This document shows positions 1-64,000 of a stretch of 64,000 bases of DNA, piece by piece. The notes below the pieces were generated by a model. The model worked only from the letters and a program-made list of their open reading frames with translations, made no database searches and had not been told where the DNA came from. This DNA is from a virus, in the IMG/VR virus record IMGVR_UViG_3300045988_115142, one strand, 5' to 3'. Positions within the stretch are counted from its first letter, which is position 1, and the number at the start of each line of letters is the position of its first letter. The position numbers and the translations under genes are program-made.

Positions 1-97
1 ATTTTTTTTTTGTAATAGTATGAATTTTCAGCGATATATTATAATAGTGAATAAGAGTATATTTCATTTATATATTAATTTAAAAGGAGAAATAAAA

Positions 98-547
98 ATG
101 AAAAACACAGTATTGAAAAACGGCATGGTAATTTCTATGGTTTCCACTAATAAGGAAGCAAAAGTAATCAAAAAATGTGAAGAACGTAAAGATCGTAGAG
201 GTATCGAATTGTTTGTATTATCCAATATCATTATGGATTATTTCAACCATTCAATCAACGAAGAGTATCTTTATAGCCATTCAGATGAAGATATGGATGG
301 TACTTTAAGAAAAAAAGTTCAAGGCGAATGTTTATCTCAGGATGTTTTTATGTACAAAAATATACCACATGATATTGTACTAATAGCTAATTCCATTCTG
401 GATGGTAAAATCAGAAAAGCTGCTATGTTGATTAAAAAATCAGGTCTACGTATCAATCTTTCTGATCTATTAGATAACAAACTTGTTACAAGATTCAACG
501 ATTGGGATATTAATATTAGTATGCTTAATGAGCGTTATGCTTATTAA
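98..547 (+). CDS. hypothetical protein (149 aa)
   Basis: The ORF track gives 20..547. The internal ATG at 98 follows AAAGGAGA by about 8 nt, so it is the likelier start. The palindromic terminator 563..588 follows. No recognisable motif. Confidence 0.6.
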   Translation: MKNTVLKNGMVISMVSTNKEAKVIKKCEERKDRRGIELFVLSNIIMDYFNHSINEEYLYSHSDEDMDGTLRKKVQGECLSQDVFMYKNIPHDIVLIANSILDGKIRKAAMLIKKSGLRINLSDLLDNKLVTRFNDWDINISMLNERYAY

Positions 548-562
548 TTAAAGGAAAGAAAG

Positions 563-588
563 TGAGGTAGCCAATATTGGCTACCTCA
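563..588. terminator. perfect 26-nt palindrome tgaggtagCCAATATTGGctacctca; bidirectional terminator between convergent genes
   Basis: Read directly from the sequence. A T-rich run (tccttcttttatttttt) follows on the plus strand, and the site lies between convergent genes 98..547(+) and 653..1423(-). Confidence 0.7.
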
Positions 589-652
589 TATCCTTCTTTT
601 ATTTTTTCTTTACTATGAAGTGAAACCCGTGGCAAGGAGTCTCAATTATATG

Positions 653-1423
653 TTAGATTGTGATAATAAGTGGTTGATTTCTATTAGCAGCAGATACATA
701 GTTATCTTCAAGCTTTTGAACAATATCATCACGCTTATTAGCCCAGTCTTGTAAAGTATCCAATGGTAATTCTGTAGTAGCATAAGAAGTACTTACGTTA
801 GTAAAGTATTTCAAGTTGTTATAAACAAATGTAGCTACATCAGAAGTTGCTAGGTTTTCAAATATTTCCATCTTAGATGGTTCTATAGTCATTAGGTTCT
901 TAGAATGTTTGACGTATAGATTAATTGGAATAGACTTAAGAGTTTCTAATTGGTTATTAGATAACTGAGAAGCTAATCTAATTTTATTAGGAGCTTCGAA
1001 TTCTGGATAGATACCAGCTTTATAAATACTAGCATGGTTAGTAAGCATTTGGTTCATCATAATATCTTCTACGTTCATTTGTGTAGTAAACATATCGAAT
1101 GTACTAAAGAACCCAGTACCGAACCCAAAGGAAGGGTACATAGTGCTTAATAATCTCCAGTCGATGTCCCCACAGCCAATAATCTTTACAGATGAGCACG
1201 TTGCTTCATCAATAAGATAGTAAGGTCCTTTACGTCTATCACCAGTTAGATAATATGTCATCTTATATGGGAAGTAACGACTGAATGTATCCAATGTTTC
1301 ATTAGATATTACTTCCTCCATCCATACATCTTTACCCATCTCATCAGGTAAGTTAAGTACACGAGTACCTAAACGACGTTCTATTTTATTCAATAGATTT
1401 GTAGTAGCATTCATCATTGGCAT
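653..1423 (-). CDS. hypothetical head-module protein (256 aa)
   Basis: Long ORF with GAGGTG RBS 8 nt upstream of the ATG. It is the last gene of the operon containing the prohead protease. No motif recognised. Confidence 0.7.
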   Translation of the reverse strand: MPMMNATTNLLNKIERRLGTRVLNLPDEMGKDVWMEEVISNETLDTFSRYFPYKMTYYLTGDRRKGPYYLIDEATCSSVKIIGCGDIDWRLLSTMYPSFGFGTGFFSTFDMFTTQMNVEDIMMNQMLTNHASIYKAGIYPEFEAPNKIRLASQLSNNQLETLKSIPINLYVKHSKNLMTIEPSKMEIFENLATSDVATFVYNNLKYFTNVSTSYATTELPLDTLQDWANKRDDIVQKLEDNYVSAANRNQPLIITI

Positions 1424-1463
1424 ATCTTTATCACCTCAATTCTATGTGGTAAATAAAATATAT

Positions 1464-1487
1464 AGAGTACCCAATATTGGGTACTCT
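1464..1487 (-). terminator. palindromic hairpin agagtacCCAATATTGGgtactct
   Basis: Perfect inverted repeat 14 nt after the stop of 1501..2349, followed by a T-rich tract on the minus strand. Confidence 0.65.
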
Positions 1488-1500
1488 AATTATATATTTT

Positions 1501-2349
1501 CTAGAAACGATCACAGAACTTATCGATCTTAGCACCAACATAATCTTCAATAGGTACAACGATAACATTGTAGTTTTCGTCTACTAATTGAAGGTTATTA
1601 CCCTTACGAGTAATATTAGTGAACTCTTGATCAAAAGCTTCACACATAGCGTTTAAGTTATAAGATTCTTTCATAATAACTTTACGCACATCGTCGTTAA
1701 TGATAGGTGAGACAGCAGATTCAACCATTAAGCTGTTACCAGACTCAACAATTTTACGTTGCATGTCTTCATTCATATTAGTCAATTTAAGATCATCCAT
1801 GAATGCAGATTCAGTTACAATGTGATCTGTATAAGCATCTGGATAAGATGGGAAGTATACACGGTCATAACAAATAATACGCAAGTTAGTAACTTGATTA
1901 CGACCACCATTGTTTTTAATGGAACCGATAGATCTTAAAGAGAAGGATGGTAATTGACCATCTTTCAAGTCTTCGTTAAAGCTACGACCTAGTTCATTAT
2001 TAGTACCACGGAATTGTGCTTTTACTAAAGGTCCTTCCATCCAGAGTTTAGTAAACCATACTTGTTCTAAAGTACCATCTACTTTTTGTTGACGAGATAG
2101 ATTCAAATCTAATGGGTGACCAGCTTCACCTTTGAAGTTACCAGTAGTAACCAATTCACGAATACGATCACTATAGATCTCACTATGCAAGTCTTCAGTA
2201 GAATAGAAACGGCGGTTACGGTTTTCTTTCTCACCAACTTGGAGAACACCTTCAGCAGTAACAAAACCGTTTCTTCCTACATTTACAGTTTCACAAGAAA
2301 CAACTTTTTCTGCAGCTTCATTAATGACAAACACTACAGGTTTCTTCAT
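1501..2349 (-). CDS. prohead (core) serine protease, T4 gp21-like
   Basis: Motifs NRNRRFY ... GEAGHP ... SLRSIGS match, in order and spacing, my recollection of T4 gp21 (NRNKRLY ... GELNHP ... SSRGLGS). Size is 282 aa and acidic scaffold-like genes lie next to it. Confidence 0.75.
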   Translation of the reverse strand: MKKPVVFVINEAAEKVVSCETVNVGRNGFVTAEGVLQVGEKENRNRRFYSTEDLHSEIYSDRIRELVTTGNFKGEAGHPLDLNLSRQQKVDGTLEQVWFTKLWMEGPLVKAQFRGTNNELGRSFNEDLKDGQLPSFSLRSIGSIKNNGGRNQVTNLRIICYDRVYFPSYPDAYTDHIVTESAFMDDLKLTNMNEDMQRKIVESGNSLMVESAVSPIINDDVRKVIMKESYNLNAMCEAFDQEFTNITRKGNNLQLVDENYNVIVVPIEDYVGAKIDKFCDRF

Positions 2350-2368
2350 TATCTAGCCTCTGAAATAA

Positions 2369-2836
2369 TTATTTACGAGTAAATTTCTTTTTAGATTCAT
2401 CGATAACTTTAACAGAGTCTTCCTTTTTGGTTTCTTCTTCTACTAAGTCTTTAACTTCAGTAACTACTGGAGTTTCTTTTGGAGCTGTTTCTTTTTTACT
2501 TTCTACAATCTTTTGGATAGTAGATTTAGATTCAGCTTCTACTGCAGAGTTATCTCCATTAGGACCTACAGAGTAGATTTTGAACTTAGGAAGTTCTTCT
2601 TTATCATCGTCATCGAGAATAGAAACATCGTCATCCCCATCAAGGTCTTTATCATAGTTATCAAAGCCCAATTGGACTACTGTACCATCATCAAGAACTT
2701 CTCGAACTAGGATGCGTTGTTGTAAGCATTTGCGGATAGTATCAGTATCTAATTCAATACCGTTAGCTGGTCCGCTGAAATTAATACCATCGATATATGC
2801 AGGTTGAGCTGCATATACATTTACTGTTTTAATCAT
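2369..2836 (-). CDS. hypothetical protein, acidic/Lys-rich C-terminal half (155 aa)
   Basis: AGGAGG RBS. Located between the scaffold-like gene and the protease, so possibly a prohead core component. Confidence 0.7.
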   Translation of the reverse strand: MIKTVNVYAAQPAYIDGINFSGPANGIELDTDTIRKCLQQRILVREVLDDGTVVQLGFDNYDKDLDGDDDVSILDDDDKEELPKFKIYSVGPNGDNSAVEAESKSTIQKIVESKKETAPKETPVVTEVKDLVEEETKKEDSVKVIDESKKKFTRK

Positions 2837-2862
2837 AGTATAATCCTCCTAAAGAAATATTA

Positions 2863-4665
2863 CTATTTACCGATTTCCATATCTTCGATAGAAGGGTCTA
2901 AGTCATAATCCCAGAAGGAATCTTTGAAGATATTATCAGGAACAGTGTCTTCTTTTTTGAAGCTGTCGTCAAAGTTCTTTTCATCAGCACCTACTTGAGG
3001 ACCTTTGTAACCGAATTCAACATCGTCAGCATTGATACCAGCACCATCGAAAGTATTCATAGTATCAACTTTATTTAAGTCCATTTCTTGACAAACTTCT
3101 TGAGCTTGTTCAACGAAATTCAATTTCATGGATTCGTCCATCTTGAAAACTCCTTTATCATCATCGTCATCGTCGTGATCTTCATCATGATCAGAATCGT
3201 CATCATCGTCGTCAGAGTCTTCATGATCATCGTCATCTTCATGATCGTCATTATCATCAGAATCGTCATCAGAGTCTTCATGATCATCGTCATCGTCGTG
3301 ATCTTCATCATCACGGTCATCTTCATGATCATCATCGTCATCATCAGAATCGATAGTGATACGTTCTTCTAATTCATCATCAGAATCATCGTCATCATGG
3401 TAAGCTTTACGATCTCCTTCGAATGTAGGAGCATCATCAACTTCCATATCAATAGCATTGTCGTCACGATCTACAAGATCTTCATCTTCCTCTTGTTTAG
3501 GAGTACCAGGAACAGGAGGTTTTTGATTAGTTTCACCAGCTTGAGCTTTATCTGTTTGACCAGCTTGAGGTTTGGAGCCTACTTCTTTACCAGATTGAGT
3601 TGGTTGAGGAGTAGATTCTTCATCAAAACTAAAGATAGCATCAATATCATCTTCAGATTCGTTGAAGTTAATACCAGTATCGAAAGTCAAAGCAGCGTTT
3701 GCCATATCCAATTCGGATTCTTCAGATTCAAAGAAGTATTTACGAGGTTCTAAGTACCAAGAAATAATAAGACCTTGGCGTTTCTTAATACGTTCTTTTA
3801 AATCTTTTAATTCAGAAGAATAAATACGACAACCGTATTTCAAAGCTTCATCTTTCAATTTATCGCCAACCACTTTAGCAAATGAACTGAAATCTTCGTA
3901 GTCTTTATCTTTAAGATATAGACCAACACCAGGTGCATATCCTACACCGAGACCCTTTTTACGATCATCAGCTCTACGTTTAGCCATGAATGGGTTGTAT
4001 TGTAATTGACAAATTTTAACAGATTTGCCATTTTTGATGAATTTTTGTTCATCTTCTTTAGTAAGCTTTTCAATAACTTCGCCTCTGTCGCGACCGAATA
4101 CGCCACGAACAGTGCTAACTACTTTAGAGCCCAACGCTTTAAGAGCTTTAGCACGAGATTTTTCATCGGCTGGTTTCTTAATACCAAGTTTTTCAGCAAT
4201 GGATTCATTGAAGGATTCATCATCACCGGCAATACATACCAATTCTTCTTCATCAAAAGAATCTTGGTCTTCGTCGAAATCGATATCCAACGCTTCCATT
4301 ACAGGAATGCCATTAAGGATAGCTTCTACTTCTTCACGAGCAAGAATACCATCTCTAATTGCATCGTCAGCATATTCTTCGATTTCTTTATCAGCTTTTT
4401 CAGCTTCTTCATCAACTTCGTCGGAAATAGAAATTTTACCAGAAGCGATGTCATCTACATCGTTGTCAGTAATCAAACCAGCACCGATAGCAGTATTTAC
4501 AATTTCGTTAATTTCATCATCATTAGCGATATCTACAGGATCAACTACGTCTAAAGAAGCAGCCGCTTCTACTACGGAGTCGAATTCCAATTCTTGATCA
4601 ATGATATGATCAATAGTAGGTTCTACACTTTCGATGATGGATTCAATATCATCAGAAATTCGCAT
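2863..4665 (-). CDS. highly acidic scaffold-like or internal head protein with an Asp/His-rich tract (600 aa)
   Basis: AGGAGG RBS. The whole protein is D/E-rich, with an ~80-aa tract that is almost only D, H, E and S (nt ~3158..3398). It lies upstream of the gp21-like protease, as gp22 does in T4. Confidence 0.7.
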   Translation of the reverse strand: MRISDDIESIIESVEPTIDHIIDQELEFDSVVEAAASLDVVDPVDIANDDEINEIVNTAIGAGLITDNDVDDIASGKISISDEVDEEAEKADKEIEEYADDAIRDGILAREEVEAILNGIPVMEALDIDFDEDQDSFDEEELVCIAGDDESFNESIAEKLGIKKPADEKSRAKALKALGSKVVSTVRGVFGRDRGEVIEKLTKEDEQKFIKNGKSVKICQLQYNPFMAKRRADDRKKGLGVGYAPGVGLYLKDKDYEDFSSFAKVVGDKLKDEALKYGCRIYSSELKDLKERIKKRQGLIISWYLEPRKYFFESEESELDMANAALTFDTGINFNESEDDIDAIFSFDEESTPQPTQSGKEVGSKPQAGQTDKAQAGETNQKPPVPGTPKQEEDEDLVDRDDNAIDMEVDDAPTFEGDRKAYHDDDDSDDELEERITIDSDDDDDDHEDDRDDEDHDDDDDHEDSDDDSDDNDDHEDDDDHEDSDDDDDDSDHDEDHDDDDDDKGVFKMDESMKLNFVEQAQEVCQEMDLNKVDTMNTFDGAGINADDVEFGYKGPQVGADEKNFDDSFKKEDTVPDNIFKDSFWDYDLDPSIEDMEIGK

Positions 4666-4713
4666 ATATCGAATACCTCCTTTAAATTATAAGGATGTCC
4701 AGAATGGTAGAAA

Positions 4714-4740
4714 AGTATTGGTACTATAAGCACCAATACT
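4714..4740 (-). terminator. hairpin agtattggt-N9-accaatact
   Basis: 9-bp stem about 18 nt after the stop of 4758..5222. Confidence 0.45.
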
Positions 4741-4757
4741 ATCTCCAATCTATTTGT

Positions 4758-5222
4758 TTACTGTTTTGGAATGCCAGAATCTTCTTTTAAAGGTTTCTTT
4801 AATTTCTTTTTACCAGTATCAGTAGGTTCTTCTTCTACTACAGGTTGTTCTTTATTGTCTTTTAAAGCAGATAAATCACCAGAGGCAATATCTCTACCAG
4901 TCTTAACAATATTAGAACCCTTTTCAATAACATCTGGAATACCATCTCCATCTAAGTCGATGAATAAACCAGCAATGAATGTTACTGCAGCGATAGCAGA
5001 AGAACCAATACAAATAGCAATGAAATTAGAGAGTGCAGATAAATCTGGAGTTCCATGTTTCAAAGAAATATACCACCAAGCTCCATACCAAGTAAGGATC
5101 AATACTAATAGTAAACCGATATAGAAGCAAGATATAAGAATAAGAGGTTTCTTAAGATTCTTAATCTTTTCTAAAATACCAGGTAAACCATTCTTAAAGA
5201 ACCCATTAAACTTTTCTAGCAT
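4758..5222 (-). CDS. membrane protein with 2 predicted TM helices, a DLDGDGIPD motif and a charged C-terminus (154 aa)
   Basis: Hydrophobic stretches PLILISCFYIGLLLVLILTWYGAWWYI and FIAICIGSSAIAAVTFIAGLFI. AGGAGA RBS. The architecture is holin-like but unproven. Confidence 0.7.
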   Translation of the reverse strand: MLEKFNGFFKNGLPGILEKIKNLKKPLILISCFYIGLLLVLILTWYGAWWYISLKHGTPDLSALSNFIAICIGSSAIAAVTFIAGLFIDLDGDGIPDVIEKGSNIVKTGRDIASGDLSALKDNKEQPVVEEEPTDTGKKKLKKPLKEDSGIPKQ

Positions 5223-5245
5223 GTGAAATATCTCCTAGAATAAAA

Positions 5246-6106
5246 TTAAAGCATACGGTAAGCACCGGATGCAAGAGCAAAAGCTACACCACCAAGTTTA
5301 TTTGCTGGGTTAGCAGCTGCTTCAGCTTTAGCTGCTTCTTTAGTAGTTTCTTCTACTTTAGCTTTAGCTTCTACCAATGCTTTAGCAGCAGCGGCTTTAT
5401 CTGCTTCAGATGTATGTTCATCTTTAGCAAGTTCTTCCACTTTAGCTTGAGCTTTTTCCAAGTCAGTTTTAGCAGTTTCCACTTTAGCTTTAGCTTCTTC
5501 AGCTTTCGCTTTCAATGCAGCTTCATCAGCAGAAGGTTTAGCTTCATGTTTTTCTTCATGAGTACCTTCTTCAGCATGAGCTGCATGATCTTCGAGATGA
5601 TCAGCTGGGCCTGGAGTTTCAGTGTGTGTTTCACCACCAGCTGGAGTACCTTCGTGTGTTTCTGTTGTACCGTGACCCTCTTCACTACCAGGTGTTGGAG
5701 AAACAGGTTTAGTTTCAGTACCACCAGTAGAAGGAGCAGGTTTATGACCTTCATCTTCTTTAGGTTTAGTTGGTGTAGTTTCAGAACCACCAGTAGTAGG
5801 ACTTTCAACTGCACCATCACCAGGTACTACTGGACTTGGTGTTACTTCACCATCTTCATGAGTACCTTCAGCAGCTTTTAGTTTTTCTTTCAAGTCATCA
5901 ACTTTAGCTTTAGCTTTAGTTAATTCATCAATAGCTTTAGCTTTGTCTTCTTCAGATGGAGATTCACCAAGGGCTGCAATTTTATCATTAGCAGCAACTA
6001 ATGCTTTTTCAGCCTCTTTTAATTCAGCTTTTAGTTTTTCTTTTAAGTTATCCAAGATAGGATTAGTTTCTTCACTAGAATGAAGAACTGTAGTTTCTGT
6101 AGGCAT
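5246..6106 (-). CDS. Ala/Lys/Glu-rich coiled-coil protein with a central T/P/G/H/E low-complexity region and a hydrophobic C-terminal tail (286 aa)
   Basis: GGAGG RBS. Repeated KAKAKV..(E/D) heptad-like segments and C-terminal LGGVAFALASGAYRML. Confidence 0.65.
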   Translation of the reverse strand: MPTETTVLHSSEETNPILDNLKEKLKAELKEAEKALVAANDKIAALGESPSEEDKAKAIDELTKAKAKVDDLKEKLKAAEGTHEDGEVTPSPVVPGDGAVESPTTGGSETTPTKPKEDEGHKPAPSTGGTETKPVSPTPGSEEGHGTTETHEGTPAGGETHTETPGPADHLEDHAAHAEEGTHEEKHEAKPSADEAALKAKAEEAKAKVETAKTDLEKAQAKVEELAKDEHTSEADKAAAAKALVEAKAKVEETTKEAAKAEAAANPANKLGGVAFALASGAYRML

Positions 6107-6125
6107 TGTTTACCTCCATTTAAAA

Positions 6126-6317
6126 TTACAATAATTTAGAATATTCTCTGTGTAGACCACTAGGGAATAATTCATCCATGATTTCAGAAGAGCCTGGAGT
6201 TTCCATCAATACATCAAGAGGAGAATAACTTACAGATTCTGCAGCCTCTTGGATAGTATCACAGTTATCCATCTCATCTAGAGAATCTTCTAAAATAGCA
6301 GAAAGAATATCTTTCAT
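6126..6317 (-). CDS. small acidic hypothetical protein (63 aa)
   Basis: AAAGGGGA RBS and tight packing between neighbouring genes. Confidence 0.55.
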   Translation of the reverse strand: MKDILSAILEDSLDEMDNCDTIQEAAESVSYSPLDVLMETPGSSEIMDELFPSGLHREYSKLL

Positions 6318-6369
6318 TTTAAAGGTTCCCCTTTCATTAAATAATTATTCAAATGTTTTCCTAGTTCTT

Positions 6370-7914
6370 CTAGTTTCCAAATACATTAACGCCCTTGGTA
6401 GCAGCACCGACAACATTATTGATGCGGTTCTTAGCTACAGTAGCAGAATTTTGGACAGTATTTGCACGCAAAGAAGTAGTACCATTTGCATTCGAAGAAC
6501 CATTAACTGCCGCTGCTTCAGCTTCTTGAGCAGAAATCATAGCGGCCAAATTACTTAAAGTGTATCTAACTATATAGATTAAAATAGGGATAGTGTAGTA
6601 TAGCTCTTTACAAGGATTGAAGCAAATATACCGTATAGATTCTATCATCTCTGGTGTAATAATCCCACCATTGAGATAAGTATGAATGAGTTTATAGTAA
6701 GCATTTTCTTTATCAAGATTATTGATAATCTTCATACAATCACATTCACACTTATTAGGATCTTTATTACCTTCTAATGGATTCATACCAGGAATAAGAT
6801 TCATTAAATCTGTATCGAAGTAATCTAATGGTTCTAAGTAAGGACCACCCATATAGTAACCATCATCATCACGTACAGTTACTTGATAATATGGTTCAAT
6901 ACGTTGGGATAATAAAGACATAGGATCTTGTACTAATATACCATAAGCTTTAGTGAAGCAAAGCTTAGCCTTAGGATCTTCAAACTTACGGAATATTGTA
7001 TGCTCATAGTCCATATTCATATAAAGAGGTTCTACTGCTGGTTGTTGTACGTTAATATACCGATACCCATTGTAATTTAGCAACTTATTTCGAATTGCAA
7101 AATTTATCAAGTACGGATCGTAGAAAAACGTACCATACATACCGTATTTAAACACAAATGTTTGAGTAGACTCTTGGAAGAACATCTCGTAGTAGAACTT
7201 TTGTAGCATACCAATAAGCTCAGAATATTGATTTGATAGATTATATAAAGTAGAATCTACTACAACATTCGGATTCATACCAGTAGCATCATCAATACCA
7301 CCAGAGGAACCAGTAGCACCAAGACCTACAGCATCTGCATTATACATATATTCTCGAATAACTTGAGGCATAATATTATCGCCAATAGTTTCGAGTTTAT
7401 ATTCAATTTTGTAGTAATTATTACCGTTTGGTAATGTATCTATATTTACCTTCACCACTCTGAACCACAATGTTTTCTTAGTCATTAAGTGGTCAATGGT
7501 AAAGAACGATTCTTGATAAGGAATAAAAGTATTCGGAGGGAGAACAGCTTCGCCTTCAATAGGGTCAGCCTCTGTTCCGAATTCACCAACATCGATATTT
7601 AATTCGATTTTACCCATACCATATAGAACAACACCATTGATTTTATCAAATCTTAAGCCAGAGGCATCACCAATCGTATTATATGTATTTTCCAACCGTT
7701 CATCTAATGTAGTAAACTGTTTGTTTATATTATAGAACGTAACAGTTGTCATAGACTGATCAGTAAAGAAAGTATAAGGATTATCGGTAACCCTATTAAT
7801 CATAGAATTAGTAGTGTTACCGATAATAGATTGGCGTAGAGATGTATTGGTATTATTCCGAATTACGTTGTTAGTTACCAAACTACTAGTAGAAGTATTC
7901 TTGAATTCGCCCAT
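6370..7914 (-). CDS. hypothetical virion protein (514 aa)
   Basis: GGAGGAG RBS and a long ORF in the structural block. I could not match it to portal, capsid or terminase motifs. Confidence 0.75.
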   Translation of the reverse strand: MGEFKNTSTSSLVTNNVIRNNTNTSLRQSIIGNTTNSMINRVTDNPYTFFTDQSMTTVTFYNINKQFTTLDERLENTYNTIGDASGLRFDKINGVVLYGMGKIELNIDVGEFGTEADPIEGEAVLPPNTFIPYQESFFTIDHLMTKKTLWFRVVKVNIDTLPNGNNYYKIEYKLETIGDNIMPQVIREYMYNADAVGLGATGSSGGIDDATGMNPNVVVDSTLYNLSNQYSELIGMLQKFYYEMFFQESTQTFVFKYGMYGTFFYDPYLINFAIRNKLLNYNGYRYINVQQPAVEPLYMNMDYEHTIFRKFEDPKAKLCFTKAYGILVQDPMSLLSQRIEPYYQVTVRDDDGYYMGGPYLEPLDYFDTDLMNLIPGMNPLEGNKDPNKCECDCMKIINNLDKENAYYKLIHTYLNGGIITPEMIESIRYICFNPCKELYYTIPILIYIVRYTLSNLAAMISAQEAEAAAVNGSSNANGTTSLRANTVQNSATVAKNRINNVVGAATKGVNVFGN

Positions 7915-7936
7915 TTATCTCTCCTCCAAATAAAAA

Positions 7937-8551
7937 TTAAAGACGAGCTAATGCATCATTACATTCGCTTTGGAAGCGATTTAATAATGCTTGGCGAGAC
8001 GGACCAGAATTCCATTCATAAGAACTACATACGTCTAAGTAAATAGCACGGATCATTCGTTCATCAAAAGATTCTGCATCTACATAAGACAAGTAAGGAT
8101 AACCTACAGCTTGTACAGCATCTTCGAACATTTCAACGATCAAACCAGGACCATATTGTACAGCACGGGACCAAACAACGTCCTTCATAACTTCAGAATG
8201 GTTTTCGATATGGAAACCATTAGCAGCAAGATCTTCTACAGCTGGATCGTAATGGGAATATTTGATAAAGTCGTGTTGAGATTTAGCAAAGTCATCCAAA
8301 TTACCATTAGCTGGGTCAGCCAACCAAGACCAAGCACCATCGAATTCAGCAGAACCGATTTCATATTGATCTAAGTTAGCAACAAACCAATAACCTTCTT
8401 TACGAAGCCAATTGATATATCGTTGAACCGTACCAGGATTGGAAGCTAATTGATAAGCACCATAACTTTTCCCGCCGTAGTCATCTACACCGCTGGAAAT
8501 AGCACCCCAGTCGCCGTTACTTTCGTATACAGAGGATAATTCACCTAGCAT
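7937..8551 (-). CDS. lysozyme-like / lytic-transglycosylase-like peptidoglycan hydrolase (candidate endolysin or virion lysin, 204 aa)
   Basis: N-terminal YESNGDWGAISSGVDDYGGKSYGAYQL resembles the E-S ... G-x-x-Q signature of SLT/lysozyme-like folds. The family assignment comes from the motif only. Confidence 0.5.
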   Translation of the reverse strand: MLGELSSVYESNGDWGAISSGVDDYGGKSYGAYQLASNPGTVQRYINWLRKEGYWFVANLDQYEIGSAEFDGAWSWLADPANGNLDDFAKSQHDFIKYSHYDPAVEDLAANGFHIENHSEVMKDVVWSRAVQYGPGLIVEMFEDAVQAVGYPYLSYVDAESFDERMIRAIYLDVCSSYEWNSGPSRQALLNRFQSECNDALARL

Positions 8552-8762
8552 ATATTTTTCACATCCTTTCGTGAGTAATACAATAAGAATTCAACCTATA
8601 ATAAGGTTTATTGATATGTTTTTAAAACAGCTTTCTGCTTGGCTGGAGAATCAAACATAATTATAATGTTAGAGGTATAGATAATGCTCCTAATTTTATA
8701 TCTTTAACATTGTTTGCTGTTGTTTTCACATAGAAAATCCTACCTAAGAAAAACGGACTAAA

Positions 8763-8786
8763 CCCGTACCCAATATTGGGTACGGG
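8763..8786 (-). terminator. palindromic hairpin cccgtacCCAATATTGGgtacggg
   Basis: Perfect inverted repeat 22 nt after the stop of 8808..9449, with a T-rich tract downstream on the minus strand. Confidence 0.65.
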
Positions 8787-8807
8787 ACAGTCTGTCGCAA
8801 AATTTAC

Positions 8808-9449
8808 TTAATCGTTATCGTATCCATGGATAGCAATACGGTTAGCTAACATACATTGGAACTTCTCATCAGGAGATTTACCAGGTTCTCTAACAATCTT
8901 CCATCCAAGATAGTTACACCAGTCCATATATTTATTAATATGACGGTTATCATAGAATGCCCATGGTGTATTCCAAAGGTTGTGTCCTTTTTCATATACC
9001 AAGTATCCATGTTTACCAGGTCCTTGAACTTTCTTCCAAATATATACCAACTTAGTTGGGCATACTCTTACAGAGAAGAAATAATATGCAAATCCATACG
9101 CATTATTTCTATATAACCAACAAACCCGAGATAAGTAACGTTTAATTCTTACAGAGATAGGAATATTAGGATTGATTACTTTAGATACAAACTTCTTACG
9201 GTTAAAGTCTCCTTCTTCAAGAAGTACTTCATCTTGTTTGAAGTATTTATTGTAATCATACTTTAAGAAACCCCAACCATATCTTTCAACATAGTCTTTG
9301 TTATCTAAAGTACTATCCCATGTTTGCCAATAGTGTAAGAAACCATGAAGTTCACCTTCTTCATCTGCAAATAATACAACTAACCAGTTAGTTAGGTAAC
9401 AGAGAAGAGTACATAGGATTTGACCAATAAGGTACAAGAAATATTTCAT
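8808..9449 (-). CDS. N-terminally membrane-anchored hypothetical protein (213 aa)
   Basis: AGGAGG RBS and an N-terminal TM helix (YFLYLIGQILCTLLCYLTNWLVVLF). The Trp/Tyr-rich soluble part has no confidently recognised family. Confidence 0.7.
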   Translation of the reverse strand: MKYFLYLIGQILCTLLCYLTNWLVVLFADEEGELHGFLHYWQTWDSTLDNKDYVERYGWGFLKYDYNKYFKQDEVLLEEGDFNRKKFVSKVINPNIPISVRIKRYLSRVCWLYRNNAYGFAYYFFSVRVCPTKLVYIWKKVQGPGKHGYLVYEKGHNLWNTPWAFYDNRHINKYMDWCNYLGWKIVREPGKSPDEKFQCMLANRIAIHGYDND

Positions 9450-9480
9450 ATCTTTTAGTCCTCCTTTCTTATTGATTTAA

Positions 9481-9918
9481 TTATATGTCAATAAGATCTG
9501 GAGTAGCCTTATTGATGTCATTACCGAATCTAAACTTAAGAGTACCACCTCGTGGTAATTCAGTAATCTCATCAATCATTAGAAGATATTTCTGATATTG
9601 GTTTACTTTGATAATAGGATAAGACATAGTGTCTGTATTCACATTATCAAACCAATACTTTTTAGAATGGAAGTTCTGTATTCTGATATTAGCTGCAGGA
9701 GATCCATCATTTTGACTTAAGAAAATCTGTACAGCAGTGATACCGCCAGGAATATTAAGCTCAAAGCTTTGAGAAAGGAAGGTTTTAGAGCCATCATTGG
9801 ACTTATACTTAGTCCATTTAAGCTCTCCTGTGGGGATCTCTTTAGTAACAACTTTAAGTTGCATATTATCTTTAATATCAAAAGTATAAGGAAGATCTTT
9901 AGTATTAATAATTTCCAT
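9481..9918 (-). CDS. hypothetical protein (145 aa)
   Basis: AGGAGG RBS, directly downstream of the LRR fibre gene. Confidence 0.7.
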   Translation of the reverse strand: MEIINTKDLPYTFDIKDNMQLKVVTKEIPTGELKWTKYKSNDGSKTFLSQSFELNIPGGITAVQIFLSQNDGSPAANIRIQNFHSKKYWFDNVNTDTMSYPIIKVNQYQKYLLMIDEITELPRGGTLKFRFGNDINKATPDLIDI

Positions 9919-9928
9919 TTAATCCTCC

Positions 9929-10963
9929 TTATTCTATTACAATAACTTTAGATTTATCTATCTTAGCTCTAGTACAGAATGTATCTATATCCGTAGGTAA
10001 GTTTTTGACTTTAACGGAAGTGAGTTTGGTGCAGTTTGTAAACATACTAGAATAAGCAGTGCATTTTTTAAAGTCTAAAATACCTGTTATTGTAGTAAGA
10101 GAGCCACAATCAGCGAACATATATCCCATGGAAGTTACTTTACTAGTATTCCATTTAGATAGATCTATAGAAGTTAATGAACTACAGTTATAGAATATAC
10201 CTTCCATATTTGTTACTGATGATATATTCCAATTAGATATATCTATAGAAGCTAATGAACTACAATAAGCAAATATATATTGCATGTTAGTTACATTACT
10301 AGTATTCCATTTAGATACATCTAGAGAAGCTAATGAACTACAAAAATTAAAAACATATTGCATGTTAGTTACATTACTAGTATTCCATTTAGATAGATCT
10401 AAAGAAGTTAATGATCTGCAACCATTAAGCATATATCCCATGGAAGTTACTTTACTAGTATTCCATGAAGATATATCGATAGATTTTAGATAATTAGCAC
10501 TGTTAAAAGCTTCAGTTAGGTCAGTTGCATCTTTAATATCAAATACAATACTATTTAAATTATACCCTGTGATACCATTTTGCGTTTTTATAGGTATGCA
10601 GAACTTTGTAAAAACACCATTCTTAGGTTTTAGAATATACTTAACATCTGGATTATAATCATCACCATAAAGCATCTTCTTAAATTCTAATGTAGGTTCA
10701 CCATCAGTACCGATATATTTGAAAGTATTTTTATCTATAGTTAAGTGTGAAGTAAAATATTCATCAGCATATGTCTTAGTATTTATTTCCTTTGTAATGA
10801 TATCCATAGATGTATCAATCCAGATGACATTATTCACATTCTCTGTTGGTTTATCATCAGATATCTCTAAAATAACATCAGGAGTGATAGCTACAAAATT
10901 GCTATTTAATTTAGAAATAGTTCTTCTTCTAGAATCACTAGAATATAATTTCTTAATCACCAT
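9929..10963 (-). CDS. BspA/DUF285-type leucine-rich-repeat fibre protein (344 aa)
   Basis: Five ~26-aa repeats of the form D(I/V)SxWNTSxVTxMxxxFxxCxSLxS(I/L). N-terminal '...P..N...IWIDTS' motif and a C-terminal VKVKNLPTDIDTFCTRAKIDKSKV block shared with 12759, 14040 and 19269. Confidence 0.8.
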   Translation of the reverse strand: MVIKKLYSSDSRRRTISKLNSNFVAITPDVILEISDDKPTENVNNVIWIDTSMDIITKEINTKTYADEYFTSHLTIDKNTFKYIGTDGEPTLEFKKMLYGDDYNPDVKYILKPKNGVFTKFCIPIKTQNGITGYNLNSIVFDIKDATDLTEAFNSANYLKSIDISSWNTSKVTSMGYMLNGCRSLTSLDLSKWNTSNVTNMQYVFNFCSSLASLDVSKWNTSNVTNMQYIFAYCSSLASIDISNWNISSVTNMEGIFYNCSSLTSIDLSKWNTSKVTSMGYMFADCGSLTTITGILDFKKCTAYSSMFTNCTKLTSVKVKNLPTDIDTFCTRAKIDKSKVIVIE

Positions 10964-10972
10964 AGTATCCTC

Positions 10973-11845
10973 CTAATACAATACAATTTCTAAAGACTCT
11001 GGAGCTTTAGAAGCTGTTTTAATCAATGATTTTAATTCATTTAAAGTCAGTTGATGGTTATCAAGACCATTATCTAATATATTTTTTATTTCAGGATCAG
11101 ATTCTGAAGCTGGTGTGGTTTTATAATTTAAAATCATTATATCTACACGTTTAAGAGAAGTACAACCTTCAAACATGGAATCGAAAGTTTTATTTATAAA
11201 TGCTTTAAATTCGTTAAACGAATCTCCCAATGCATAACCTTGTGCTACAGCTTTTAATCCACTACCTATAGAAATCCAACCATATATATGCTTTAAGTTT
11301 GTGCATCCTTTAAACATGTTTTTGAGTGAAGCACCACGAGCAAATAAACATTCCTTAGTTGCAGTAGTTGTTTGTATCGAATGATTTGTGAAATCGACAT
11401 ATTTTAAAGAACTACATCCTTCAAACATACTTTCACCAGATGTTAAATAATCACCATATATATTAGGAAATCTAGGAACTTCTTCTAGATTAGCACAATC
11501 TTTAAACATATTTTTTGTTGTATTTATAGCAACAGCTGTATTAGAATTATAGTCATTATCTGTAGCATACATCTTTGTTATAATATCATCATCTAACTTT
11601 CTAATTGTTTGATAGTTAGGAATATTCTTTAAAGCAAAGTTTTCGAAATAGTCTAATCCTTTTTTAATTATAGGGAAATCTTTTTTATCTGTATTTAAAA
11701 ATAAAGTATCGTTAGGTTGTACCCCACCAGGAGTCTCAGTAGCAATAATAGTTTTACCTTTACTACCAGCATCGGCAAATACTTTATTTAATCTTGCTAA
11801 ATTAGTTCTATTAAGAGTACTATTCTTGATAGGAGAGTTTGACAT
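10973..11845 (-). CDS. LRR (BspA-like, FxxCxxLxx(I/V) type) fibre-associated protein (290 aa)
   Basis: Repeats FKDCANLEEV / FEGCSSLKYV / FKGCTNLKHI / FEGCTSLKRV. AGGAGG RBS. Confidence 0.75.
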   Translation of the reverse strand: MSNSPIKNSTLNRTNLARLNKVFADAGSKGKTIIATETPGGVQPNDTLFLNTDKKDFPIIKKGLDYFENFALKNIPNYQTIRKLDDDIITKMYATDNDYNSNTAVAINTTKNMFKDCANLEEVPRFPNIYGDYLTSGESMFEGCSSLKYVDFTNHSIQTTTATKECLFARGASLKNMFKGCTNLKHIYGWISIGSGLKAVAQGYALGDSFNEFKAFINKTFDSMFEGCTSLKRVDIMILNYKTTPASESDPEIKNILDNGLDNHQLTLNELKSLIKTASKAPESLEIVLY

Positions 11846-11882
11846 TTAATTTTAATCCTCCTTTATAATTAGAATAAAAATC

Positions 11883-11908
11883 CCAAGAGTCTAATAATAG
11901 ACTCTTGG
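11883..11908 (-). terminator. hairpin ccaagagtct-aataat-agactcttgg
   Basis: 10-bp stem followed by a T5 run on the minus strand, 34 nt after the stop at 11943. Confidence 0.6.
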
Positions 11909-11942
11909 AGATTCTTTTGAAAATTATCTGATCATTATATTA

Positions 11943-12653
11943 TTAATGCTTTAGAATAGCACCTAGACCAAATATAGTTGTTAATACATACGCAAAATTG
12001 CGTTGATTCTTAGCAACTTTATACTTGTGTTCTATTGATTTTTTATATTGCTCAAACTCACTCTCCACTAGATCCAATTGAGTCTTTAATAGCTTTGAGT
12101 TCTTCGTTGCTTCGTCTAATGACTTCTTCAAGCTCTCTAGCTGTGCCTTTTGCTCCATCAAGGTATTCTTCACTTCTTGAGATTGATTTTGAGCTTGCTG
12201 ATTGGAGCTCATTGCGTTCCCGATTGAGTTGTTCGATTTTATCAACTCTTCCTTGAGTTGATTCAAGATTGCTTGTTGTTGATTGTAAGCTATCTTGGCT
12301 TGATCCAATTGAAGTCTGTAATCGTTCAACGAGCTCTTGAGAATTGTTAATTCCGTTTCTTGCTTCGTTGAGTTCTCTTCCAGTTGTTGATTGGTATTCT
12401 TCAATACGTTCAATTCCGTAGAGAGCTCTTGAATTTGATTGTTGAGCTTCATCGAGAGATCTGTTTGCATCTTCAAGGTTGCGGATAACATTTGAATTGA
12501 GTTCTTTTGAATATCTGATTGACTCTCTGATTTTACTTGAATCTGTTGGCTCGGATTTAGGTCCGAAGCAAGACTTTGTGAAGAGTACAATGGCAACAAT
12601 AAGAATGCAAATAGAGCAAATTTTAAGGATGTGCTCTTTATAGTTGTTTTCAT
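11943..12653 (-). CDS. alternative overlapping ORF (+1 relative to 12058..12702): signal-peptide-like N-terminus, Q/N/L-rich coiled coil, C-terminal TM (236 aa)
   Basis: AGGAGG RBS 8 nt upstream. In the overlap its codons are G/C-ending and atypical (6/19 and 10/19 A/T). Its 3' extension (11943..12057) has normal codon usage and encodes the TM helix FAYVLTTIFGLGAIL. Confidence 0.35.
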   Translation of the reverse strand: MKTTIKSTSLKFALFAFLLLPLYSSQSLASDLNPSQQIQVKSESQSDIQKNSIQMLSATLKMQTDLSMKLNNQIQELSTELNVLKNTNQQLEENSTKQETELTILKSSLNDYRLQLDQAKIAYNQQQAILNQLKEELIKSNNSIGNAMSSNQQAQNQSQEVKNTLMEQKAQLESLKKSLDEATKNSKLLKTQLDLVESEFEQYKKSIEHKYKVAKNQRNFAYVLTTIFGLGAILKH

Positions 12654-12702
12654 TTATTTTACCTCCTAAGGTCTGAAGTTTCTCTTTTAGTTTTTCTATC
12701 AT
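12058..12702 (-). CDS. N-terminal TM anchor plus long coiled-coil protein (214 aa); the frame favoured by codon usage
   Basis: AAGGAG RBS 10 nt upstream, immediately after terminator 12728..12753. In two 20-codon samples I translated, third positions were 14/20 and 16/20 A/T, typical of this genome. It overlaps 11943..12653 in another frame. Confidence 0.55.
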   Translation of the reverse strand: MIEKLKEKLQTLGGKINENNYKEHILKICSICILIVAIVLFTKSCFGPKSEPTDSSKIRESIRYSKELNSNVIRNLEDANRSLDEAQQSNSRALYGIERIEEYQSTTGRELNEARNGINNSQELVERLQTSIGSSQDSLQSTTSNLESTQGRVDKIEQLNRERNELQSASSKSISRSEEYLDGAKGTARELEEVIRRSNEELKAIKDSIGSSGE

Positions 12703-12727
12703 AAAGAAAATTCTCCTTAAAGAAATT

Positions 12728-12753
12728 AGAGAGAAGGTTATATCCTTCTCTCT
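12728..12753 (-). terminator. hairpin agagagaagg-ttatat-ccttctctct
   Basis: 10-bp stem directly after the stop of 12759..14021, with a T-rich tail on the minus strand. Confidence 0.6.
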
Positions 12754-12758
12754 TTAAT

Positions 12759-14021
12759 TTATTGAACTACGATAACTTTAGACTTATCTATTCTAGCTGA
12801 TGTACAGAATGTATCAATATCTGTAGGTAAGTTTTTAACTTTAATGGAAGTAATATTATAGCTATTTATAAATATCCCATTATAATAAGCACAATTCTTA
12901 AAGTCTAGAATACCATTTATTGTAGTAAGAGAACTACAATTAGCAAACATAAATGACATCGCAGTTACTTTACTAGTATCCCATTCAGATATATCTAGAG
13001 AAGTTAATGAACTACAACCGTTAAACATATTTGCCATATTGGTTACATTACTAGTATTCCAATTACTTAGATCTAAAGAATGTAATTTCGGACAACTGTT
13101 AAACATAGCTGACATGTCGGTTACATTTTTAGTATCCCACTTACTTACATCTAAAGAAGTCAATGAACCGCAATTCATAAACGTAGAATTCATATTAGTT
13201 ACTTTACTAGTATTCCATTTGCTCACATCTAGAGAAGATAGAGATTTACAGATATAAAACACAGCCGACATATTGGTTACATTTCTAGTATCCCATTTAC
13301 TTACGTCTAAAGAACTCAATGAATTACAGTTATAAAACATATTTGTCATGCTAGTTACTTTACTAGTATTCCATTTACTTACGTCCAGAGAACTCAATGA
13401 ATTACAGTTAAAAAACATATTTGTCATGTTGGTTACTTTACCAGTATCCCATTTACTTACATCTAAAGAACTCAATGAATTACAGCGATAAAACATATTA
13501 AACATATTAGTTACTTTATTGGTATCCCACGAAGAAGTATCAATAGATTTAAGATTATTATCATCATTAAAAACATCGTTTAGTGTATTTACGTTCTTAG
13601 TATTAAATACAACATCGTCCAAGTCATATGGTTTAATACCAGCCTGTCTTTCTATCGGTTTACAGAAATCGACTATAGTATTATTCTTCGGTTGAAGAAT
13701 ATACTTAGTATCTGGATCAAAGTCATCACCATAAAGCATTTTCTTAAATTCTAATGTAGGTTTGCCATCATCGCCAATATATTTAAAAGTACTTCTATTT
13801 ATACTAGGATGAGCTGCGAAGTATTCATTAGCGTATGTACGAGTATCTATTTCTTTTACGATAGTCTTAACGAATAAGTCTATCCATAAAGTTTTCTCAT
13901 CTGGATTAGCTGGAGGTTTAACGTCGAAATGATATTTATATCCTTTCTCGGATAAAGATAAATTCTTATCAATCTTCTCAGCTATCACTCTAGGAGAATC
14001 ACTAGATTTTAAAGTTTCCAT
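12759..14021 (-). CDS. BspA/DUF285-type LRR fibre protein (420 aa, 8 repeats)
   Basis: Eight consecutive 26-aa repeats D(V/T/L/I)SxW(D/N)TxxVTxMxxMFxxCxSLxSL. Its N- and C-terminal blocks are paralogous to those of 9929..10963. Confidence 0.85.
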   Translation of the reverse strand: METLKSSDSPRVIAEKIDKNLSLSEKGYKYHFDVKPPANPDEKTLWIDLFVKTIVKEIDTRTYANEYFAAHPSINRSTFKYIGDDGKPTLEFKKMLYGDDFDPDTKYILQPKNNTIVDFCKPIERQAGIKPYDLDDVVFNTKNVNTLNDVFNDDNNLKSIDTSSWDTNKVTNMFNMFYRCNSLSSLDVSKWDTGKVTNMTNMFFNCNSLSSLDVSKWNTSKVTSMTNMFYNCNSLSSLDVSKWDTRNVTNMSAVFYICKSLSSLDVSKWNTSKVTNMNSTFMNCGSLTSLDVSKWDTKNVTDMSAMFNSCPKLHSLDLSNWNTSNVTNMANMFNGCSSLTSLDISEWDTSKVTAMSFMFANCSSLTTINGILDFKNCAYYNGIFINSYNITSIKVKNLPTDIDTFCTSARIDKSKVIVVQ

Positions 14022-14039
14022 ATATCATTCTCCTTTCGA

Positions 14040-17000
14040 TTAAGAAACTATAGTAACTTGAGACTTATTAATTCTAGCAATACTACAGAATGTATTAATA
14101 TCTGTAGGTAAGTTTTTAATTTTTACATTAGTAATGTTAGTACAAGCATCAAACATCTTAGCATAGTTAGTACAACTCTTCATATCGATTACACCAATAA
14201 TGGATTTTAAATCCCTACAAGAATCAAACATACTTTCCATATTAGTTACGTTGCTAGTATCCCAATTAGTTATATCTAAGCTTTTAAGTTTAAAGCAAGT
14301 TTTAAACATCCAACGCATATTTTTTACTTTACTAGTATTCCATTTACTTACATCGATATTGGTAATTTCATTACAAGCATTAAACATACCTGTCATATCA
14401 GTCACATTAGATGTATCCCATTTAGATACATCTATATTTGTAAGTTTTAAACAGTTAGCAAACATAGCATACATGCTAGTTACTTTGCTTGTATTGAATT
14501 TAGACACATCTAGTGCAGTAAGAGATTCACATAAGTTAAACATATTAGCCATATTAGTTACCTTACTAGTATTCCATCTAGATACATCAACGCTTTGTAA
14601 TTTATCACAATAATGGAATATACCAGACATATCTTCAACATTGGAGGTATCCCAATTTGTAGTACTACCAATAGATGTCAACTTACTTGTTCTTATAGTA
14701 TTTACAGAGAACATATTTCTCATAGTAATTATTTTACTAGTATCCCAATTAGATAAATCTACAGAAGTTAAAAATGCCGAGGAGAACATCGAATCAGTAT
14801 ATTTTAAACTACTAGTATTCCACTTAGATACATCTATAGTTTCCAATCCAGTACCTTCGAACATTGAATTTGCGAGCTCTAATTTACTTACATTCCACTT
14901 AGATACATCTAATGACTTAAGATTTATAGAGTTTCTAAACATTTCATACATAGTAGTTACTTTACTAGTATCCCATTTAGAGACATCTAAAGCAGTTATT
15001 CCGGTATCCATAAACATATACGACATATCAGTCACGTTACTAGTATTCCACTTAGATACATCCAAATTTTTTAATTTAGAGCATAATGTAAAGATACTAC
15101 TCATATTCTCTACTTTGCTAGTATCCCATTTAGATACATCCAAAGAAACTAAATTTGAGCATCGATTAAACATATTATAGATTTTGGTTATGGTACTAGT
15201 GTCCCATTTAGATACATCTACTGTAGTAAGAGAACTACATGAAGAGAACATTCCAGTTGTTGATTTTACTCCATTTAAATTCCAATCTTTAGTATCTATG
15301 GTTTTTATATTTATATTATTAGCAAATGCCCCTCCTGCATCTCTAACTAACCCATAAGAGAAAATCTTATTCGTTTTATTCTTATCAGATTCACTCATAG
15401 TTTCTGGTAAGTTTTTAAATAAAACCCCAGTTGTTTCATATTTAAATTCAGGTTGTGAAGTTACTTTAACATCTCTATTTGTAGGATTGTTTATAGTACG
15501 AGTTGGTCCATCGAATTCGTATAATGAATCATCATTGTAAGTTTTAATATCAGCAGCAGGTTCGAATACTTCCTTATCCACATTAGTATATTTCAATACT
15601 AATGGTAAATTAGGTTTGGCTTTAAAGCTTTCAGTATAATCATTACCATTATAATTCATAACGATAGTCTGATATGGAGATTGTACTAGAGTTACATTAT
15701 ATTCATTAGCTCTAGGCACTGGAATATTGATAGTATTCGCTGTAATAGGAATTCTATATGTAGAACTATCTAAACTATCGATAACATAAGCTGGGGATTT
15801 AATATTTTCAGCAAATGCTGGAGTAATTTGTAATTTAATATTAGGAATATTATATACCCAGATAGTCTTATTTTTATTAAGACCATTGTATTGCTCATAA
15901 GGTATTCCTGCAAATCTTGCCTCTCTTATCGACTCAATCCAAGCCTTTGTAGGATCTTCAAATGTAACATCAATAAATTTAACTTCTGTAGGTGGTATAG
16001 CACCATCACCATCCATTATAGATGCATCAATATCATTGGTTGCATATTTAAATGTGTTGACAGGAAGGAAGTTTATGGTTTCATCACCAGATACATATTT
16101 TACTACCCCTGGTAATAAGAATGTTTTATTTGTGGTATTACTACGATCGAAATCAATACCATCCATAGATACCACAGTGTAGTCATCATCATATGGTACA
16201 ACATTGAAACGTACTTTAGTACCATAAGGAATTCTTTCACTGTTTTCATATCCATGACCAGTTTCATCTATAGCAATAATTCTATAGTAATGATCTTCTA
16301 CATTATGTGCAGTAAATAGATATGTCTTAGGAGTAGGGTTAGGTACGGTGATATTATTAGTAGCACCTACAGTGAATGTAACATCTTGAATTGTATCATA
16401 ACCAGTAATAGCTGCAGATTGCCTAATAGTTACATTAGCACCAAATGGAGCAACAAATTTAGCCCCACCACCTTTACCATTACCATTAGTAAATACAAGA
16501 GGAGTTGTAAGACCTTGGTAAGAAACTACATAAGAAGTATGCGGTAAGTATTCGTCATCTACGACACCATTAAATGCAGGCACAGTAATATTTACTACAC
16601 CATATGCACCTGTAGTAGGTACTACAGCAGCAGCACTAATATCTTTAGTAATAACAATACCAAGTTTACCATTAGCAGGATCAGTATTATAACCAGTAAT
16701 AGGCATAATAGTATCAGGTAAAGTAAAGTATTTGTTTTGTTTATTACTATAATAGAGTGGTAAACTATTAATTTCTGAAATAGTATGGTCAGTATCAAAT
16801 GGTTCGATACCTAAAGTAATTCTTGTACCATAAGGAATAGTATCGCTAGGTTGATACTTAGTACCAGCTGTATCGGTAGCAACAATCTTGAAGTAATTAG
16901 CTTCAGAGGAGTTAGAAGTAATTCTAAATCCTCTAGGAGTAGGAGCTGGAATAGTTACATTATTATCATCAGCTACTTTTACTGTAATATCATCTTGATT

Positions 17001-19253
17001 ATTATATCCAGTAGGAGTACCGAAAGATCTGATAGTTACAGTTTTACCATAAGGAGCAATAAATGTCTTAGTAGAACCTTTACCATTTCCATTATTAAAT
17101 GTAATAATATTATCGATTCCTTCATAAGTTGCAGTGTATTGTGCTTTAGGTAAGTAATCATCAGAGTCTACATGGTTAGTAGCAGCTGGTAATGTAATAT
17201 TCACTACACCATAACGTTTAGCTGGAGTAGCTGTTACAGTAATATCACCATGAACAGCAATACCATTATTATACCCAGTAGGATAATTAATAGTACCAGC
17301 TTCATAATGACCAGTTACATCATTACGTTTACCTAATAAGAATTCAACTACTGTACCGTAATCCACATATGTAGGCTCTGTATAACGTTCACCTGTAGCT
17401 TTATTTACGATATAGATAGTTTGACCTTCTGTTTGATTAGGAGTAATTAAGAACTGTTTGAATCTGCTAGCTTTAACTTCAAGTCTAGTATCTTTAGTTA
17501 AAGTGATAGGTTCTAATACAGTATCATTTCTGTAACCTTCGTCTAAAGATAATTCAAATTCAAATCTAGTATCATGTAATACTCTAGTCAAAGTAAAGTC
17601 ATCAGTATAAGTACCGAGTACATTACCATCTTTCTTAACTTTAAGTCTAGTATGAGAATCTGGAGATACAAAGTCTACAGTAAGATTATATCTCATAATT
17701 CTTTCAGCAGAAGAAGCAGTTACTGTAATAGATCTATCTAAACTAGCAATAGAAGTTACACTTAAACGACCAGGAGTCCAATCTTCTGTATTAGTAGATT
17801 CGATACTGAATGTAATTGAACTGCCGAAATCGGCTTCAAATGATGTAGTATATCGTTGACCATTGCATGTAGCGTAAATGGTTTGACCTTCAGATTGTTG
17901 TAATTGAACTTTATATCTCTTAATAGTAGAAGGTTTAATTCTAACAGAGATATCTTTATTCAATACATATTCACTTAATACAGTAGCATTACTATAACCA
18001 TTATCTATAATGAGTTCAAATCTAACTTCTGTATTTTCTTCAAGTCTAATCACATCCGAATGTGTAATATTGATAGTACGACCATCACCAGTAATCAATT
18101 TAAGAGTACCATGTAAATCTTGAGGATCATTCATATCAAATAATACATCTACAGAATAATGGACTTCATCACTACCAGTAGCTTCAGTAGCGGAGATAAT
18201 AATATTATCTGTAATATCAGCTTCTTGAATATTAGCAACACCAGGACTCCAATTTTCATTTTTAGCAACTACTTTAGTTGTAATATGACTATTCATTGGA
18301 ACTGTAATAGAAAATCTTTCTTTATATACTTCTACAGTACCAGAAGGTTCTGTTACATAAACCCAAATGTTTTGGTTTTGATATTGTTCTACTGTAATAG
18401 TCTTCATAATAGGAGAAGCGGAAGAAGCAGAAATAGTAGTACCACGTTTATTTTTGTCTTTAACTTCTTTAATCTCACCAGCATTCCAACCATCATTTGC
18501 ATCAATATAAACGGCATAATCATGAGCAACATTCATTGGAATTTCAAATGTTTCGTAATAAGATTTACCATTATATTCTACAGAAATACGTTGATGTTCT
18601 GATTGATTAATACGAACGATATAAGACTGAACTCTAGGAGGTTCGATATTTCTGATAATTACAGATTCTGTAAGTTTATCAATTCTATCGTAGTTTAAAG
18701 TACCTTCATAGTAGTTCTTATCAGCAGTGATTGTAAACGTAATCTCACTACCATATTCAGCCATAAATGGTTCAGTATAGTCTTTTTCATTATAATGAGC
18801 AGTAATAGTTTGATGTGGTACTTGTCTAATATCTACTCTGAGTATAGTCTTAGTAGGTTCAGTTAAAGCTTCTACTACAGTATCTTCGGATAATACAAAA
18901 TGAGTTAAATTAGGTTTAGAAGCATCGTAACCTTCATCAGGAATTACTTTTACAGAGATAGGAGTCTTAGCTTCTAGTTTAGTATTAGATACATACTCAC
19001 CAATACCATCAGAGATTTTAATAGTTTGATGAGGTCCTTGAATAATAAATACTGTAAAGTATTGTGTAGGAGGTATATATTCATGAGAAGTATCAATCCA
19101 TATATCTCTATATTCTGGATTCTTAGGAGGTTCATGATCTATAGTGATTTTGTTCTCTTTATGTTTATCATAAAACCTAAGACCAGCTTTTATATCAGCT
19201 ATAAGCTTGGCGAGAGAATCACCAAGCCTAACTATAAATTTAGGATATCTCAA
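14040..19253 (-). CDS. giant fibre protein (1737 aa): N-terminal WIDT motif, many ~85-90-aa beta-rich modules, C-terminal DUF285-type LRR array
   Basis: TTG start with AAAGGAG 7 nt upstream. Repeated modules with the Q..HQTI...Y.GK.YTE.F signature, at least 12 LRR repeats, and a conserved C-terminal IKNLPTDINTFCSIARINKSQV block. Confidence 0.85.
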   Translation of the reverse strand: MRYPKFIVRLGDSLAKLIADIKAGLRFYDKHKENKITIDHEPPKNPEYRDIWIDTSHEYIPPTQYFTVFIIQGPHQTIKISDGIGEYVSNTKLEAKTPISVKVIPDEGYDASKPNLTHFVLSEDTVVEALTEPTKTILRVDIRQVPHQTITAHYNEKDYTEPFMAEYGSEITFTITADKNYYEGTLNYDRIDKLTESVIIRNIEPPRVQSYIVRINQSEHQRISVEYNGKSYYETFEIPMNVAHDYAVYIDANDGWNAGEIKEVKDKNKRGTTISASSASPIMKTITVEQYQNQNIWVYVTEPSGTVEVYKERFSITVPMNSHITTKVVAKNENWSPGVANIQEADITDNIIISATEATGSDEVHYSVDVLFDMNDPQDLHGTLKLITGDGRTINITHSDVIRLEENTEVRFELIIDNGYSNATVLSEYVLNKDISVRIKPSTIKRYKVQLQQSEGQTIYATCNGQRYTTSFEADFGSSITFSIESTNTEDWTPGRLSVTSIASLDRSITVTASSAERIMRYNLTVDFVSPDSHTRLKVKKDGNVLGTYTDDFTLTRVLHDTRFEFELSLDEGYRNDTVLEPITLTKDTRLEVKASRFKQFLITPNQTEGQTIYIVNKATGERYTEPTYVDYGTVVEFLLGKRNDVTGHYEAGTINYPTGYNNGIAVHGDITVTATPAKRYGVVNITLPAATNHVDSDDYLPKAQYTATYEGIDNIITFNNGNGKGSTKTFIAPYGKTVTIRSFGTPTGYNNQDDITVKVADDNNVTIPAPTPRGFRITSNSSEANYFKIVATDTAGTKYQPSDTIPYGTRITLGIEPFDTDHTISEINSLPLYYSNKQNKYFTLPDTIMPITGYNTDPANGKLGIVITKDISAAAVVPTTGAYGVVNITVPAFNGVVDDEYLPHTSYVVSYQGLTTPLVFTNGNGKGGGAKFVAPFGANVTIRQSAAITGYDTIQDVTFTVGATNNITVPNPTPKTYLFTAHNVEDHYYRIIAIDETGHGYENSERIPYGTKVRFNVVPYDDDYTVVSMDGIDFDRSNTTNKTFLLPGVVKYVSGDETINFLPVNTFKYATNDIDASIMDGDGAIPPTEVKFIDVTFEDPTKAWIESIREARFAGIPYEQYNGLNKNKTIWVYNIPNIKLQITPAFAENIKSPAYVIDSLDSSTYRIPITANTINIPVPRANEYNVTLVQSPYQTIVMNYNGNDYTESFKAKPNLPLVLKYTNVDKEVFEPAADIKTYNDDSLYEFDGPTRTINNPTNRDVKVTSQPEFKYETTGVLFKNLPETMSESDKNKTNKIFSYGLVRDAGGAFANNINIKTIDTKDWNLNGVKSTTGMFSSCSSLTTVDVSKWDTSTITKIYNMFNRCSNLVSLDVSKWDTSKVENMSSIFTLCSKLKNLDVSKWNTSNVTDMSYMFMDTGITALDVSKWDTSKVTTMYEMFRNSINLKSLDVSKWNVSKLELANSMFEGTGLETIDVSKWNTSSLKYTDSMFSSAFLTSVDLSNWDTSKIITMRNMFSVNTIRTSKLTSIGSTTNWDTSNVEDMSGIFHYCDKLQSVDVSRWNTSKVTNMANMFNLCESLTALDVSKFNTSKVTSMYAMFANCLKLTNIDVSKWDTSNVTDMTGMFNACNEITNIDVSKWNTSKVKNMRWMFKTCFKLKSLDITNWDTSNVTNMESMFDSCRDLKSIIGVIDMKSCTNYAKMFDACTNITNVKIKNLPTDINTFCSIARINKSQVTIVS

Positions 19254-19268
19254 TTTATTCTCCTTTCA

Positions 19269-22200
19269 TTAAGATACTACGGTAACTTTAGATTTATCTA
19301 TATTTGCATTGTTACAAAAAACATCTAAAGTCATTTTTAAATTCTTAACTTTTACAGATATAAGATTCGGTGTATTATCAAACATACCGTATACATCATA
19401 GCATGATTTTAAATCCAAAACTCCATTGATATTAGTGAGGCTAGTACAGTTTCTAAACATATCCTCCATTTCTTTCACATTACTAGTATCCCATTTAGAT
19501 ACATCAATAGATGTAAGGGAACTACAATTACTAAACATACTACCCATATCCGTCACATTGTTTGTTTTGAAGTTAGAGACATCCAATATTCTCAGAGACG
19601 AACATCTACTGAACATACCTCGCATACTTCTACCTTTACTAGTATCCCATTTAGAAACATCTAAAGTTGTAAGGGAACTACAATTACTAAATACACTACC
19701 AAAGGTATAACTATCTTTTACATTACTAGTATTCCACCTAGATACATCAATAGATGTAAGAGAACTACAACCACTAAACATACCGTTTATATCTGTCACA
19801 TTACTGGTATCCCATTTAGAAACATCTAGCGTCGTAAGAGATCTACAATCTTTAAACATACTTCCCATATCTGATACTTTACTGGTATTCCACTTAGATA
19901 CATCTAAAGTTGTAAGAGACCCACAACCACTAAACATACTATCCATATTAGTAACTTTACTGGTAATCCATTTAGATACATCAATGGCTGCAAGAGAACT
20001 ACAGCCACTAAACATGCTATCCATACTTCTCACATTACTAGTATCCCATTTAGATATATCAATAGCTGTAAGAGAACTACACCCATTAAAAGTAGAACCC
20101 ATTGATATAACGCTGCTTGTGTTTGTTTTAGATACATCGATCTTAGTTAAGGAACTACATCCAGTAAAGGTTAAGTCCATTTTTGTAACATGTTCGGTAT
20201 TGATTTTATCAAAATTAGATACAGTAGTTAGCTTATTATCTGGATAAAATAAATAAGATAAATCTGTAATATATGAATTTTTAAATACACTCATATCTAT
20301 ATAATCTAAACTAGTTGTATAAGTAAATGCACCCGTCAATATAAGATCACCTGATAATTTCCAAGCTGAAAGGTTTTTCTTTAATTCATCCCCTGTTAAC
20401 TTTTCACAACCACCAAAAATATAGGATATATTATGAATATTTTCTTTTAATTTAATTACAGGGAATTTTGTGACCAAACGTGCATTCTTAAAAGCACCAT
20501 TAGCAGCAATTATATCATTAGCATTTTCTGCATAATTATAATCATCTTCCCTCAGTTTATCTATTGTTTTAAAATAAAGAGAAGTTTTATCACTAGGCTC
20601 ATAACCAATTGCTGAAATAGAATAACTAGGATTTGGATTAGGGTATGGATATTTTCTCATAACAAAATCAGTCAAATCAACTGGTTTGATTGTAGCTGGA
20701 GTAGCAGTTATTGTTTTATTTTCTTTAATATTAGTAAAACCTGTACTGGATAGGGTACCAACTTCAATTCTTATAGGATCAGAAGTTTCGATACCAAATG
20801 TACAATCATCACCATATTCTACAATAAATGAGTCTGTCTTCTTAACCCCTTTATACATAGCATAAATAGTTTGGTTAGGAGTTTGTGTTAAAGTGATAGT
20901 AAATTGTTTCTTAGAAGTACCTTGGATAACTAAAGTATTATCTTTATTCATAGTAATAGAATTAGGATTTCTGGTTTCAGTATATCCTTCTTCCATAGTA
21001 AGAGCAAAGGTTAACACAGTCCCATACTGGAATTTCAATACAATATTTTCAGTATAAGTACCAAATACAGTACTATCTTTAGTTACCTTTAACGTAGTGT
21101 GAGCTTCTGGATCAAATACTATTTTGAGATTGAATTTCTTAATTTCAGCAGGTGTAGCAGATACAGTAATATTAACTCCATCTACAACAGCAGATAATTT
21201 ATCAAGAGTACCAGAATTATAACCAACTTCTGGTACTATTTCAAATTCAACTCTAGTGCCACTAGGGACTCTTACAGGAGTAGAGCTTCTTACATCACCA
21301 TATTTAATATAAATAGTTTGATGTGGAGTTTGTATTGGAGTTACAGTATACATAACTGGTTCAGCATCAGATACAGTTACTTCTAGTGGTTCTAAACCAG
21401 CTACTGTATAATCAGCATCTACATTTAGAACACCAGCTGTCCAACCTGGATTGGCTTCTACAGAGAATTGAATTTTATCACCAAGATAAGCTTCAAATGT
21501 AGTTTCAAAAGTTTTACCTCTATAGACAGCAGTTATCGTTTGATGACGCTTTTGTCTAATACGAATTTTCTTCTTAGCTTTACCAGCAGCAGAAGCTTTA
21601 AATACAATATTATCGAAGTTAGTAGCACGTACTTTAGTACGATTTAACAATCCAGGTTTATATCCTTCTTCTGCTTCAATAGTAGCGGATACAATATCTC
21701 TACGTTTGATAATGAAAGGTTCCGTATGTTTAGTACCCTTATAATCAACTGTAATAGTTTGATGTGGAGATTGGTATATCAATACTTGTACATTTTCATT
21801 ACGTTGAGGGTTTGTTTCAGCAGCAATAGTAAAGTTCTCCTGAATATCTCCAGGACCAGGATGATCCGAAGTACCAGGGTCATAATTAACTAATCTTGTA
21901 CTGCAATCTGAAGTATATTTAGTCTTATCTTCTGCTGTAAAAGAATAAGAAGTAGTTTCATCTCCAAATCTGATAATATTACCAGGATCAGTAAGATGAA
22001 CGTTGATATCTTGTAATTGATATTGCTCTACAGTTACTGTATGAATAATAGGACGAGCTTCAGAAGCAGAAATAGTGGTAGAATTAGAAGCTAAATCAAT
22101 AGCTTCTTTAATTCTACCTACATAATATCCATCATCATCAGTAAGAGCTATATAAGATTTATAGTTAAGCACTTTACCAGCTGGAATGGTAAAAGTTTGT

Positions 22201-22313
22201 GTATAACTCTTACCATCATGCTTAACTGTAATTAATTGATGATCTGATTGAACTATATTTACAGTAAAAGGACTATCAGACTTCACTGGAGGTTTAATTG
22301 TTTTAGTCCTCAT
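19269..22313 (-). CDS. large fibre protein (1014 aa): HQTI-type modules plus C-terminal DUF285-type LRR array
   Basis: Same module types as 14040..19253. About 10 LRR repeats (DVSKW(N/D)TSxVxxMxSMFSGCSSLTxxD). The start overlaps the end of 22303..23610 by 11 nt. Confidence 0.85.
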   Translation of the reverse strand: MRTKTIKPPVKSDSPFTVNIVQSDHQLITVKHDGKSYTQTFTIPAGKVLNYKSYIALTDDDGYYVGRIKEAIDLASNSTTISASEARPIIHTVTVEQYQLQDINVHLTDPGNIIRFGDETTSYSFTAEDKTKYTSDCSTRLVNYDPGTSDHPGPGDIQENFTIAAETNPQRNENVQVLIYQSPHQTITVDYKGTKHTEPFIIKRRDIVSATIEAEEGYKPGLLNRTKVRATNFDNIVFKASAAGKAKKKIRIRQKRHQTITAVYRGKTFETTFEAYLGDKIQFSVEANPGWTAGVLNVDADYTVAGLEPLEVTVSDAEPVMYTVTPIQTPHQTIYIKYGDVRSSTPVRVPSGTRVEFEIVPEVGYNSGTLDKLSAVVDGVNITVSATPAEIKKFNLKIVFDPEAHTTLKVTKDSTVFGTYTENIVLKFQYGTVLTFALTMEEGYTETRNPNSITMNKDNTLVIQGTSKKQFTITLTQTPNQTIYAMYKGVKKTDSFIVEYGDDCTFGIETSDPIRIEVGTLSSTGFTNIKENKTITATPATIKPVDLTDFVMRKYPYPNPNPSYSISAIGYEPSDKTSLYFKTIDKLREDDYNYAENANDIIAANGAFKNARLVTKFPVIKLKENIHNISYIFGGCEKLTGDELKKNLSAWKLSGDLILTGAFTYTTSLDYIDMSVFKNSYITDLSYLFYPDNKLTTVSNFDKINTEHVTKMDLTFTGCSSLTKIDVSKTNTSSVISMGSTFNGCSSLTAIDISKWDTSNVRSMDSMFSGCSSLAAIDVSKWITSKVTNMDSMFSGCGSLTTLDVSKWNTSKVSDMGSMFKDCRSLTTLDVSKWDTSNVTDINGMFSGCSSLTSIDVSRWNTSNVKDSYTFGSVFSNCSSLTTLDVSKWDTSKGRSMRGMFSRCSSLRILDVSNFKTNNVTDMGSMFSNCSSLTSIDVSKWDTSNVKEMEDMFRNCTSLTNINGVLDLKSCYDVYGMFDNTPNLISVKVKNLKMTLDVFCNNANIDKSKVTVVS

Positions 22314-23610
22314 AGTGGATTTGATCCTCCTTATCTTCTATTCTAAATATAACTGTTGTGCCAGAGGAAAGGCTAGTATTAAATGTTTCACTCCAGATTT
22401 TAACCTTATAAGGATCAGTTACTTTGAATTTATTATTTACGATATCCTTAGTCTTAATTCTTAGACCAGAATCGTAGTTATCTCTAAGTGTAATATTAGC
22501 TGCTGTATAGGATACGTCAGTAAATTCTACTTCTAGATACTTAATATATCTTCCAGCACTATCTTTTTCACGTTTAATGATAATAGACTTAACTGGTTCT
22601 AAGTTATTATACTTACCAAGGATATTATAACCTGTTTGGATATCAATATCTCCAGTATCTGTGATCTTTCTAATCTCTTCTACAAGAATATCAATATCTT
22701 TACCATGAATTAAAGCATTAGTTGTTTTAGTAAAACCATAAGTATTACCATTTACTGTAGCTTTAAGGTCAATATTAACTGGAATATCAGAATAGTGGTT
22801 TAAATCATATAAGATTTCGAATAACTTAGGTATAGCACCATTAGTTTCGTCAGCCCATGTAGCATGTCTAACTAATAAGTCTTCTGAATCAAACTCTTCA
22901 GCTGTAATAGTCTTAGTATAAACTACATCTCTACGTTTAGGATATCTGAATTGATGATTGATAGTAATAGTAAGGCTATCAAATGGTATTACTCTATCAG
23001 GAGTTCTAATAGTGAATAATACATTAAAGCCATTACCACTAGCAGTATTATCTTCATCATAATAAGCCATTAGAGATAAGATATAGAATGGTTTACCATC
23101 TATATCGAATTGAGCAGATTGCATAGAACCTATTTGTACAGGAGGTCTGTCTTGATCTTGTATCCAATTAGCTGCTGGTGTATAATAACCGTAGTAAGCA
23201 GTTCTAAAGTGCTTACCATACATACGATCATATTCTTTACGACCAGATTTAAGTACCCAGTTAGAAGATACTTCAGCCATAATATCAATATACTTATCAG
23301 CAGTATTATTAATGATATCTGCACTGATATTAATATCTTTAGATAAGTGCTCTTCTACAAAACCAGAGATATTTACTTCCTTAGAAGCCTCTAATTGCTC
23401 GATTACAGCAGTCAACGATAGGAAATTATCATCTATATAAGGTTTATTGAATACCTGTGCTGAGTGTTCTCCAGTATCGATCCAAATGTCACCTTCTTCA
23501 GCGGCATTTGGTCTTAGAAAGGAGACACGTATTTTATTTTGTTTTTTATTGAATAACTTATTAGCTGAATCGCTTAATAAGTTAGTCAAATGAGCCAATC
23601 CAAAAGCCAT
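22303..23610 (-). CDS. fibre/baseplate-associated protein with N-terminal EEGDIWIDTGE motif (435 aa)
   Basis: AGGAGG RBS. It shares the N-terminal motif with six other genes in the window. Confidence 0.75.
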   Translation of the reverse strand: MAFGLAHLTNLLSDSANKLFNKKQNKIRVSFLRPNAAEEGDIWIDTGEHSAQVFNKPYIDDNFLSLTAVIEQLEASKEVNISGFVEEHLSKDINISADIINNTADKYIDIMAEVSSNWVLKSGRKEYDRMYGKHFRTAYYGYYTPAANWIQDQDRPPVQIGSMQSAQFDIDGKPFYILSLMAYYDEDNTASGNGFNVLFTIRTPDRVIPFDSLTITINHQFRYPKRRDVVYTKTITAEEFDSEDLLVRHATWADETNGAIPKLFEILYDLNHYSDIPVNIDLKATVNGNTYGFTKTTNALIHGKDIDILVEEIRKITDTGDIDIQTGYNILGKYNNLEPVKSIIIKREKDSAGRYIKYLEVEFTDVSYTAANITLRDNYDSGLRIKTKDIVNNKFKVTDPYKVKIWSETFNTSLSSGTTVIFRIEDKEDQIHYED

Positions 23611-23623
23611 GTTATCCTCCTTT

Positions 23624-24256
23624 CTAATAACGAATAACTGTTACATGTAATTTAATAGGTTCTCCTTCTTTAGAGCGAATATATTGATATATCTCGTCAT
23701 TTGTAGTCCAATCGTTAATGAAACCTTTTTCACGTTTCAATACATCATGTAAACCATCAAATACCAATGTATATTTATTATCGATAGAGATAATAATCAC
23801 TTTAATATATTCAGAATATTTACCAAGAGCTTCGAACCAAATTTCACCCTTAGTATTTACAGCAAACCAGTTAATATTACCATCTAGAATCCAATCATTA
23901 GTTAATTGACCATAGTTACCTTGAAGATAACCTAACCAATTACCATCTTTAGAGAATTCTGGAGTAAATACAGTATCGATATCGTTTTTATCGTCTATAG
24001 TAGCAGAAATAGAAAGACTTTGGTCTGTTACTTCAAGTTGTTCAATGTTTGCTGAAATAGGAAATTCCTTTTCACTAAGATTATTATGATCTATAGCATA
24101 AGAAATCCAGAGGTCACCTGCCTCAGGATCTTCAGGAGGGATTTCACCAAAATGGATTTTATTTTCTTTTTTCTCATGTAGAGTATTGAAGAAGTATTCT
24201 ATACTATCAATAACAATAGATAGTCTAGCCCCCAATGGGAAAAGAAATTTAAACAT
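23624..24256 (-). CDS. fibre-associated protein with N-terminal PEAGDLWISY motif (210 aa)
   Basis: The ORF track start at 24313 would run into the terminator at 24322..24345. The internal ATG at 24256 has AAAGGGG 6 nt upstream, so it is the preferred start. Confidence 0.7.
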   Translation of the reverse strand: MFKFLFPLGARLSIVIDSIEYFFNTLHEKKENKIHFGEIPPEDPEAGDLWISYAIDHNNLSEKEFPISANIEQLEVTDQSLSISATIDDKNDIDTVFTPEFSKDGNWLGYLQGNYGQLTNDWILDGNINWFAVNTKGEIWFEALGKYSEYIKVIIISIDNKYTLVFDGLHDVLKREKGFINDWTTNDEIYQYIRSKEGEPIKLHVTVIRY

Positions 24257-24321
24257 TTCAAACCCCTTTCTTAATAAAATATGAAGTTTAATTATAATAA
24301 TGTTTTCGTGCACAAGAAATA

Positions 24322-24345
24322 CCCCTATCCAATATTGGATAGGGG
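24322..24345 (-). terminator. palindromic hairpin cccctatCCAATATTGGatagggg
   Basis: Perfect inverted repeat 13 nt after the stop of 24359..24568. Confidence 0.65.
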
Positions 24346-24358
24346 ATAAGGTTTTATC

Positions 24359-24568
24359 TTATTTCTTGGTTACGTTATAATTAGTTTCGATAAAAGTCTT
24401 CAATTCATCTTCATCTACATAAAGCAAACCAGTAGAATTTACTCGAAGCATAGTACCATTAGTAACTCGCACACCACCAATTTTAGTATCAGTAGCAGCA
24501 GGAACAAAAGTAGCTTCTAAAGGTACAACTACCCATTGCCCATCACGATAAACTTTTAATTGTGCCAT
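24359..24568 (-). CDS. small fibre-associated protein (69 aa)
   Basis: The ATG at 24568 has AAAGGAG 9 nt upstream and avoids overlapping the upstream gene, unlike the track start at 24604. It contains the TKIGGVRV.NG..L motif that also occurs in the giant fibre (ELGGVKVGEGL). Confidence 0.6.
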   Translation of the reverse strand: MAQLKVYRDGQWVVVPLEATFVPAATDTKIGGVRVTNGTMLRVNSTGLLYVDEDELKTFIETNYNVTKK

Positions 24569-24585
24569 TAAGTATAGCTCCTTTC

Positions 24586-27240
24586 TTAACGTTGACGTCT
24601 CCAAACGAATGTTGTAGCAGAAACAGAACCGAATGTAATATTATTACGAGTGTCAGATTGTTCCCAGAAAGTACCACGCCAAGATACATTTGGATCAAAA
24701 TTAGCATCAGTAGTCATATAAATAGAACCGACTGGATATGCTATATCTATTGCTGTCTTAGTCTCAATAGCACCATTAATAGCTGCATTAAGACTTCTAC
24801 CACCTAATGTAGTATTGTCAGTAGATAAGTCTACAGGGCCAGTAAATTTATTAGTACCAGTAAAGGTATTAGTTCCACCTTCAGTAGGGATAGTATCTTT
24901 CCAATCTAAAGTGATATTAGTACCACCACCAACTCTAACTTTATGGTTAGATGGTGAGATTTGAAGAATAGCAGTTGTCTTATCTTGACCAAAACCAATG
25001 CTCATTGCTGTAGTATTAGTTTCGTTCTTTAACTCAGCACCTTTAAATACATCAAATGTATTGAATGGGTGTAGAGATGTGATAGTACGTACTCTATCAT
25101 AATCTTTTTGACGGAAAGAATCAATATCAGTAGCTCTATAAGGACTCATAAAACCAAATGCATAGTCATAAGTATTGATAGAGGATTGAGCATCTCCATC
25201 GTTTACTATAATAGCATCTTTAGTATCACTACCAATAACCAATTCATCTGATTTGAAATGAACTTTTACACCAGAGTTCTTACCAGCAATCTTAGTATCA
25301 TCATTCATAACGATATTGCCAGTCATATTACCACCAGCTAATGCTAAGTATACATCAGCTAATAGATTAAGGTTACTTGGGGTGATACCATCAGTAATAC
25401 CATAGCCAGCTAATGTAGTTGGCTTATTGGTAATTTCATTAAATGGAACTACAACTTTACGGTTTTCGATAGCACTAATACGACCATCATCACCTAAAGT
25501 AAAAGATGGAACGTATTGACCAGTATTACCGAACTTACCACCCATTACAATTCTGTTAAGTTCAGTTTCAATAGTGATATCTTCACTACCATCGAAGTAA
25601 GCATTACCCGCAACAGAACCAGTTAAACCGATATTACGAGGGTTTACTAATTTAATAGTAGCTTCAGAAGTAGCAGAGTCTGGAGATACGTTAATATAAG
25701 CTGTACCAGACCAACGATAGATTTCATTATTATCATTAGTGATATAAATGATTTCTTTATTACCTATTCTAGGTAAAGATTGGTAGTTCTTAACATTCTC
25801 TACCGATCTTACAAAGGAAGGAAGTTGGTTAACTGGTACTCTACCGTGAGCATCAAGTGTAGCTACACCATAAGGTCTAGATTTTTCATCTTTAGGAATA
25901 TAATCTAGTTCTACATCTTCAGTACCATCTACAGAGAAACCATTAATTTTAAATGGTAATTGAAGTTTAGTTGCTGTATCAGCATTACCTTTTAATCCTT
26001 CTTCTGTAAGTTGAGTACCATTAGCAAATTTAACTCCACCTGTAGTGAATTTAATATCATTGGAGTTCATATTGATAGCACCATTCATAGCACCACCGTT
26101 AGAACCAAGATATTCTGTTTTAATTTCTTCACCATCATCGGAGTATAAAGAACTAAATCTACGTGTTATCCATGTAGTAGTACCATCTATAGTTTCTCCA
26201 CCAGGAGTTGTATTCCAAGTAGGTTCTAGTACTGCTGTAGTACCAGCGGTTTTACAGTATAAATATAATCCAATAGGAAGATTTTCTGTAAATACAGTAT
26301 CTCCTACATGATATTCTTTAGAACGTTCTGTAGCTACCATATTACCTACACGGATAGCTTTATAAGCTGTACCAGTGTAGAAGTCTTTATCTAAAGTAGT
26401 CTCTACAGATTGGTCTGTGCCATTAAAGGTTAACCCACCACCGACTTCAAATGTAATTCGATGGTTAGTCATATTACCACCAAGAAGAGATAAGTAATTA
26501 TCATCTAATTTCTTGGTAATAGCAACTAAGTTATTACGATATTCATCTGTAAAGTCATTAGTAGATAGAACTTTAGCTCCATCTTTCTTTACGAATGTAT
26601 CGTCGATATGTTGTTTAGTATAAGTAGGATTGCTATCATTATCTGTAGTAAGATGATCTAGCAATGCCTTATAGTCATCATCGAAGTCATTAGAGGATAA
26701 ACCTTGACCAGTACGTCTATGGATATACTCTTTATCGATTTGACCTTTATCTAAATATTCGTCTTTGAGTTTATAATGAAGAATACCAAACATGTACTGA
26801 AGTTTAGATAAAGCAGTAGATAAAGTATCTCCATGCTCTAATTCACCTCTAGCAATAGTTTGGATATTGGTAATAGTTACATGATTAGAATCTGTAGTTA
26901 ATAGACTACGTTTTTCTAATTCTTTTACTACATCTTCAAGTGCTTTCTTATCTTCATCAGTAAAGTCATTACTAGAGAAACCCATTCCTTCAGCAGGAGC
27001 TACGAATTTATCTAGTTTATCCCGAAGGTCTTTATCTAAGACATGAGCAGTTTGATCCAATACTCCGAGATAATAAACGATGATAGATAAAACTTCAGAA
27101 AGCTTCATACCTTCTGGAATTATATTGATATCACCACGATACGGTGCTAAGTTAGTTACCGTAATATGGTTACTATCATGCAATTCAGAAGATACTGTAC
27201 CTTCTACAGCTGGTGTAGTAACAGGAGTAGTATCAGGCAT
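24586..27240 (-). CDS. tail fibre protein (884 aa)
   Basis: Three (S/L)S(S/T)NDF(T/D)D(E/D).(K/R) repeats, GVATLDAHGRVPVNQLP, ADTATKL...INGFSVDGTEDV and NIGLTGSVAGNAYFDGSEDITI. These motifs are characteristic of phage tail fibres. Confidence 0.8.
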   Translation of the reverse strand: MPDTTPVTTPAVEGTVSSELHDSNHITVTNLAPYRGDINIIPEGMKLSEVLSIIVYYLGVLDQTAHVLDKDLRDKLDKFVAPAEGMGFSSNDFTDEDKKALEDVVKELEKRSLLTTDSNHVTITNIQTIARGELEHGDTLSTALSKLQYMFGILHYKLKDEYLDKGQIDKEYIHRRTGQGLSSNDFDDDYKALLDHLTTDNDSNPTYTKQHIDDTFVKKDGAKVLSTNDFTDEYRNNLVAITKKLDDNYLSLLGGNMTNHRITFEVGGGLTFNGTDQSVETTLDKDFYTGTAYKAIRVGNMVATERSKEYHVGDTVFTENLPIGLYLYCKTAGTTAVLEPTWNTTPGGETIDGTTTWITRRFSSLYSDDGEEIKTEYLGSNGGAMNGAINMNSNDIKFTTGGVKFANGTQLTEEGLKGNADTATKLQLPFKINGFSVDGTEDVELDYIPKDEKSRPYGVATLDAHGRVPVNQLPSFVRSVENVKNYQSLPRIGNKEIIYITNDNNEIYRWSGTAYINVSPDSATSEATIKLVNPRNIGLTGSVAGNAYFDGSEDITIETELNRIVMGGKFGNTGQYVPSFTLGDDGRISAIENRKVVVPFNEITNKPTTLAGYGITDGITPSNLNLLADVYLALAGGNMTGNIVMNDDTKIAGKNSGVKVHFKSDELVIGSDTKDAIIVNDGDAQSSINTYDYAFGFMSPYRATDIDSFRQKDYDRVRTITSLHPFNTFDVFKGAELKNETNTTAMSIGFGQDKTTAILQISPSNHKVRVGGGTNITLDWKDTIPTEGGTNTFTGTNKFTGPVDLSTDNTTLGGRSLNAAINGAIETKTAIDIAYPVGSIYMTTDANFDPNVSWRGTFWEQSDTRNNITFGSVSATTFVWRRQR

Positions 27241-27267
27241 CTAATTACCTCCTTTTCTGAAAAATAG

Positions 27268-27293
27268 ATCCCATCAGAAAAATCTGATGGGAT
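27268..27293 (-). terminator. hairpin atcccatcaga-aaaa-tctgatgggat
   Basis: 11-bp stem followed by a T5 run on the minus strand, after the stop of 27307..28500. Confidence 0.65.
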
Positions 27294-27306
27294 ATAAGTT
27301 ATTTAA

Positions 27307-28500
27307 TTATATAGCTGGATCAGGAGATGTAGGAGATTGGATTCCTTCGCCTGCTTTAATTTCAGCATATACCAATACAGTATCAGCTGGTTCTTCAAGT
27401 AATACTGTAACGTCTTGACCATTAGCGGAAAGACTAATTACAGGAATAAAGTATTCGAAAGTACCATCATCATTTTTGCGAAGAGCAGAAAGAGGAAGAC
27501 GATAAGCTGCAGACTCACCAGCAGGAAGAGTATATGCATTATAAGTAGGAGCCTCTGGATCCGTAGAGAATGTATAACCAGCAGTGAAGCTACCATGTGG
27601 AATATATTTGGATTTGATTACAAATGCACCACCAGTAATTGCATTCAATTGAGCTGTAGTTACAAAGTCAGCTAAAGGTTTACCACCGAATTTTACTGCA
27701 TTAAGAGCAGCACCATTTGTATCGAATTTAGCTTTCAAATCAGTTTGAGCTTGTTTGATTGCTGGAACATCAGTACCTACTAAAGTATCTAATTTACCTT
27801 TATCTTCTTTGCTCATCAAACCATCAGCAGTAGTAGAAGCAGCAGAGTAAACTGTAGTACCAAGTTTTACCCAGGAACCAGCAGTACCATCAGTAGCAAT
27901 AATGTATTTGTCAGCTTCATCAGCTGTTTTAGTAGTTTGTACATCGAAACGATATACTTGGTTAGTATCATCTACAGAAAGAGTCCAACCTTCTTGAGGA
28001 TGTGTAATAGCTTTCATTGCAGCAATATTAGCTACAGATGGACGCCATTGCATGGAGTTCATTGCAGATGTGATGCGGTTATCTAATTCAGCAGCTTTAG
28101 CAGATAAAGCGTCAGCAGTTGCATAGAAGGATGCATCTTTACCATTTAATTTAGTAGAGTTAGAAATAGTTTCTGGAAGTTGGTTGCCTTTAAGTTTACC
28201 ATCGGCATCTAATTGTGCGATACCGTTAGCTACACCAACTTTATCCCCAGTAACCATATCTTTACCACCCAATGCATCAGTGATAGCAGCTTTACTTACA
28301 AAACCATTAGGAGAAGTAAGAAGCTTAGTAAGGATAGTATTGATAGGTAAAGTACTTAAGTCAGTACCGCGTTCAATATCACCAATCTTTTGAGTAGTGA
28401 GAGTATTAGTAGGAATAGTCAACTTGTTGAAGTTATTGTTAATCGTAGTGATTACATTACGAGGAACAGCACCAAGTTGCACTTGTTTATATATTGGCAT
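27307..28500 (-). CDS. tail fibre protein (397 aa)
   Basis: GVANGIAQLDADGKLKGNQLP, NSTKLNGKDASFYAT and DGLMSKEDKGKLD are fibre-type motifs. AAGGAG RBS. Confidence 0.75.
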   Translation of the reverse strand: MPIYKQVQLGAVPRNVITTINNNFNKLTIPTNTLTTQKIGDIERGTDLSTLPINTILTKLLTSPNGFVSKAAITDALGGKDMVTGDKVGVANGIAQLDADGKLKGNQLPETISNSTKLNGKDASFYATADALSAKAAELDNRITSAMNSMQWRPSVANIAAMKAITHPQEGWTLSVDDTNQVYRFDVQTTKTADEADKYIIATDGTAGSWVKLGTTVYSAASTTADGLMSKEDKGKLDTLVGTDVPAIKQAQTDLKAKFDTNGAALNAVKFGGKPLADFVTTAQLNAITGGAFVIKSKYIPHGSFTAGYTFSTDPEAPTYNAYTLPAGESAAYRLPLSALRKNDDGTFEYFIPVISLSANGQDVTVLLEEPADTVLVYAEIKAGEGIQSPTSPDPAI

Positions 28501-28519
28501 TGTAAATAGCTCCTTATAA

Positions 28520-29146
28520 TTAACTCAAAATACAGAAACCAGCTACAGGAGTAGTAAATTGAAGAACAATTTCTTCTTGAGTTTCTGTAATATCAGGATA
28601 AACGATTTGATATGTTGGAGTGCCTTCTAAATGAGCATAAACATTTTTAACCAAAAGATTTCTTTCTTTTTCGGTTTTAGGAATTCTAATAACCCAATAA
28701 TCATTTTCAGGAATCTTTTTGAAGGAATCCGTTACAAAGTAAAGACGGGATTCAGTATAGTAATGATTTTTAATAATATCATCTACCCGTTTATTATTCT
28801 TCTCTACCATGTCAATAATATCTTGACGGAATTCATAGAATTTAGAAACAGATAAAGAATTATTTTCACTAGCATTACCAAAGTATACCCAGCGATACAA
28901 TTGTTCATTCCAAATATGAAGATCAAGAGTATCACGATCGATATAGAATACGCCAGAAACGCCTACTTTAGGTCTAGGATTATTTGCATCGGTCCAGACA
29001 AAACCAGAACCAAGTTTATGTGTACCTAGGAAGATTTCATCAGTATCTGTTGTGAAATACAACGTATCCATATCTGGAGTAACGATATCGTCATAGGTTT
29101 CTTTCTTCATTTTAGCTAATTTACGAATTTTATTAGTATCAGACAA
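28520..29146 (-). CDS. fibre-associated protein with N-terminal 'TYDDI...DTLYFTTDT.EIFLG' adaptor motif (208 aa)
   Basis: TTG start with AAAGGAGG 7 nt upstream. The N-terminal motif is shared with 31788, 33250, 34174, 36660 and 37252. Confidence 0.7.
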   Translation of the reverse strand: MSDTNKIRKLAKMKKETYDDIVTPDMDTLYFTTDTDEIFLGTHKLGSGFVWTDANNPRPKVGVSGVFYIDRDTLDLHIWNEQLYRWVYFGNASENNSLSVSKFYEFRQDIIDMVEKNNKRVDDIIKNHYYTESRLYFVTDSFKKIPENDYWVIRIPKTEKERNLLVKNVYAHLEGTPTYQIVYPDITETQEEIVLQFTTPVAGFCILS

Positions 29147-29179
29147 AGTAAGTCCTCCTTTCTTTACAATAAGTTTATA

Positions 29180-31705
29180 TTAGTGTTGAACAGGCTCTAT
29201 CGAGATTTCTTCGATAAAGTAACCATCTTCGACTTTAAAATCTATTGTAACTTTATCATCTTTAAGGAATTTAAATACAGAACCTCTTTGACCATTGATA
29301 GTTAAGTTACCATTATAAGCACCAACTACAGTTAAGTTACATACGTCTTCAACTGCATCTTTTGGGGCTATAGTAACATCTTCTTCTACCATCATATAGT
29401 TTACAGGTCTATCTTCTGGGTTAATAACATAACCCTTATGGACTTTAGTAGGAACTAAAGTAATCATAGATTTATATGGAACTTCAAATGATTCTGTATA
29501 TTCTTTACCAGCATATTTTACTACCAAAGTATAATGCTCTGGTTGTACTATATTAACTCTGAATGTCTTAATTGTACTCATAGAAGTACTGATAGTCATA
29601 TCAGAAGTTACTACGCCTTCAGGGATATTAATCTCACCTGGATTATAACCAGTTTCTCCGATAGCATATGCTCTAAACTTAGTACCATATACAGCATTGA
29701 ATGTATTAGTATAACCAATACCATTTGCTTCCACATATATCTTTTCTCTAGGTTTATTGATGATAGTTACACTATATCTATGAACAGTTGCAGGAGTTGC
29801 TGAGATAGTTATATTCTTAGTAACACGGAATCTACCATAAGGATGTACTGTACCAGCATCATAACCAGTAGATGCTTTGATATGTACTAATACAATATCA
29901 CCTTCTTTAGCATCAAAGGTTTCCATATAGAACTTGCCACCACATTCACACATGATGGTTTGGTTCTTAGTTTGTTTGATAGAAATAGTATAAGTAGGAA
30001 CTACAGTTTCACCGAAGTCTAATTGATAAGACTCGTTCTTAATATTAGGTAAGAAGCCATAGTTGTTCTTCTTAATTTCTTCTTTAAATGCAGGTAAAGC
30101 CATATCACCTATGATATGTTCTTCTTGATCAGTTAAAGTAGCAAAATTATTTAATAAGTAATAAAGACTACCATATCCACCGATAAGAGATGCAGTATCT
30201 GGTACAACCATATTAGGTGCATTATCTATAGTAGCAGAAATAGACACATAACCAGCACGATTATTGTCATTCTCTATATTAGCTATCATCTTAACATAGT
30301 TAGCTGATATTTCTCTATATACCCTATCATAATAAGAGTATAAAGAAATAGCACCTTTTGGAGGTTCCATATCGAATCTAGTTTTACCGAAGTTAACTAG
30401 TCCGACAGCTGAACCTGTAAAGATACTATCATCATGAATAAAGAAGTATGCTAATTGATAAGGATCAGTAAAGTCCAATACTAAATTGTAAGTATAGAAC
30501 TTATTCTTATCGATATAGAAATCAAGTTTATTATTAGCTAAATCTATCAATACACCAACTAATTTACCTTGAGTAGGAATTACAGATGTTTCCATATCTC
30601 CGCATTGGTGAGTTGTCTCAGCAAGCTGTTCTACTAATCTATATTCGTAAACTGCTTGTTTTTGGTGCCATAAAGACATACGAGAAGACTTAGATAGTAT
30701 AGAGTTATTAATATTCGATATACCTACAGATACAGGAATACCAATAATACCATCATTAAGTTCACCTCTAGAACAAGTAAATTCTAGATATATCTTTTGG
30801 TTCTTGGGTATAGGTAGATTAACAAATGCTGTAGATCCATATAAAGTAGAATTGACTATAGTAGAATCACTATACATTTCAAATCTATTCTTACTAGTCA
30901 CATCTATATTCATATCAGAACTAATAATCTTAGGAATCTTATCGTCAAAAGTACCTTTAACTCCAGAGCAGTTAATAGAAAAGCTTCTAACAAGTTCTTT
31001 CCATTTATCTCCACCTATTTCAGCTTTGATTGGTAACTTAGCTTCAAATTGAGTTCGTTTATAATAGAACCCGTATGGAGTTTTATAATCATCTTGAGGA
31101 TAAGAAACATTAGTCTTACCAAAGTTTACATAAAGACTAATTTGTTTCTTTATCATATCTTCATATTCTACTCTATCATCATAAACTACTTCATCATAAT
31201 ATATATCAGAGTAAATACAAGGATAGAAATTATGATCAGTTAGTTTAAAATTAGTAGGAGAAAAAGAATAAAACTCTTTACCATTGTTAAAGAATGTAAT
31301 CTTATTGCCAGGTACATCTACACCGACACCGATTACATCTTTACCACCTGGAAGATGAGTTAAAGTTTTCTCTGGAGATACATGATTATTTATAGCAACT
31401 GCATTGAACTTTTCTTGAATATCAAAGTTCTTATCATATTCGTGATATAAAGCACCAATACAGAAATCAGCATTTAATACACCAAAGGAAGCTTCTCTAG
31501 AAACCCCTATATAAATTGGAATATTGTGAAAAGCAGATATTGGATAATAATTGCTTACATTTACTTCGAAATACATTTTACCAGTAAGCTTCTTATTACC
31601 AATTAAGAAGAATGGTTTATTATAAGTAAAATGTAAACCATCTATACTTATATCTTCATTAGGCATAGACTTCTCGTCATATGCACTCATAAATACTTTA
31701 TCCAA
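29180..31705 (-). CDS. virion protein with two SPRY-like domains and three C-terminal HQTI-type modules (841 aa)
   Basis: TTG start with AAAGGAGG upstream. GKMYFEVNV and QKIYLEFTC resemble the SPRY GKxYFEV signature. The C-terminus has three modules (KQTKNQTIMCECGGKFYMETF, NKPREKIYVEANGIGYTNTF, VQPEHYTLVVKYAGKEYTESF). Confidence 0.7.
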   Translation of the reverse strand: MDKVFMSAYDEKSMPNEDISIDGLHFTYNKPFFLIGNKKLTGKMYFEVNVSNYYPISAFHNIPIYIGVSREASFGVLNADFCIGALYHEYDKNFDIQEKFNAVAINNHVSPEKTLTHLPGGKDVIGVGVDVPGNKITFFNNGKEFYSFSPTNFKLTDHNFYPCIYSDIYYDEVVYDDRVEYEDMIKKQISLYVNFGKTNVSYPQDDYKTPYGFYYKRTQFEAKLPIKAEIGGDKWKELVRSFSINCSGVKGTFDDKIPKIISSDMNIDVTSKNRFEMYSDSTIVNSTLYGSTAFVNLPIPKNQKIYLEFTCSRGELNDGIIGIPVSVGISNINNSILSKSSRMSLWHQKQAVYEYRLVEQLAETTHQCGDMETSVIPTQGKLVGVLIDLANNKLDFYIDKNKFYTYNLVLDFTDPYQLAYFFIHDDSIFTGSAVGLVNFGKTRFDMEPPKGAISLYSYYDRVYREISANYVKMIANIENDNNRAGYVSISATIDNAPNMVVPDTASLIGGYGSLYYLLNNFATLTDQEEHIIGDMALPAFKEEIKKNNYGFLPNIKNESYQLDFGETVVPTYTISIKQTKNQTIMCECGGKFYMETFDAKEGDIVLVHIKASTGYDAGTVHPYGRFRVTKNITISATPATVHRYSVTIINKPREKIYVEANGIGYTNTFNAVYGTKFRAYAIGETGYNPGEINIPEGVVTSDMTISTSMSTIKTFRVNIVQPEHYTLVVKYAGKEYTESFEVPYKSMITLVPTKVHKGYVINPEDRPVNYMMVEEDVTIAPKDAVEDVCNLTVVGAYNGNLTINGQRGSVFKFLKDDKVTIDFKVEDGYFIEEISIEPVQH

Positions 31706-31754
31706 GCTAGAATCCTCCTTTCCAAATTATATAGATGTAAACGATAATAAAACT

Positions 31755-31778
31755 CCCTAGCCTAATATTAGGCTAGGG
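31755..31778 (-). terminator. palindromic hairpin ccctagcCTAATATTAGgctaggg
   Basis: Perfect inverted repeat 9 nt after the stop of 31788..33224. Confidence 0.65.
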
Positions 31779-31787
31779 AAATAAACC

Positions 31788-33224
31788 TTATAAATGATCA
31801 GGAGTTTTTACTTCAGAGAATGGAGGGACCCTTACATCGAAGGAAGCGTTACTAATAAATCTTACTTTACCATCGATTACACCACTCACATCATTACGTT
31901 CACTTATCAATACAATATTGGAGGAACCTTCTGGGAATTGTTCATGATCGCTTACACTAGAATTCCAAAGAGCTTTAATGGATGGGAACTTATGTAATTT
32001 TTCAAGCAATAAGTTATTAGAAGTTTGCCATAAGTAAACGATCTTAGCTTTAACTGGGGTGATTGCATTTGCTTTAATTAAAAGATCATTCAAATCCTCA
32101 CCATAACCATAGCTATTATAAACAATAACTTCCGCATTGGCTAAAGCAGTTAATTTAGTTGTATCAGAATCAGAGATATCTCTGCCTGTAGTAGTTATTG
32201 TGGATGAGAAGTTGATAGATTTAAGAATATCGTTGGCTTTATCTCTAAGAGTCTTTTCATCTTCAAACAACTTAGTCACGGCTTGATATCTAGTACCGAA
32301 TTTAGTAGCAATAGGTTTTACGGATTCTGGGAAGTCTTTCCAAGTACCAGTAGGGATATCTACATATTTTGTAAAACCGATATTTGTAATTAAACGGAAT
32401 TTTTCTGTGTCATCTACATTACCATTTACGATAAAAGTACCGTAAATATTAGATACATCTGCATTATCAGGGAATATAACATGATAAGAGTAATTATATC
32501 CATTTAAATAACCTGGTTGGAAGTTGGATGGGTCTTTGAAATATGCAAAATTATTATCGATTGCGTATGAATTATCTATACCATTATTTGTTTGAATAGT
32601 AGGATCTTGTGTGAAATCAACTTTGGTGTTCAAAGAATTTAACATTTCAACCATGTCAGCTTCAAAGCTAGGTTTGATTGTAGCTGTTAGAGAAGTTGTT
32701 TTGAAAAGGTTAGATACTTTCAATTCAAATTCTCTTGTAATATCAACACCATCAGGAATAGTAACTCTATTTACAACAGAGTTGCTAGTAGAGATATATC
32801 CAGGTGTAATTTCTGGTCGTAATTCAAATTTAATAAATCCATGATCAGTACCATCTTGGATAACCTTAAGACTACTGTTACCGTTATGATTGATAATATC
32901 AATGTCAATTTGTCTAGTACCATTACCATAACGAACTACAGTTCCGTTACTATAATCAACATTGAATTTTTCTTTTACCATGTCTTTAAGCATATCAGTT
33001 AAACCAACAGGGATTTTGTAGAATTCTACAGCTTCTCTATCTAAGCCTAGGTTTAAACCGAATTCACTAAAGCCTGTATCTACAGCTTCTTTAACTTCTA
33101 CTACAGTTACAGCTTGAGACGCATCGATAGCATATACTACTTCAGGATCTAAAGTACCAGCAGCTGCTTTTTGATCATATGCTTCTTTAGTGGTAAAGAT
33201 GATCTTTTTAATTTGATCAGCCAT
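31788..33224 (-). CDS. fibre/spike protein, paralogue of 33250..34146 in its first ~90 aa (478 aa)
   Basis: N-terminus MADQIKKIIFTTKEAYDQKAAAGTLDPEVVYAIDASQAV compares with MADQINKIIFTTKEAYEQKKSAGTLEEGVVYAIDAAQAV. The C-terminal parts diverge. Confidence 0.75.
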   Translation of the reverse strand: MADQIKKIIFTTKEAYDQKAAAGTLDPEVVYAIDASQAVTVVEVKEAVDTGFSEFGLNLGLDREAVEFYKIPVGLTDMLKDMVKEKFNVDYSNGTVVRYGNGTRQIDIDIINHNGNSSLKVIQDGTDHGFIKFELRPEITPGYISTSNSVVNRVTIPDGVDITREFELKVSNLFKTTSLTATIKPSFEADMVEMLNSLNTKVDFTQDPTIQTNNGIDNSYAIDNNFAYFKDPSNFQPGYLNGYNYSYHVIFPDNADVSNIYGTFIVNGNVDDTEKFRLITNIGFTKYVDIPTGTWKDFPESVKPIATKFGTRYQAVTKLFEDEKTLRDKANDILKSINFSSTITTTGRDISDSDTTKLTALANAEVIVYNSYGYGEDLNDLLIKANAITPVKAKIVYLWQTSNNLLLEKLHKFPSIKALWNSSVSDHEQFPEGSSNIVLISERNDVSGVIDGKVRFISNASFDVRVPPFSEVKTPDHL

Positions 33225-33249
33225 AAATTATTCTCCTTTCTATATTAAA

Positions 33250-34146
33250 TTATTCGTTAATCTTAGCAGTATATCTGTCAGAAAGTTTCTTAACATTTTC
33301 TTTTTCAGATTCAGGGAACGCTACCCATTCACCAGTACCTAAGTCAATATATTCTGTAAAATCTAGTGTTAAAAATAAAATAGCATCATTAGCAGTCATA
33401 TAATGGAAATTATTAAAACTACCAGCTTTTGTTTTGATTACAACGTATTTTGTACCATATTGGAAATTTGTTGTATTAATATCATCAGTAGTATTAATAA
33501 TAGGAATGCCGTCTACTGACGTTAAATTTTGTACTGGGTCAATTTTTTTAGTAGCAGTAGTTTCAAAATTAGTTTCAGAAATGAATGCGTCTAATTTTTC
33601 AACAGCAGTAGATTCAAAAGAATGTTTAACCGTGAATACCAATGCTTCTTTAGCACCAAAAATATCTTGAGCTTTTAATTGATAATCTTCTTCTAAATTA
33701 ATGCCTTCTGGAATTGTAATAGTAGTAAGCTCAGAAGCATTTTCTGGAATTTGGAAATGACAATAACCAAAATCGGTACCATTTTGTATAGCATTAATAA
33801 CTACATATTTTTCTGCAATACCATTAGCTTTTAAGGCTCTACTTTTATTGCTAAAAAATGTTAATGCAGATGTTGCACTGTAAGCGAATTTTTCCATTAC
33901 AATGTCTTTAATCATATCAGCTAAGGCAATTGGAAGATTGTAAAATTCAGCTGTTTCTTTTTTAATACCAAGATTTAAGCCGAATTTTTCAAAGCTAGCA
34001 TCAACAGTAGATTGTACTACTTTTTTATCTACAGCTTGTGCTGCGTCAATAGCATATACTACGCCTTCTTCTAAAGTACCAGCTGATTTTTTTTGCTCAT
34101 AAGCTTCTTTAGTAGTGAAAATAATTTTATTAATTTGATCAGCCAT
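33250..34146 (-). CDS. fibre/spike protein, paralogue of 31788..33224 (298 aa)
   Basis: Shared N-terminal ~90 aa, plus a shared WxxFPESxK and RYxA motif near the middle or C-terminus. Confidence 0.75.
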   Translation of the reverse strand: MADQINKIIFTTKEAYEQKKSAGTLEEGVVYAIDAAQAVDKKVVQSTVDASFEKFGLNLGIKKETAEFYNLPIALADMIKDIVMEKFAYSATSALTFFSNKSRALKANGIAEKYVVINAIQNGTDFGYCHFQIPENASELTTITIPEGINLEEDYQLKAQDIFGAKEALVFTVKHSFESTAVEKLDAFISETNFETTATKKIDPVQNLTSVDGIPIINTTDDINTTNFQYGTKYVVIKTKAGSFNNFHYMTANDAILFLTLDFTEYIDLGTGEWVAFPESEKENVKKLSDRYTAKINE

Positions 34147-34173
34147 ATTAAGTTACCTTTCTATATTAAATTA

Positions 34174-34473
34174 TTATAAATGGTCGTTAGGTTGCAATAG
34201 TACAATACGCCAAGAGCCAGGACCTTCTGTTGATTCAGCGATATAAATTTGACCATATGATATTGCAACTTGCCCAGCAAAGTCTGGAGCTTTAGTTATA
34301 TCAGTAGCAACAAGTTTACCACCATCAATAGAAGGGATTTGGATCTTCTTAATTGCGTTAACGACATCTTTTCCAGATAGAAAGTATACTGCTTCTTCAT
34401 CAATTGAATTAGATTCAATCATTTGACTAAGTTTATCATAGCTAATTAAAGTAGCTTTTTTTAAAACTGTCAT
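34174..34473 (-). CDS. short fibre-module protein (99 aa)
   Basis: The N-terminus (MTVLKKATLISYDKLSQMIESNSIDEEAVYFLSGKD) is paralogous to 36660..37169. The C-terminus (FAGQVAISYGQIYIAES..GPGSWRIV) is paralogous to the C-terminus of 34504..36639. Confidence 0.65.
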   Translation of the reverse strand: MTVLKKATLISYDKLSQMIESNSIDEEAVYFLSGKDVVNAIKKIQIPSIDGGKLVATDITKAPDFAGQVAISYGQIYIAESTEGPGSWRIVLLQPNDHL

Positions 34474-34503
34474 TAATTATACAATCCTTTCTATATTAAA
34501 ATA

Positions 34504-36639
34504 TTATAGCGTATCTATTGGTTCGGTTCTGATAACATTCCAACCAGCACCGCCTTGATCTAATGATTTTGCTATATAGATTTGACCACCAGATATTGCA
34601 ACTTGTCCAAGGAATGCTGGAGTTGTAGTAATATCAGTAGCTGTGATACTATCTTTGCGAACGTATTCTTTCAACTTTTCGTCGATATCTACGTTATTAG
34701 CAATCCATTTGGTACCATTCCAAACTATTTGCAATCCTAAAGTAGTATCGAAGTATTGTTGACCGACAGCGATATTTTCTGTTGGTCTTTTTTCAGTAGG
34801 ACCAGAATGGATAATAGGAATAGTTTCATATGTCATTACACCCATACTATTTATAGGTTTAGCTGGTGTGAAATAGATTTCCATATTTAAGTCAGCTAAT
34901 GAAGTAATAACATCAGCTTTATAAGTTTCAGGAATTTCACATTTCATGGTCTTAGCTTCTACATTAGTTTCGATAACCTTAAAGAGACCTTTACCCAATA
35001 CATTCATTCCACTACCAACTACAATTGGAGTATCTTTTAATGTACCATTAGTCCATACTGGGAATTTATCGAAGCCAAAAGTCATTGTTCTATCACCATG
35101 ATTAGTAACAGAAGTAGGTTTATCCGCTGCTGGTAAATATTCAGTTTTAGTCGTATATCGATAAGTAGATACATAACCAAAATGACCAGAGTTATTTGGT
35201 TTAGATTCTAAATAAACATCACCAGCAACACCAGCAGTGTAATTACTATAATCATAATCCTTAGCGTCTTTATAAGGAACACCATTAGCACCGAAGAAGA
35301 TAGCAGAACCTTCACCATCGGCTAATTCATCTTTACTAGAAATATTTGTTTCATGAACAGTTCTATCATAACCTAAATAGATTCTTGTTTTAGCTGAGTC
35401 TTCCGCTTTGATTTCATATTTTCTATTGAGGAAACCTCTGGAGCTATATTCATCAACAGAGCCTAGATTGTTAAATAAAGTCAAAGCAGGATATTCAGCA
35501 ACACCATTTGGAGATATAGATAATTCTGGAGAATTGATCCAAGAGAATTTAACACCTTTTTGTATCCAGTTATCGAAGTTTTCTTGGAATTTATCAAATT
35601 TAAGATCACTTACTTTAACTTCAAGTTTAGCACTTTCTGGTGATAATAGATAGATAAATGCAGAAGGTTTTTCTTCTACAAGTACATGGTCGGGATTATC
35701 ATCAAGAGTAATATCTAATTCGACATTACTAATTTCTGCTCTTGGTCCAACGCTAATATATAGTGGATTTTGGTTAAGAGCCCATCTACCAGTCAATTTA
35801 AAGTTTGATATTTTATTAGCATAGAAATTAGCCATAGTACCATTATTTAAATCGACAGTATCATCGAAATGAAGAGTAATAGTTTCGAAATCAGCATATG
35901 AGTATGTTGAGAAACAATAAGTACAGTTATTAGAAACGATATTACTTATACTATTATTTATACCGTTACTATATTCTAGATATACAGCATACATACCGTA
36001 ATTAGTTTTTACATTATCGATAGTCAAGTTATTACATTGGGCAGATAAATCTATATTATTACCAGCACAGTCTTTGGTATTAGTCATTCGAAGATTTACT
36101 AATTTTACGTTAGTAAATAATAAAGTACTAATAGCACTTTCTGTACCGATAAATTTAATATTACTACCGTCAGCATCTTGGTCTTTAACTTTGAATACAA
36201 AACCATCGATTGTAATATTATAAGCATTTAATACTTCACTATCTTGATTTTCTGGTGCGTTGCGAGTTAATACAAACCCAATAGATTCTCCACTAGAAGC
36301 ATCAGTATGGTCACATATGATAGTAGCACCGTAAGTAGATTCGGACCTGATAACCAAAGAACGACTCATCTTTTCTGGACAGAAAATCTTTACTGGATTT
36401 TCAATCTTATAAGTACCATCAGGGAAAATTACTTCTTGGTATTTTTCTTTAGATACTTTGAGGAATAGTTCATTTAACTTTTCAGTTACATCAGTAGCAC
36501 CAGTATTATCGATACCATAGCCAACTACATCGATACTTTTAGTAGTATCCATACCAGCTTTGATAGTAGATATTTCTTTTGCTATCTTATCTATAAATGG
36601 ATCTAAGACACGTGACAACGTGTCTTTTAAATTTGCCAT
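34504..36639 (-). CDS. tailspike, probable right-handed beta-helix (pectate-lyase-like) depolymerase (711 aa)
   Basis: The ATG at 36639 is 9 nt from GGAG, whereas the track start at 36648 abuts the RBS. N-terminal VDVVGYGIDNTGATDVTEKLNELF...IFPDGTYKI is typical of the pectate_lyase_3-type entry to a beta-helix. The C-terminus has RPTENIAVGQQYFDTTLGLQIVWNGTKW. Confidence 0.6.
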   Translation of the reverse strand: MANLKDTLSRVLDPFIDKIAKEISTIKAGMDTTKSIDVVGYGIDNTGATDVTEKLNELFLKVSKEKYQEVIFPDGTYKIENPVKIFCPEKMSRSLVIRSESTYGATIICDHTDASSGESIGFVLTRNAPENQDSEVLNAYNITIDGFVFKVKDQDADGSNIKFIGTESAISTLLFTNVKLVNLRMTNTKDCAGNNIDLSAQCNNLTIDNVKTNYGMYAVYLEYSNGINNSISNIVSNNCTYCFSTYSYADFETITLHFDDTVDLNNGTMANFYANKISNFKLTGRWALNQNPLYISVGPRAEISNVELDITLDDNPDHVLVEEKPSAFIYLLSPESAKLEVKVSDLKFDKFQENFDNWIQKGVKFSWINSPELSISPNGVAEYPALTLFNNLGSVDEYSSRGFLNRKYEIKAEDSAKTRIYLGYDRTVHETNISSKDELADGEGSAIFFGANGVPYKDAKDYDYSNYTAGVAGDVYLESKPNNSGHFGYVSTYRYTTKTEYLPAADKPTSVTNHGDRTMTFGFDKFPVWTNGTLKDTPIVVGSGMNVLGKGLFKVIETNVEAKTMKCEIPETYKADVITSLADLNMEIYFTPAKPINSMGVMTYETIPIIHSGPTEKRPTENIAVGQQYFDTTLGLQIVWNGTKWIANNVDIDEKLKEYVRKDSITATDITTTPAFLGQVAISGGQIYIAKSLDQGGAGWNVIRTEPIDTL

Positions 36640-36659
36640 ATTATTCATCTCCTTTCATT

Positions 36660-37169
36660 TTAATGATTTTCGCCTGGATTTGCAGTTTCTGTATTAGCTA
36701 ATGGATTATCATATTTAATCTTAGCTGCTTCATACTTAGCTACAAGATCTAGACCATCTAACGAAAGGGATTCATCTTTTACATAATCACTTAAATCTAC
36801 TTGAGGAGCAGACGAAGAGATAACACCAGCTTCGGATATAGTAATACCCTCACCAGCTGTAAGATGTTGGAGTTCGGTTTTCTTGGCATAGGTGGATTCT
36901 ACATCGGTAGTCTTAGCCAAACCTTCAATACTAGGAACTTGAACAGCAGCAACTGCATCTGTTACTTCTTGTTTAGTAGCAAGATTACTTATATTAGGAA
37001 TAGAAGTTTGATCGGCTTTAGATTCGATTTTGGTATCGATATCTTTAATCTTATCATGTAAATCTTTACCAGATAAAAAATAAACTGTTTCATTATCGAT
37101 AGTACCTTGCTCAATCATGGTTTTGAGTTTGGTATAATCAATTAAAACAGCTTTCTTTAAAACCGCCAT
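36660..37169 (-). CDS. short fibre protein carrying two copies of the giant-fibre repeat (169 aa)
   Basis: N-terminal adaptor motif followed by NLATKQEVTDAVAAVQVPSIEGLAKTTDVESTYAKKTEL, the same repeat unit as in 37252..42654. Confidence 0.7.
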   Translation of the reverse strand: MAVLKKAVLIDYTKLKTMIEQGTIDNETVYFLSGKDLHDKIKDIDTKIESKADQTSIPNISNLATKQEVTDAVAAVQVPSIEGLAKTTDVESTYAKKTELQHLTAGEGITISEAGVISSSAPQVDLSDYVKDESLSLDGLDLVAKYEAAKIKYDNPLANTETANPGENH

Positions 37170-37200
37170 TTAATAACTCCTTTCATTAAAATTAAAATAT

Positions 37201-37228
37201 ATGGATAGGTCTTATAAGACCTATCCAT
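37201..37228 (-). terminator. palindrome atggataggtcTTATAAgacctatccat
   Basis: Perfect 28-nt palindrome 23 nt after the giant fibre stop, with a T-rich tail on the minus strand. Confidence 0.65.
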
Positions 37229-37251
37229 AAAGATTTTCTATTTAGTTGTAA

Positions 37252-40200
37252 TTAGTGTTCTACTTCTACTGTAGTGATATTAGCGAATGGGTTGTGCCAT
37301 TCAGTACCATTCCAGTATACAGGAACGCCAAGAGTTGTATCAAAGTATTGTTGACCAACTACAAGGTTTTCAGTAGGACGTTGTTCTGTAGTACCAGAAG
37401 CAACAGCAGCTAATTTAGCTTTGAGATCATTAATTGTAGACTCAAGTTCTGCTACTTTAGTATCATATACAGTTTTTGCTACAACTTCAGTAGTTTTAGC
37501 AAGACCTTCAATGGAAGGTAATTCAGCTTTAGTAGCAAGACCAGATACATCTGGTAATTCAGATTTCTTAGCGTAAGTGGATTCTACTTCTGTTTTAACA
37601 GCCAAGCCAGATACATCTGGAAGTTCTGTTTTCTTGGCATAAGTAGTTTCTACTTCAGCTGTCTTAGCATAGTCAGCTAATTTAGCTTCAACTTCAGTTG
37701 TTTTAGCTAAACCTTCGATGGAAGGAACTTGTACACCAGCAACAGCAGCTGTAACTTCAGCTTTAGTAGCCAAACCAGAAACGTCTGGTAATTCAGATTT
37801 CTTAGCATAAGTAGTTTCTACTTCGGATGCTTTAGCTAAACCTTCGATAGAAGGAAGTTCAGTTTTCTTAGCGTAACCAGCTAATTTACCATCAACTTCT
37901 GTAACTTTAGCTTCTAATTCACCTTTAGCTTCGTTAATTTTACCATCAACGTTTGTAGAGAATTGGTTGATATTTTGAGTTAAAGTTTCTTCTGTAACAA
38001 AGTCAGTTTTAAGTGCTTCAACTTCAGCTTTAGTAGCTAATGTAGATACATCTGGTAATTCAGTTTTCTTAGCATAAGCTGCTTCGATGTCTGTAGTTTT
38101 AGCTAAACCTTCAATGCTAGGAATAGCAGATGCGTCTGCTTTAGTAGCGAATTTAGCATCAACTGCAGCAACTTCAGCTTTAGTAGCCAAGCCAGATACG
38201 TCTGGAATAGCGGATACATCAGCTTTAGCAGCTAACTTAGTATCAACTTCAGTTGTTTTAGCTAAGCCTTCGATGGAAGGAAGTTCTGTTTTCTTAGCAT
38301 AATCAGCAAGTTTAGCTTCTACTTCAGTAGTCTTAGCCAAACCTTCAATACTAGGAACAGTAACACCAGCAACAGCAGCTGTAACTTCAGCTTTAGTAGC
38401 CAAGCCAGATACATCTGGTAATTCAGTTTTCTTAGCATAAGTAGTTTCCACTTCAGTTTTAACAGCCAAACCAGATACGTCTGGGATAGCAGTCACGTCA
38501 GCTTTAGTAGCCAACTTAGTATCTGTTTCAGCTTTAGTGTAAACATTTTTCACTTTATCAGCAACTGTAGCTAAGTCAGAGTTTTGAGCCAATGCTTTCA
38601 AGCTATTTACTGTTTCTACATCCAAACCAGCAACAGCATTAACTGCTTCTTTAGTAGCATATGTATTAGCGATATCTGCAGTTTTAGCGTAGTCAGCTAA
38701 CTTAGTATCAACTTCAGTAGTCTTAGCCAAACCTTCGATGGAAGGAAGTTCAGTTTTCTTAGCATAAGCTGCTTCGATATCTGTAGTTTTAGCGTAATCA
38801 GCAAGTTTAGCTTCAACTTCAGTTGTTTTAGCCAAACCTTCGATAGAAGGAACTTCTACAGCAGCAACAGCAGATGTAACTTCTGCTTTAGTAGCTAAAC
38901 CAGAAACATCTGGTAATTCAGCTTTCTTAGCGTAAGTAGTTTCCACTTCAGTTTTCTTAGCATAGTCAACTAATTTAGCATCAACTTCTGTACCTTTAAT
39001 GAAACCTTCTACAGAAGGAACAGTAATAGCAGCAACTTCTTGTTTAGTAGCTAAACCAGAAATGTCTGGCAATTCTGTTTTCTTAGCATAATCAGCAAGT
39101 TTAGTATCAACTTCAGTAGTTTTAGCTAAACCTTCGATGGAAGGAAGTTCAGTTTTCTTAGCATAAGTAGCTTCAACTTCAGTTGTTTTAGCTAAGCCTT
39201 CAATAGAAGGAACTTGTACACCAGCAACAGCGGCTGTAACTTCAGCTTTAGTAGCCAATGTGGATACGTCAGGGAGTTCAGTTTTCTTAGCATAAGTAGC
39301 TTCTACATCAGTAGTTTTAGCAAGACCTTCAATACTAGGAACTTGTACACCTGCAACAGCGGCTGTAACTTCTTGTTTAGTAGCAAGACCAGATACATCT
39401 GGAATAGCAGTAACGTCAGCTTTAGCTGCTAATTTGTCATCAGTTTCAGATTTAGTGTAAACGTTTTTCACTTTTTCTGCAACTGTAGTCAAGTCAGAGT
39501 TTTGAGCCAATGCTTTTAATTGGTTTACAGTATCTGCATCCAATCCAGCTACAGCATTTACAGCTTCTTTAGTAGCATAAGTTGCAGCAACTTCAGATGC
39601 TTTAGCCAAACCAGTAACCGCTTCAGTAACTTCAGCTTTAGTAGCTAAACCTTCAATAGAAGGTAATTCAGTTTTCTTAGCGTAGTCAGCAAGTTTAGTT
39701 TCTACGTCTGTAGTTTTAGCAAGACCTTCGATGGAAGGAACAGTAATAGCAGCAACTTCTGCTTTAGTAGCTAAACCAGATACATCTGGTAATTCTGTTT
39801 TCTTAGCATAAGTAGTTTCTACTTCAGCAGTTTTAGCCAAACCGGATACGTCTGGGATAGCGGATACATCAGCTTTAGCTTCTAATTTAGTATCAGTTTC
39901 AGCTTTAGTGTAAACGTTTTTCACTTTTTCTGCAACTGTAGCTAAGTCAGAGTTTTGAGCTAAAGTTTTCAAAGTATTTACAGTGTCAGCATCTAAGCCA
40001 GCTACTGCATTTACAGCTTCTTTAGTAGCATAAGTTTCAGCAACTTCAGCTTTTGTAGCTAAACCTTCAACAGAAGGAAGTTCTGTTTTCTTAGCATAAG
40101 TAGCTTCTACTTCAGCAGTTTTAGCATAATCAGCTAACTTAGTATCAACTTCTGTTGTTTTAGCAAGACCTTCGATAGAAGGTAATTCAGCTTTAGTAGC

Positions 40201-42654
40201 TAAGCCAGTTACATCTGGTAATTCAGTTTTCTTAGCGTAGTCAGCTAATTTAGTATCAACTTCAGTTGTTTTAGCTAAGCCTTCGATAGAAGGAACTTGT
40301 ACACCTGCAACTGCAGCTGTAACTTCAGCTTTAGTAGCGTAGTCAGCAAGTTTAGTTTCTACGTCTGTAGTTTTAGCTAAACCTTCAATACTAGGAACAG
40401 TAATAGCAGCAACTTCAGCTTTAGTAGCTAAACCAGAAACGTCTGGGATAGCAGTAACGTCAGCTTTAGCTGCAAGTTTATCATCAGTTTCAGCTTTAGT
40501 GTAAACGTTTTTCACTTTTTCTGCAACTGTAGTTAAATCGGAATTTTGTGCTAAAGTTTTCAAAGTGGATACAGTATCTGCATCTAAACCAGCTACTGCA
40601 TTGATAGCTTCTTTAGTAGCATATGTATTAGCAATTTCAGCTGTCTTAGCATAGTCAGCTAATTTAGTATCTACTTCTGCAGTTTTAGCGTAGTCAGCAA
40701 GTTTAGCTTCAACCTCAGTAGTCTTAGCCAAACCTTCAATACTAGGAACTTGTACACCAGCTACTGCATCAGTTACTTCTTGTTTAGTAGCAAGACCAGA
40801 TACGTCTGGAAGTTCAGTTTTCTTAGCATAAGTAGTTTCAACTTCAGAAGCTTTAGCAAGACCTTCAACAGAAGGTAATTCGGTTTTCTTAGCATAATCA
40901 GCAAGTTTAGCATCTACTTCAGCTGTCTTAGCATAGTCAGCTAATTTAGCTTCAACTTCTGTTGTTTTAGCCAAGCCTTCAATACTAGGAACTTGAACAC
41001 CAGAAACAGCAGCTGTAACTTCAGCTTTTGTAGCTAAGCCAGATACATCTGGGATAGCAGTTACGTCAGCTTTAGCTGCAAGTTTAGCTTCAACTTCAGT
41101 TGTTTTAGCATAGTCAACCAATTTAGCATCGGATTCTGCTTTAGTGTATACATTAGCTACTTTAGCAGCTACAGTAGTTAAGTCAGAGTTTTGTGCCAAA
41201 ACTTTTAATTCAGCAACAGTATCTGCATCTAAACCAGCTACTGCATTGATAGCTTCTTTAGTAGCGTATGTATTAGCGATGTCTGCAGTTTTAGCGTAAT
41301 CAGCTAATTTAGTATCTACTTCTGCAGTTTTAGCAACACCTTCAACAGCAGCTGTAACTTCAGCTTTAGTAGCAAGTGTAGGGATAACTGTAGCGTCAGC
41401 TTTTTCAGCTAATTTAGTATTAACTTCAGCTTCTTTAGCATAGTCAACCAATTTAGCATCTACTTCAGTAGTCTTAGCTAAACCTTCGATAGAATGCAAT
41501 TCAGTTTTCTTAGCATATGCTTCCAATTGAGTTTGAACTTCAACAGCTTTAGCGTAGTCGTTGAGTTTTTCTTCGACAGCAGCTGTTTTAGCATAAGCGG
41601 AAAGATCTTGTTCATGAACGTTTAATTTACCGTCAGTTACATAGAGACCTTCACCAACTTTTACACCACCCAATTCTTCTTCAGAAGCAACTGGAAGTGT
41701 GTATTTTTCTAAGCCAGCAAGTTTTTCTTTTTCTTCTGTTGTGAAGTCTTCAGTAGAAAGTTGTTTACCAACAACTACTTCAACTTTATTCAACATTTTA
41801 GCTTCAATGTCAGCTTTAAGATCATCTACAGCTTTCTTAGATTCTTCTTTAGTAGCGATTTTGTCTGTAGGAAGATTTTCCAATTCATGAGCAATATCAG
41901 CTACTTTTGCTTCTTTAGCTTTGCCTTCTTCGAAGTTAGCTTCAAGAGCACCAACTTGACCTTTCAAAGTATTCAATACTTCATCTACAGCTTGTTTCAA
42001 AACTGTATCTGCAGCTGTATAAGCAGTAGCTACTACTTTATTAGCTTCTTTAATAGTATCTTCAACTTTGCTAAGAGTTACATAGTTGGTATTAGGTTGA
42101 ATGATCAAGTTGTAGTCTAAGGAGTTAGGATCTTCAGTAAGTTGAATAGCTACACCCACATTACCTTTAGTATCAAGGTAGAAGTGACCATTAACCAAGT
42201 TTTGTGGACGAACTGTAGCATCTTTTACCAAAGAGCATACAGATGCATCGAATTTAGAAAGGTTAACATAAGAAGCACCATTAACGACACCCAAGTTAAC
42301 ACCGTCGAAATAGAATACGCCTTCTTTAGCACCAGCTGGTTGTTGAGAAGCATCTTCTACGTAGTTAATAGGACGAGCCTTAGGATCAATGAATTTAGTC
42401 CATTGATCATTAACCATACCCGCAACGCCACCGTTTTTATCTACATAGAAACGACCTTTGCGGATTGTTTTAACGTCAGGGATGTTATCAATAGAGTCGA
42501 TAACAACAAGAGCATCTGTAAGTTGTACGGAACCTTTGAAGAGTTCACCAGTATCTTCCAAGAAATAGAAAGCATCTTCGTCTACTTTAGTACCAGTAAT
42601 TAATTCACTGTATTTAGCTGCAGTAAGACGTACAAAGCGTTTAATCATGTTCAT
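37252..42654 (-). CDS. giant tandem-repeat fibre protein (1800 aa)
   Basis: The ATG at 42654 has AGGAGG 9 nt upstream and lies just after the stop of 42669..43427, so it is preferred over the track start at 42690. N-terminal adaptor motif, then GGVKVGEGL, then about 1350 aa of PSIEGLAKTTEV(E/D).KLADYAKKTEL / PDVSGLATKAEVTAAVAGVQV repeats. The C-terminus has RPTENLVVGQQYFDTTLGVPVYWNGTEW. Confidence 0.85.
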   Translation of the reverse strand: MNMIKRFVRLTAAKYSELITGTKVDEDAFYFLEDTGELFKGSVQLTDALVVIDSIDNIPDVKTIRKGRFYVDKNGGVAGMVNDQWTKFIDPKARPINYVEDASQQPAGAKEGVFYFDGVNLGVVNGASYVNLSKFDASVCSLVKDATVRPQNLVNGHFYLDTKGNVGVAIQLTEDPNSLDYNLIIQPNTNYVTLSKVEDTIKEANKVVATAYTAADTVLKQAVDEVLNTLKGQVGALEANFEEGKAKEAKVADIAHELENLPTDKIATKEESKKAVDDLKADIEAKMLNKVEVVVGKQLSTEDFTTEEKEKLAGLEKYTLPVASEEELGGVKVGEGLYVTDGKLNVHEQDLSAYAKTAAVEEKLNDYAKAVEVQTQLEAYAKKTELHSIEGLAKTTEVDAKLVDYAKEAEVNTKLAEKADATVIPTLATKAEVTAAVEGVAKTAEVDTKLADYAKTADIANTYATKEAINAVAGLDADTVAELKVLAQNSDLTTVAAKVANVYTKAESDAKLVDYAKTTEVEAKLAAKADVTAIPDVSGLATKAEVTAAVSGVQVPSIEGLAKTTEVEAKLADYAKTAEVDAKLADYAKKTELPSVEGLAKASEVETTYAKKTELPDVSGLATKQEVTDAVAGVQVPSIEGLAKTTEVEAKLADYAKTAEVDTKLADYAKTAEIANTYATKEAINAVAGLDADTVSTLKTLAQNSDLTTVAEKVKNVYTKAETDDKLAAKADVTAIPDVSGLATKAEVAAITVPSIEGLAKTTDVETKLADYATKAEVTAAVAGVQVPSIEGLAKTTEVDTKLADYAKKTELPDVTGLATKAELPSIEGLAKTTEVDTKLADYAKTAEVEATYAKKTELPSVEGLATKAEVAETYATKEAVNAVAGLDADTVNTLKTLAQNSDLATVAEKVKNVYTKAETDTKLEAKADVSAIPDVSGLAKTAEVETTYAKKTELPDVSGLATKAEVAAITVPSIEGLAKTTDVETKLADYAKKTELPSIEGLATKAEVTEAVTGLAKASEVAATYATKEAVNAVAGLDADTVNQLKALAQNSDLTTVAEKVKNVYTKSETDDKLAAKADVTAIPDVSGLATKQEVTAAVAGVQVPSIEGLAKTTDVEATYAKKTELPDVSTLATKAEVTAAVAGVQVPSIEGLAKTTEVEATYAKKTELPSIEGLAKTTEVDTKLADYAKKTELPDISGLATKQEVAAITVPSVEGFIKGTEVDAKLVDYAKKTEVETTYAKKAELPDVSGLATKAEVTSAVAAVEVPSIEGLAKTTEVEAKLADYAKTTDIEAAYAKKTELPSIEGLAKTTEVDTKLADYAKTADIANTYATKEAVNAVAGLDVETVNSLKALAQNSDLATVADKVKNVYTKAETDTKLATKADVTAIPDVSGLAVKTEVETTYAKKTELPDVSGLATKAEVTAAVAGVTVPSIEGLAKTTEVEAKLADYAKKTELPSIEGLAKTTEVDTKLAAKADVSAIPDVSGLATKAEVAAVDAKFATKADASAIPSIEGLAKTTDIEAAYAKKTELPDVSTLATKAEVEALKTDFVTEETLTQNINQFSTNVDGKINEAKGELEAKVTEVDGKLAGYAKKTELPSIEGLAKASEVETTYAKKSELPDVSGLATKAEVTAAVAGVQVPSIEGLAKTTEVEAKLADYAKTAEVETTYAKKTELPDVSGLAVKTEVESTYAKKSELPDVSGLATKAELPSIEGLAKTTEVVAKTVYDTKVAELESTINDLKAKLAAVASGTTEQRPTENLVVGQQYFDTTLGVPVYWNGTEWHNPFANITTVEVEH
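37480..41510 (-). repeat. in-frame tandem and nested coding repeats of the giant fibre gene
   Basis: Short units of ~20-25 aa recur dozens of times. A longer ~55-aa unit (..TYATKEA(I/V)NAVAGLD..TV..LK.LAQNSDL.TVA.KV.NVYTK.E.D.KL) occurs 5 times, at nt ~38530, 39450, 39900, 40500 and 41150. Confidence 0.85.
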
Positions 42655-42668
42655 ATTAGCAGTTCCTC

Positions 42669-43427
42669 CTATTCCTCTACTGTTTCCCATTCAAGAGCTT
42701 TATTCAATTTAGCTCGAGTAATAATTTCAAGGTTAGGATCTGTTTCGGCACCAGCTTTGTTATAAGTTTTGCCGTTTACGAACCAAGTATCACCGTGATC
42801 CAATGTTTCAAATTCAAGAACTTTAGTTGTACCAGCACGTAATTCAAGAGTGTCCAATTCATCTACAAGGATTGTAGCAGGAACTGTTTCACCGCGGGAG
42901 TTAGTAGTTACGTAAGTAACAGTTGGAACTGTTTGACCAACTACTACACACCAACGAATTTTTGCATAGTCAGCTTTAGCTTTCAAGAATACATTGAAAA
43001 CATAAGAAGGTAAGTTTGGAGTTACTTGTGTACGCATGATTGCACCGTCAGACAATGTAATCAAGTTACCATCTACAGCAGGATTACTAGCTGTAGGGTT
43101 ATCGCTAGGAGTAGCATCTTGTACTGTAACAGAGTCCAAAGAACCCCAGTTTTCATCAGTAGTATTACCGTTACCAGGATCGGAAGTTAATTTGAAAATG
43201 CCTGCAGAGAGAACATTAACAAGCATACCCAATTTACGACGTTTCTTAGGGATAGCATTACGTTCTTCAATTGTTTTTACAGAACGATAGCCACCTTGAC
43301 CATACTCTTCGTAATGAGTAGCATAATTATCGGTAGTTTTAAATGGAGCGATACCAGAAGCAACATTAGTGCCAGGGATATCGTAAGCAACAGGGCTTTC
43401 AACGACGCGTCGGTTTGTTGTGTCCAT
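42669..43427 (-). CDS. fibre/baseplate-associated protein (252 aa)
   Basis: AAGGAGG RBS. N-terminal GTNVASGIAPFKTTDNYATHYEEYGQGGYRSVKTIEERNAIPKKRRKLGM is paralogous to the partial ORF at 63815..64000. Confidence 0.75.
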   Translation of the reverse strand: MDTTNRRVVESPVAYDIPGTNVASGIAPFKTTDNYATHYEEYGQGGYRSVKTIEERNAIPKKRRKLGMLVNVLSAGIFKLTSDPGNGNTTDENWGSLDSVTVQDATPSDNPTASNPAVDGNLITLSDGAIMRTQVTPNLPSYVFNVFLKAKADYAKIRWCVVVGQTVPTVTYVTTNSRGETVPATILVDELDTLELRAGTTKVLEFETLDHGDTWFVNGKTYNKAGAETDPNLEIITRAKLNKALEWETVEE

Positions 43428-43583
43428 ATTAAAATTACACCTCCTTAAAAAAATAAAATTATTCTATATAGAATACGAGAAAATAGTAAACTTGAAAATT
43501 TTTCGAAGATACTCTTCTCTTCTATATTATGAAGTTCAGAGATTTTAACACCCTTTTGGAAGGAAAAAAATAAGGGAAGATTT

Positions 43584-43609
43584 GGAGTAGGCTAATATTA
43601 GCCTACTCC
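43584..43609 (-). terminator. palindromic hairpin ggagtagGCTAATATTAGCctactcc, overlapping the stop codon of 43598..44638
   Basis: Perfect inverted repeat. The TAA stop (43598..43600) and the last four codons (HGVG) lie inside the hairpin, and a T-rich tail follows on the minus strand. Confidence 0.6.
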
Positions 43610-44638
43610 GTGGAATTTATTATAAATTTTGCGTTCAATTTCTTTAAGCTCGCATTGTTGCATGAATCTCTTTTCCATACTTCCAATTTCACCTAAATTA
43701 ACAGCTGGACATTCAAAACAGTTGACGTTTTTACAACCTTTAGAACAACCAACTTCTTTGTTCAACTCCATTTCTAATTCTTTAGTTTTATTGAAGTCGA
43801 TACCAGATTTTAAATTACCAATCTTCCATTGTGTGGTCACATATATATTATCATCAGGAACAAACATACCGCAAGGGTATAGATCTCCATTCTTATCGAT
43901 ATGGAGATGAGAACCAAGATGACTACATTTAGAAGCTTCGGATGTTTCTTTATCTGAGTTATATTTAAGAGATTCCCAGTTTATATATCTGAATGAGAAG
44001 AAGCTATATATTCTAGCAACCTTTTCAAACATTTTCTTGCATTTATATATAAACCATTCATCTCTATACAATGGATATTCCATTATATAATACAACTCAA
44101 TAGATTTAGCTCCTCTAGATAGTAAAGCAAGCATAGATTCTTCAATGAATTCTACATTCTTTAGATGTATAGCTATCCTAACTGTTACATTAGGACATTC
44201 TTTGATTATACTATAGATAGCATTATTCACAAAGCCATTGTCATAACAAGACTTACGAATATACTTACTATACTTACCATCCCAGCTTACTTTTACTAAC
44301 TCTTCGTCTAGATATCCGTCTTTAATTAATTCAATTAAAGAATTGAAATATAGACCATTAGTGGTTAGACCAAATCTAAAGTGAACGTCTTTTGTTCTTT
44401 CTAGTTTTCTTATTTCTTTTATCATACGTTTAATACTATCAGAATAGATTAAAGGTTCTCCACCTATAAACTTTACATCTAAAGTATCTCCAGTAGGTAA
44501 ATCTTGTAAGAAATTTTTAAGATCATCGATATCAGTAAATACTCCTTCAGAGACTCCTTCTCCTTGGAAACAATAGTCACAACACATGTTGCATTTATCA
44601 GATACCTTGATCATGATAGATTTGAAGTTATCAAACAC
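43598..44638 (-). CDS. radical SAM / SPASM-domain protein (rSAM-D, 346 aa)
   Basis: GTG start overlapping the upstream stop (GTGTTTGA). It has CNMCCDYC (CX3CX2C) at residues 16-23, a GGEP motif, and C-terminal DLYPCGMF ... CSKGCKNVNCFECPA (SPASM-like Cys cluster). Confidence 0.8.
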   Translation of the reverse strand: MFDNFKSIMIKVSDKCNMCCDYCFQGEGVSEGVFTDIDDLKNFLQDLPTGDTLDVKFIGGEPLIYSDSIKRMIKEIRKLERTKDVHFRFGLTTNGLYFNSLIELIKDGYLDEELVKVSWDGKYSKYIRKSCYDNGFVNNAIYSIIKECPNVTVRIAIHLKNVEFIEESMLALLSRGAKSIELYYIMEYPLYRDEWFIYKCKKMFEKVARIYSFFSFRYINWESLKYNSDKETSEASKCSHLGSHLHIDKNGDLYPCGMFVPDDNIYVTTQWKIGNLKSGIDFNKTKELEMELNKEVGCSKGCKNVNCFECPAVNLGEIGSMEKRFMQQCELKEIERKIYNKFHGVG

Positions 44639-44975
44639 CTACGATCTCTCCAATCACTAAATTCTTCATATATTGATCGAAAGAGCTAAAGTTATAGAAG
44701 TCTACAGAGGTGAAAGTATTATCATAAACCGAATCAACCATATTTATTTCATCTATAGTTACTAGGTTATTATAATTCTTATACACATTTGTATTTACTT
44801 CTTGGAATAGAATACTATCGCTAAATAACTTAGCTCCAAAGTGATTAATAAGAGTTTGGTTATATCTCTTGATAATCTCTTTTAAAATTAACTCGTTTTC
44901 GAAGTTAAGGTTACAATGAATATTAATAGTTTTATCTACGTTCTTTACATAAACGACTAAATTTATAAATTCCAT
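44631..44975 (-). CDS. hypothetical small protein between two radical SAM genes (114 aa)
   Basis: Translationally coupled on both sides. No motif recognised. It may be an rSAM partner or substrate. Confidence 0.6.
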   Translation of the reverse strand: MEFINLVVYVKNVDKTINIHCNLNFENELILKEIIKRYNQTLINHFGAKLFSDSILFQEVNTNVYKNYNNLVTIDEINMVDSVYDNTFTSVDFYNFSSFDQYMKNLVIGEIVGV

Positions 44976-44978
44976 ATT

Positions 44979-46139
44979 TTATCTATCTCTCGCTATCCAA
45001 CTAGGCATCCTGTTAGTTACTTCAGGATCATTAACAAAATTTAATCTACCTAAGATCTTTTTTGTTTGTTGCTCTGTAAGAGCTGGTGCTAGAGTTTCGA
45101 ATATATCACTTTCAAGTTTCTTGAAAGGATGAATATAACAACCCAACCCCTTATGTCTTGTGTAATAAAGCATCGCTGGACACTTATTACAATGGTATTG
45201 ATTACATCCACTACAACCATTATCCCATTCGGTGTAATCTTTGACAAACTTTTGCATTTTGTCATAATCAATACCGTCTTTTACTGTACCAATAATGAAG
45301 TTTTGTTTAAAATTTTCACTAAAAAGAGAACAAGGGTATACATCCCCTGGGGTAGTGACATAAATCATTTTTCCTAAGATCTCACATCCCAAATCGAACG
45401 GTTTCCCTGCGTTTAGAGCACGAGTATAATATAAATAGTTCCAATTTTCATAATCAAATGGTTCGTTATTATATAACTCTGCTATCTTAATAGCTTGGAC
45501 TTTAAACTTCTTGAGAAGTTCTTCATCATGGTAATACATTGGGTCTTCTTTAAGATATAGAGGATAATACTCTATCTTATTACAACCACAATCTCTTGCA
45601 TACTTAACGGAATCGTATAAGTCATCTACTGTTTCATGAGTAAGTGCTATTCTAAGTAAAATATCATTACGATATTTACTTGCCCCAAGTTTAGCTACTT
45701 GATCTCTAAAGAATTGATCATCATATTGGTGTAATTTAGAAAATCGAACTTTTGATGCGGAATATAAACCATCCCAAGACATCTTCATAGACCAAGAGTC
45801 TAATACATTATCATCTAGTAATTCAAAGATACCATCTAAGTTAGTACCATTTGTTACAGTAGATGCAATGACTCTTGTATCTTTATATCGTTCGATCTTC
45901 TTCATTTCCTTCATAAAAGATCTAATTTCATTACAGTATAGACTACATTCCCCGCCAGTAAGTTCAAAGTCTAATACTGGTCCGATATCCATAGTAAGCA
46001 ACAGTTTTCTAAGTTCCCTTGACTTATTAAATACATTAGATTTAGCCTTGGAATCTCTATCAGAGATAATACAATAGCTACAATCTAAGTTACAAAAGCT
46101 ACAGAACTTAATAAGCACATATTTTATAGTATCAAACAT
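44979..46139 (-). CDS. radical SAM / SPASM-domain protein (rSAM-C, 386 aa)
   Basis: CNLDCSYC (CX3CX2C), a GGE motif, and C-terminal DVYPCSLF ... CSGCNQYHCNKCPA. The N-terminus MFDTIKYVLIK is paralogous to MFDNFKSIMIK in rSAM-D. Confidence 0.8.
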   Translation of the reverse strand: MFDTIKYVLIKFCSFCNLDCSYCIISDRDSKAKSNVFNKSRELRKLLLTMDIGPVLDFELTGGECSLYCNEIRSFMKEMKKIERYKDTRVIASTVTNGTNLDGIFELLDDNVLDSWSMKMSWDGLYSASKVRFSKLHQYDDQFFRDQVAKLGASKYRNDILLRIALTHETVDDLYDSVKYARDCGCNKIEYYPLYLKEDPMYYHDEELLKKFKVQAIKIAELYNNEPFDYENWNYLYYTRALNAGKPFDLGCEILGKMIYVTTPGDVYPCSLFSENFKQNFIIGTVKDGIDYDKMQKFVKDYTEWDNGCSGCNQYHCNKCPAMLYYTRHKGLGCYIHPFKKLESDIFETLAPALTEQQTKKILGRLNFVNDPEVTNRMPSWIARDR

Positions 46140-46141
46140 GG

Positions 46142-47290
46142 TTATTCTACCGTTATATGCTTAAGATTTTCTAGATAGAAGTTATTCTTAAAGAAAGAAT
46201 CACAATCTTCTAGAGTACGGGATTCTACTACACCATTAAATGGATTTGTAGATACATCAGAACCTAATCTATCCGATAGAATAAACTCTTTATCTGTATC
46301 AGAAAGATATTTGATCTTAATATCTCTCATATAGTCACAGTAATCAGTGAGTTTAAGATATTTACGAATAAGGATAGCATACATAGCATGATTAGACTTA
46401 TCATAATAGCTTAACCCACGAAGAGTATTTTCTATATAATATAGAGAATCATTAATGTAATCTACAATAGTAGAAGTCATATGATGGAATGCTGTAAAAT
46501 CACCTTTGAATAGATATAGGTTATTTATAGTATCCATATATGATAATACAGAGAAACTGCAGTTATAGTATTGGAAAGATTTTTCATTTACAATACCATT
46601 TACTCTACCCAATAGATTAAGAATCTCTTGACTAGGTAATTTAGGGTTATTAACCATTACAGTTTGTACTGCTTCTAGATATGCTTCTAAGAAAGAGTTT
46701 TCGAAGATATCTGTATCATCATATACATTCAATTCATCTAATAATTGTAATGCTTGGTCTGCAAAAGATTTATCCCATTTCATATCAACGAAATTAATCT
46801 TAGTAGCAATTACATACAACTTAGCATGCATATATTTTAACCAAATATATTTAGAAAGATTCATCTCTTTCTTTTCTTCTAAACTAGTAGACTCAAATAA
46901 GTTTACATAAGGTTTCATATATTCGGTATATGTACCATCTTCATATGATTTATTAAGGATATTAGATAATAAGAAGAATTTATTTTCATAATCATAGACT
47001 TCAGAATTACCAGTTTCATACTTAACAATCATTTCTTGTTTAGAATACTTACCATTGTTGATTTTGTATTCTTCAATATAATTAGGTTTGTCTTTGAAGA
47101 AAGTTTCGATAAGTTTATCTAGTTTAATTCCTAGAGCTTTGATTTCATCATTATCTACCCAGTTAGTAGTGATAGCATGTTCAAATGTATTCTTCTCTGT
47201 ATAGATATCTTCCATTTGTTCAGAGATATCGATAAAATCTTGATTATCTTTAATTTCATCATAAAGACGTTCTGGTAAATAAAGGATCAT
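46142..47290 (-). CDS. hypothetical, predicted mostly helical protein (382 aa)
   Basis: GAAAGGAAGGA RBS. Its stop is 2 nt before the rSAM-C start, so they form an operon. No family recognised. Confidence 0.7.
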   Translation of the reverse strand: MILYLPERLYDEIKDNQDFIDISEQMEDIYTEKNTFEHAITTNWVDNDEIKALGIKLDKLIETFFKDKPNYIEEYKINNGKYSKQEMIVKYETGNSEVYDYENKFFLLSNILNKSYEDGTYTEYMKPYVNLFESTSLEEKKEMNLSKYIWLKYMHAKLYVIATKINFVDMKWDKSFADQALQLLDELNVYDDTDIFENSFLEAYLEAVQTVMVNNPKLPSQEILNLLGRVNGIVNEKSFQYYNCSFSVLSYMDTINNLYLFKGDFTAFHHMTSTIVDYINDSLYYIENTLRGLSYYDKSNHAMYAILIRKYLKLTDYCDYMRDIKIKYLSDTDKEFILSDRLGSDVSTNPFNGVVESRTLEDCDSFFKNNFYLENLKHITVE

Positions 47291-47325
47291 TTATCTATCC
47301 TTCCTTTCGGAGACAAAAAATAAAA

Positions 47326-47347
47326 GAGGGGTGTATTTCTACACCCC
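47326..47347 (-). terminator. hairpin aggggtgta-tttc-tacacccct
   Basis: GC-rich 9-bp stem followed by cttttatttttt on the minus strand, 7 nt after the stop of 47355..47693. Confidence 0.75.
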
Positions 47348-47354
47348 TGTTTAT

Positions 47355-47693
47355 TTAATCTGCAAACTTGCAAATACTTTCAGCATCTATATGATCTTTA
47401 ACCCAGATTTGATAGGTCTCTTTGTTGATAAGATGTCTGATGTATTTCTCAATAGAGCATGCTTCTAAAAAGCCTCGATTAGTTTCCCATATGATATTAC
47501 GAATATCTAATTCATCTTGGTCTATAACTTCGATTCTAAAAAGAATATTTGGGTTTTCTTTATACCACATTTTACCATGTATTAAGATAGATTCTTCTAT
47601 TCTTTTTAAAGCAGTATCTAACTCTTTTTCTTTTATATCTCTGATAGAGAATTCAAGACGTTCTAATTTTTTGTAGATATTAATAGTAAACAT
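47355..47693 (-). CDS. hypothetical small protein (112 aa)
   Basis: GAGGAG RBS. It lies 23 nt downstream of the SLH-bearing adhesin gene with no intervening terminator. Confidence 0.65.
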   Translation of the reverse strand: MFTINIYKKLERLEFSIRDIKEKELDTALKRIEESILIHGKMWYKENPNILFRIEVIDQDELDIRNIIWETNRGFLEACSIEKYIRHLINKETYQIWVKDHIDAESICKFAD

Positions 47694-47716
47694 ACAAAGC
47701 TCCTCTTTTTCTTAGT

Positions 47717-50347
47717 CTATTTTACAATTGTACCATAGTTGTCACGAGTATTGTCTTTATTAACACGTACACGTTCAACTTTATTAACAGCACCATCTTT
47801 ACCAGATAGACGATCTACACGGAAATGCATACCACTTCGTACTGTATCTAGTTCAACTTTGAATTCTTTGATAGCACGACCCATTTCTGGATGCATATAA
47901 CCAGCAGTAATAGCACGGTCTAAAGCTACTGCAAATTCATAGCGAGTTAAAGTAAGATCACCGTTGAAGTTTTTATCTGGATATCCAACGACAATACCTT
48001 TGTAAGCAAGATCTTGCACCATCATGTATGCCCAATGATTTTCTGGAACGTCAGGGAATACTACATCGGTAATTGCTTCATTACGACCCATAGCATGATC
48101 AATTAATGCATCGATCTTAGCATTTTGAGCGGCAACGATTGCACGAAGTTCTTCGATTTCCTTAGCCATAGCTACTTGTTTATTAGTATTCATTCTGGAA
48201 GATTTACCAAACTTCATGGATACACCAGCACCTACCATAGGTTCGCTACCAATAGTAGAAGATACTGTTACCATTGTGTTCTCATTAGGTTGATAAGCTA
48301 CACCGAGAGCACCGGCATTAGCACCTTTATAGTGACCATAACCTGCAGCGAAGCTCCATTTATCATCAGCATTGAAGTCTTGGTAATGTAAGTTAGCCAT
48401 AGCAGCAGCACGAGCACCAACTTTAGCTGTTTGAAGATCAGTATAATGGTTTGCTCTAGCTGTAGCAGCATTGGAAGTATTGTTAATACGATCGTTGATA
48501 TTCTTTTCAGTTTCACGTAATTGGTTAACGTTAACTGCATCAGTACCATCGATACCTTTATCAACGTTGATAATACGTTTACCGCCATTGTTTAATCCTT
48601 TATCTGTTAAGGAAATTTCATCAATAGGGTTTGCATCACCATCATTGGTTCTAATACGCATACCATCGTATTTGAAGCTAGTATGATATTCGCGATCAGT
48701 ACCACGGTAAGTCATATTAATACCTTCTGTTGTGTAAGAGGATTGACTATTTCCATCGTTTAAATTAACGGAATTAAGATCTCTTAAATCTTTAGATGTA
48801 GATACAGTGAAAGTACCATTATCTTCAGCAACTTCAATGTTGTCGCCAGCTTTTACGTATGTTTTATTTTCATTAACATAGCTTTTCAACTGTTTAACGT
48901 TAACTGCATCAGTATCTGCTACACCAGCTTTTACATTGTTGATGATTTGATCACCAGCACTGATACCATCTGTAGTGTAGTAAACTGTTTTATTACCTTC
49001 ACTAGCATACATACCAGTTTTGTCAAATTTTGCTTGATCTAATGTATCAGTATTTTCAATTTGAATACCATTTGATGTAACACCGATGTTTTCACTACCG
49101 TTGAAGAAACGAGCTCCATCTTTAGTAACAGTGGAACGTACATCATCGGTAGCTTTACCAAAGTTAACAGAATTCATTTCATTCAAATCTTTGTTTACAG
49201 CTACCTTATATTCAACACCACCAGCAGTATTTGTACCTGCAGTTACAGTTGTATTATCACCAGCAATTACAGAGGAATGTTTTTTAGCTTCTGTTTCAAC
49301 TACTTTTAACTGAGCTACATTAACTGCATCAGTATCTTCTGTACCAGCAGCTAAACCTGTTAGTTGACGAGTAACATTATTTTCTCTATCACCAACGGAT
49401 AAAGCACTCTTAGTAGATTTCCATGTAGCATCATCTTTACCTTCTGCTAAGTAACCAACTGTACCAGCTAATCTATCTGCTACACTATCGTCGCCTAATG
49501 CCATAGAACCAACACCAGTAGCTTTGGCTTTATTACCAATAGCAACTGCATAATCATTATCAGTTTTAGAATCCATACCAATAGCGATTGCACCATAACC
49601 ATTAGCTGTACCTTGAGCCATTGCTAAAGAGTACTTGCCATTAGCTGTAGAAGCACCACCGATAGCAGTAGCAGCGTAAGCTGTAGTAGATGCATGAGCA
49701 CCTAGAGAAACAGTGAAATAGTTATTAGTATTGGCTTTAGGACCAATTACGACAGATGCTCCTTTTCCAGCTTGAGCTAATTTAGCAGATGCACCTTCTC
49801 CCATGACAATGGACCACATTGCATTTTCAGCAATGATATCCCTACCATGAACCAAAGCACCATAGGAATTGGTTACATTGTTATGCTGACCCATTACAGT
49901 GGCGTGTGGAGAATTTTTAACTGTGATGTAATCCCCTTTAATCATGGTAGATCTGTCACCATACTTCTTAATGGATTCCTCATCATTTTCATTGGTAATG
50001 TGATTGCCAATCATAAGACCATAACTGGAATCTTTGATTTTTACTACATCACCAATTGCAATGTTTTCTACATTGCGACCAGATGGTGCAACTTCAGTAC
50101 CAGAGAAAATGTTATAAATATTGGTACCTGTATACTTGGACCATCCACCTAAGATGACATTATGTACTGTATTTTCATTTTTAGGTACTTCAGTATCTAC
50201 TTTTACATTACCTACAGTAGATACTAAATTGTAATTAGAACCTGCTGTATGATTATTTTCTAAAGTAATAATATTTTCTGCATTTGCACCAGCAGAAATA
50301 ACTGATAAAATAGCTGCAGTTAATAAAATTCTGTTGTTTGTTTTCAT
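47717..50347 (-). CDS. trimeric autotransporter adhesin (YadA-like) with post-anchor coiled coil and C-terminal SLH domain (876 aa)
   Basis: Signal peptide MKTNNRILLTAAILSVISAGANA; head repeats (AIAIG.DS.., AVAIGNKAKATGVGSMALG); three DTDAVNV.QL neck motifs. Anchor: ANLHYQDFNADDKWSFAAGYGHYKGANAGALGVAYQPNENTMV...GAGVSMKFG. Next come a coiled coil and FPDVPENHWAYMMVQDLAYKGIVVGYPD..F.GD..LTRYEFA (SLH, nt ~47925..48065). Confidence 0.85.
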   Translation of the reverse strand: MKTNNRILLTAAILSVISAGANAENIITLENNHTAGSNYNLVSTVGNVKVDTEVPKNENTVHNVILGGWSKYTGTNIYNIFSGTEVAPSGRNVENIAIGDVVKIKDSSYGLMIGNHITNENDEESIKKYGDRSTMIKGDYITVKNSPHATVMGQHNNVTNSYGALVHGRDIIAENAMWSIVMGEGASAKLAQAGKGASVVIGPKANTNNYFTVSLGAHASTTAYAATAIGGASTANGKYSLAMAQGTANGYGAIAIGMDSKTDNDYAVAIGNKAKATGVGSMALGDDSVADRLAGTVGYLAEGKDDATWKSTKSALSVGDRENNVTRQLTGLAAGTEDTDAVNVAQLKVVETEAKKHSSVIAGDNTTVTAGTNTAGGVEYKVAVNKDLNEMNSVNFGKATDDVRSTVTKDGARFFNGSENIGVTSNGIQIENTDTLDQAKFDKTGMYASEGNKTVYYTTDGISAGDQIINNVKAGVADTDAVNVKQLKSYVNENKTYVKAGDNIEVAEDNGTFTVSTSKDLRDLNSVNLNDGNSQSSYTTEGINMTYRGTDREYHTSFKYDGMRIRTNDGDANPIDEISLTDKGLNNGGKRIINVDKGIDGTDAVNVNQLRETEKNINDRINNTSNAATARANHYTDLQTAKVGARAAAMANLHYQDFNADDKWSFAAGYGHYKGANAGALGVAYQPNENTMVTVSSTIGSEPMVGAGVSMKFGKSSRMNTNKQVAMAKEIEELRAIVAAQNAKIDALIDHAMGRNEAITDVVFPDVPENHWAYMMVQDLAYKGIVVGYPDKNFNGDLTLTRYEFAVALDRAITAGYMHPEMGRAIKEFKVELDTVRSGMHFRVDRLSGKDGAVNKVERVRVNKDNTRDNYGTIVK

Positions 50348-50372
50348 TCGAAATGTCTCCTTTAATTAAAAA

Positions 50373-50396
50373 AAGAGCCTCAATTAAGAGGCTCTT
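50373..50396 (-). terminator. hairpin aagagcctc-aattaa-gaggctctt
   Basis: 9-bp stem followed by a T5 run on the minus strand, 13 nt after the stop of 50410..52209. Confidence 0.7.
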
Positions 50397-50409
50397 ATTT
50401 AAATATAAA

Positions 50410-52209
50410 TTATTTACCAGCTTTAAGCTCAGCCACTTCAGCAGTCAATTTATCTACTAAAGCTTCTAGTTTTTCAATTCGACTATCTTTGGATTTTGCT
50501 TCATTGATGTACTCAGAGCCTTTACCAGTTTTGAACGCTACACCCAAATTCATTTGAGGGTGTTTACCGAAGCTGATTGCACCGGAAATCATTGTTCTTT
50601 CGTTAGGACGGTAGAAAGCACCAACTGCTACAGCATTGGCATTTCTGTAATGACCAACGGATGCAGCATAGGAAGCTTTGTCATCTTTGTTGAAGTCCAA
50701 AGGATGCAAGCCAGCTAATGCTGCAGATTGAGCACCCACGTGTGCTACTTGGCTGTCAGTGTAGTTGTTAGCTTGATTAAGTGTATTGGAACCAACTTCG
50801 GCGATTTTGTTATTTAAATCACTTACTTTAGTATCAATCTTATTATCTAGATCAGATACTTTGATACCAATTTTGTTCGTTTCTTCGATAACAGAGTTCA
50901 ATTGGCTACCGTTTACAGCATCAGTAGAAGCTGTAGATACTCTACCAGCTGCTAGGTTAGTGATTGTACGTTCTTTACCAGCATCACCAATGGATACAGT
51001 ACCGATAGGATTGCTACCGGCAAATGTATGGGTATTACCATTGATTGTAGTAGATGCTGTACCAACTACAGTATCAGCATTGCTGTTATGACCAATAGCT
51101 ACAGATTCTTCTTTCACAACAGATGTATTATTACCGATAGCTACACTATAGTTAGCATTGCTGATTTGATTATCTGTACCAACCACTGTTACATGGTAAC
51201 TGTCTTGTGCAATGTTAGCATTGCCCATTACAGTATCGCCTTGTGGATCTTCCAAATGGTCACTATGTACAACATAGTTGTTACTGCCAACCATTGTGGA
51301 ATATTTACTTGCACCTTCATTAGATGTACCAATATTTACGGCATAAGTTCCTTCTGCAGAAACCATATGACCGATAGCCACAGAGCTAACACCTGTTGCA
51401 TTAGCGATAGAACCAACTGCTGTTGAGTTGTTACCTGCTTCATTACTGTTACCAATAGCTACACCATTGTCGAAAGTAGACTTACTGTGATCACCAACGA
51501 CAACACCACCAAAACTATTAGTGGAGCTATTATTACCAATAACGATACCATGACCGTTTGTATTTGTAATATCGGTACCGATACCAATACTACCTTTCTT
51601 ACCTGTTGTTACATTGTGACCAATAGCTAAGCTATTTTCTTCAGTGGCATTTGTTTGATTACCAATAGCGATAGAATTGTTAGCAGTGGCAATTGCTTCT
51701 TTACCGATAGCATATGTATTGTCGCCTTCTACTTTAGCATCTTCACCGAATACTAGTGAGTTTTTGCCTGTGAGTTTTGCTCTTTCGCCACCAGCGATAG
51801 AATTATCACTTCGGAAATCGATAGCATTATTATAACCAAATACTAATGTATTACTAGAGTGGCTAGCATTATAAATGCCACCAGCGATAGAATTATTCGC
51901 ATTCGTGATTGTATTATGGTCACCAGCCACTACAGAATTAGCTGAATTATTATTGTTACTAATACCGAAAGTTGCACTATTATGTGCATCAAGCTGAACA
52001 GTGTTATTTTCACCACCAGCAATAATATTAGTCAAATGACCGTGTGCTTGTGTAACATTTGTATCATGACCATAGATAATACTGTTTTTAACTGACTCGG
52101 CTACTGGATATTGACCAGTATGATAATCATGAGTAGTAGAATCTGCCGCCATAGCTGTAGTGGATAAGGTTGTCAATACCAAAGTTAGTAAAATTTTATT
52201 TGTTTTCAT
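50410..52209 (-). CDS. trimeric autotransporter adhesin (YadA-like) with post-anchor coiled coil (599 aa)
   Basis: Signal peptide MKTNKILLTLVLTTLSTTAMA and a long array of YadA-head-type repeats (NSIAIGNQ.., SVAIGH.., NSTAVGS..). Neck motif STDAVNGSQL. Anchor: LAGLHPLDFNKDDKASYAASVGHYRNANAVAVGAFYRPNERTMI...NLGVAFKTG, then RIEKLEALVDKLTAEVAELK. Confidence 0.85.
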   Translation of the reverse strand: MKTNKILLTLVLTTLSTTAMAADSTTHDYHTGQYPVAESVKNSIIYGHDTNVTQAHGHLTNIIAGGENNTVQLDAHNSATFGISNNNNSANSVVAGDHNTITNANNSIAGGIYNASHSSNTLVFGYNNAIDFRSDNSIAGGERAKLTGKNSLVFGEDAKVEGDNTYAIGKEAIATANNSIAIGNQTNATEENSLAIGHNVTTGKKGSIGIGTDITNTNGHGIVIGNNSSTNSFGGVVVGDHSKSTFDNGVAIGNSNEAGNNSTAVGSIANATGVSSVAIGHMVSAEGTYAVNIGTSNEGASKYSTMVGSNNYVVHSDHLEDPQGDTVMGNANIAQDSYHVTVVGTDNQISNANYSVAIGNNTSVVKEESVAIGHNSNADTVVGTASTTINGNTHTFAGSNPIGTVSIGDAGKERTITNLAAGRVSTASTDAVNGSQLNSVIEETNKIGIKVSDLDNKIDTKVSDLNNKIAEVGSNTLNQANNYTDSQVAHVGAQSAALAGLHPLDFNKDDKASYAASVGHYRNANAVAVGAFYRPNERTMISGAISFGKHPQMNLGVAFKTGKGSEYINEAKSKDSRIEKLEALVDKLTAEVAELKAGK

Positions 52210-52231
52210 TCGAAATTCCTCCTTAAAAAGT

Positions 52232-52253
52232 AAAGCCTCGATTAAGAGGCTTT
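52232..52253 (-). terminator. hairpin aaagcctc-gattaa-gaggcttt
   Basis: 8-bp stem nearly identical to the 50373..50396 hairpin, 11 nt after the stop of 52265..53779. Confidence 0.65.
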
Positions 52254-52264
52254 ATAAAGTATAA

Positions 52265-53779
52265 TTATTTATTTTCTAAAGCTTTATGAAGTTCTTGATT
52301 ATCTTTAAGCAACTTATCTACAATTGCTTTCAAATCATCAATTTCTTTTGCCATTTTTAATGGACTCTTATAAGTAGAACCTTTAGCTCCTACCTTATAC
52401 GATATACCGGCATTTACCATAGTATCTTTACCATTGATAGTAGTACCGAAAGTAACCATTGTATTTTCATTTGGTCTATGAGATACACCAAGTGCTACAG
52501 CAGTTTTACCTTTATAATGACCAACTCCAGCCATGATATCTGTCTTATGATCTGGGTTATAATCAAGTGGGTGTAAAGCTGCTAGAGCAGCTGCATTAGC
52601 ACCTACTTTAGCTACTTGCATATCCGTGTAATGGTTAGCTTGGTTAATGGTATTAGTAGCAATATCAGTAACTTTATTTTCTAAAGTTGTAATACGACCT
52701 TCATGATTACCTAATACTTCTTTATTTTTATCTACTTTAGCACTGATATCATTGATACGATTTTCATTTGTATCAATACGTTTAGAATTATCATTAACTT
52801 TATTTCCTACTTCTTTTAGTTGGCTTACGTTAACAGCATCGGTATCTTTTTCACCACGGCTAACATTGGTAATTTTCTTACCACCATTATTTAATCCATC
52901 AGCGGTTAAAGTGATTTCATCGATTGGTCGGGCATTACCATCATTAGTAGCGATACGAATTCCATTATAATTATAAGTAGTATTATATACAGGTTCTGTA
53001 CCATCACCACGGTGCACCATAGAAATACCTTCTGTTGTATAATGAGATTCATTATTACCGTCATTTAAATTAACAGAATTAAGATTTAAATCTTTATTCA
53101 TTGATACAGTATAGAAACCATCTTCACCATCGACTACAATGTTATCATCACCAGATTGTACAACAGTGTGTTTTTGGGCTTCCATCATAACATCATACAA
53201 TTGGCTACCATTAACAGCGTCTGTAGATTTAGCGGAAATTTCACCAGCACCTACATTTTGTAGTTGACGTGTGAAAACTCGGAATTTTGCTTCTGGTGTA
53301 GTACCTTTATCATAGAATGGTGCATAGCTGCTACCAATACTGAATACACCTTGATTTGTTTTTACGCCAGCATACTTACTATCAACTTTGTGCACATCAT
53401 CGTATGCCATACTATAAGCACCAATAGCTACAGATGCGTCGCCAAAAGATTGAGCAAGGTATCCAATTGCTGTACCTGCTCTAACATCTACTTTTGTATG
53501 ATCACCAATAGCGATATTCCCTTTATTTTCAGGGGAGAAGGAATATATCCCACTTGTTTCTTCTTCATTATAGGTACGAGCATGGGAATACACATGGTTA
53601 CCAATAGTTACAGATGAATATCCAGCAACATTATTAGAGTTACCGAGAACAATATTATTCTCACCTTCAACTTGATTTAAGTTACCAGATACTTGATTTG
53701 TAGTGTCTGCTGCGAAAGCAGTTGTGCCTAAAGATGCAATAATAGCTGTTGTTAATAAAAATTTGTTTGTTGTTTTCAT
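52265..53779 (-). CDS. trimeric autotransporter adhesin (YadA-like) with post-anchor coiled coil (504 aa)
   Basis: Signal peptide MKTTNKFLLTTAIIASLGTTAFA; head repeats; STDAVNGSQL and DTDAVNVSQL neck motifs. Anchor: LAALHPLDYNPDHKTDIMAGVGHYKGKTAVALGVSHRPNENTMV...NAGISYKVG, then EIDDLKAIVDKLLKDNQELHKALE. The stalk segment is paralogous to one in 47717..50347. Confidence 0.85.
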   Translation of the reverse strand: MKTTNKFLLTTAIIASLGTTAFAADTTNQVSGNLNQVEGENNIVLGNSNNVAGYSSVTIGNHVYSHARTYNEEETSGIYSFSPENKGNIAIGDHTKVDVRAGTAIGYLAQSFGDASVAIGAYSMAYDDVHKVDSKYAGVKTNQGVFSIGSSYAPFYDKGTTPEAKFRVFTRQLQNVGAGEISAKSTDAVNGSQLYDVMMEAQKHTVVQSGDDNIVVDGEDGFYTVSMNKDLNLNSVNLNDGNNESHYTTEGISMVHRGDGTEPVYNTTYNYNGIRIATNDGNARPIDEITLTADGLNNGGKKITNVSRGEKDTDAVNVSQLKEVGNKVNDNSKRIDTNENRINDISAKVDKNKEVLGNHEGRITTLENKVTDIATNTINQANHYTDMQVAKVGANAAALAALHPLDYNPDHKTDIMAGVGHYKGKTAVALGVSHRPNENTMVTFGTTINGKDTMVNAGISYKVGAKGSTYKSPLKMAKEIDDLKAIVDKLLKDNQELHKALENK

Positions 53780-53900
53780 TTTGAGATTCCTCCTATAAAA
53801 TTGAATAATAAAAACAAACTTAAAAACATAAGTTAGCCACTAATAACTTTTTCATGTACTCCTTTTAGTTATAAAACTTTACTAACTTATTCACAACTAT

Positions 53901-53931
53901 ATTATATCATTGATTTTTTTAATAATTACAA
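53901..53931 (-). promoter_or_regulatory. sigma70-type promoter with extended -10 (TGATATAAT) upstream of the first adhesin gene
   Basis: The minus strand reads TTGTAA-(19 nt)-TATAAT with TG at -15/-14. The -10 is at 53901..53906, the TG-extended element spans 53901..53909, and the -35-like hexamer is at 53926..53931. It lies just downstream of the rSAM-B stop. Confidence 0.5.
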
Positions 53932-53941
53932 AATAATTTAG

Positions 53942-55006
53942 TTAGAATTTATCGTTTGTATTAATACTTTCTAGTGGAGTAATATTATGCTCACGTTGAG
54001 TCCATGCTGTATAGTCTAAATATTTCTTAAGAAGTATTTTCTTTTCTTCAGGAGTTAATGAAGCTAAGAAGTTCTTAATGGTTTTACCGAATATCTTAGT
54101 TATACGACATGTGCAATCTAAATAATGGTTCTCCCAGTCATCACCGAACTTCTCATAACGTTCATATCGACAACCACCATCACAGATTGCTCCAAATTCA
54201 CATTTTTGACAATCTTCATGTTTACATCTACGCTGAGCTCTAGTATCATCTAATCGAACTAGTTGTTGACTCATAGCAGTACAGTTATTTTGAATACCTT
54301 CTGGAGATATTGTAGTATATTTACCAATATCACAACTACAGAAACTACGATCTTGCCTTAACCATGCTCCAATCTTATTTAAATGCTCTACATAGAGCTT
54401 ATCTAAATCGAATGTATAAGGCAATTGTTTCTCTAGTTCTTCATAGAAGTCTTCAGAATAGTTTTCACCATGAGCAATAACGAATTCACCATTAGCTTTA
54501 CCAGGATATTTTGTATCGTATTTAAGAGCTTTGAAATGATCATGTATTTCTTTAAGTTTATAAATATTCTCGTTATTTACTACAGTCTTAATATCGAATG
54601 TAATACCTTGCTCCAAAGCATATTCAATATTAGCATTAACTTTTTCTGCAATAGAATTACCATGTATATCAACACGGCTAGTAGTAAATCCATCCCAAGA
54701 TAGTTGTACTTCGTTAAGTTTATATTGTTTATGGAATTCAATAAATTCTTTAAAGTTAGCCATAGTAGATGTGACTACTTGGAATTTACATTTTCCATAG
54801 TATTTCTTAACCGTATATTCAATTAAGTCTAATCGAAGGAGAGGCTCACCTCCAAAGAATATAATCCTTGAAGGTTTAAGCTCTTCCATGTATTTATCAA
54901 TCTGCTCTATAGTCATATCCTTAGAATGGAAGTCTATATAACAGTACTTACAACGATTAGGACAATTATTGGTTAAGAAGAAGAAATATTCTCTATAATT
55001 ATCCAT
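53942..55006 (-). CDS. radical SAM / SPASM-domain protein (rSAM-B, 354 aa)
   Basis: CPNRCKYC (CX3CX2C) at residues 15-22, an FFGGEPLL motif, and C-terminal CQKCEFGAICDGGC (canonical SPASM CX2CX5CX3C). Confidence 0.85.
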   Translation of the reverse strand: MDNYREYFFFLTNNCPNRCKYCYIDFHSKDMTIEQIDKYMEELKPSRIIFFGGEPLLRLDLIEYTVKKYYGKCKFQVVTSTMANFKEFIEFHKQYKLNEVQLSWDGFTTSRVDIHGNSIAEKVNANIEYALEQGITFDIKTVVNNENIYKLKEIHDHFKALKYDTKYPGKANGEFVIAHGENYSEDFYEELEKQLPYTFDLDKLYVEHLNKIGAWLRQDRSFCSCDIGKYTTISPEGIQNNCTAMSQQLVRLDDTRAQRRCKHEDCQKCEFGAICDGGCRYERYEKFGDDWENHYLDCTCRITKIFGKTIKNFLASLTPEEKKILLKKYLDYTAWTQREHNITPLESINTNDKF

Positions 55007-55023
55007 AGAATCTCCTATAAGAA

Positions 55024-56352
55024 TTAAGACATACCACAGTTTTGGTTATGACATGTATTAGAATAACAACCTTGGCAAGATAACTGACAAGTAGATTGAC
55101 AGTGGGTTTGACATGTGATATTACAATATCCATTATCATCCCACCAGTTGTTATATGTGTCAAGTTGTTGAGAAATTCTACGAAGATATTCAGCAATCAA
55201 TGCCCATTTAGAAGCATATACTGTTTCACCAGCATTTACATGCTCAATTGTAAAGTTTGTAGTTGGGTCAGAGACTGCTTTAGTAACACGACGTAGTGTA
55301 TTATTACAGATTTGAACTGTAGTAGCATCTTCTTGAGTGGCAATACGGAAACCGTGTAAAATAGAACGGTTTTCACAAGCTGTGGAAGAATTCGCTGGAT
55401 CGTAGTTAAGTGTACAAATACGAGCGTCTTGTTTTAATACAGCTTCCATGTTTACAACAGCTTGGAATTTCACATTATAAATAGTTTCAGCTTCTGTAAA
55501 TACAGGTACTGTTTTATCAGTATTTGCAATTTCAGCGTATGAATGGTTATGGTCTGCTGTTTCTTTAATAGAAGCTCGTTCAATTGAATATACAGTGCTA
55601 CCTACAGTAACAGCAAACCCAGACATATCTTCAGGGAAATCAGATAATTGATTTTCAAATACGATAAAGTTACTTGGATTACCGACTTTAGTAGCAGTAT
55701 CTGTAGTACCATTATATGCTTGAGCTGTTAATAAACCAATTACTTTAAAATCTTTAGTAATATTTCTACCAATGTAATGAATAGTATTGCCAGGCATATT
55801 GCCGAAATGTTCTACTTCTGCACCAGAAATAGATTTAGCGATTCTAGCATCCATATTGGAATAACCAGATACTCTAATACCTTGACCAGAAGCTGTAGTA
55901 TATTTAACAAGCTTAGAATCTAGATTAGTACTCAATACAGGAGAAGTGCCTACACCTGCATCTAGAGGAACGATCTTTTCATTTCTCCAGTAAGTACATT
56001 CTTCACGTACTTCTACTGTATTAATAGGTGCAATGGTTCTAACCAAGTCAGCTGTAGTATCGATAATAAGGTTTACATCATTAGCTTTAAGAGTACCATC
56101 TTCTTCATTTACAGAACGTTGAGCTTCTTGAAGACGTCTTTCTAAATCTGTATTTTCAATACCACTTAATTGAGCATAACGAGTACCAGTCTTTTCTTGC
56201 CAAGGATGTTCTTTAGCACGTTTAATGGAATCTCGTTCATTTAAGTTAGTTAGAATAATATCAATAATAGAGCTAAAATAAGTTCTACCTGGGAATGTCC
56301 CTTTATTAGGTTTTCTAGCTTCTACATAAATGACTTTATGTCTATTAGCCAT
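55024..56352 (-). CDS. 442-aa protein of unknown fold ending in a SCIFF/ranthipeptide-like Cys-rich tail
   Basis: AGGAGA RBS. The last 36 aa are NGYCNITCQTHCQSTCQLSCQGCYSNTCHNQNCGMS, with 8 Cys spaced CX3CX3CX3CX3CX2CX4CX4C (nt ~55027..55134). Radical SAM/SPASM genes lie on both sides. Confidence 0.8.
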   Translation of the reverse strand: MANRHKVIYVEARKPNKGTFPGRTYFSSIIDIILTNLNERDSIKRAKEHPWQEKTGTRYAQLSGIENTDLERRLQEAQRSVNEEDGTLKANDVNLIIDTTADLVRTIAPINTVEVREECTYWRNEKIVPLDAGVGTSPVLSTNLDSKLVKYTTASGQGIRVSGYSNMDARIAKSISGAEVEHFGNMPGNTIHYIGRNITKDFKVIGLLTAQAYNGTTDTATKVGNPSNFIVFENQLSDFPEDMSGFAVTVGSTVYSIERASIKETADHNHSYAEIANTDKTVPVFTEAETIYNVKFQAVVNMEAVLKQDARICTLNYDPANSSTACENRSILHGFRIATQEDATTVQICNNTLRRVTKAVSDPTTNFTIEHVNAGETVYASKWALIAEYLRRISQQLDTYNNWWDDNGYCNITCQTHCQSTCQLSCQGCYSNTCHNQNCGMS

Positions 56353-56363
56353 AATATTCTCCT

Positions 56364-56786
56364 TTATTTTCTAGCAAATTTATCTTCATCCGTTATATAA
56401 AGATCTATACGGATTTCTTTATTTGTTATACGTCGATATACCTCTTTACCGAATATAGATAAAATAAAGTATTCTAATATTTCTTTAGCCTTATCTTTAT
56501 CTATATTATTTATCTTATTAAAAGTAAGATTAATACCAACGTTAGTCGATGTCTTTACATCACTATACCCATCTTGGTCTGGGAAGTTTACAAAAGCAGA
56601 GCTTAAAGTAGAGAATTCATCTTCTTTTACTTTATATTGGATATCGTAAGTATTAGAAGTCAATCTAACTATTTTACAACTATATCCTGCTATATTTGTA
56701 ATTCTATCCAAACCAATAGAAATAGTCCAAGTACTAGGAGAATATAATTCACATTCTACACGCTTTACAGCATTTTCAGAATCCAT
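56364..56786 (-). CDS. hypothetical 140-aa protein in the rSAM cassette
   Basis: Its ATG overlaps the stop of rSAM-A (TAATG). No motif recognised. It could be a chaperone or adaptor for the modification. Confidence 0.65.
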   Translation of the reverse strand: MDSENAVKRVECELYSPSTWTISIGLDRITNIAGYSCKIVRLTSNTYDIQYKVKEDEFSTLSSAFVNFPDQDGYSDVKTSTNVGINLTFNKINNIDKDKAKEILEYFILSIFGKEVYRRITNKEIRIDLYITDEDKFARK

Positions 56787-58189
56787 TATAATTCCTCTTC
56801 TATTACTTTAGTAACAACAGCATCTTCTGGTTTAATTTGAGATAGATATAAATCTTCTACACCTTGAGCTGCTAATACTTTAGCAGATTTATCTATAATA
56901 GCATTGGTGAAGTAATCCTTAAAGGATCCAATAATATTTTCTTCACCAAGGTTTTTAATCATAGCATCTACATGAGCTAAGGATACAGTGAAAGTAAGTT
57001 CATCATTTACATCAATATTCTTAAAGACAGTATCGATATAATCTTTGATCTTAAGATTTTCAATCAAAACATTCAAAGTTCTACTACGAACGTTAGTTGC
57101 AGTAATGAATTTGTGTTGATATTTCTTAACTGCTTTTACCATAGCTCGTTTAACTGCACAGTAAGCATCAGATGGAGTATCTACATTACCAGTTTGACGA
57201 ATGTTTTCTTCAGGACAACCAGAAGCACAGATGGATTTACCGATACAAGTTTCACATTCTTCTTTAATATACTTAGCTGGGTTTACACCACCAGTAAGCA
57301 TAGAACGATCTACACCTGTATAGATATTACCAATCTTTTGATCTTCTTTGTGTTCTTTTTCAGAAGTTGGTAATTGATGACAAGGATAGATATCACCATT
57401 GATATCAAATGCACACCAACGAGTAGAACCAATTGGACACATTTGTGGTGTATATACATCTGGTTCTAATACATTAAGAAGAATCTCATCTGTATTCTTG
57501 ATAGAGAAGTTTTCTGTAGAGTTATCATCGTTTAATTTAGTAACGTATAACTCCATGAGATCTTCCATATACTTTTCAAGACCTTTGAGTTGTTCTTCAT
57601 TCCATTCTGTATCAGTTACAGGACATGGAGCAATATTAGTAAAGCCCATATCTAAGAATTCTTTAACACCATCAATAGCTTTATCAATATCTTCAGGAAG
57701 AATAGTCATACGGACTTCTACAAAGATACCAAGACCATTATCAATTAACTTCTTGATATTATCAGATACGATATCATAACTATTAGAACGATTCTTATCA
57801 TGGATTTCTTTCTTACCATCTACAGATACCAATAAATGAAGTTCATTGTCATCAATGTATTCCATAATCTCATCTGTAAGGATAGTAAGGTTGGTTGTAA
57901 CACCATAAAAGATTTCGTAACCTTTTTTATTACAATGATCGATTACATCTTTCATACATTTCCAATTTAAGAAAGGTTCACCACCAAAGAAGTTCAACAT
58001 GAACTTACCATGGGATTCTTTATTTCTACTATTGTATGCTTTATCTACAATATCAATAGCAGTTTTGGAATCCATCATTTCTGGTTGTTTATTATGCTCG
58101 AAGCAGTATATACAGCTAAGATTGCAGTTATTAGTAACGTTGATTGTAATGGAGTCGCACTTATAGACATCCTCAAACTTTTCTAACAT
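56786..58189 (-). CDS. radical SAM / SPASM-domain protein with ~115-aa C-terminal extension (rSAM-A, 467 aa)
   Basis: CNLSCIYC (CX3CX2C) at residues 22-29, an FFGGEPFL motif, CAFDINGDIYPC, and CETCIGKSICASGC (CX2CX5CX3C) followed by a downstream YCAV. AAGGAGA RBS. Confidence 0.85.
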   Translation of the reverse strand: MLEKFEDVYKCDSITINVTNNCNLSCIYCFEHNKQPEMMDSKTAIDIVDKAYNSRNKESHGKFMLNFFGGEPFLNWKCMKDVIDHCNKKGYEIFYGVTTNLTILTDEIMEYIDDNELHLLVSVDGKKEIHDKNRSNSYDIVSDNIKKLIDNGLGIFVEVRMTILPEDIDKAIDGVKEFLDMGFTNIAPCPVTDTEWNEEQLKGLEKYMEDLMELYVTKLNDDNSTENFSIKNTDEILLNVLEPDVYTPQMCPIGSTRWCAFDINGDIYPCHQLPTSEKEHKEDQKIGNIYTGVDRSMLTGGVNPAKYIKEECETCIGKSICASGCPEENIRQTGNVDTPSDAYCAVKRAMVKAVKKYQHKFITATNVRSRTLNVLIENLKIKDYIDTVFKNIDVNDELTFTVSLAHVDAMIKNLGEENIIGSFKDYFTNAIIDKSAKVLAAQGVEDLYLSQIKPEDAVVTKVIEEEL

Positions 58190-58225
58190 GTGTTCTATCT
58201 CCTTGATCGAATAAATTAAATATTA

Positions 58226-58255
58226 ATATTAATCTAATGTCTCCGGAGTAGTTAA
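58226..58255 (-). promoter_or_regulatory. candidate promoter TTAACT-(18 nt)-TAATAT for the rSAM cassette
   Basis: Read on the minus strand between terminator 58263..58288 and the rSAM-A start. The match to consensus is moderate only. Confidence 0.3.
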
Positions 58256-58262
58256 AAACTAT

Positions 58263-58288
58263 ACCAGTAGCCAATATTGGCTACTGGT
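58263..58288 (-). terminator. palindromic hairpin accagtagCCAATATTGGctactggt
   Basis: Perfect 26-nt palindrome 12 nt after the stop of 58301..58753. Its 18-nt core is identical to that of 563..588. Confidence 0.65.
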
Positions 58289-58300
58289 TATAATAGTCTT

Positions 58301-58753
58301 TTATTTCTTAAAAGTTATATGTTTGTATTCAGCACCTTTACCTTCTTTATAGAAGAGACCGTGGTCATTTTTATCACCATCTAAACGAGCATAACGAATA
58401 ACTTTACCGAAGTAAAATTTAACTACGTTTTCTTCTTTAGCACCACGGATGGATTTGAATAATTGAATGGATTTAGATTTCAAAGAACCGATCTTGAAAG
58501 AGGATGGAGCTGCTGCTTCATTTTTAGTTTCAATTTCTTCTTTCAATGCTACAATAGTAGCAGATTTAGCTTTAACCAAATCTTCTAATTCTTCAATTTG
58601 AGCTTCAGCTTCTGCTAATTCAGATTGAGCTTGTTCTAAAGCTTCAGCTGTTTTCTTATTAGAATTAGTAAGATCTTCGATAGTTTGGAACACGATCAGA
58701 TCATGTTCTTTCTTAGTTACACCACCGAAAAATTTAATCAGAGAGTCAAACAT
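58301..58753 (-). CDS. hypothetical protein with central coiled coil (150 aa)
   Basis: AAGGAGAA RBS and the heptad-like segment AEALEQAQSELAEAEAQIEELEDLVKAK. Confidence 0.7.
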   Translation of the reverse strand: MFDSLIKFFGGVTKKEHDLIVFQTIEDLTNSNKKTAEALEQAQSELAEAEAQIEELEDLVKAKSATIVALKEEIETKNEAAAPSSFKIGSLKSKSIQLFKSIRGAKEENVVKFYFGKVIRYARLDGDKNDHGLFYKEGKGAEYKHITFKK

Positions 58754-58763
58754 AAAATTCTCC

Positions 58764-59699
58764 TTATTTAAAATCTACAGTAAATTTACGGATATTAGTA
58801 TCACAGTGTTTGTTACGAACGTCTTGTTGCCATACCCATAACGATACTCTTACTTTACCAGCAGGTACTTTTGTTTTGAATGTACCGACATGGAAGTTTT
58901 TGTATTGTGTAGGAGTCATGATAGGGGCAAAGTATGGATCAGAGCCACTTCGTCTACCTGTCTCCCAGATAGGGACGTTATTTACCCGAACTTCAAAGTT
59001 ATAGAATGAGTTATATGGACCAGATTTATATCCATTGTAACCTAACCAGATTTCTGTATTGATATCTAATGTAATATCTGTTGCGTTATCAAACCATGTT
59101 TCAACGAATACTGCTTCATTGTAAGCAATATTGGAATGGTTTGTATATTGATGATATTCTTTATTAGAAGAAAGTTGTTTAGGTACCACATCAGATAGTT
59201 TGAATATACTATCACCTAAGAACATACCAGATGCCGGCATATTGACTAATGTACCAGGCATGTATCTATCATCTGTAGCATATACTCTTGTAGTATATTT
59301 CTTACCAAGAATAGAATTGAATGTCTCTTGATATTCTTTACCATCGACAATAACAACAATACGTTGTTTGTCTGTTTGAATGATATTGACTTTACAAGTT
59401 ACATCATCATCAGATACATCTACTGGTACCATTGTAATTGGCACCCATCGATTATCTTCAGTATACATATAAGGTTGTGGTAAGGAAGGATCTACATACA
59501 ACTCTTTTAATGGTTTAGGATCTGTTGGTTTACTAGGAGCTATAGTAACTCGTACATCACCAAGTAATTGTTTAATTCTCATTAAACGATTTTCTAGATC
59601 ATGAAGATCATCATATGTGAATTTTGGCTTAAACATTTCTTGAAGATCTTTAGTTAGATCTTCATATCTAATACCAGTCTCTTCACTAAAAGTCGACAT
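58764..59699 (-). CDS. fibre-associated protein: N-terminal DL..LQEMFK and PSKPTDPKPLKELYVDPS motifs plus one HQTI-type module (311 aa)
   Basis: AGGAGGG RBS. The module VNIIQTDKQRIVVIVDGKEYQETF matches those in 14040, 19269 and 29180. Confidence 0.75.
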   Translation of the reverse strand: MSTFSEETGIRYEDLTKDLQEMFKPKFTYDDLHDLENRLMRIKQLLGDVRVTIAPSKPTDPKPLKELYVDPSLPQPYMYTEDNRWVPITMVPVDVSDDDVTCKVNIIQTDKQRIVVIVDGKEYQETFNSILGKKYTTRVYATDDRYMPGTLVNMPASGMFLGDSIFKLSDVVPKQLSSNKEYHQYTNHSNIAYNEAVFVETWFDNATDITLDINTEIWLGYNGYKSGPYNSFYNFEVRVNNVPIWETGRRSGSDPYFAPIMTPTQYKNFHVGTFKTKVPAGKVRVSLWVWQQDVRNKHCDTNIRKFTVDFK

Positions 59700-59710
59700 A
59701 TAAAACCCTC

Positions 59711-60001
59711 CTAAGCGTATACAGCTTTAGCTTTTTGCCAGCCGTTATTATAAGTACACATGAAAGTATACTTAGGACCTAAAACAATTGCGATCTCTTT
59801 ATTGTTTTGAGGGTTAGGGATACTAGCTACATCGTTTACTACACTTAAACGAATACCATTTAACTTAGCTTCAATTTCAGCTACTTTATTTTTGAATGTT
59901 TCGAGATCGTCTTTAGATACGCTTCGTTTAAGCATAGCTTGTAGACTTGGGGCAAGATCGTCATAAGAAATCTTGTCATTGTCTTTAAAACTAGCCATCA
60001 T
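59711..60001 (-). CDS. small fibre-associated protein with YDDLAPSLQAMLK motif (96 aa)
   Basis: AGGAGG RBS. There are two adjacent ATGs (60001 and 59998), so the start is uncertain by one codon. This is the first gene of the minus-strand block. Confidence 0.7.
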   Translation of the reverse strand: MMASFKDNDKISYDDLAPSLQAMLKRSVSKDDLETFKNKVAEIEAKLNGIRLSVVNDVASIPNPQNNKEIAIVLGPKYTFMCTYNNGWQKAKAVYA

Positions 60002-60059
60002 TACACCTCCTATTTTTTAATGATATATTAAGATTATTAGTATGTTCGGCGGAGTTAGT

Positions 60060-60088
60060 TTAACATTTTTATAAGGACTGACTATTTA
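60060..60088 (+). promoter_or_regulatory. candidate promoter TTAACA-(17 nt)-TATTTA in the divergent intergenic region
   Basis: Read on the plus strand about 45 nt upstream of the 60131 start. Weak -10. Confidence 0.3.
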
Positions 60089-60130
60089 AATTTATGCTAA
60101 TTCCAATTCTAAGGAGGTGGAAATAGATAT

Positions 60131-61225
60131 ATGAGTATAAGACGTCGGCTGTGTACTTGGCATAGAATATTAATGCAAAATGTGTTGCTCCGTAGACGAT
60201 TGATGATTATTCTTTCTCTACTTCCAGCGATAATTTTAATAATTTTATGTAATAATATCTATGTCGATATTTATGAGTACAAAACTAATTATCAAGCTAC
60301 TGTTACACGATTAGAAGATACAAAAAATAAACATATCGACGATATTATCAATAACCGTAAAGCAGATATGCAGTTGCAGAATGCTTATACTATTGGATAT
60401 ATCCAACACCAGTTACGAGATGATTATGGTAAGAAAGATCTATTGACTATTGAAAAAGAGCTTCATTCTAATGATAAGAATACAGCTTTATTCTCAGTCT
60501 ATTATGATGCTTTAAAACAGGATAATAGTAATACTAGATCATACGGTTCAGATAAACAAGAACGTTTATTCTTAGCTGATAAAGATAGAATCATTATCAG
60601 CCCTAAGAATGTAACGGAAGATTTATTTGTCCCATGGGCTGATGTTATTAATAAATCCCCAAATAAAGAATTAGAAAAGAATGTAATCACATCTATCTTA
60701 ACAGAAGATAGAACAGGCGATTCTACCGACGATGATATTCTATTTATTCCAGAGAAAAATATGCCAAATAGTATCGTTGAGTATAACAAGAGACTTAAAG
60801 ATTCGGATGGCAATCATTTAGAAATTACTAAACCTGGGATAGAAAATATCAATATACTTATTGATAGTGGTGGTATCACTGCTCTCAAAGGCTATGATCT
60901 TTTAGTACCAAGTTATTTTGATGCTGGATATACGCTTACTAAGAATGATCCTAATGGTAATATTTCTCATAAATTAATTCTATTACGTAGTTCTAATTTA
61001 TTTGAAATCATTAAACCATATGAAAGTTATATAACTACATATAATGATTTAATCAAGGATTATAAAGAGAAGACTGAATCTGCTATCATTAGCAAGATTG
61101 CAACATGTATAGTTATTTCTGTTTTCTTGATTACTTTATTTAGTATTTGTTTGTATATTATTTCTAATTCCTGCCGCTTCGAATCTATTAAAGATAGTAG
61201 AAAAGGCGGTAATATAAATGGATAA
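60131..61225 (+). CDS. bitopic/double-anchored membrane protein with a large extracytoplasmic domain (364 aa)
   Basis: AAGGAGGTGG RBS. N-terminal TM (LMIILSLLPAIILIILC) and C-terminal TM (IATCIVISVFLITLFSICLYII) flank ~290 aa. This resembles a sensor ectodomain layout with no output domain. Confidence 0.75.
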   Translation: MSIRRRLCTWHRILMQNVLLRRRLMIILSLLPAIILIILCNNIYVDIYEYKTNYQATVTRLEDTKNKHIDDIINNRKADMQLQNAYTIGYIQHQLRDDYGKKDLLTIEKELHSNDKNTALFSVYYDALKQDNSNTRSYGSDKQERLFLADKDRIIISPKNVTEDLFVPWADVINKSPNKELEKNVITSILTEDRTGDSTDDDILFIPEKNMPNSIVEYNKRLKDSDGNHLEITKPGIENINILIDSGGITALKGYDLLVPSYFDAGYTLTKNDPNGNISHKLILLRSSNLFEIIKPYESYITTYNDLIKDYKEKTESAIISKIATCIVISVFLITLFSICLYIISNSCRFESIKDSRKGGNING

Positions 61226-61706
61226 AGATCTCTACTCGGTAGTTTTGTCATTAGATTCGATCGTTATCTTTATAGCAATTCTTATTGTATGCTGGCTTGG
61301 AAGTTTGGCAAAGGACTTTATAATTGTATTTAAAGGTGAAGAAAAGAGATATATGCATCTTACCTTTAAATATAGAGCAACGAGAATAGCTTTCTCTACT
61401 GCTACATCTACATTATTAACCTTTGCTTTATCTGATACAATAATAGACCACATTGGTTTCAAGGGTTTATTATTTATTTCCCTAATGGTTGGTATAGTTG
61501 GATTTGAAGTTCTTGAACGGATATCCACACTAAATAGGATTATTGAATTAATCGATTTGATCGTATTTAAACGTTCTGCGGATGTTAGGGATTATAAGGA
61601 TGCTGTTAATGATAATCAACAAAAAGTTATCATTAAGAAAATCTATATCAACGATTCTGATAAGAAGAAGTATATAGATGATGATGATGAAGATGACGAA
61701 ACATAG
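61218..61706 (+). CDS. multi-pass membrane protein with a highly charged, acidic C-terminus (162 aa); holin-like architecture
   Basis: Overlaps the upstream gene by 8 nt. About 3 hydrophobic helices, and a C-terminus ending DDDDEDDET. Confidence 0.7.
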   Translation: MDKDLYSVVLSLDSIVIFIAILIVCWLGSLAKDFIIVFKGEEKRYMHLTFKYRATRIAFSTATSTLLTFALSDTIIDHIGFKGLLFISLMVGIVGFEVLERISTLNRIIELIDLIVFKRSADVRDYKDAVNDNQQKVIIKKIYINDSDKKKYIDDDDEDDET

Positions 61707-61709
61707 TAT

Positions 61710-61743
61710 TGTTCTATAGGCTTGGAAAATGACCTATAGAACA
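61710..61743 (+). terminator. hairpin tgttctatagg-N12-cctatagaaca
   Basis: 11-bp stem starting 4 nt after the stop at 61706. The downstream T tract is weak. Confidence 0.45.
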
Positions 61744-61801
61744 TTACTATAAATTCTTAAAAGAATTGATATCAATTTTTTATTAAAGGAGGATATTTAA
61801 T

Positions 61802-63742
61802 ATGCCTTATTTAAGTTCAATCTGGGTAGCTGCCAATAAAATTGGTCATAAAGAATCTGCAGATTATGGCTTATTTAAATATACCAACGGGACTGAAGAA
61901 ACTAAAGTTGCCACTGGAACTTCTCCATGGGGTGTTTTAGTTTGTCGTGATAGACGTACACAATACGTTGTTAACCAAAACGACAATACCGTATCTCAAG
62001 TTCGCGATGGCTCTGTAGTTGCAGAGATCGCTACAAATGGTTCTTCTCCTTATGGTATTTGCGAAGGATCTATCGCTGATAAACATGGCGATTATCCTGT
62101 ATTCGTTACCAACTATGCTTCTAATACTGTAACTAAAATTGTTAATGGTAAAGTAAATGAAGTATTTGGTGTTGGTCAAGGTCCTCGTGGTATTTGTTGC
62201 GATACAGATGGTAATATCTGGGTTGCTAACTACCTTGACAACACTCTTTCCGTAATCTGGAAAGGTATGACTCTTTATGAAGGAGTTGTAAACGTAGCCA
62301 ATGGTCCAGATGGTATCTGTTGTGACTCTCGTGGTAATATTTATGTTGCTTGTGCTATTAGTGGCGTAGTAACTAAAGTTTCCCACCAAGTTAAAATGGC
62401 TGATATTACTGTAGGTGACGAACCTCGTGCTATTGCTGTTGACTTATCCGACAATATCTGGGTTGGTAACTTCTCTTCTGGTACTGTAACTCGTATTAAC
62501 GGTGCAGACTTAGAAACTTCTGAATTTATCTGTGGTCGTGGTCCAATCTCTATTGGTGTGACTAAAGACGTTTCCAATGATTACCAAATCGTTGTAGCAA
62601 ACTACACAGATAAAAATATTGCTATTCTTGACCCAACTTCTGGTGCTCGTGTAGAAAAAATCGAAACTGCATTTAACCCAGTAGCATTTGGTGACTTCAC
62701 TGGTTTCCAATCCTACTTAATGGGTAAAAAATATGATTCCCAAAACCCAGACGGTACTGACCGTGTAACTTGGGATGACTTAGCTCCAGAACTTCAAGAA
62801 ATGATCAAAGGTATGGTTGGTCTTCCTCAAGTAGTTAAAGCTCCTGATGTTATTCTTTTGAATCATCGTAAGTACCCAACAGTACAAGTAGCTTTAGACC
62901 ACTTGTTATATGAACCAATTGCATTGAAAGGTTTCGGTATCACTAAACCAGCTAATGGTATTGCTGAAATCGGTTCCACTATTTCTGAAGTTGAATTTGG
63001 TTGGAATTTGGAAAACTCTGACAACGTTGCATCTCAATATGTAAACTGCACAGCTAATCCAAATGCTTCCGTTGGTTTTGTTTCTGCTGGTATTAATACA
63101 GCTAAGAAATCTGACGTTAATATTACTTCCAACACTACTTGGGAATTAGTAGTTAGAGACCAAAACAATATGGAATCCAAAGCTCAAGCTTCTATTAAAT
63201 TCTTGCCTAAGATTTACTACGGCGTTTCTGATCGTGCTGTTGTTAAATCTGATGACATTCTTAAACTTGGTCATTCCGAATTCATCGAAATCGAAGATGG
63301 TCGAGTTAAGAAAGAAATGCATTTCGACGCTACAGGTGGTGGATACATGGTATTCGCAATCCCATCTGCTTATCGTTTGAATGCTGGTGGTGACATCACT
63401 ATCGGTGGTCTTATTAACTCCGACTGGAATGTAAAACAAAACTTCCGTGTTACTAACGAATCTGGTTATACTAATAACTATGACGTTTATACATCTGGTA
63501 ACTTACAAACAGATGAAAACATTCCTGTTTTGATTAACTACCAAACTACTAATTCTGATTCTACTGATTTACCTAACTCTGCTGGTAATCATAGACTTCC
63601 AGATCAACCATCCGCAGATGGTACTGGAACAACTCCAAAACCAGGTGCTTCTGTAACTACATTACATATCTCTTCAGAAGATGATACAGTTACTCGCACT
63701 GAAACTCCATTAGTTGATGGATATAAAGGTAATGAAGAATAA
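61802..63742 (+). CDS. NHL-type beta-propeller protein with a fibre-type linker motif and a C-terminal beta-rich domain (646 aa)
   Basis: AAAGGAGG RBS. Repeated blades GPRGICCDTDGNIWVANYLDNTLSVI, GPDGICCDSRGNIYVACAISGVVTKV, EPRAIAVDLSDNIWVGNFSSGTVTRI and GPISIGVT..., followed by TWDDLAPELQEMIKG. Confidence 0.8.
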   Translation: MPYLSSIWVAANKIGHKESADYGLFKYTNGTEETKVATGTSPWGVLVCRDRRTQYVVNQNDNTVSQVRDGSVVAEIATNGSSPYGICEGSIADKHGDYPVFVTNYASNTVTKIVNGKVNEVFGVGQGPRGICCDTDGNIWVANYLDNTLSVIWKGMTLYEGVVNVANGPDGICCDSRGNIYVACAISGVVTKVSHQVKMADITVGDEPRAIAVDLSDNIWVGNFSSGTVTRINGADLETSEFICGRGPISIGVTKDVSNDYQIVVANYTDKNIAILDPTSGARVEKIETAFNPVAFGDFTGFQSYLMGKKYDSQNPDGTDRVTWDDLAPELQEMIKGMVGLPQVVKAPDVILLNHRKYPTVQVALDHLLYEPIALKGFGITKPANGIAEIGSTISEVEFGWNLENSDNVASQYVNCTANPNASVGFVSAGINTAKKSDVNITSNTTWELVVRDQNNMESKAQASIKFLPKIYYGVSDRAVVKSDDILKLGHSEFIEIEDGRVKKEMHFDATGGGYMVFAIPSAYRLNAGGDITIGGLINSDWNVKQNFRVTNESGYTNNYDVYTSGNLQTDENIPVLINYQTTNSDSTDLPNSAGNHRLPDQPSADGTGTTPKPGASVTTLHISSEDDTVTRTETPLVDGYKGNEE

Positions 63743-63756
63743 TCATTAAACTATTG

Positions 63757-63781
63757 GGCATCTGGATAATTTCCAGATGCC
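63757..63781 (+). terminator. hairpin ggcatctgga-taatt-tccagatgcc followed by a T6 run
   Basis: 10-bp stem followed by tgatttttt, 15 nt after the stop at 63742. Confidence 0.75.
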
Positions 63782-63814
63782 TGATTTTTTATCTTTAAGA
63801 AAGGGGACTCTAAA

Positions 63815-64000
63815 TTGGAAAAAGGTATTGAAGAAATCACAACGACCAAGATTAGAGGAACGAATGTTTCATCTCCTATTCGTCCATTTACAACTGTAGA
63901 TAAATTCCCTACGGCTCATTCTAATGAGTTATTGGGTGGTATGCATAGTTGTAATACCATGGACGAGATGTATGAAATTCCTAAAGAACGTCGTCAACTA
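63815..64000 (+). CDS. 5' part of a fibre/baseplate-associated gene, truncated by the window end; paralogue of 42669..43427
   Basis: Not in the ORF track. TTG at 63815 follows AAAGGGGA by 7 nt. The translation EKGIEEITTTKIRGTNVSSPIRPFTTVDKFPTAHSNELLGGMHSCNTMDEMYEIPKERRQL aligns with GTNVASGIAPFKTTDNYATHYEEYGQGGYRSVKTIEERNAIPKKRRKL. Confidence 0.55.
   Translation, partial: MEKGIEEITTTKIRGTNVSSPIRPFTTVDKFPTAHSNELLGGMHSCNTMDEMYEIPKERRQL

What the first reader, a model, noticed from the sequence alone, without database searches (positions are those of the whole stretch)
43598..47693. Second radical SAM/SPASM operon with two paralogous enzymes and no obvious Cys-rich substrate
Seen in sequence: the genes for the 382-aa unknown, rSAM-C, the 114-aa unknown and rSAM-D are translationally coupled, with gaps of 2-3 nt or an 8-nt GTGTTTGA overlap. 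They end in a terminator that overlaps the last stop codon. A 112-aa gene lies just upstream. rSAM-C and rSAM-D share their N-termini (MFDTIKYVLIK / MFDNFKSIMIK). Both have a variant C-terminal Cys motif (CSGCNQYHCNKCPA and CSKGCKNVNCFECPA) that differs from the canonical CX2CX5CX3C of rSAM-A and rSAM-B. None of the neighbouring small proteins is Cys-rich. The chemistry may therefore not be a Cys thioether. Known SPASM enzymes also make C-C or C-O cross-links, epimerise residues or form formylglycine. Alternatively, the substrate could be a nearby structural protein such as 42669..43427, the giant fibre or the adhesins. Four rSAM/SPASM genes within 15 kb of a phage late region is unusual.
Basis: partly seen in the sequence, partly recalled or inferred. 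Interest (0 to 1): 0.75.

Follow-up and report, generated by a model that had tools for sequence, protein, structure and literature searches.

The report
Half of a jumbo-phage radical-SAM cassette
The "second operon" is the far half of one conserved four-enzyme radical-SAM cassette of human-associated jumbo phages, split here by an inserted adhesin island, and the missing Cys-rich substrate is probably the CQ-repeat tail of a protein encoded in the other half.

Summary
On the minus strand, 46142-47290 (382 aa, "U2"), 44979-46139 (rSAM-C), 44631-44975 (114 aa, "S") and 43598-44638 (rSAM-D) are tightly coupled. C and D are paralogues with a compressed SPASM Cys block. No Cys-rich ORF lies locally.

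The interpretation changes with comparative data. In related 200-285-kb phage contigs, the four rSAM genes form one contiguous cassette: A, U1, B, U2, C, S, D. In this phage lineage a hypervariable island of YadA-type adhesin genes, which includes the 112-aa gene, sits between B and U2.

U1 (55024-56352) ends in a strongly conserved tail, C-x3-CQxxCQxxCQxxCQxC-x3-TCHNQNCG. In searches seeded with rSAM-C, 100 of 103 loci with enough flank carry such a U1. The three exceptions are this lineage.

The closest solved relative of C and D is CteB, the SCIFF ranthipeptide maturase, but both lack its N-terminal RRE. U2 models as a TPR-like solenoid and S as a small globular protein, so neither looks like a leader-core precursor peptide.

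Best reading, partly inferred: several rSAM enzymes cross-link the U1 tail, with U2 and S as adaptors. It is a new variant of ranthipeptide/QhpD-type maturation, found here in phage-type contigs plus one 2.7-kb MAG contig.

The parts
46142..47290 (-). U2: 382-aa TPR-like helical-repeat protein, first gene of the local unit. Proposed adaptor or scaffold for the RRE-less rSAM enzymes (inferred).
   Evidence: No Pfam, NCBIfam or PHROG hit. AF2 model has pLDDT 83 and pTM 0.84 and is all-alpha. Best Foldseek PDB hits are the LGN/Pins/KLC TPR domains (prob 0.97, TM about 0.35). BFVD hits are uncharacterised Myoviridae sp. proteins (TM 0.84). A profile search of 1.84e9 representatives gives 61 hits. 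The gene is always next to B, C or D in the cassette. dN/dS 0.05.
44979..46139 (-). rSAM-C: 386-aa radical SAM enzyme with a SPASM-like C-terminal domain and no N-terminal RRE.
   Evidence: PF04055 scores 31.5, above the 29.5 cutoff. PF13186 SPASM scores 20.4 against a 21.5 cutoff. Best NCBIfam hit is PapB at 85 bits against a 340 cutoff. Best PDB hit is CteB 5WGG (E 1.9e-11), with the alignment starting at CteB residue 96. Cys invariant in 10 lineages: C16, C20, C23, C186, C252, C270, C312, C317, C320.
44631..44975 (-). S: 114-aa small globular accessory protein with one invariant Cys (C21).
   Evidence: AF2 model has pLDDT 84 and pTM 0.79, with a compact beta-beta-alpha-beta4-alpha fold. No PDB fold match (best E 0.5). 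Orthologues lie between C and D in this subclade and upstream of rSAM-A in the L277-type lineage. It is absent from most other lineages. dN/dS 0.17.
43598..44638 (-). rSAM-D: 346-aa paralogue of rSAM-C, GTG start, with an 8-nt overlap with S.
   Evidence: PF04055 scores 41.1, above the cutoff; SPASM scores 16.7, below it. NCBIfam hits: PapB 104 bits, CXXX-repeat-target maturase TIGR04115 74 bits. CteB 5WGG matches at E 3.5e-13 from residue 97. The C-terminal Cys block is lost in L016/L019 orthologues. The gene is absent from L156/L277-type lineages. dN/dS 0.08.
43584..43609 (-). Perfect 26-nt palindrome/hairpin containing the rSAM-D stop codon. It marks the 3' boundary of the cassette.
   Evidence: Folding energy -19.9 kcal/mol, z -6.2. 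The motif AGTAG-N2-3-AATATT-N2-3-CTACT occurs only twice in the window, here and at 58266-58285 upstream of rSAM-A (chance expectation 0.00). It is conserved in the lineage and in the roughly 50%-identity relative L240.
47327..47348 (-). Intrinsic terminator between the 112-aa gene and U2. It marks the end of the inserted island.
   Evidence: 9-bp stem with 5 GC pairs and a T-run. Folding energy -20.4 kcal/mol, z -5.3.
47355..53779 (-). Hypervariable island that splits the cassette: three trimeric-autotransporter adhesin genes (52265-53779, 50410-52209, 47717-50347) plus the 112-aa gene (47355-47693).
   Evidence: Pfam finds YadA_anchor and YadA_stalk in all three, YadA_head in two, and SLH in the 876-aa protein. 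Terminators follow the 504-aa and 599-aa adhesin genes, and a third follows the 112-aa gene that trails the 876-aa adhesin gene. Within the lineage, island genes are 32-98% identical and vary from 2 to 4 copies, while flanking cassette genes are 97-100% identical. The island is absent from L014, L016, L018, L019 and L021.
53942..55006 (-). rSAM-B: 354-aa radical SAM enzyme with the canonical CX2CX5CX3C block.
   Evidence: PF04055 scores 61.5. Cys positions are given. In relatives it directly abuts U2.
55024..56352 (-). U1: 442-aa protein whose C-terminal tail (residues about 405-442, nt 55027-55140) is a CQ-repeat Cys-rich motif. It is the proposed substrate of the cassette.
   Evidence: Eight invariant tail Cys in 5 lineages. 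The consensus C-x3-CQxxCQxxCQxxCQxC-x3-TCHNQNCG holds over 22 distinct tails, and one variant has about 13 CQxx units. No Pfam or NCBIfam family matches. Middle domains vary and some are tail-type.
56364..56786 (-). 140-aa gene between rSAM-A and U1. A lineage-restricted addition.
   Evidence: Absent from L014, L016, L018 and L021, where A abuts U1. Present in L240.
56786..58189 (-). rSAM-A: 467-aa rSAM/SPASM enzyme, the cassette member closest to characterised thioether synthases.
   Evidence: NCBIfam hits: PapB 207 bits, QhpD-type 167 bits, SCIFF maturase 138 bits. Canonical SPASM Cys block.
58263..58288 (-). Palindromic hairpin/terminator upstream of rSAM-A. It marks the 5' boundary of the cassette and shares the AGTAG..AATATT..CTACT motif with the 3' hairpin.
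   Evidence: (-23.5 kcal/mol).

Best explanation
Region 43598-47290 (U2, rSAM-C, S, rSAM-D) is the distal half of a single conserved maturation cassette of a clade of jumbo phages (about 200-285 kb) found in metagenomes, many from human-microbiome samples. The ancestral order is rSAM-A, U1, rSAM-B, U2, rSAM-C, S, rSAM-D. In this lineage a hypervariable adhesin island was inserted between B and U2.

rSAM-C and rSAM-D form a subfamily seen here almost only on phage-type contigs. They resemble CteB (SPASM type), lack the N-terminal RRE, and have a compressed auxiliary-cluster block: CX2CX4CX2C in rSAM-C and in most D-type orthologues, CX3CX4CX2C in this window's rSAM-D.

The most likely substrate is the strongly conserved C-terminal CQ-repeat tail of U1 (...C-x3-CQxxCQxxCQxxCQxC-x3-TCHNQNCG). 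Proposed mechanism (inferred): each enzyme reductively cleaves SAM, abstracts an H atom from a side-chain carbon (a Gln or Asn in QxxC/NxxC registers, or Thr), and the neighbouring Cys thiolate, held on an auxiliary Fe-S cluster, closes an S-C thioether. The result would be a ladder of small rings in the tail.

The TPR-like U2 and the small globular S would act as adaptors that present the protein substrate in place of an RRE.

Shown: gene anatomy, paralogy, Cys motifs, cassette unity and linkage, fold classes, purifying selection. Inferred: the identity of the substrate, thioether chemistry, the adaptor roles, and a virion-associated role for U1.
For: - Contiguous cassette in six divergent lineages at 37-45% U2 identity.
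- U1-seeded and C-seeded scans show the same core set A, U1, B, U2, C everywhere. 56 of 58 IMG/VR loci and 44 of 45 metagenome loci with at least 9 kb upstream of C carry a CQ-tail U1. The three exceptions are this lineage, where the island pushes U1 out of the flank.
- The U1 tail is the most conserved element of a protein that is otherwise modular and variable.
- C and D match peptide- or protein-modifying families best: PapB, the SCIFF maturase and the CXXX-repeat maturase. Their only strong PDB relative is CteB, aligned from residue 96-97, that is, after its RRE.
- Among 185,579 species genomes there is only one true relative, on a 2.7-kb MAG contig.
- U2 models as a TPR-like solenoid and S as a compact globular fold.
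- Start/stop overlaps and gaps of a few nt run through the cassette in relatives.
- dN/dS is 0.05-0.17.
- Ranthipeptide chemistry on NxxC, Cys-X3-Asp and Cys-Thr motifs, and on a protein substrate (QhpC), is established (PMC8326336, PMC10114670).
Against: - No biochemical data exist. Linkage does not show which of the four enzymes acts on U1.
- A duplicated pair of an A-like rSAM and a U1-like protein in some lineages suggests that A-type enzymes may be the U1-specific partners. That would leave B, C and D with another role.
- rSAM-D is dispensable in some lineages and has lost most auxiliary Cys in L016/L019.
- In 4 of the 6 closest lineages, the first Cys of the rSAM-C block is Ser.
- C and D score far below every NCBIfam equivalog cutoff, and the SPASM Pfam scores are just below threshold.
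- The U1 tail matches no known precursor family; the best is TIGR04117 at E 1.7.
- The TPR assignment for U2 rests on low-TM fold matches.
Confidence: 0.55

Rival explanations
1. rSAM-C and rSAM-D (perhaps with B) do not act on the U1 Cys tail. They carry out a different radical modification (C-C or C-O cross-link, epimerisation, or formylglycine-type oxidation) on the co-encoded TPR-like U2 or on S. For example, the target could be U2's strongly conserved N-terminal motif M-x-x-Y-[LIV]-P-E-R-[IL]-Y.
For: - U2-type genes always sit directly next to B, C or D, often with overlapping stop and start codons.
- Across 35 U2 homologues at about 20-45% identity, the only invariant or near-invariant positions include M1, P6, E7, Y10 and several Tyr.
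- The pairs of an A-like rSAM and a U1-like protein suggest that A alone may serve U1.
- C and D have a distinct compressed Cys block.
- Neither U2 nor S has a conserved Cys-rich segment.
Against: - U2 is a confidently folded 380-aa solenoid, which is unlike known rSAM/SPASM substrates apart from protein cases such as QhpC or sulfatases.
- S is missing from most lineages.
- The closest relatives of C and D are thioether synthases.
- C is never found without a CQ-tail U1.
Confidence: 0.2
2. One reading: the substrate is a nearby structural protein, namely the 252-aa protein 42669-43427, the giant fibre 37252-42690, or the adhesins.
For: - In this subclade the 236-252-aa protein and a giant fibre gene always follow rSAM-D.
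- The cassette lies in a tail/fibre neighbourhood.
Against: - In the other lineages the cassette is followed by unrelated genes: small ORFs, the pair of an A-like rSAM and a U1-like protein, or different tail-fibre-like proteins.
- The adhesins are a hypervariable, lineage-specific insertion with their own terminators.
- The 252-aa protein and the 1812-aa fibre each have a single Cys.
Confidence: 0.07
3. The enzymes belong to a non-peptide pathway, such as DNA hypermodification or cofactor or lipid chemistry.
For: - Phages do use rSAM enzymes on DNA-linked amino acids (M6 gp53; PMC8989533).
- Weak generic hits to MoaA and NrdG-type families come from the rSAM core.
Against: - The DNA-modifying phage rSAM is spore-photoproduct-lyase-like, not SPASM-type.
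- Full-length similarity of C and D is to PapB, CteB and CXXX-repeat maturases.
- No nucleotide- or cofactor-pathway gene is conserved in the cassette, whose constant partners are U1 and U2.
Confidence: 0.05
4. rSAM-D (and possibly rSAM-C) is a partly degenerate paralogue that acts as a non-catalytic scaffold or specificity subunit for the other rSAM enzymes.
For: - D is absent from several lineages.
- D has lost most auxiliary Cys in L016/L019.
- SPASM scores are below the Pfam cutoff.
Against: - The CX3CX2C SAM-cluster motif is present in rSAM-C in all ten aligned lineages and in every full-length rSAM-D orthologue examined; the two 5'-truncated gene calls, L014_D and L021_D, cannot be assessed.
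- The window's D has all seven SPASM-position Cys.
- dN/dS is 0.08.
Confidence: 0.1

Closest known systems
CteB/CteA and other SCIFF ranthipeptide systems (PDB 5WGG; NCBIfam TIGR03974)
   Same: CteB is the best solved-structure relative of both C and D (E 1.9e-11 and 3.5e-13). It shares the rSAM core plus a C-terminal multi-Cys auxiliary domain. From my recollection, not tested here, SCIFF cores carry similar CQ/SC-type Cys repeats. The chemistry is an S-C(gamma/beta) thioether (PMC8326336).
   Different: C and D lack the N-terminal RRE of about 95 residues. They score 51-68 bits against a cutoff of 425. Their Cys block is compressed (CX2CX4CX2C). The putative substrate is the tail of a 134-605-aa modular protein, not a peptide of about 45 aa. 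There are three to six rSAM genes per cassette. The system is phage-encoded.
PapB/PapA (freyrasin) ranthipeptide maturase family, NF047865
   Same: It is the top NCBIfam hit for A (207 bits), D (104) and C (85), with near full-length alignment and no N-terminal extension. One enzyme makes six repeated Cys-X3-Asp thioether rings on a repeat substrate, which parallels a CQxx repeat.
   Different: All scores are far below the 340-bit equivalog cutoff. The acceptor residues would be Gln, Asn or Thr rather than Asp. Several distinct enzymes, a TPR-like partner and a protein-sized substrate are involved.
NxxcB/NxxcA (streptococcal beta-thioether, Asn-x-x-Cys)
   Same: The U1 tail is built of QxxC units and ends in N-Q-N-C (an NxxC unit). 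This is the same donor-acceptor register as the Cys23-Asn20 link of NxxcA.
   Different: NxxcA has a single link in a short quorum-sensing-regulated peptide. No sequence-level membership was tested or shown here.
QhpD/QhpC (quinohemoprotein amine dehydrogenase gamma-subunit maturation; TIGR03906)
   Same: It is an rSAM/SPASM enzyme that installs several Cys-to-Asp/Glu thioethers within a protein subunit rather than a RiPP. rSAM-A scores 167 bits to this family, C 32 and D 38.
   Different: It is a cellular respiratory-enzyme maturation system with one rSAM. No dehydrogenase genes are present here. Scores are below the 453 cutoff.
CXXX-repeat peptide system (NCBIfam TIGR04115 and TIGR04119 maturases, TIGR04117 target)
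   Same: The substrate logic is the same: Cys every fourth residue. It gives the second-best NCBIfam hit of D (73.7 bits; TIGR04119 30.7 bits).
   Different: Scores are far below the cutoffs of 350 and 150. The U1 tail matches the target model only at E 1.7. That system is bacterial and, as far as I know, uncharacterised.

Membership tests
Radical SAM superfamily (PF04055) | CX3CX2C [4Fe-4S]/SAM motif and a Pfam score above the gathering threshold | tested here: met
   C16-x3-C20-x2-C23 is present in both proteins. PF04055 scores 31.5 for C and 41.1 for D against a cutoff of 29.5. The motif is invariant in 10 rSAM-C lineages.
SPASM domain (PF13186 / TIGR04085) | Seven-Cys motif CX9-15GX4C, gap, CX2CX5CX3C, gap, C, and a score above the family cutoff | tested here: inconclusive
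   The first half is met: C252...G-x4-C270 in C and C238...G-x4-C256 in D. The second half is present but compressed: CX2CX4CX2C in C and CX3CX4CX2C in D, each followed by a final Cys. Scores are just below the cutoffs: PF13186 20.4 and 16.7 against 21.5; TIGR04085 22.1 against 27 for C only. The first Cys of the block is Ser in 4 of 6 close C orthologues, and the block is lost in L016/L019 D. It is retained in the wider clade. No 3-D model of C or D was made.
PapB family ranthipeptide maturase (NF047865, equivalog) | Whole-protein score of at least 340 bits | tested here: not met
   85.1 bits for C and 103.9 bits for D.
SCIFF maturase / CteB (TIGR03974) | Score of at least 425 bits, an N-terminal RRE domain, and an adjacent SCIFF precursor of about 45 aa | tested here: not met
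   Scores are 51.4 and 68.1 bits. Alignment to CteB starts at residue 96-97, and the rSAM motif lies at residues 16-23, so there is no RRE. No small Cys-rich ORF lies nearby.
CXXX-repeat peptide maturase system (TIGR04115, TIGR04119, TIGR04117) | Maturase scores of at least 350 and 150 bits, and a target protein that matches TIGR04117 | tested here: not met
   D scores 73.7 and 30.7 bits; C scores 32.8 and 25.4 bits. The U1 tail matches TIGR04117 at E 1.7, 8.8 bits against a cutoff of 50.
RiPP precursor peptide (leader plus core), considered for the 114-aa protein | A short, largely unstructured peptide with a recognisable core carrying the modifiable residues | tested here: not met
   AF2 predicts a compact globular alpha/beta fold (pLDDT 84, pTM 0.79). 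Conservation is spread along the chain, the C-terminus is variable, and there is a single Cys.
RRE / PqqD-like recognition element, considered for the 114-aa protein | Winged-helix-like fold of three beta strands and three helices, similar to PqqD | tested here: not met
   Foldseek against the PDB finds no match better than E 0.5 and TM 0.3. The only sequence hint is a weak SarA-family hit at E 0.011.
Tetratricopeptide-like helical repeat proteins, considered for the 382-aa protein | A superhelix of antiparallel helix pairs with fold similarity to TPR domains, or a Pfam TPR match | tested here: inconclusive
   The model is all-helical (23 helices). The top PDB fold hits are TPR proteins (LGN, Pins, KLC, TTC5) at probabilities up to 0.97, but with E about 0.05 and TM 0.3-0.46. 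There is no Pfam TPR hit.

The most novel reading that the evidence does not exclude
A clade of human-associated jumbo phages uses three to six of its own radical SAM/SPASM enzymes, helped by TPR-like adaptors instead of RREs, to staple the strongly conserved CQ-repeat C-terminal tail of a modular, tail-fibre-like virion protein into a ladder of thioether rings. This would be RiPP/QhpD-type radical chemistry recruited to build or harden a phage structural or receptor-binding protein. As far as the searched literature shows, it would be the first radical-SAM post-translational cross-linking of a virion component. C and D would represent a new, largely phage-restricted SPASM subfamily with a compressed CX2CX4CX2C cluster motif.
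Probability: 0.3. Interest if true: 0.85.

Novelty: new variant of a known kind. Interest (0 to 1): 0.68.

Why it matters
rSAM/SPASM maturases are known from bacterial RiPP pathways and from a few protein-maturation systems such as QhpD and anSME. This cassette has three to six such enzymes, was found almost only on phage-type contigs in the collections scanned, and is conserved across many jumbo-phage lineages, many from human-microbiome samples.

It is centred on a protein-borne CQ repeat and equipped with TPR-like partners. If confirmed, it would extend radical peptide chemistry to phage proteins.

It also offers three practical leads:
- a new repeat substrate (CQxx)n for thioether or other cross-linking enzymes;
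- a defined test case for how RRE-less maturases recognise substrates;
- an experimentally tractable set of four paralogous enzymes with one candidate substrate.

For annotation, it shows that the two "operons" in this window are one functional unit interrupted by a mobile, hypervariable adhesin island.

Tried and rejected
- Megablast of the region and tblastn of U2 against 50,697 deposited phage genomes found nothing. rSAM-D gave only hits of 22-26% identity (one partial hit at 32%), for example in Ralstonia jumbo phages RP12 and RP31.
- I tested whether the 382-aa and 442-aa unknowns are paralogues. hhalign probability was 0.2%, so this was rejected.
- Profile searches of U2 and U1 against PDB sequences found nothing meaningful.
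- The small proteins (112, 114 and 140 aa) show no detectable mutual similarity by BLAST.
- I considered the 114-aa protein as a precursor peptide or an RRE. The fold prediction and fold search rejected both.
- The search for related loci with the 35-sequence U2 alignment failed because no stretch was conserved enough. Single distant U2 homologues P0050 and P0025 found no viral loci.
- A first hairpin pattern had the wrong spacing and found nothing. The corrected pattern found the two boundary palindromes.
- Sigma-70-type promoter matches are fewer than expected from shuffles, so they are uninformative. No promoter was assigned to the U2-C-S-D unit.
- Literature searches for phage or jumbo-phage rSAM/SPASM, CXXX-repeat, thioether with tail fibre, or TPR with SPASM found no description of this system. 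The library lacks most subscription papers, so absence is not proof.
- L240 and L290 looked empty in the ORF-based screen because the assemblies are full of frameshifts. tblastn shows the same cassette.

Full report
**Observation**

The minus strand of 43598-47693 carries five genes: a 112-aa gene (47355-47693), a 382-aa gene (46142-47290, here U2), rSAM-C (44979-46139, 386 aa), a 114-aa gene (44631-44975, here S) and rSAM-D (43598-44638, 346 aa, GTG start).
- rSAM-C and rSAM-D are paralogues: 31% identity over 328 aa, E 2e-42.
- Both have the C16-x3-C20-x2-C23 radical SAM motif and pass the PF04055 threshold.
- Their C-terminal Cys blocks are non-canonical. C has C-x2-C-x4-C-x2-C and D has C-x3-C-x4-C-x2-C. 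rSAM-A (56786-58189) and rSAM-B (53942-55006) have CX2CX5CX3C.
- An 11-bp perfect hairpin (43584-43609) contains the rSAM-D stop codon (-19.9 kcal/mol, z -6.2). Its U-tract lies about 14 nt downstream, so the consensus terminator scan does not list it.
- No ORF of 15 aa or more in the region is Cys-rich.
- Within the lineage all four genes are under purifying selection (dN/dS 0.05-0.17).

The 112-aa gene is separated from U2 by a strong intrinsic terminator (47327-47348) and does not belong to the operon.

**What the element is**

The window is part of a jumbo phage of about 254 kb. It recurs in IMG/VR and ENA metagenome assemblies, many with human-microbiome-type sample identifiers. Contigs of 250-255 kb carry rSAM-C or rSAM-D at 96-99% identity. 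It is not in the deposited-phage collection.

U2 has only eight 90%-identity clusters in 5.8e9 proteins, and their longest contigs include several of 230-285 kb. In six divergent relatives (37-45% U2 identity; L014, L016, L018, L019, L021 and others) the four rSAM genes are contiguous. The order is rSAM-A (about 460 aa), a 430-440-aa protein (U1), rSAM-B, U2, rSAM-C, S, rSAM-D. A 236-239-aa protein and a giant fibre gene follow.

The "second operon" is therefore the distal half of one cassette. In the window's lineage the B|U2 junction holds an inserted island:
- It carries three complete trimeric-autotransporter adhesin genes. All have the YadA stalk and anchor, two have the YadA head, and one has an SLH domain.
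- Terminators follow the first two adhesin genes, and a third follows the 112-aa gene at the end of the island.
- Among near-identical genomes (cassette proteins 97-100% identical) the island varies from 2 to 4 adhesin genes at 32-98% identity, and the 112-aa homologue ranges from 52 to 96% identity.
- A relative at about 50% identity (L240) has an insertion of about 5 kb at the same junction.

**The missing Cys-rich substrate**

Aligning U1 (window 55024-56352, 442 aa) with its orthologues shows an invariant C-terminal tail. In the window it reads ...WWDDNGYCNITCQTHCQSTCQLSCQGCYSNTCHNQNCGMS, with eight invariant Cys.
- Over 22 distinct tails from many lineages the consensus is C-x3-CQxxCQxxCQxxCQxC-x3-TCHNQNCG. 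One variant has about 13 CQxx units.
- The rest of U1 is modular. A conserved N-terminal region of about 100 aa is followed by no middle domain (134-210-aa forms), a beta-rich region, a glycine-rich domain (PF21722, with PHROG matches to minor tail and tail fibre assembly proteins), or, by eye only, a possible carbohydrate-binding-like insertion that no tool tested.
- U1 matches no Pfam or NCBIfam family. The nearest is the CXXX-repeat rSAM target model TIGR04117 at E 1.7.

**Linkage test**

Scans seeded with U1 and, independently, with an rSAM-C alignment recover the same core gene set everywhere: A, U1 with a CQ tail, B, U2 and C.
- Lineage-specific extras are a second U2-like gene after U1, rSAM-D, S, additional A-like rSAM genes and extra U1 paralogues.
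- Of the C-seeded loci with at least 9 kb upstream, 56 of 58 (IMG/VR) and 44 of 45 (metagenomes) contain a CQ-tail U1. The three exceptions belong to the window's lineage, where the island pushes U1 beyond the flank.
- Among one genome for each of 185,579 bacterial and archaeal species, the only true rSAM-C relative is on a 2.7-kb contig binned into a MAG. All other hits are the generic N-terminal rSAM motif. At this sensitivity, C-type enzymes were found essentially only on phage-type contigs and always with the cassette.

**The enzymes**

- Best NCBIfam matches for C and D are PapB ranthipeptide maturase (85 and 104 bits), the SCIFF maturase, the CXXX-repeat-target maturase and QhpD-type enzymes. 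All are far below the equivalog cutoffs.
- By sequence, the only strong solved relative of either is CteB (5WGG). The alignments begin at CteB residue 96-97, after its RRE. C and D are therefore RRE-less.
- Across ten lineages rSAM-C keeps nine invariant Cys: C16, C20, C23, C186, C252, C270, C312, C317 and C320.
- D-type enzymes of the wider clade also carry C-x2-C-x4-C-x2-C. The compressed block is a signature of the C/D subfamily.
- Caveats: the first Cys of the block is Ser in 4 of 6 close C orthologues. D has lost the block in L016/L019. D is absent from some lineages. SPASM membership is therefore likely but formally inconclusive (Pfam 20.4 and 16.7 against a 21.5 cutoff).

**The accessory proteins**

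- U2 models confidently (pLDDT 83, pTM 0.84) as an all-helical solenoid. Its best PDB fold neighbours are TPR domains (LGN, Pins, KLC; probabilities up to 0.97, TM 0.3-0.46). Its only close viral fold matches are uncharacterised Myoviridae sp. proteins.
- An exhaustive profile search for U2 gives 61 representatives, and most of the strong hits are full length.
- S models (pLDDT 84, pTM 0.79) as a compact beta-beta-alpha-beta4-alpha protein with no PDB fold match. It has one invariant Cys and a variable C-terminus. It is neither a leader-core peptide nor a recognisable RRE.
- U2 and U1 are unrelated.

**Most likely mechanism**

Shown: the anatomy, the unity of the cassette, its linkage to the CQ-tail protein, the family-level affinity to thioether-forming rSAM/SPASM enzymes, the absence of an RRE, the fold classes of U2 and S, and selective constraint.

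Inferred: the cassette post-translationally cross-links the U1 tail.
- The tail is built of QxxC units and ends in an NxxC unit. This is the register of the Cys-Asn beta-thioether of NxxcA.
- Repeated small thioether rings are known from freyrasin (PapB).
- QhpD installs several thioethers in a protein subunit (PMC8326336, PMC10114670).

By analogy, each enzyme would generate 5'-deoxyadenosyl radical, abstract a side-chain H atom, and couple the carbon radical to a Cys held on an auxiliary cluster. U2 (a peptide-binding-type solenoid) and S would present the substrate to enzymes that have no RRE.

The cassette always lies among tail/fibre-type genes, and some U1 forms carry tail-type domains. 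U1 may therefore be a virion tail component. This is the weakest link in the argument.

**Rivals**

- C and D (perhaps with B) modify U2 or S, or carry out non-thioether chemistry. Supporting points are the strict U2 adjacency, U2's strongly conserved N-terminal YxPERxY motif and the duplicated pairs of an A-like rSAM and a U1-like protein. This is not excluded (about 0.2).
- The fibre, the 252-aa protein or the adhesins are the substrates. This is disfavoured because those adjacencies are lineage-specific.
- A nucleotide or cofactor pathway. This is disfavoured because the known phage DNA-modifying rSAM is SPL-like and no such genes are conserved in the cassette.
- D is a degenerate scaffold. 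This is possible in some lineages but unlikely here (seven SPASM-position Cys, dN/dS 0.08).

**Comparison and novelty**

The system works like ranthipeptide or QhpD-type maturation, but it fails every tested membership threshold (PapB, SCIFF, CXXX-repeat). It also differs in five respects:
- it is phage-encoded;
- it has three to six rSAM genes per cassette;
- its enzymes lack an RRE and have TPR-like partners;
- the C/D subfamily has a compressed Cys block;
- the substrate is a repeat tail on a modular protein.

Searches of the open literature found no description, with the caveat of incomplete coverage. I classify it as a new variant of a known kind.

**Verdict**

The finding is real and interesting, but the framing changes. 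This is not an orphan operon without a substrate. It is half of a conserved multi-rSAM cassette, found almost only on phage-type contigs, whose probable Cys-rich substrate lies 7.7 kb upstream, across a hypervariable adhesin island.

Noticed in passing
window 55024-56352 (-), tail at about 55027-55140: The 442-aa protein between rSAM-A and rSAM-B ends in a strongly conserved CQ-repeat tail (C-x3-CQxxCQxxCQxxCQxC-x3-TCHNQNCG). The repeat number varies from 4 to about 13 among phages. The N-terminal and middle parts are modular, giving total lengths of 134-605 aa.
   Followed up: yes
window 47355-53779 (-): Three complete YadA-type trimeric autotransporter adhesin genes, one with a C-terminal SLH domain, plus a 112-aa gene form a hypervariable island. 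It has 2-4 adhesin genes at 32-98% identity among otherwise 97-100% identical phages. The island sits exactly at the rSAM-B|U2 junction. A relative at about 50% identity (L240) also has an insertion there. The SLH plus YadA architecture hints at a diderm Firmicute host such as Veillonella (my inference, untested).
   Followed up: partly
window 43586-43607 and 58266-58285: The palindromic motif AGTAG-N2-3-AATATT-N2-3-CTACT occurs only twice in 64 kb (chance expectation 0.00). The two copies are the hairpins that bracket the whole cassette, upstream of rSAM-A and over the rSAM-D stop codon. It is conserved in the lineage and downstream of D in L240. It could be a shared terminator or an operator-like site.
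   Followed up: partly
window 37252-42690 (-) and 36660-37169, 34174-34473, 34504-36648: The 1812-aa fibre protein is built of many repeats of about 30-70 aa (for example ...AKTTEVDTKLADYAKKTELPSIEGL...). Orthologues range from 980 to 1958 aa. Neighbouring small genes share its repeat and terminal segments, which suggests module shuffling.
   Followed up: no
window 9929-22313 (-): Four large genes (9929-10963, 12759-14021, 14040-19253, 19269-22313) share repeated C-terminal domains at 40-60% identity. They look like a family of paralogous fibre- or adhesin-like proteins.
   Followed up: no
L049, L042-L061, L085 and L087 (for example L049 16468-18891): Some related phages carry a duplicated mini-module downstream of rSAM-C. 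It consists of a 381-aa A-like rSAM followed by a 400-aa U1-like protein. That protein has a shortened internal CQ repeat (CIKPCQVGCQIGCEI) and a long Tyr-rich C-terminal extension.
   Followed up: partly
L277, L281, L283 and L285 (for example L277 4519-7785): One lineage has the S homologue upstream of rSAM-A and two short U1 proteins (134-174 aa). Their tail ends in TCHDKKCGGGF instead of TCHNQNCGG, and the lineage has no rSAM-D.
   Followed up: partly
L240 and L290 (BNJT/BNJU contigs): These related metagenome contigs are full of frameshifts, probably from long-read assembly errors. ORF-based screens miss their cassette genes, but tblastn recovers them.
   Followed up: yes

What the first reader, a model, noticed from the sequence alone, without database searches (positions are those of the whole stretch)
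47717..53779. Three tandem trimeric autotransporter adhesin genes of the Negativicutes type inside a phage structural region
Seen in sequence: three consecutive ORFs of 504, 599 and 876 aa. Each has a Sec signal peptide, YadA-type head repeats, DAVN..QL necks and a four-strand YadA anchor (..LHPLD(Y/F)N.D.K...GHY(K/R)...A(V/L)G(V/A).(H/Y)RPNE.TM..). After the anchor each continues with a coiled coil, and the third also has a clear SLH domain (FPDVPENHWAY...). Established knowledge: a periplasmic coiled-coil/SLH extension after the anchor is characteristic of Veillonella and other Negativicutes trimeric autotransporters, where SLH domains tether the outer membrane to modified peptidoglycan. Inference: these are host-type outer-membrane adhesins carried by a phage. 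They cannot be virion parts in the usual sense because they need Sec and BAM. They therefore look like morons or lysogenic-conversion genes that could alter aggregation, biofilm formation or receptor accessibility, for example by superinfection exclusion or by adsorbing free virions. They also point strongly to the host lineage.
Basis: partly seen in the sequence, partly recalled or inferred. Interest (0 to 1): 0.8.

Follow-up and report, generated by a model that had tools for sequence, protein, structure and literature searches.

The report
Jumbo phage carries swappable adhesin genes
A common ~255-kb phage of the human mouth, probably infecting Veillonella, carries a fast-changing island of two to four complete bacterial-type outer-membrane adhesin genes, so it most likely re-dresses the surface of the cell it infects.

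Summary
Three minus-strand ORFs (504, 599 and 876 aa) are complete trimeric autotransporter adhesins (TAAs). Each has a Sec-type signal peptide, YadA stalk and YadA_anchor hits above Pfam thresholds, and a periplasmic coiled coil. The third also has an SLH domain with the WAY/TRYE peptidoglycan-binding motifs.

The contig is not a chimera. The same junctions recur in more than 20 independent assemblies of a circularly permuted 254-257 kb jumbo phage, which is distantly related to Bacillus and Staphylococcus jumbo myoviruses.

New findings:
- The TAAs lie in a hypervariable island (about 47567-53849). It holds 2-4 TAA genes in strains whose flanks are 96-100 % identical.
- Heads vary and are shuffled, while anchors are 86-99 % conserved. 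dN/dS is 0.11-0.26.
- More distant relatives have the flanking radical-SAM genes adjacent, with no TAAs at this site, so the island is a moron-like insertion.
- A TAA-specific terminator hairpin travels with the genes, even into phages with unrelated flanks.
- The nearest cellular homologues are Veillonella TAAs.

I found no sign of lysogeny. The most likely role is Sec/BAM-exported adhesins on the infected cell. Whether they serve adhesion/aggregation or exclusion of other phages is unresolved. The closest precedents are the prophage Eib TAAs and lambda Lom. I rate this a new variant of a known kind.

The parts
53901..53931 (-). Promoter-like element just downstream of the rSAM gene stop: TTGTAA (53931-53926), 19-nt spacer, TGATATAAT (53909-53901).
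   Evidence: Read directly from the sequence. The position and the TTGTAA box are conserved in six relatives, where the -10-like box is TATATT without TG and precedes the s113 gene. The tool's sigma-70 scan did not list it because it allows spacers of 16-18 nt only. Function is untested.
53820..53855 (-). 11-codon stub (MKKLLVANLCF*) with its ribosome-binding site. It is the scar of an ~0.9-kb deletion that removed two small island genes (s113, s147) present in all relatives.
   Evidence: Window 60000..53849 aligns to L003 153..6314 and window 53824..42000 aligns to L003 7194..19014. L003 and L007 carry 113-115 aa and 147 aa ORFs in that gap.
52265..53779 (-). TAA1, 504 aa: signal peptide (1-23, AFA|A), weak head, two necks/stalks, YadA anchor (407-461), 37-aa periplasmic coiled coil. 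Anchor type A.
   Evidence: dN/dS is 0.14-0.20 against L003 and L004.
52231..52254 (-). Terminator-like hairpin (9-bp stem, core GCCTCTTAATCGAGGC) plus T-run, followed by AAGGAGG and the TAA2 start.
   Evidence: 2 matches in the window against 0.02 expected by chance. The same hairpin follows TAA genes in relatives and in phage L025, whose flanks are unrelated.
50410..52209 (-). TAA2, 599 aa: signal peptide (AMA|A), long YadA-head repeat region, one neck, anchor (507-556), 33-aa periplasmic coiled coil. Anchor type B.
   Evidence: Across 10 strain variants the anchor shows 99 % mean pairwise identity and the head 63-86 %, and nine of the ten lack a ~150-aa head segment that the window copy has. 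dN/dS is 0.11.
50373..50396 (-). Second copy of the terminator-like hairpin (core GCCTCTTAATTGAGGC) plus T-run, followed by AAGGAG and the TAA3 start.
47717..50347 (-). TAA3, 876 aa: signal peptide (ANA|E), YadA-type head, three necks/stalks, anchor (659-713, nt 48209-48373), short coiled coil, SLH domain (764-806, nt 47930-48058) with WAY and TRYE motifs. Anchor type C.
   Evidence: PDB sequence matches: AtaA 3wp8, SadA 2yo0 and YadA 1p9h for the head; SLH-domain proteins 8bys, 8bym and 8bz2 for residues 754-868. dN/dS is 0.17-0.26.
47355..47693 (-). h112, a 112-aa protein with no signal peptide and no family hit. The right-hand boundary of the variable island lies inside it: the N-terminal ~45 aa vary and the C-terminal half is conserved.
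   Evidence: (similarity to L007 resumes at window 47567). The gene is absent in L004/L125 and L122.
47327..47348 (.). Bidirectional terminator-like hairpin (AGGGGTGTAGAAATACACCCCT) that closes the island.
53942..55006 (-). Conserved left flank: radical SAM enzyme (354 aa). It is 98-100 % identical in all strains of this phage and 46-47 % identical in the TAA-less relatives L139 and L140.
46142..47290 (-). Conserved right flank: h382, an unknown protein that is 96.6-99.7 % identical across strains. Two h382-like genes lie one radical-SAM gene downstream of the rSAM_53942 homologue in L139 and L140.

Best explanation
**What it is.** The three genes are full-length type Vc (trimeric autotransporter) adhesins. 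They belong to an accessory, hypervariable island in a ~255-kb jumbo phage that is probably virulent and infects a Negativicutes host, most likely oral Veillonella.

**Proposed mechanism**
1. During infection the island is transcribed from a promoter-like element downstream of the radical-SAM gene. Hairpins after each gene terminate or attenuate transcription. This step is inferred from sequence.
2. Each product is exported by Sec through its signal peptide. Its 4-strand anchor is inserted as a 12-strand trimeric barrel by the host BAM machinery, and the passenger is displayed on the cell surface. This follows from established TAA biology, given that every defining domain is present.
3. The periplasmic coiled coil stabilises the protein. 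The SLH domain of TAA3 binds the polyamine-modified peptidoglycan that is peculiar to Negativicutes. This is by analogy with V. parvula VtaA and VtaG.
4. The exposed heads, which vary and are shuffled between strains, change what the infected cell sticks to. This step is inferred.

**Preferred reading of the benefit.** I favour adhesion or aggregation. The infected cell is held in the tongue or plaque biofilm and against susceptible neighbours during a long jumbo-phage latent period, which raises local transmission. Blocking adsorption of other phages is the main alternative and may coexist with this.

**Confidence.** About 0.85 that these are exported outer-membrane proteins made in the infected cell. 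About 0.45 for adhesion/aggregation as the selected benefit.
For: **All defining TAA domains are present**
- Pfam hits are above the curated cut-offs, and PDB sequence matches include AtaA, SadA, YadA, UspA1 and SLH-domain proteins.
- Among the large proteins of the window, only these three have Sec-type N-termini.
- The periplasmic domains are 33-37 aa coiled coils or 158 aa with SLH. This matches the two classes described for Negativicutes TAAs, including the WAY/TRYE motifs.

**The genes are functional, not decaying**
- They are intact in every assembly examined.
- dN/dS is 0.11-0.26, against 0.00-0.14 in L003 and up to 0.41 in L004 for the neighbouring genes.
- Anchors are 86-99 % conserved while heads show 63-71 % identity in their most variable parts, with indels.

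**It is an accessory island**
- Twelve strains with complete islands, each with >=98 % identical rSAM_53942, carry 2, 3 or 4 TAAs in different allele combinations. None lacks them.
- L007 shows head/anchor recombinants of the window genes.
- The related phages L139 and L140 have the flanking genes adjacent with no TAA at this site.

**The genes move as cassettes**
- The hairpin GCCTCTTAATYGAGGC occurs only directly after TAA genes, including in L025, whose flanks are unrelated.
- Anchor types are shared at 86-96 % identity between phages whose nearest common flank gene is only 37 % identical.

**Phage identity and independent replicon**
- Phage hallmark genes and distant jumbo-phage homology.
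- The assemblies are circularly permuted at 254-257 kb.
- All of the top 120 homologues lie on contigs of 310 kb or less.

**Host link**
- Four of the five cellular hits are in Veillonella MAGs, including a chromosomal adhesin cluster. The fifth is a mis-binned phage fragment.
- Phage TAAs share 65-70 % nucleotide identity over 0.5-1.1 kb with Veillonella chromosome contig L029.

**Functional precedent**
- V. parvula TAAs mediate autoaggregation, coaggregation and biofilm formation (PMC7549365).
Against: - There are no expression, localisation or phenotype data.
- Timing of expression (early or late) is unknown.
- Hypervariable islands in phage populations usually encode receptor-binding proteins, and the island lies a few kb from fibre-like genes. 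A virion role therefore cannot be excluded from sequence alone.
- Head diversification fits an arms race (exclusion of rival phages) as well as it fits adhesion.
- The host assignment rests on homology and on the taxonomic restriction of the SLH-type domain, not on a CRISPR spacer or an isolate.
- The signal peptides were judged by eye and with a crude hydrophobicity screen.
Confidence: 0.5

Rival explanations
1. Superinfection exclusion or receptor masking is the selected function. The phage-made TAA layer sterically hides the phage's own receptor, or that of rival phages, on the infected cell and on lysis debris. This resembles T5 Llp masking FhuA, or the surface-modifying clusters of other jumbo phages.
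For: - Strain-level hypervariability and shuffling of the exposed heads, with conserved anchors, is what an arms race predicts.
- Several tandem paralogues are present.
- A review of jumbo phages describes polymorphic surface-modifying gene clusters, interpreted as pre-empting attachment of other phages (PMC7824862 section 3.4.10).
- The precedent of phage-encoded outer-membrane proteins such as T5 Llp is from my own knowledge.
Against: - No receptor is known.
- Steric masking would not obviously need diversified YadA-type heads.
- TAAs of Veillonella have documented adhesive roles and no documented shielding role.
- This reading is not mutually exclusive with adhesion.
Confidence: 0.25
2. The genes act in lysogenic or pseudolysogenic conversion. 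The phage persists in the cell as a prophage or carrier-state episome, and the TAAs benefit the carrier bacterium through colonisation or immune evasion, as the Eib TAAs of E. coli prophages do.
For: - EibD is listed as a product encoded by a temperate phage (PMC8065619 table).
- Pseudolysogeny is discussed for jumbo phages.
- The terminators and promoter-like element fit moron-style autonomous expression.
Against: - The scan of 185,579 species-representative genomes found no integrated copy. The best cellular hits are <=63 % identical.
- All 120 top homologues lie on contigs of 310 kb or less, clustered at 250-285 kb.
- Assemblies are circularly permuted.
- The nearest cultured relatives are jumbo myoviruses of Bacillus and Staphylococcus.
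- No integrase or repressor was seen in the 64-kb window. The remaining ~190 kb of the genome was not inspected.
Confidence: 0.1
3. The proteins are virion fibres. They would be YadA-domain structural proteins like those detected in cyanophage particles, and the island would be a host-range (receptor-binding) module.
For: - YadA-domain structural proteins have been found by mass spectrometry in phage virions (PMC9146016).
- The island is hypervariable like receptor-binding loci, and lies 4-5 kb from giant fibre-like genes on the same strand.
Against: - Every copy in every strain keeps a cleavable-looking signal peptide, a YadA_anchor barrel segment and a periplasmic domain, and these are its most conserved parts. 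That makes no sense for a cytoplasmically assembled fibre.
- There is no similarity to the N-terminal adaptor families shared by the window's fibre-like proteins.
- tblastn with the full TAA3 found no phage record in INPHARED. The only two records matched are mis-filed Salmonella genome contigs, and they match the head region only.
Confidence: 0.05
4. Artefact: a chimeric assembly that joins Veillonella chromosome to phage DNA, or a mis-classified bacterial contig.
For: - The TAA genes have somewhat higher G+C than their immediate flanks: 34.5-38 % against 27-35 %.
- Their nearest cellular relatives are bacterial.
Against: - Identical junctions appear in independent assemblies from ENA, JGI/IMG-VR and Logan.
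- Third-position G+C is the same as in flanking phage genes: 0.17-0.24 against 0.16-0.30.
- The nearest Veillonella TAAs are only 41-56 % identical in the anchor.
- Phage hallmark genes are present in the same window.
Confidence: 0.01

Closest known systems
Veillonella parvula trimeric autotransporters VtaA-VtaI, especially the short SLH-bearing VtaG (Bechon et al. 2020, PMC7549365; Dorison et al. 2026, bioRxiv 10.64898/2026.01.22.700529)
   Same: - The architecture is the same: signal peptide, YadA head, neck and stalk, YadA anchor, then a periplasmic coiled coil (<100 aa) or a short coiled coil plus SLH with WAY/TRYE motifs.
- The size class matches VtaG (576 aa).
- The nearest cellular homologues are Veillonella TAAs: 62-63 % identity over TAA3 residues 267-523 and 44 % over anchor plus SLH.
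   Different: - They are encoded by a jumbo phage, not the chromosome.
- Anchors are only 41-56 % identical to the Veillonella TAAs retrieved, and they form phage-specific types (A-E) shared among phages.
- They are arranged as a strain-variable tandem cassette in which each gene has its own hairpin.
- They lack the extended signal peptide and the ~3000-aa passengers of VtaA, VtaE and VtaF.
Eib immunoglobulin-binding TAAs of E. coli prophages (EibA/C/D/E/F/G; Sandt et al. 2002 as cited in PMC8065619)
   Same: Complete TAAs carried by phage genomes as accessory (moron-type) genes and displayed on the host outer membrane. This is the clearest precedent for a phage-borne TAA.
   Different: - Eib genes sit in temperate lambdoid prophages of a proteobacterium, as single genes. 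From my own knowledge, Eib proteins lack a periplasmic domain.
- Here the carrier is a ~255-kb phage with no sign of lysogeny and a diderm Firmicute host. It holds 2-4 tandem genes with modular shuffling and Negativicutes-specific coiled-coil/SLH tails.
- No sequence-level relationship was tested beyond shared Pfam domains.
Other phage-encoded outer-membrane proteins: lambda Lom and Bor (PMC8065619) and T5 Llp (own knowledge)
   Same: They are made by the phage, exported into the host envelope, are not part of the virion, and alter adhesion, serum resistance or receptor availability.
   Different: They belong to different protein families (8-strand barrel, lipoproteins), occur as single genes, and are not hypervariable.
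YadA-domain virion structural proteins of cyanophages and other phages (PMC9146016)
   Same: They share YadA-type head/stalk repeats and are found in variable 'islands' of phage genomes.
   Different: Those proteins are detected in virions. The proteins here carry a signal peptide, membrane anchor and periplasmic domain, which are their best-conserved parts. I did not inspect the cyanophage sequences, so the statement that they lack an anchor is from my own knowledge.
OmpM, the SLH-bearing outer-membrane tether of Negativicutes (PDB 8bys/8bym/8bz2, deposited as 'S-layer homology domain-containing protein')
   Same: TAA3 residues 754-868 match the N-terminal ~130 residues of these chains, which include the SLH domain, at E = 1e-8 to 6e-8. 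The domain is periplasmic and binds peptidoglycan.
   Different: In OmpM the SLH domain is N-terminal to a porin barrel. Here it is C-terminal to a TAA anchor. That these PDB entries are OmpM is from my own knowledge.

Membership tests
Trimeric autotransporter adhesin (type Vc secretion) | N-terminal Sec signal peptide | tested here: met
   All three have a basic n-region, a hydrophobic core and an AxA cleavage motif. A hydrophobicity screen flags them, one 236-aa protein and one membrane protein among 48 window ORFs. No dedicated predictor was run.
Trimeric autotransporter adhesin (type Vc secretion) | Passenger built of YadA-type head repeats, necks and coiled stalk | tested here: met
   YadA_stalk is above the cut-off in all three. 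YadA_head is above the cut-off in TAA2 and TAA3 and below it in TAA1 (17.5 against 25 bits). PDB sequence matches include AtaA, SadA, YadA, UspA1 and BpaC.
Trimeric autotransporter adhesin (type Vc secretion) | C-terminal YadA-like membrane anchor (four beta-strands per monomer) | tested here: met
   PF03895 scores 58.7, 34.1 and 40.4 bits against a cut-off of 22.7. TAA2 residues 471-551 match the YadA anchor 2lme, and residues 474-569 match 9gh4.
Trimeric autotransporter adhesin (type Vc secretion) | Homotrimerisation and BAM-dependent surface display | not testable with these tools
   This needs a multimer model or an experiment.
Negativicutes-type TAA with periplasmic domain | Extension after the anchor: either a short coiled coil (<100 aa) or a short coiled coil plus SLH (>100 aa) | tested here: met
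   Tails are 37, 33 and 158 aa. Heptad a/d hydrophobicity is 0.54-0.60 against 0.07-0.17 elsewhere. SLH scores 34.4 bits. The classes are as defined in bioRxiv 10.64898/2026.01.22.700529.
Negativicutes-type TAA with periplasmic domain | SLH motifs WAY and TRYE, which were mutated to impair peptidoglycan binding in VtaG | tested here: met
   TAA3 reads ENHWAYMM and LTRYEF. The motifs are as described.
Phage moron (accessory gene unit inserted between genes that are adjacent in related phages) | Absent from the same site in related phages | tested here: met
   L139 and L140 have rSAM_53942 (46-47 % identity), then another rSAM, then two h382-like genes, then an rSAM_44979-like gene, with no TAA between them.
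Phage moron (accessory gene unit inserted between genes that are adjacent in related phages) | Own promoter and terminator | tested here: inconclusive
   Terminator-like hairpins follow TAA1, TAA2 and h112. A promoter-like TTGTAA..TATAAT element is conserved in position. These are consensus matches only and there are no transcription data.
Lysogenic-conversion gene | Carried by a temperate phage found integrated in host genomes | tested here: not met
   No near-identical copy was found in 185,579 species-representative genomes. Contigs are <=310 kb, cluster at 250-285 kb and are circularly permuted. About 190 kb of the genome was not inspected for an integrase.
Virion fibre with YadA-type domains | No export signals, plus an N-terminal module that attaches the fibre to the tail or baseplate | tested here: not met
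   A signal peptide and an anchor are present in every copy. There is no similarity to the adaptor families shared by the window's fibre-like proteins.

The most novel reading that the evidence does not exclude
The phage uses host-type adhesins as cell-level host-capture devices. The infected cell is made to stick to the biofilm and to still-uninfected Veillonella or partner species, so that the burst lands on new hosts. The island then evolves like a receptor-binding locus, with shuffled heads, conserved anchors and cassette exchange between co-infecting jumbo phages. That would amount to a virus manipulating bacterial social behaviour to aid its own transmission in the human mouth.
Probability: 0.3. 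Interest if true: 0.85.

Novelty: new variant of a known kind. Interest (0 to 1): 0.6.

Why it matters
**Where it is found**
- This phage is common. Its TAA3 cluster has 103 member sequences and a structural-protein cluster has 415.
- Contigs come from many human-microbiome datasets.

**What is unusual**
- Phage-borne outer-membrane adhesins are known from temperate coliphages. They are not known from jumbo phages or from phages of diderm Firmicutes. Full-text searches and two jumbo-phage reviews gave no such report.
- Here the adhesins are present in every strain examined, yet strain-variable, which points to strong ongoing selection on what the infected cell's surface binds.

**Why it is useful**
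- Veillonella is a bridging coloniser of oral biofilms, and its TAAs drive aggregation and coaggregation. A phage that swaps these in and out could alter biofilm architecture and phage transmission.
- It gives a host-lineage marker, the SLH-type periplasmic domain, for an uncultured phage clade.
- It offers natural head/anchor chimeras for studying TAA modularity.
- V. parvula is genetically tractable, so the hypotheses can be tested directly.

Tried and rejected
- **Megablast of window 40-62 kb against 50,697 phage records:** no match. No sequenced relative is close enough for annotation transfer.
- **tblastn of TAA3 against the phage collection:** only two mis-filed Salmonella genome records, matching the head only.
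- **Whether the more distant TAA-bearing contigs (L005-L027) belong to the same phage family:** unresolved.
  - Their 10-kb flanks share nothing with the window apart from one radical-SAM gene at 32-37 % identity.
  - A profile scan with a conserved virion protein returned 80 other jumbo contigs but none of them.
- **Host identification through NCBI-sourced relatives:** cluster members and encoding contigs carried no organism names.
- **Third-position G+C as a test for recent acquisition from the host:** not discriminating. Phage TAAs are 0.17-0.24 and Veillonella TAAs 0.24-0.30.
- **Pfam and PHROGs on the small island genes (s113, s147, h112) and on the radical-SAM partners:** no family.
- **My first reading that TAA3 is 62 % identical to a Veillonella TAA over residues 267-864:** rejected. 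The 62 % holds only for residues 267-523, and anchor plus SLH is 44 %.
- **The 'Solobacterium' MAG hit as a host clue:** rejected. It is a mis-binned fragment of an L009/L014-type phage, with 84 % nucleotide identity over 6.7 kb.
- **SLH-mediated outer-membrane detachment as a lysis aid:** considered and set aside, because the SLH-bearing TAA is present in only one island type.
- **Not run:** structure prediction and fold search, because Pfam and PDB sequence matches already settled family membership.

Full report
**1. The observation**

The window holds three consecutive minus-strand ORFs at exactly the stated coordinates: 52265-53779 (504 aa, TAA1), 50410-52209 (599 aa, TAA2) and 47717-50347 (876 aa, TAA3).

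- Pfam places YadA_stalk and YadA_anchor above the curated cut-offs in all three.
- YadA_head is above the cut-off in TAA2 and TAA3, and below it in TAA1.
- An SLH domain is found in TAA3 residues 764-806 at 34.4 bits against a cut-off of 20.8.
- All three begin with a basic n-region, a hydrophobic core and an AxA site. Of 48 ORFs in the window, a crude screen flags only these three, one 236-aa protein and one membrane protein.
- After the anchor come tails of 37, 33 and 158 aa with a heptad pattern.
- TAA3's SLH keeps the WAY and TRYE motifs that were mutated to impair peptidoglycan binding in V. parvula VtaG.
- PDB sequence searches hit AtaA, SadA, YadA, UspA1 and BpaC for the passengers. 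They hit the YadA anchor and SLH-domain proteins 8bys, 8bym and 8bz2 for the C-terminal parts.

**2. It is a phage, and not a chimera**

- The window also encodes a head maturation protease, several 'virion structural' and tail-fibre-like proteins, and giant DUF285/LRR proteins.
- A 514-aa virion protein has distant homologues (24-31 % identity) in Bacillus phage BpSp (255.6 kb) and in the 259-274 kb Staphylococcus jumbo phages S6, MarsHill, Machias and others.
- The exact TAA3 protein is found on six contigs. The one shown is a 256,756-bp ENA contig.
- IMG/VR holds many contigs with the same gene order.
- All 120 best homologues of TAA3 lie on contigs of 310 kb or less, mostly 250-285 kb.
- In four full-length contigs (253.9-256.8 kb) the radical-SAM gene that flanks the island lies at quite different coordinates. 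In three of them both that gene and the virion gene were located, and the distance between them is always 47-49 kb. In one contig that distance wraps around the contig ends. The genome map is therefore circular or terminally redundant and about 255 kb long.

**3. The island**

tblastn and blastn of the window against relatives show flanks at 96-100 % amino-acid identity and about 96-97 % nucleotide identity. Between the radical-SAM gene at 53942-55006 and h382 at 46142-47290 the content differs from strain to strain.

Twelve relatives have a complete island and an rSAM gene at least 98 % identical to the window's:
- Seven carry two TAAs.
- Four carry three TAAs, as the window does.
- One carries four TAAs.
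- None lacks TAAs.
- An SLH-bearing TAA occurs only in the window-type island.

L007 shows how new alleles arise:
- Its first gene is the TAA1 passenger on a different anchor.
- Its second is the TAA3 head on a different stalk and anchor with a coiled-coil tail.
- Its third is a new head on the TAA1 anchor.
- Its fourth is TAA2 with a head deletion.
- Heads and anchors therefore recombine within genes.

Other measures:
- Along alignments of ten alleles, mean pairwise identity is 63-71 % with many indels in the heads, and 86-99 % in the anchor and periplasmic tail.
- dN/dS against two close strains is 0.11-0.26 for the TAAs. For the neighbours it is 0.00-0.14 against L003 and up to 0.41 against L004. 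The TAAs are under purifying selection, somewhat relaxed or mixed.

The island also holds two small genes upstream (113-130 aa and 100-149 aa). This window has lost them through a deletion of about 0.9 kb that leaves an 11-codon stub. The variable region ends inside a 112-aa gene downstream.

**4. The island is an insertion**

Two more distant jumbo-phage contigs keep the surrounding module in the same order: L139 (248.6 kb) and L140 (231 kb). The order is rSAM_56786 (45 % identity), the 442-aa protein with a Cys-rich tail, rSAM_53942 (46-47 %), another rSAM, two h382-like genes and an rSAM_44979-like gene. No TAA lies between them. This meets the positional criterion for a moron.

- Each of TAA1 and TAA2 is followed by a 9-bp-stem hairpin plus T-run, and a bidirectional hairpin follows h112.
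- The hairpin core GCCTCTTAATYGAGGC occurs twice in the window, against 0.02 expected by chance.
- Among 150 fetched loci, it occurs only immediately after TAA genes. This includes L025/L026, a phage whose flanks share nothing with this one.
- Gene plus hairpin thus behaves as a transferable cassette.
- Upstream, a TTGTAA...TATAAT-like element is conserved in position.

**5. Spread among phages, and relation to the host**

TAA genes with the same anchor types occur in at least two other genomic contexts:
- L005/L009/L014/L027-type contigs of up to 267 kb.
- L025-type contigs of 195 kb.

Anchors fall into types:
- Type A is TAA1, type B is TAA2 and type C (with SLH) is TAA3. Types D and E are seen in L007.
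- The types are 42-59 % identical to one another, and 30-56 % identical to Veillonella chromosomal TAAs.
- The same type is 86-96 % identical between phages whose only shared flank gene is 32-37 % identical. This points to exchange of TAA modules among phages.
- Whether these phages form one family with the window phage was not resolved.

The genome-collection scan returned five hits:
- Four are in uncultured Veillonella MAGs.
- L028 is a chromosomal adhesin cluster with a classical autotransporter, a TAA, an inverse autotransporter and a 932-aa TAA-SLH.
- The fifth, labelled Solobacterium, is a mis-binned fragment of an L009/L014-type phage.
- TAA3 is 62-63 % identical to the Veillonella TAA-SLH over residues 267-523 and 44 % over anchor plus SLH.
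- L029 shares 65-70 % nucleotide identity over 0.5-1.1 kb with phage TAAs.

According to Dorison et al., SLH-type periplasmic domains in TAAs are found only in Negativicutes. Taken with the 30-38 % G+C and what appear, from my own reading of the IMG dataset numbers, to be mostly human-microbiome (HMP-type) samples, Veillonella is the most likely host. This is inferred and not proven.

**6. How it most likely works**

Shown:
- All parts needed for Sec export, BAM insertion and surface display are present, conserved and under purifying selection.
- The exposed heads are the variable parts.
- The unit is accessory but always present in this phage.

From established TAA biology:
- The products will be trimeric lollipop- or fibre-like adhesins in the outer membrane of the infected cell.
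- The coiled-coil tail is needed for stability, and the SLH binds modified peptidoglycan.

Inferred: the phage changes the adhesive properties of the infected cell.
- I favour adhesion or aggregation: retention in the biofilm and contact with new hosts. Veillonella TAAs do exactly this (PMC7549365).
- Exclusion of other phages is the main alternative. It is in line with the polymorphic surface-modification clusters of other jumbo phages.
- A virion role is unlikely given the export signals and the lack of any shared adaptor with the window's fibre-like proteins. Only proteomics can exclude it.
- Lysogenic conversion lacks support.

**7. Comparison with what is known**

- The proteins are members of the TAA family and of its Negativicutes subtype. 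All sequence-testable defining features are met.
- The system works like the prophage-borne Eib TAAs of E. coli and like lambda Lom and Bor.
- It differs from those in five ways:
  - The carrier is a ~255-kb phage related to virulent jumbo myoviruses.
  - The host is a diderm Firmicute.
  - The genes form a tandem array of 2-4.
  - Modules are shuffled between strains.
  - TAA-specific cassettes are shared among phages.
- Full-text searches found no report of phage-borne TAAs in Veillonella or of YadA-type proteins in jumbo phages. Two jumbo-phage reviews mention neither autotransporters nor adhesins.

**8. Verdict**

The added value is the hypervariable, modular, moron-like island that is present in every strain of this phage examined.

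- Novelty: new variant of a known kind.
- Interest: 0.6.

Noticed in passing
window 43598-47290 and 53942-58189 (also L139 and L140): Four radical SAM/SPASM-type enzymes (467, 354, 386 and 346 aa) are interleaved with unknown proteins. One of these is a 442-aa protein (55024-56352) ending in a Cys-rich tail, CNITCQTHCQSTCQLSCQGCYSNTCHNQNCGMS. The module and the Cys-rich tail (58 % identity over residues 410-440) are conserved in distant jumbo phages that have no TAAs at this site. It looks like a RiPP-like or thioether cross-linking system acting on a large phage protein. No family hit was found for the partner proteins.
   Followed up: partly
window 9929-22313: Four paralogous DUF285/BspA-type leucine-rich-repeat proteins (344, 420, 1737 and 1014 aa) lie in tandem, none with a signal peptide. 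They are probably a multi-fibre receptor-binding arsenal.
   Followed up: partly
window 31788-34146 and 34174-42690: Fibre-like proteins share similar N-terminal sequences: 31788/33250 in one group, and 34174/36660/34504/37252 in another. The 1812-aa ORF (37252-42690) has internal repeats of 43-54 % identity, and it differs by up to 14 % between otherwise near-identical strains.
   Followed up: no
L003 6314-7138; L007 8980-9807; the deleted site in the window at 53820-53855: Two small island genes lie upstream of the first TAA in all relatives: s113, with a C..C and CxxC motif, and s147. They are themselves hypervariable (43-100 % identity) while the flanks are 96-100 % identical. The window has lost them through a deletion of about 0.9 kb. 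They match no family.
   Followed up: partly
window 11943-12653 and 8808-9449: Two other proteins have export-like N-termini. One is a 236-aa protein with a clear signal peptide and no family hit. The other is a 213-aa DUF7338 membrane protein.
   Followed up: no
L030 (CALISH010000016.1, 'uncultured Solobacterium sp.' MAG): This 16-kb MAG contig is a fragment of an L009/L014-type jumbo phage, with 84 % nucleotide identity over 6.7 kb. It is a binning error in a public genome of a monoderm genus.
   Followed up: yes
L028 1-12000 (Veillonella MAG CABSJL010000009.1): This chromosomal adhesin cluster combines a classical autotransporter, a 461-aa TAA, an inverse autotransporter and a 932-aa TAA-SLH next to an IS-type integrase. 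It is a possible source or sink for exchange with the phage TAAs.
   Followed up: partly
window 61802-63742 (+): At about 60 kb the coding strand switches. The plus-strand genes include a 646-aa protein with weak beta-propeller-type hits (NHL, SGL, Vgb_lyase-like). Its role is unknown.
   Followed up: no

What the first reader, a model, noticed from the sequence alone, without database searches (positions are those of the whole stretch)
53942..58189. Phage cassette: a 442-aa protein ending in a SCIFF/ranthipeptide-like Cys tail, bracketed by two radical SAM/SPASM enzymes
Seen in sequence: four tightly coupled minus-strand genes. They are rSAM-A (CNLSCIYC plus CETCIGKSICASGC), a 140-aa unknown, a 442-aa protein, and rSAM-B (CPNRCKYC plus CQKCEFGAICDGGC). 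The 442-aa protein ends in ...YCNITCQTHCQSTCQLSCQGCYSNTCHNQNCGMS, with 8 Cys in 33 residues in a CX3C periodicity. Established knowledge: radical SAM/SPASM enzymes install thioether cross-links in sactipeptides and ranthipeptides. As I recall it, the SCIFF core is GGCGECQTSCQSACKTSCTVGNQ.C. The stretch CQTHCQSTCQLSC here matches CQTSCQSACKTSC at 10 of 13 positions. Inference: the substrate motif is not on a ~45-aa leader peptide. It is fused to the C-terminus of a full-size protein inside a phage fibre/virion gene block, and both enzymes lack an N-terminal RRE-sized extension because their CX3CX2C motif sits at residues ~15-29. This suggests radical-SAM thioether stapling of a phage, possibly virion, protein. 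Alternatively, a modified peptide could be released from a large carrier. Protein-sized rSAM/SPASM substrates have a precedent in QhpC/QhpD, but I know of no phage structural example.
Basis: partly seen in the sequence, partly recalled or inferred. Interest (0 to 1): 0.92.

Follow-up and report, generated by a model that had tools for sequence, protein, structure and literature searches.

The report
Phage protein tail with radical-SAM maturases
A roughly 254-kb human-associated phage, and many related phages, encode a protein family ending in an invariant eight-cysteine tail, always next to up to four radical-SAM enzymes of the type that makes sulfur-to-carbon staples, which suggests an unreported way of hard-wiring a phage protein, though the chemistry is untested.

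Summary
Four tightly coupled minus-strand genes lie at 53942-58189: rSAM-A, a 140-aa ORF, a 442-aa protein with eight Cys in its last 33 residues, and rSAM-B.

The unit is larger than reported. It continues at 43598-47290 with a TPR-like 382-aa protein, rSAM-C, a 114-aa protein and rSAM-D. Three inserted YadA-type adhesin genes split it here. Four related contig types (49-286 kb) carry the parts contiguously.

- **Substrate.** The last 70 residues (helix plus C-x3-CQ-x2-CQ-x2-CQ-x2-CQ-x-C-x4-CH[ND]Q[NKH]CG) are a conserved C-terminal module. It occurs on more than 100 protein clusters of 71-950 aa. Eight Cys, one His and one Gly are invariant in 113 tails.
- **Linkage.** In 77 of 78 viral loci with room upstream, an rSAM gene lies within 600 bp upstream of the tail gene.
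- **Enzyme.** rSAM-A's closest solved relative is the SCIFF maturase CteB, without CteB's leader-binding RRE domain.
- **Family membership.** The tail resembles the SCIFF core only in a profile-profile comparison. No SCIFF, PapB, QhpD or CXXX-repeat model reaches its cut-off.

Best reading: phage-encoded radical-SAM cross-linking (probably thioether) of a protein-borne, SCIFF-like tail. No protease or exporter was detected. The chemistry and any virion location are unproven. I found no paper describing it. I rate it a new variant of a known kind, interest 0.8.

The parts
56786..58189 (-). rSAM-A (467 aa): CteB/PapB-like radical SAM/SPASM enzyme. It lacks an RRE and has a ~110-aa C-terminal extension.
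   Evidence: PF04055 scores 64 bits. NCBIfam: PapB 206.6 bits, QhpD 166.7, ScfB 138.3, all below cut-off. PDB: CteB 5WGG at E 1e-29, query 13-351 against CteB 98-442. C22/C26/C29 and seven SPASM Cys are conserved in 5 of 5 orthologs. An rSAM gene lies within 600 bp upstream of the tail gene in 77 of 78 loci, and where typed it is the rSAM-A type.
56364..56786 (-). 140-aa ORF. It is specific to this lineage and is not a conserved part of the system.
   Evidence: No family hit. phmmer finds it only in the loci of the same phage, L008-L025. In relatives rSAM-A abuts the tail gene directly.
55024..56352 (-). 442-aa Cys-tail protein. It has N-terminal helices carrying an invariant NERDS motif, an inserted beta-sandwich, a C-terminal helix and an 8-Cys tail.
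   Evidence: ORF. Fourteen homologs and alignment A1. AF2 model with pLDDT 75, tail below 40. No significant fold match. No Pfam, NCBIfam or PHROG family.
55027..55242 (-). Conserved C-terminal module (residues 371-442): a recognition-type helix plus the Cys/Gln ladder core. The core occupies 55027-55125.
   Evidence: Translation. The module is found at the C-terminus of more than 100 clusters of 71-950 aa. Frequency table of 113 tails. hhalign against SCIFF gives 92.8% probability.
53942..55006 (-). rSAM-B (354 aa): a divergent radical SAM/SPASM enzyme.
   Evidence: PF04055 scores 61.5 bits. Only core-level NCBIfam hits of about 48 bits. No PDB hit. C15/C19/C22 and eight C-terminal Cys are conserved. 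Orthologs follow the tail gene in relatives.
47717..53779 (-). Three YadA-type trimeric autotransporter adhesin genes inserted between the two halves of the system. They are not part of it.
   Evidence: Pfam YadA_head, YadA_stalk and YadA_anchor; SLH in the 876-aa protein. Absent from this position in L001, L004, L005 and L007. Higher G+C, 0.37-0.38. A terminator-like hairpin lies between adjacent adhesin genes (52254-52231 and 50396-50373).
46142..47290 (-). 382-aa all-alpha, TPR-like repeat protein. It is a conserved accessory of the system.
   Evidence: Orthologs in L001, L004, L005, L007, L026, L028, L041, L050, L076 and L087. AF2 model with pLDDT 83 and pTM 0.85. The nearest folds are TPR, 14-3-3, Rap and KLC solenoids, none significant. 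No Pfam or PDB sequence hit.
44979..46139 (-). rSAM-C (386 aa): radical SAM enzyme with a SPASM/twitch-type C-terminus.
   Evidence: PF04055 scores 31.5 bits; SPASM scores 20.4 bits, just below cut-off. PapB family 85 bits. Conserved Cys. Orthologs in all related loci.
44631..44975 (-). 114-aa protein conserved between rSAM-C and rSAM-D. Function unknown.
   Evidence: Orthologs in L001, L005, L007, L076 and L082. No RRE/PqqD or other family hit.
43598..44638 (-). rSAM-D (346 aa): radical SAM enzyme with a SPASM-type C-terminus.
   Evidence: PF04055 scores 41 bits. PapB family 103.9 bits and CXXX-repeat maturase 73.7 bits, both below cut-off. Conserved Cys.
37252..43427 (-). Conserved downstream neighbours: a 252-aa protein and a 1812-aa repeat-rich fibre-like protein.
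   Evidence: Orthologs directly follow rSAM-D in L001, L005 and L007.

Best explanation
This is a phage-encoded protein-maturation system, not a classical RiPP cluster.

**Substrate.** It is a phage protein family with four parts:
- An N-terminal helical module (M-A-N-R-G-x-V-x-Y ... N-E-R-D-S).
- A variable or absent middle domain. Here it is a 250-residue beta-sandwich.
- A conserved amphipathic helix.
- An extreme C-terminal core: C-x3-CQ-x2-CQ-x2-CQ-x2-CQ-x-C-x4-CH[ND]Q[NKH]CG.

**Proposed mechanism.** Every step here is inferred; none was observed.
- rSAM-A is a CteB/PapB-like SPASM enzyme without an RRE. I propose it binds the helix-plus-core module. Binding could go through its own C-terminal extension or through the TPR-like 382-aa protein.
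- It would use 5'-deoxyadenosyl-radical chemistry to join Cys sulfur to side-chain carbons of neighbouring residues. The near-invariant Gln of each CQ unit, or the NxxC-like site, are candidate acceptors.
- The result would be a ladder of small thioether rings.
- rSAM-B, rSAM-C and rSAM-D would add further or different links on the same tail.
- No protease or exporter is detectable, so the cross-linked tail probably stays on the protein.

**Likely role.** The genes sit in the fibre and host-recognition block. The protein is therefore most likely a virion or adsorption-apparatus component whose tip is stapled. Such a staple would survive the reducing, anaerobic habitat, where disulfides would not.

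**Shown:** gene content, motif invariance, the near-invariable gene linkage (77 of 78 loci), enzyme class, absence of the RRE, and restriction to phage contigs.

**Inferred:** substrate identity, thioether chemistry, retention on the protein, and virion location.
For: **Linkage**
- An rSAM gene lies within 600 bp upstream of the tail gene in 77 of 78 IMG/VR and metagenome loci with room upstream.
- These loci cover 24 distinct tails on proteins of 136-503 aa, and one to four further rSAM genes usually lie within 5 kb.
- The one exception is the second of two tail genes in a single system.

**Synteny**
- The order rSAM-A, tail, rSAM-B, 380-aa protein, rSAM-C, 110-aa protein, rSAM-D is kept in three contig types of 49-286 kb (L001-L003, L005/L006, L007).
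- The more divergent 241-kb contig L004 carries the same families in a rearranged order with extra genes.

**Tail conservation**
- Eight Cys, one His and one Gly are invariant, and the Gln positions are 88-99% conserved, in 113 unique tails.
- The rest of the protein falls to 27% identity.
- The number of repeats expands in some members, for example P0013, P0028 and P0029. This fits a model of one ring per repeat.

**Enzyme class**
- rSAM-A's best families are PapB, QhpD, nif11 and ScfB.
- Its best solved structure is CteB at E 1e-29, aligned without CteB's RRE.
- All four rSAM families keep CX3CX2C and the auxiliary-cluster Cys.

**SCIFF similarity.** The core resembles SCIFF in a profile-profile comparison at 92.8% probability and E 4e-7. 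Seven of 28 tails hit PF13165 below threshold.

**Candidate substrates.** The tail is the only Cys-dense candidate substrate in the 64-kb window.

**No release machinery detected.** The conserved 382-aa accessory is a TPR-like solenoid, not a protease.

**Phage restriction.** The motif is almost absent from 185,579 species genomes. There are two hits, both on metagenome-assembled contigs (a 283-kb contig and a 5-kb contig).
Against: - No chemistry was observed.
- The window's own tail gives no SCIFF hit in Pfam or NCBIfam. The hhalign score concerns a short, compositionally biased, periodic segment.
- All enzyme scores fall below the family cut-offs.
- The tail lacks the Asp/Glu acceptors that PapB uses (PMC12373016), so the acceptor residue is a guess.
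- AF2 gives no confident structure for the tail (pLDDT below 40).
- The fold of the 442-aa protein matches no known virion protein. No cultured phage or virion proteome contains it.
- A Cys-x3-Cys ladder could also bind metals.
- Four enzymes for one 33-residue tail remains unexplained.
Confidence: 0.6

Rival explanations
1. The tail is a metal-binding or Fe-S-binding module, or a disulfide or metal-bridged oligomerisation ladder. A Cys at every fourth residue would lie along one face of a helix. The neighbouring rSAM enzymes would then act on something else, or the tail protein would serve them as an electron or cluster donor.
For: Eight invariant Cys plus one invariant His. AF2 tentatively draws residues 412-425 as a helix. 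No SCIFF HMM hit for the window's tail. rSAM enzymes need a reductant (established knowledge).
Against: - This does not explain why an rSAM gene lies just upstream of the tail gene in 77 of 78 loci.
- It does not explain why the Gln after each Cys is 88-99% conserved.
- The spacing is not a known ferredoxin (CxxCxxCxxxCP) or zinc-ribbon pattern (own knowledge).
- Variable domains of 0-800 residues on an electron carrier would be odd.
Confidence: 0.13
2. This is a true RiPP route. The 70-residue module is a leader-plus-core that is modified and then cut from its carrier protein. That would release a SCIFF-like cross-linked peptide acting as a signal, toxin or anti-competitor factor.
For: The module is the size of a whole SCIFF precursor and resembles its core. 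A conserved W-[WF]-D-x-N-G precedes the first Cys. UniProt auto-annotation already calls one such phage protein 'Six-cysteine peptide SCIFF' (A0A8S5UTL8).
Against: - No protease, peptidase-ABC exporter or immunity gene is detectable in any of the loci examined.
- The conserved accessory is a TPR-like solenoid.
- The family also conserves its N-terminal module, and the genes sit among fibre genes. Both points argue that the whole protein is the functional unit.
Confidence: 0.12
3. The rSAM enzymes perform a different radical modification on the tail or on other module proteins, rather than forming thioethers. Candidates are C-C cross-links, epimerisation, or formylglycine-type oxidation of Cys as done by anSME.
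For: SPASM enzymes carry out many chemistries. rSAM-B, rSAM-C and rSAM-D have no assignable family. anSME is among the weaker hits, at 88.7 bits and PDB 4K37.
Against: rSAM-A scores much higher with the thioether-forming families PapB, QhpD and ScfB/CteB than with anSME or cyclophane-forming enzymes. The substrate is Cys-rich with a SCIFF-like core and has no C/S-x-P-x-R sulfatase motif (seen directly in the sequence).
Confidence: 0.1

Closest known systems
SCIFF / ScfB (CteA/CteB) six-cysteine ranthipeptide system of Clostridia
   Same: - A Cys-rich core with CX3C periodicity and CQ units.
- Core profiles align at 92.8% probability.
- CteB is the closest solved relative of rSAM-A (E 1e-29).
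- The enzyme gene lies next to the substrate gene.
   Different: - The substrate is a protein of 125-950 aa, not a 45-aa peptide.
- It has eight Cys, not six, plus an extra invariant CH[ND]Q[NKH]CG end.
- The SCIFF leader MKHIKTLN...KKGG is absent.
- There is no RRE on the enzyme.
- There are up to four (occasionally five) rSAM genes instead of one.
- It is encoded by phages.
- PF13165, TIGR03973 and TIGR03974 thresholds are not met.
PapA/PapB (freyrasin) ranthipeptide system
   Same: - PapB is the best-scoring NCBIfam family for rSAM-A, rSAM-C and rSAM-D, over the full model length.
- The core is tandemly repeated, which suggests one ring per repeat.
- PapB makes six thioethers in one peptide (PMC12373016).
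   Different: - Scores are below cut-off (206.6 against 340).
- PapB links Cys to Asp/Glu residues C-terminal of the Cys and relies on RRE-leader docking (PMC12373016).
- The phage tail has almost no acidic residues, and rSAM-A has no RRE.
QhpC/QhpD (quinohemoprotein amine dehydrogenase gamma-subunit maturation)
   Same: An rSAM/SPASM enzyme installs several Cys thioethers in a protein subunit that stays part of a larger assembly. QhpD is the second-best family for rSAM-A, at 166.7 bits.
   Different: - The score is below cut-off (453).
- QhpC is a small dedicated enzyme subunit cross-linked to Asp/Glu (own knowledge).
- There is no amine dehydrogenase context, and the tail motif is different.
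CXXX-repeat peptide / TIGR04115 maturase systems
   Same: The substrate has a Cys at every fourth residue in tandem. TIGR04115 and TIGR04119 give weak hits for rSAM-A, rSAM-C and rSAM-D.
   Different: Scores are far below cut-off (113.7 against 350). Those systems are bacterial small-peptide systems of unknown chemistry (own knowledge).
Multi-rSAM clusters in cultured jumbo or large phages (Ralstonia RP12/RP31; Campylobacter CP220/CPt10)
   Same: Several SPASM-type rSAM genes lie together near virion genes in large phages. Their function is unknown (PMC5468394).
   Different: They share only 20-25% identity with rSAM-A. No Cys-ladder tail gene lies within 6 kb.

Membership tests
Radical SAM superfamily (PF04055) | A CX3CX2C motif for the SAM-binding [4Fe-4S] cluster, and an HMM score above the gathering threshold. 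| tested here: met
   rSAM-A scores 64.1 bits, rSAM-B 61.5, rSAM-D 41.1 and rSAM-C 31.5, against a cut-off of 29.5. The CX3CX2C motif is invariant in 5 of 5 orthologs of each family.
SPASM subfamily (PF13186 / TIGR04085) | A C-terminal seven-Cys motif (CX9-15GX4C ... CX2CX5CX3C ... C) for two auxiliary clusters. | tested here: inconclusive
   By sequence, rSAM-A and rSAM-B carry the full seven- or eight-Cys pattern, conserved in orthologs. The PF13186 HMM is sub-threshold for rSAM-C and rSAM-D (20.4 and 16.7 bits against 21.5). It is not reported for rSAM-A or rSAM-B at E<=0.01. rSAM-C and rSAM-D have variant spacing, CX2-3CX4CX2C.
SCIFF precursor (PF13165 / TIGR03973) | An HMM match above threshold. 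| tested here: not met
   The 442-aa protein and its 58- and 72-residue tails give no hit. Seven of 28 related tails hit PF13165, with a best E of 0.0018. hhalign between the core profiles gives 92.8% probability over 27 columns.
SCIFF precursor (PF13165 / TIGR03973) | A precursor of about 45 aa with the leader MKHIKTLN...KKGG and six Cys. | tested here: not met
   The protein is 442 aa (family range 71-950). It has eight Cys and a different preceding helix.
ScfB SCIFF maturase (TIGR03974) | An equivalog HMM score of at least 425 bits and an N-terminal RRE. | tested here: not met
   The score is 138.3 bits. The alignment starts at model position 98, so the RRE is absent.
PapB ranthipeptide maturase (NF047865) | An equivalog HMM score of at least 340 bits. 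| tested here: not met
   rSAM-A scores 206.6 bits, rSAM-D 103.9, rSAM-C 85.1 and rSAM-B 47.7.
PapB ranthipeptide maturase (NF047865) | A substrate with Cys-X3-Asp/Glu acceptor motifs. | tested here: not met
   The tail core has no Asp or Glu at repeat positions in the window sequence. Glu replaces Gln in only a few of the 113 tails. PapB chemistry is taken from PMC12373016.
QhpD (TIGR03906) | An equivalog HMM score of at least 453 bits and a qhp operon context. | tested here: not met
   The score is 166.7 bits. No amine dehydrogenase genes lie nearby.
Anaerobic sulfatase maturase (TIGR03942) | An equivalog HMM score of at least 349 bits and a sulfatase substrate. | tested here: not met
   The score is 88.7 bits for rSAM-A and 40 bits or less for the others. 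No sulfatase is present in the window.
Ranthipeptide / sactipeptide class (functional definition) | Cys sulfur linked to an alpha-, beta- or gamma-carbon of another residue. | not testable with these tools
   This needs mass spectrometry or NMR on the modified protein.
Phage virion / fibre protein | Homology or fold similarity to a known structural protein, or detection in virions. | tested here: inconclusive
   No PHROG, Pfam or PDB fold match. BFVD matches only uncharacterised small Caudovirales proteins. The neighbourhood has fibre, tailspike and decoration-type hits. No proteome is available.

The most novel reading that the evidence does not exclude
Large phages of anaerobes make a virion (fibre or adsorption) protein whose C-terminal Cys/Gln ladder is converted into a stack of thioether rings. 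A dedicated set of phage-encoded, RRE-less radical SAM enzymes and a TPR-like presenter protein would do this. If so, RiPP-type radical chemistry has been taken over for covalent, redox-proof stapling of viral structural proteins. I know of no viral structural protein matured by radical SAM chemistry.
Probability: 0.35. Interest if true: 0.92.

Novelty: new variant of a known kind. Interest (0 to 1): 0.8.

Why it matters
- **For radical SAM enzymology.** It would extend thioether maturation from small leader-dependent peptides to full-size proteins. Recognition would work without an RRE, and up to four paralogous enzymes would act on one substrate. That is a natural test bed for how SPASM enzymes find substrates.
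- **For phage biology.** It would add a new covalent protein-stabilisation chemistry beside HK97-type isopeptide chainmail and disulfides. Thioethers would suit the reducing, anaerobic habitats these phages probably occupy.
- **Prevalence.** The system is common. The cluster of the window's protein has 1,062 member sequences. There are more than 100 clusters at 50% identity. Many of the matching viral contigs are 200-290 kb long.
- **For engineering.** The self-contained 70-residue C-terminal module could serve as a genetically encoded tag for enzymatic stapling of arbitrary proteins.

Tried and rejected
- **GenBank phage searches.** blastn and tblastn of the cassette, the 442-aa protein and the tail found nothing. 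The low-complexity filter may mask the tail, so absence there is weak evidence.
- **Distant rSAM-A hits in cultured or named phages.** I inspected Phass-1, RP12 and CPt10. None has a Cys tail nearby. GenBank record MT835472 holds a genuine SCIFF plus ScfB pair, which is unrelated to this system.
- **Fold of the 442-aa protein.** Foldseek gave no significant PDB match.
- **Tail profile against PDB sequences.** It found only a chance Nuf2 match.
- **The 382-aa protein as a possible protease.** Rejected: it is an all-alpha, TPR-like solenoid with no Pfam or PDB sequence hit.
- **The 114-aa protein as a stand-alone RRE.** No PqqD or winged-helix support beyond one weak Sar hit at E 0.011.
- **The 140-aa ORF as a system component.** Rejected: it is specific to this lineage.
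- **Related-loci scan of bacterial genomes.** I replaced it with an exact degenerate DNA pattern, which covers only the canonical spacing.
- **Literature.** Eight searches found no description of the system.

Full report
**1. The observation**

- rSAM-A, 56786-58189, 467 aa.
- A 140-aa ORF, 56364-56786.
- A 442-aa ORF, 55024-56352.
- rSAM-B, 53942-55006, 354 aa.

The junctions are a one-base overlap and gaps of 11 and 17 nt. A terminator-like hairpin lies just upstream of rSAM-A at 58288-58263, and none lies inside the block. The quoted motifs are all present.

The 442-aa protein ends ...YCNITCQTHCQSTCQLSCQGCYSNTCHNQNCGMS, with eight Cys in 33 residues. It is the only Cys-dense stretch of a non-enzyme ORF in the whole window. 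Both enzymes pass Pfam Radical_SAM.

One correction: against the real SCIFF consensus retrieved here (MKHIKTLN.K.LK.T.KKGGCGECQTSCQSACKTSCTVGNQ.CEN), the 13-residue comparison gives 9 identities, not 10.

**2. The unit is larger than reported**

PHROG and NCBIfam scans show two more radical SAM genes in the window:
- rSAM-C, 44979-46139.
- rSAM-D, 43598-44638.

Between them lies a 114-aa gene, and upstream lies a 382-aa gene.

In related metagenomic contigs both halves are contiguous. The relatives share 27-41% identity in the tail protein and sit on contigs of 49 to 286 kb. In three of the four contig types the order is rSAM-A, tail protein, rSAM-B, ~380-aa protein, rSAM-C, ~110-aa protein, rSAM-D, ~240-aa protein, giant fibre-like protein. 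Each gene is orthologous to its window counterpart. The more divergent 241-kb contig L004 carries the same families in a different order, with extra genes.

In the window the two halves are separated by three YadA-type trimeric autotransporter adhesin genes (47717-53779). These genes have a higher G+C, and a terminator-like hairpin lies between adjacent adhesin genes. That is an insertion, not part of the system. The 140-aa ORF exists only in this phage lineage.

**3. The substrate is a protein family**

A profile of the 442-aa family was searched against 1.84 billion representative proteins and found 125 proteins. About 100 of them, 71 to 950 aa long, share only the last ~70 residues. That module is an amphipathic helix (...L..IS..LD.Y..WWD.NG) followed by the Cys core at the extreme C-terminus.

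In 113 unique canonical tails the core is C-x3-CQ-x2-CQ-x2-C(Q/M)-x2-CQ-x-C-x4-C-H-(N/D)-Q-(N/K/H)-C-G plus 2-3 residues. Eight Cys, the His and the Gly are invariant, and the Gln positions are 88-99% conserved.

- Some members expand the CQxx unit to 13 or more copies (P0013, P0028, P0029).
- Many members also share an N-terminal module: M-[AP]-x-R-G-x-V-x-Y, a helix ending NL.E, then NP.
- The family therefore has two conserved ends and a variable or absent middle. The smallest members are 125-200 aa.
- In the window protein the middle is a 250-residue beta-sandwich. AF2 models it with confidence, but it has no significant PDB match. The tail itself is modelled at pLDDT below 40.

**4. Linkage to the enzymes**

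A scan of IMG/VR with the tail profile returned 101 confirmed loci, of which 80 were kept. HMMs of the four rSAM ortholog groups were run on all ORFs of these loci.
- Across 24 distinct tails, 77 of 78 loci with at least 1.5 kb upstream have an rSAM gene within 600 bp upstream on the same strand. Where typed it is the rSAM-A type, usually 0-4 bp away.
- One to four further rSAM genes usually lie within 5 kb.
- The one exception is the second tail gene of a locus that has two, and rSAM-B follows it directly.
- One locus shows only rSAM-A within 8 kb downstream. The minimal pair is therefore rSAM-A plus the tail protein.
- The 382-aa family recurs in most systems.

An exact degenerate-DNA pattern for the canonical tail found two hits in 185,579 species-representative genomes. 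Both are metagenome-assembled contigs: a 283-kb contig that carries an rSAM-like gene next to the tail gene, and a 5-kb contig. The module is therefore essentially confined to phage sequence.

**5. The enzymes**

| Enzyme | Best family evidence |
|---|---|
| rSAM-A | PapB 206.6 bits (cut-off 340); QhpD 166.7; nif11-type 153.4; ScfB 138.3; anSME 88.7 |
| rSAM-B | Only the radical SAM core is recognisable, about 48 bits; no PDB hit |
| rSAM-C | PapB family 85 bits |
| rSAM-D | PapB family 104 bits |

- rSAM-A aligns over its whole catalytic region with the thioether-forming SPASM maturases.
- Its closest solved structure is CteB, the SCIFF maturase (5WGG, E 1e-29).
- That alignment runs from rSAM-A residue 13 to CteB residue 98. 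The N-terminal RRE of CteB, ScfB and QhpD is therefore missing.
- rSAM-A instead has a ~110-residue C-terminal extension. It is present in all orthologs and conserved at 35% identity, against 57% in the core.
- All four families keep CX3CX2C and 5-8 C-terminal Cys in every ortholog.

**6. Is the tail a SCIFF?**

By the family models, no.
- Neither Pfam PF13165 nor NCBIfam reports the window's tail, even at E<=10.
- Seven of 28 diverse tails reach PF13165 below threshold, with a best E of 0.0018.
- A profile-profile comparison of tails and genuine SCIFF sequences aligns 27 core columns at 92.8% probability. That segment is short, periodic and Cys-rich, so it does not prove homology.
- The SCIFF leader, its six-Cys count and its size are all different. 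The invariant CH[ND]Q[NKH]CG end has no SCIFF counterpart.
- In BFVD, a 200-aa phage protein with this tail already carries the automatic name 'Six-cysteine peptide SCIFF'. The resemblance has therefore been picked up by software, but I found no paper that discusses it.

**7. Accessory proteins**

- The 382-aa protein folds as an all-alpha helical repeat (pLDDT 83, pTM 0.85).
- Its nearest, non-significant structural neighbours are peptide-binding solenoids: TPR domains, 14-3-3, Rap proteins and kinesin light chain.
- It is not a protease. A role in presenting the tail to RRE-less enzymes is my inference.
- The 114-aa protein has no detectable RRE/PqqD similarity.
- No peptidase, exporter or immunity gene was recognised in any locus.

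**8. Context and host**

- The window matches IMG/VR viral genomes of about 254 kb.
- The surrounding genes include a pectate-lyase-like tailspike, Ig-like decoration or fibre proteins, a 1812-aa repeat protein and an NHL/beta-propeller protein.
- Several sample identifiers are of the Human Microbiome Project type. I did not verify the body site.
- One inserted adhesin combines a YadA anchor with an SLH domain. From my own knowledge, that architecture is typical of Negativicutes such as Veillonella. This is only a hint about the host.

**9. Mechanism and rivals**

- **Best supported (0.6).** rSAM-A and its paralogs covalently cross-link the protein-borne Cys/Gln ladder, most likely through thioethers. 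The product stays on a fibre-region protein.
- **Metal-binding or Fe-S ladder (0.13).** It fits the invariant Cys and His. It does not explain the near-invariable gene linkage or the conserved Gln.
- **Release of a SCIFF-like peptide (0.12).** It fits the size of the module. It lacks a protease and does not explain the conserved N-terminal module.
- **A different radical chemistry (0.10).** It cannot be excluded, especially for rSAM-B, rSAM-C and rSAM-D.
- Which residue accepts the sulfur is unknown. PapB-type Asp/Glu acceptors (PMC12373016) are absent. The conserved Gln, and the NxxC-like N-Q-N-C near the end, are candidates only.

**10. Novelty**

Eight literature searches found no description of this system. 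Multi-rSAM clusters in cultured large phages (RP12/RP31, CP220/CPt10) are distant, lack the tail and are unstudied.

The chemistry class and the enzyme superfamily are known. These features are new:
- The substrate architecture.
- The absence of an RRE.
- The set of four paralogous enzymes.
- The TPR-like partner.
- The restriction to phages.

I rate it a new variant of a known kind, with high interest. The central chemical claim is still untested.

Noticed in passing
window 47717-53779 (-): Three YadA-type trimeric autotransporter adhesin genes of 876, 599 and 504 aa lie in the middle of the rSAM system. Each has an N-terminal signal-like sequence. The 876-aa protein adds an SLH domain after the membrane anchor. 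G+C is 0.37-0.38 against about 0.31-0.33 nearby. A terminator-like hairpin lies between adjacent adhesin genes (52254-52231 and 50396-50373). They look like host-derived morons and hint at a Negativicutes (Veillonella-type) host.
   Followed up: partly
window 37252-42690 (-): A 1812-aa protein is made largely of tandem units of about 20-30 residues (…AKTTEV[ED]xKLADYAKKTELPS[IV]EGL…). Orthologs of about 1,400-2,100 aa follow the rSAM module in relatives. It is probably a giant fibre.
   Followed up: no
window 59711-60001, 58764-59699 (-) and 61802-63742 (+): Three proteins of 96, 311 and 646 aa share a [IV]xY[DE]DL[AT]xxLQxM motif. The 646-aa protein also has an NHL/Vgb-lyase-type beta-propeller. 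The same trio flanks the rSAM module in all relatives.
   Followed up: partly
window 19269-22313 (-): A 1014-aa protein has a strong DUF285 / BspA-type leucine-rich-repeat region (236 bits). Such repeats are typical of surface proteins of oral and mucosal bacteria, and here they are phage-encoded.
   Followed up: no
L092 (Ralstonia phage RP12, NC_041911.1 84042-89152): This cultured phiKZ-like jumbo phage has three SPASM-type rSAM genes and a 382-aa hypothetical gene next to virion structural genes. No Cys-ladder protein lies within 6 kb. Its substrate is unknown and it may be an analogous system.
   Followed up: partly
L091 (MT835472.1, 'Bacteriophage sp.', locus ~7480-9100): An unannotated 91-kb contig from a human faecal virome carries a genuine SCIFF precursor (MKHIKTLNTRKLQNTVKKGGCGECQTSCQSACKTSCTVGNQTCEHCK) directly upstream of an ScfB-like gene.
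   Followed up: no
L004 11296-12961: In a 241-kb relative, two HNH endonuclease genes are inserted between the tail gene and rSAM-B. Its tail has the CQxx unit expanded to about 13 copies. The locus also holds an extra rSAM gene and two paralogs of the 382-aa protein.
   Followed up: no
L076 9806-10692 and L050 8588-12021: Some systems carry two tail-bearing genes. L076 has tandem genes of 136 and 163 aa. L050 has genes of 521 and 203 aa.
   Followed up: no
L088 (Phage Phass-1, OQ749652.1): This human-gut phage is filed in GenBank under the 'Caudoviricetes code 15 clade' (TAG recoded) and has suppressor tRNAs. Its distant rSAM-A homolog (27% identity) appears split in the standard-code annotation, and no Cys tail lies nearby.
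   Followed up: partly
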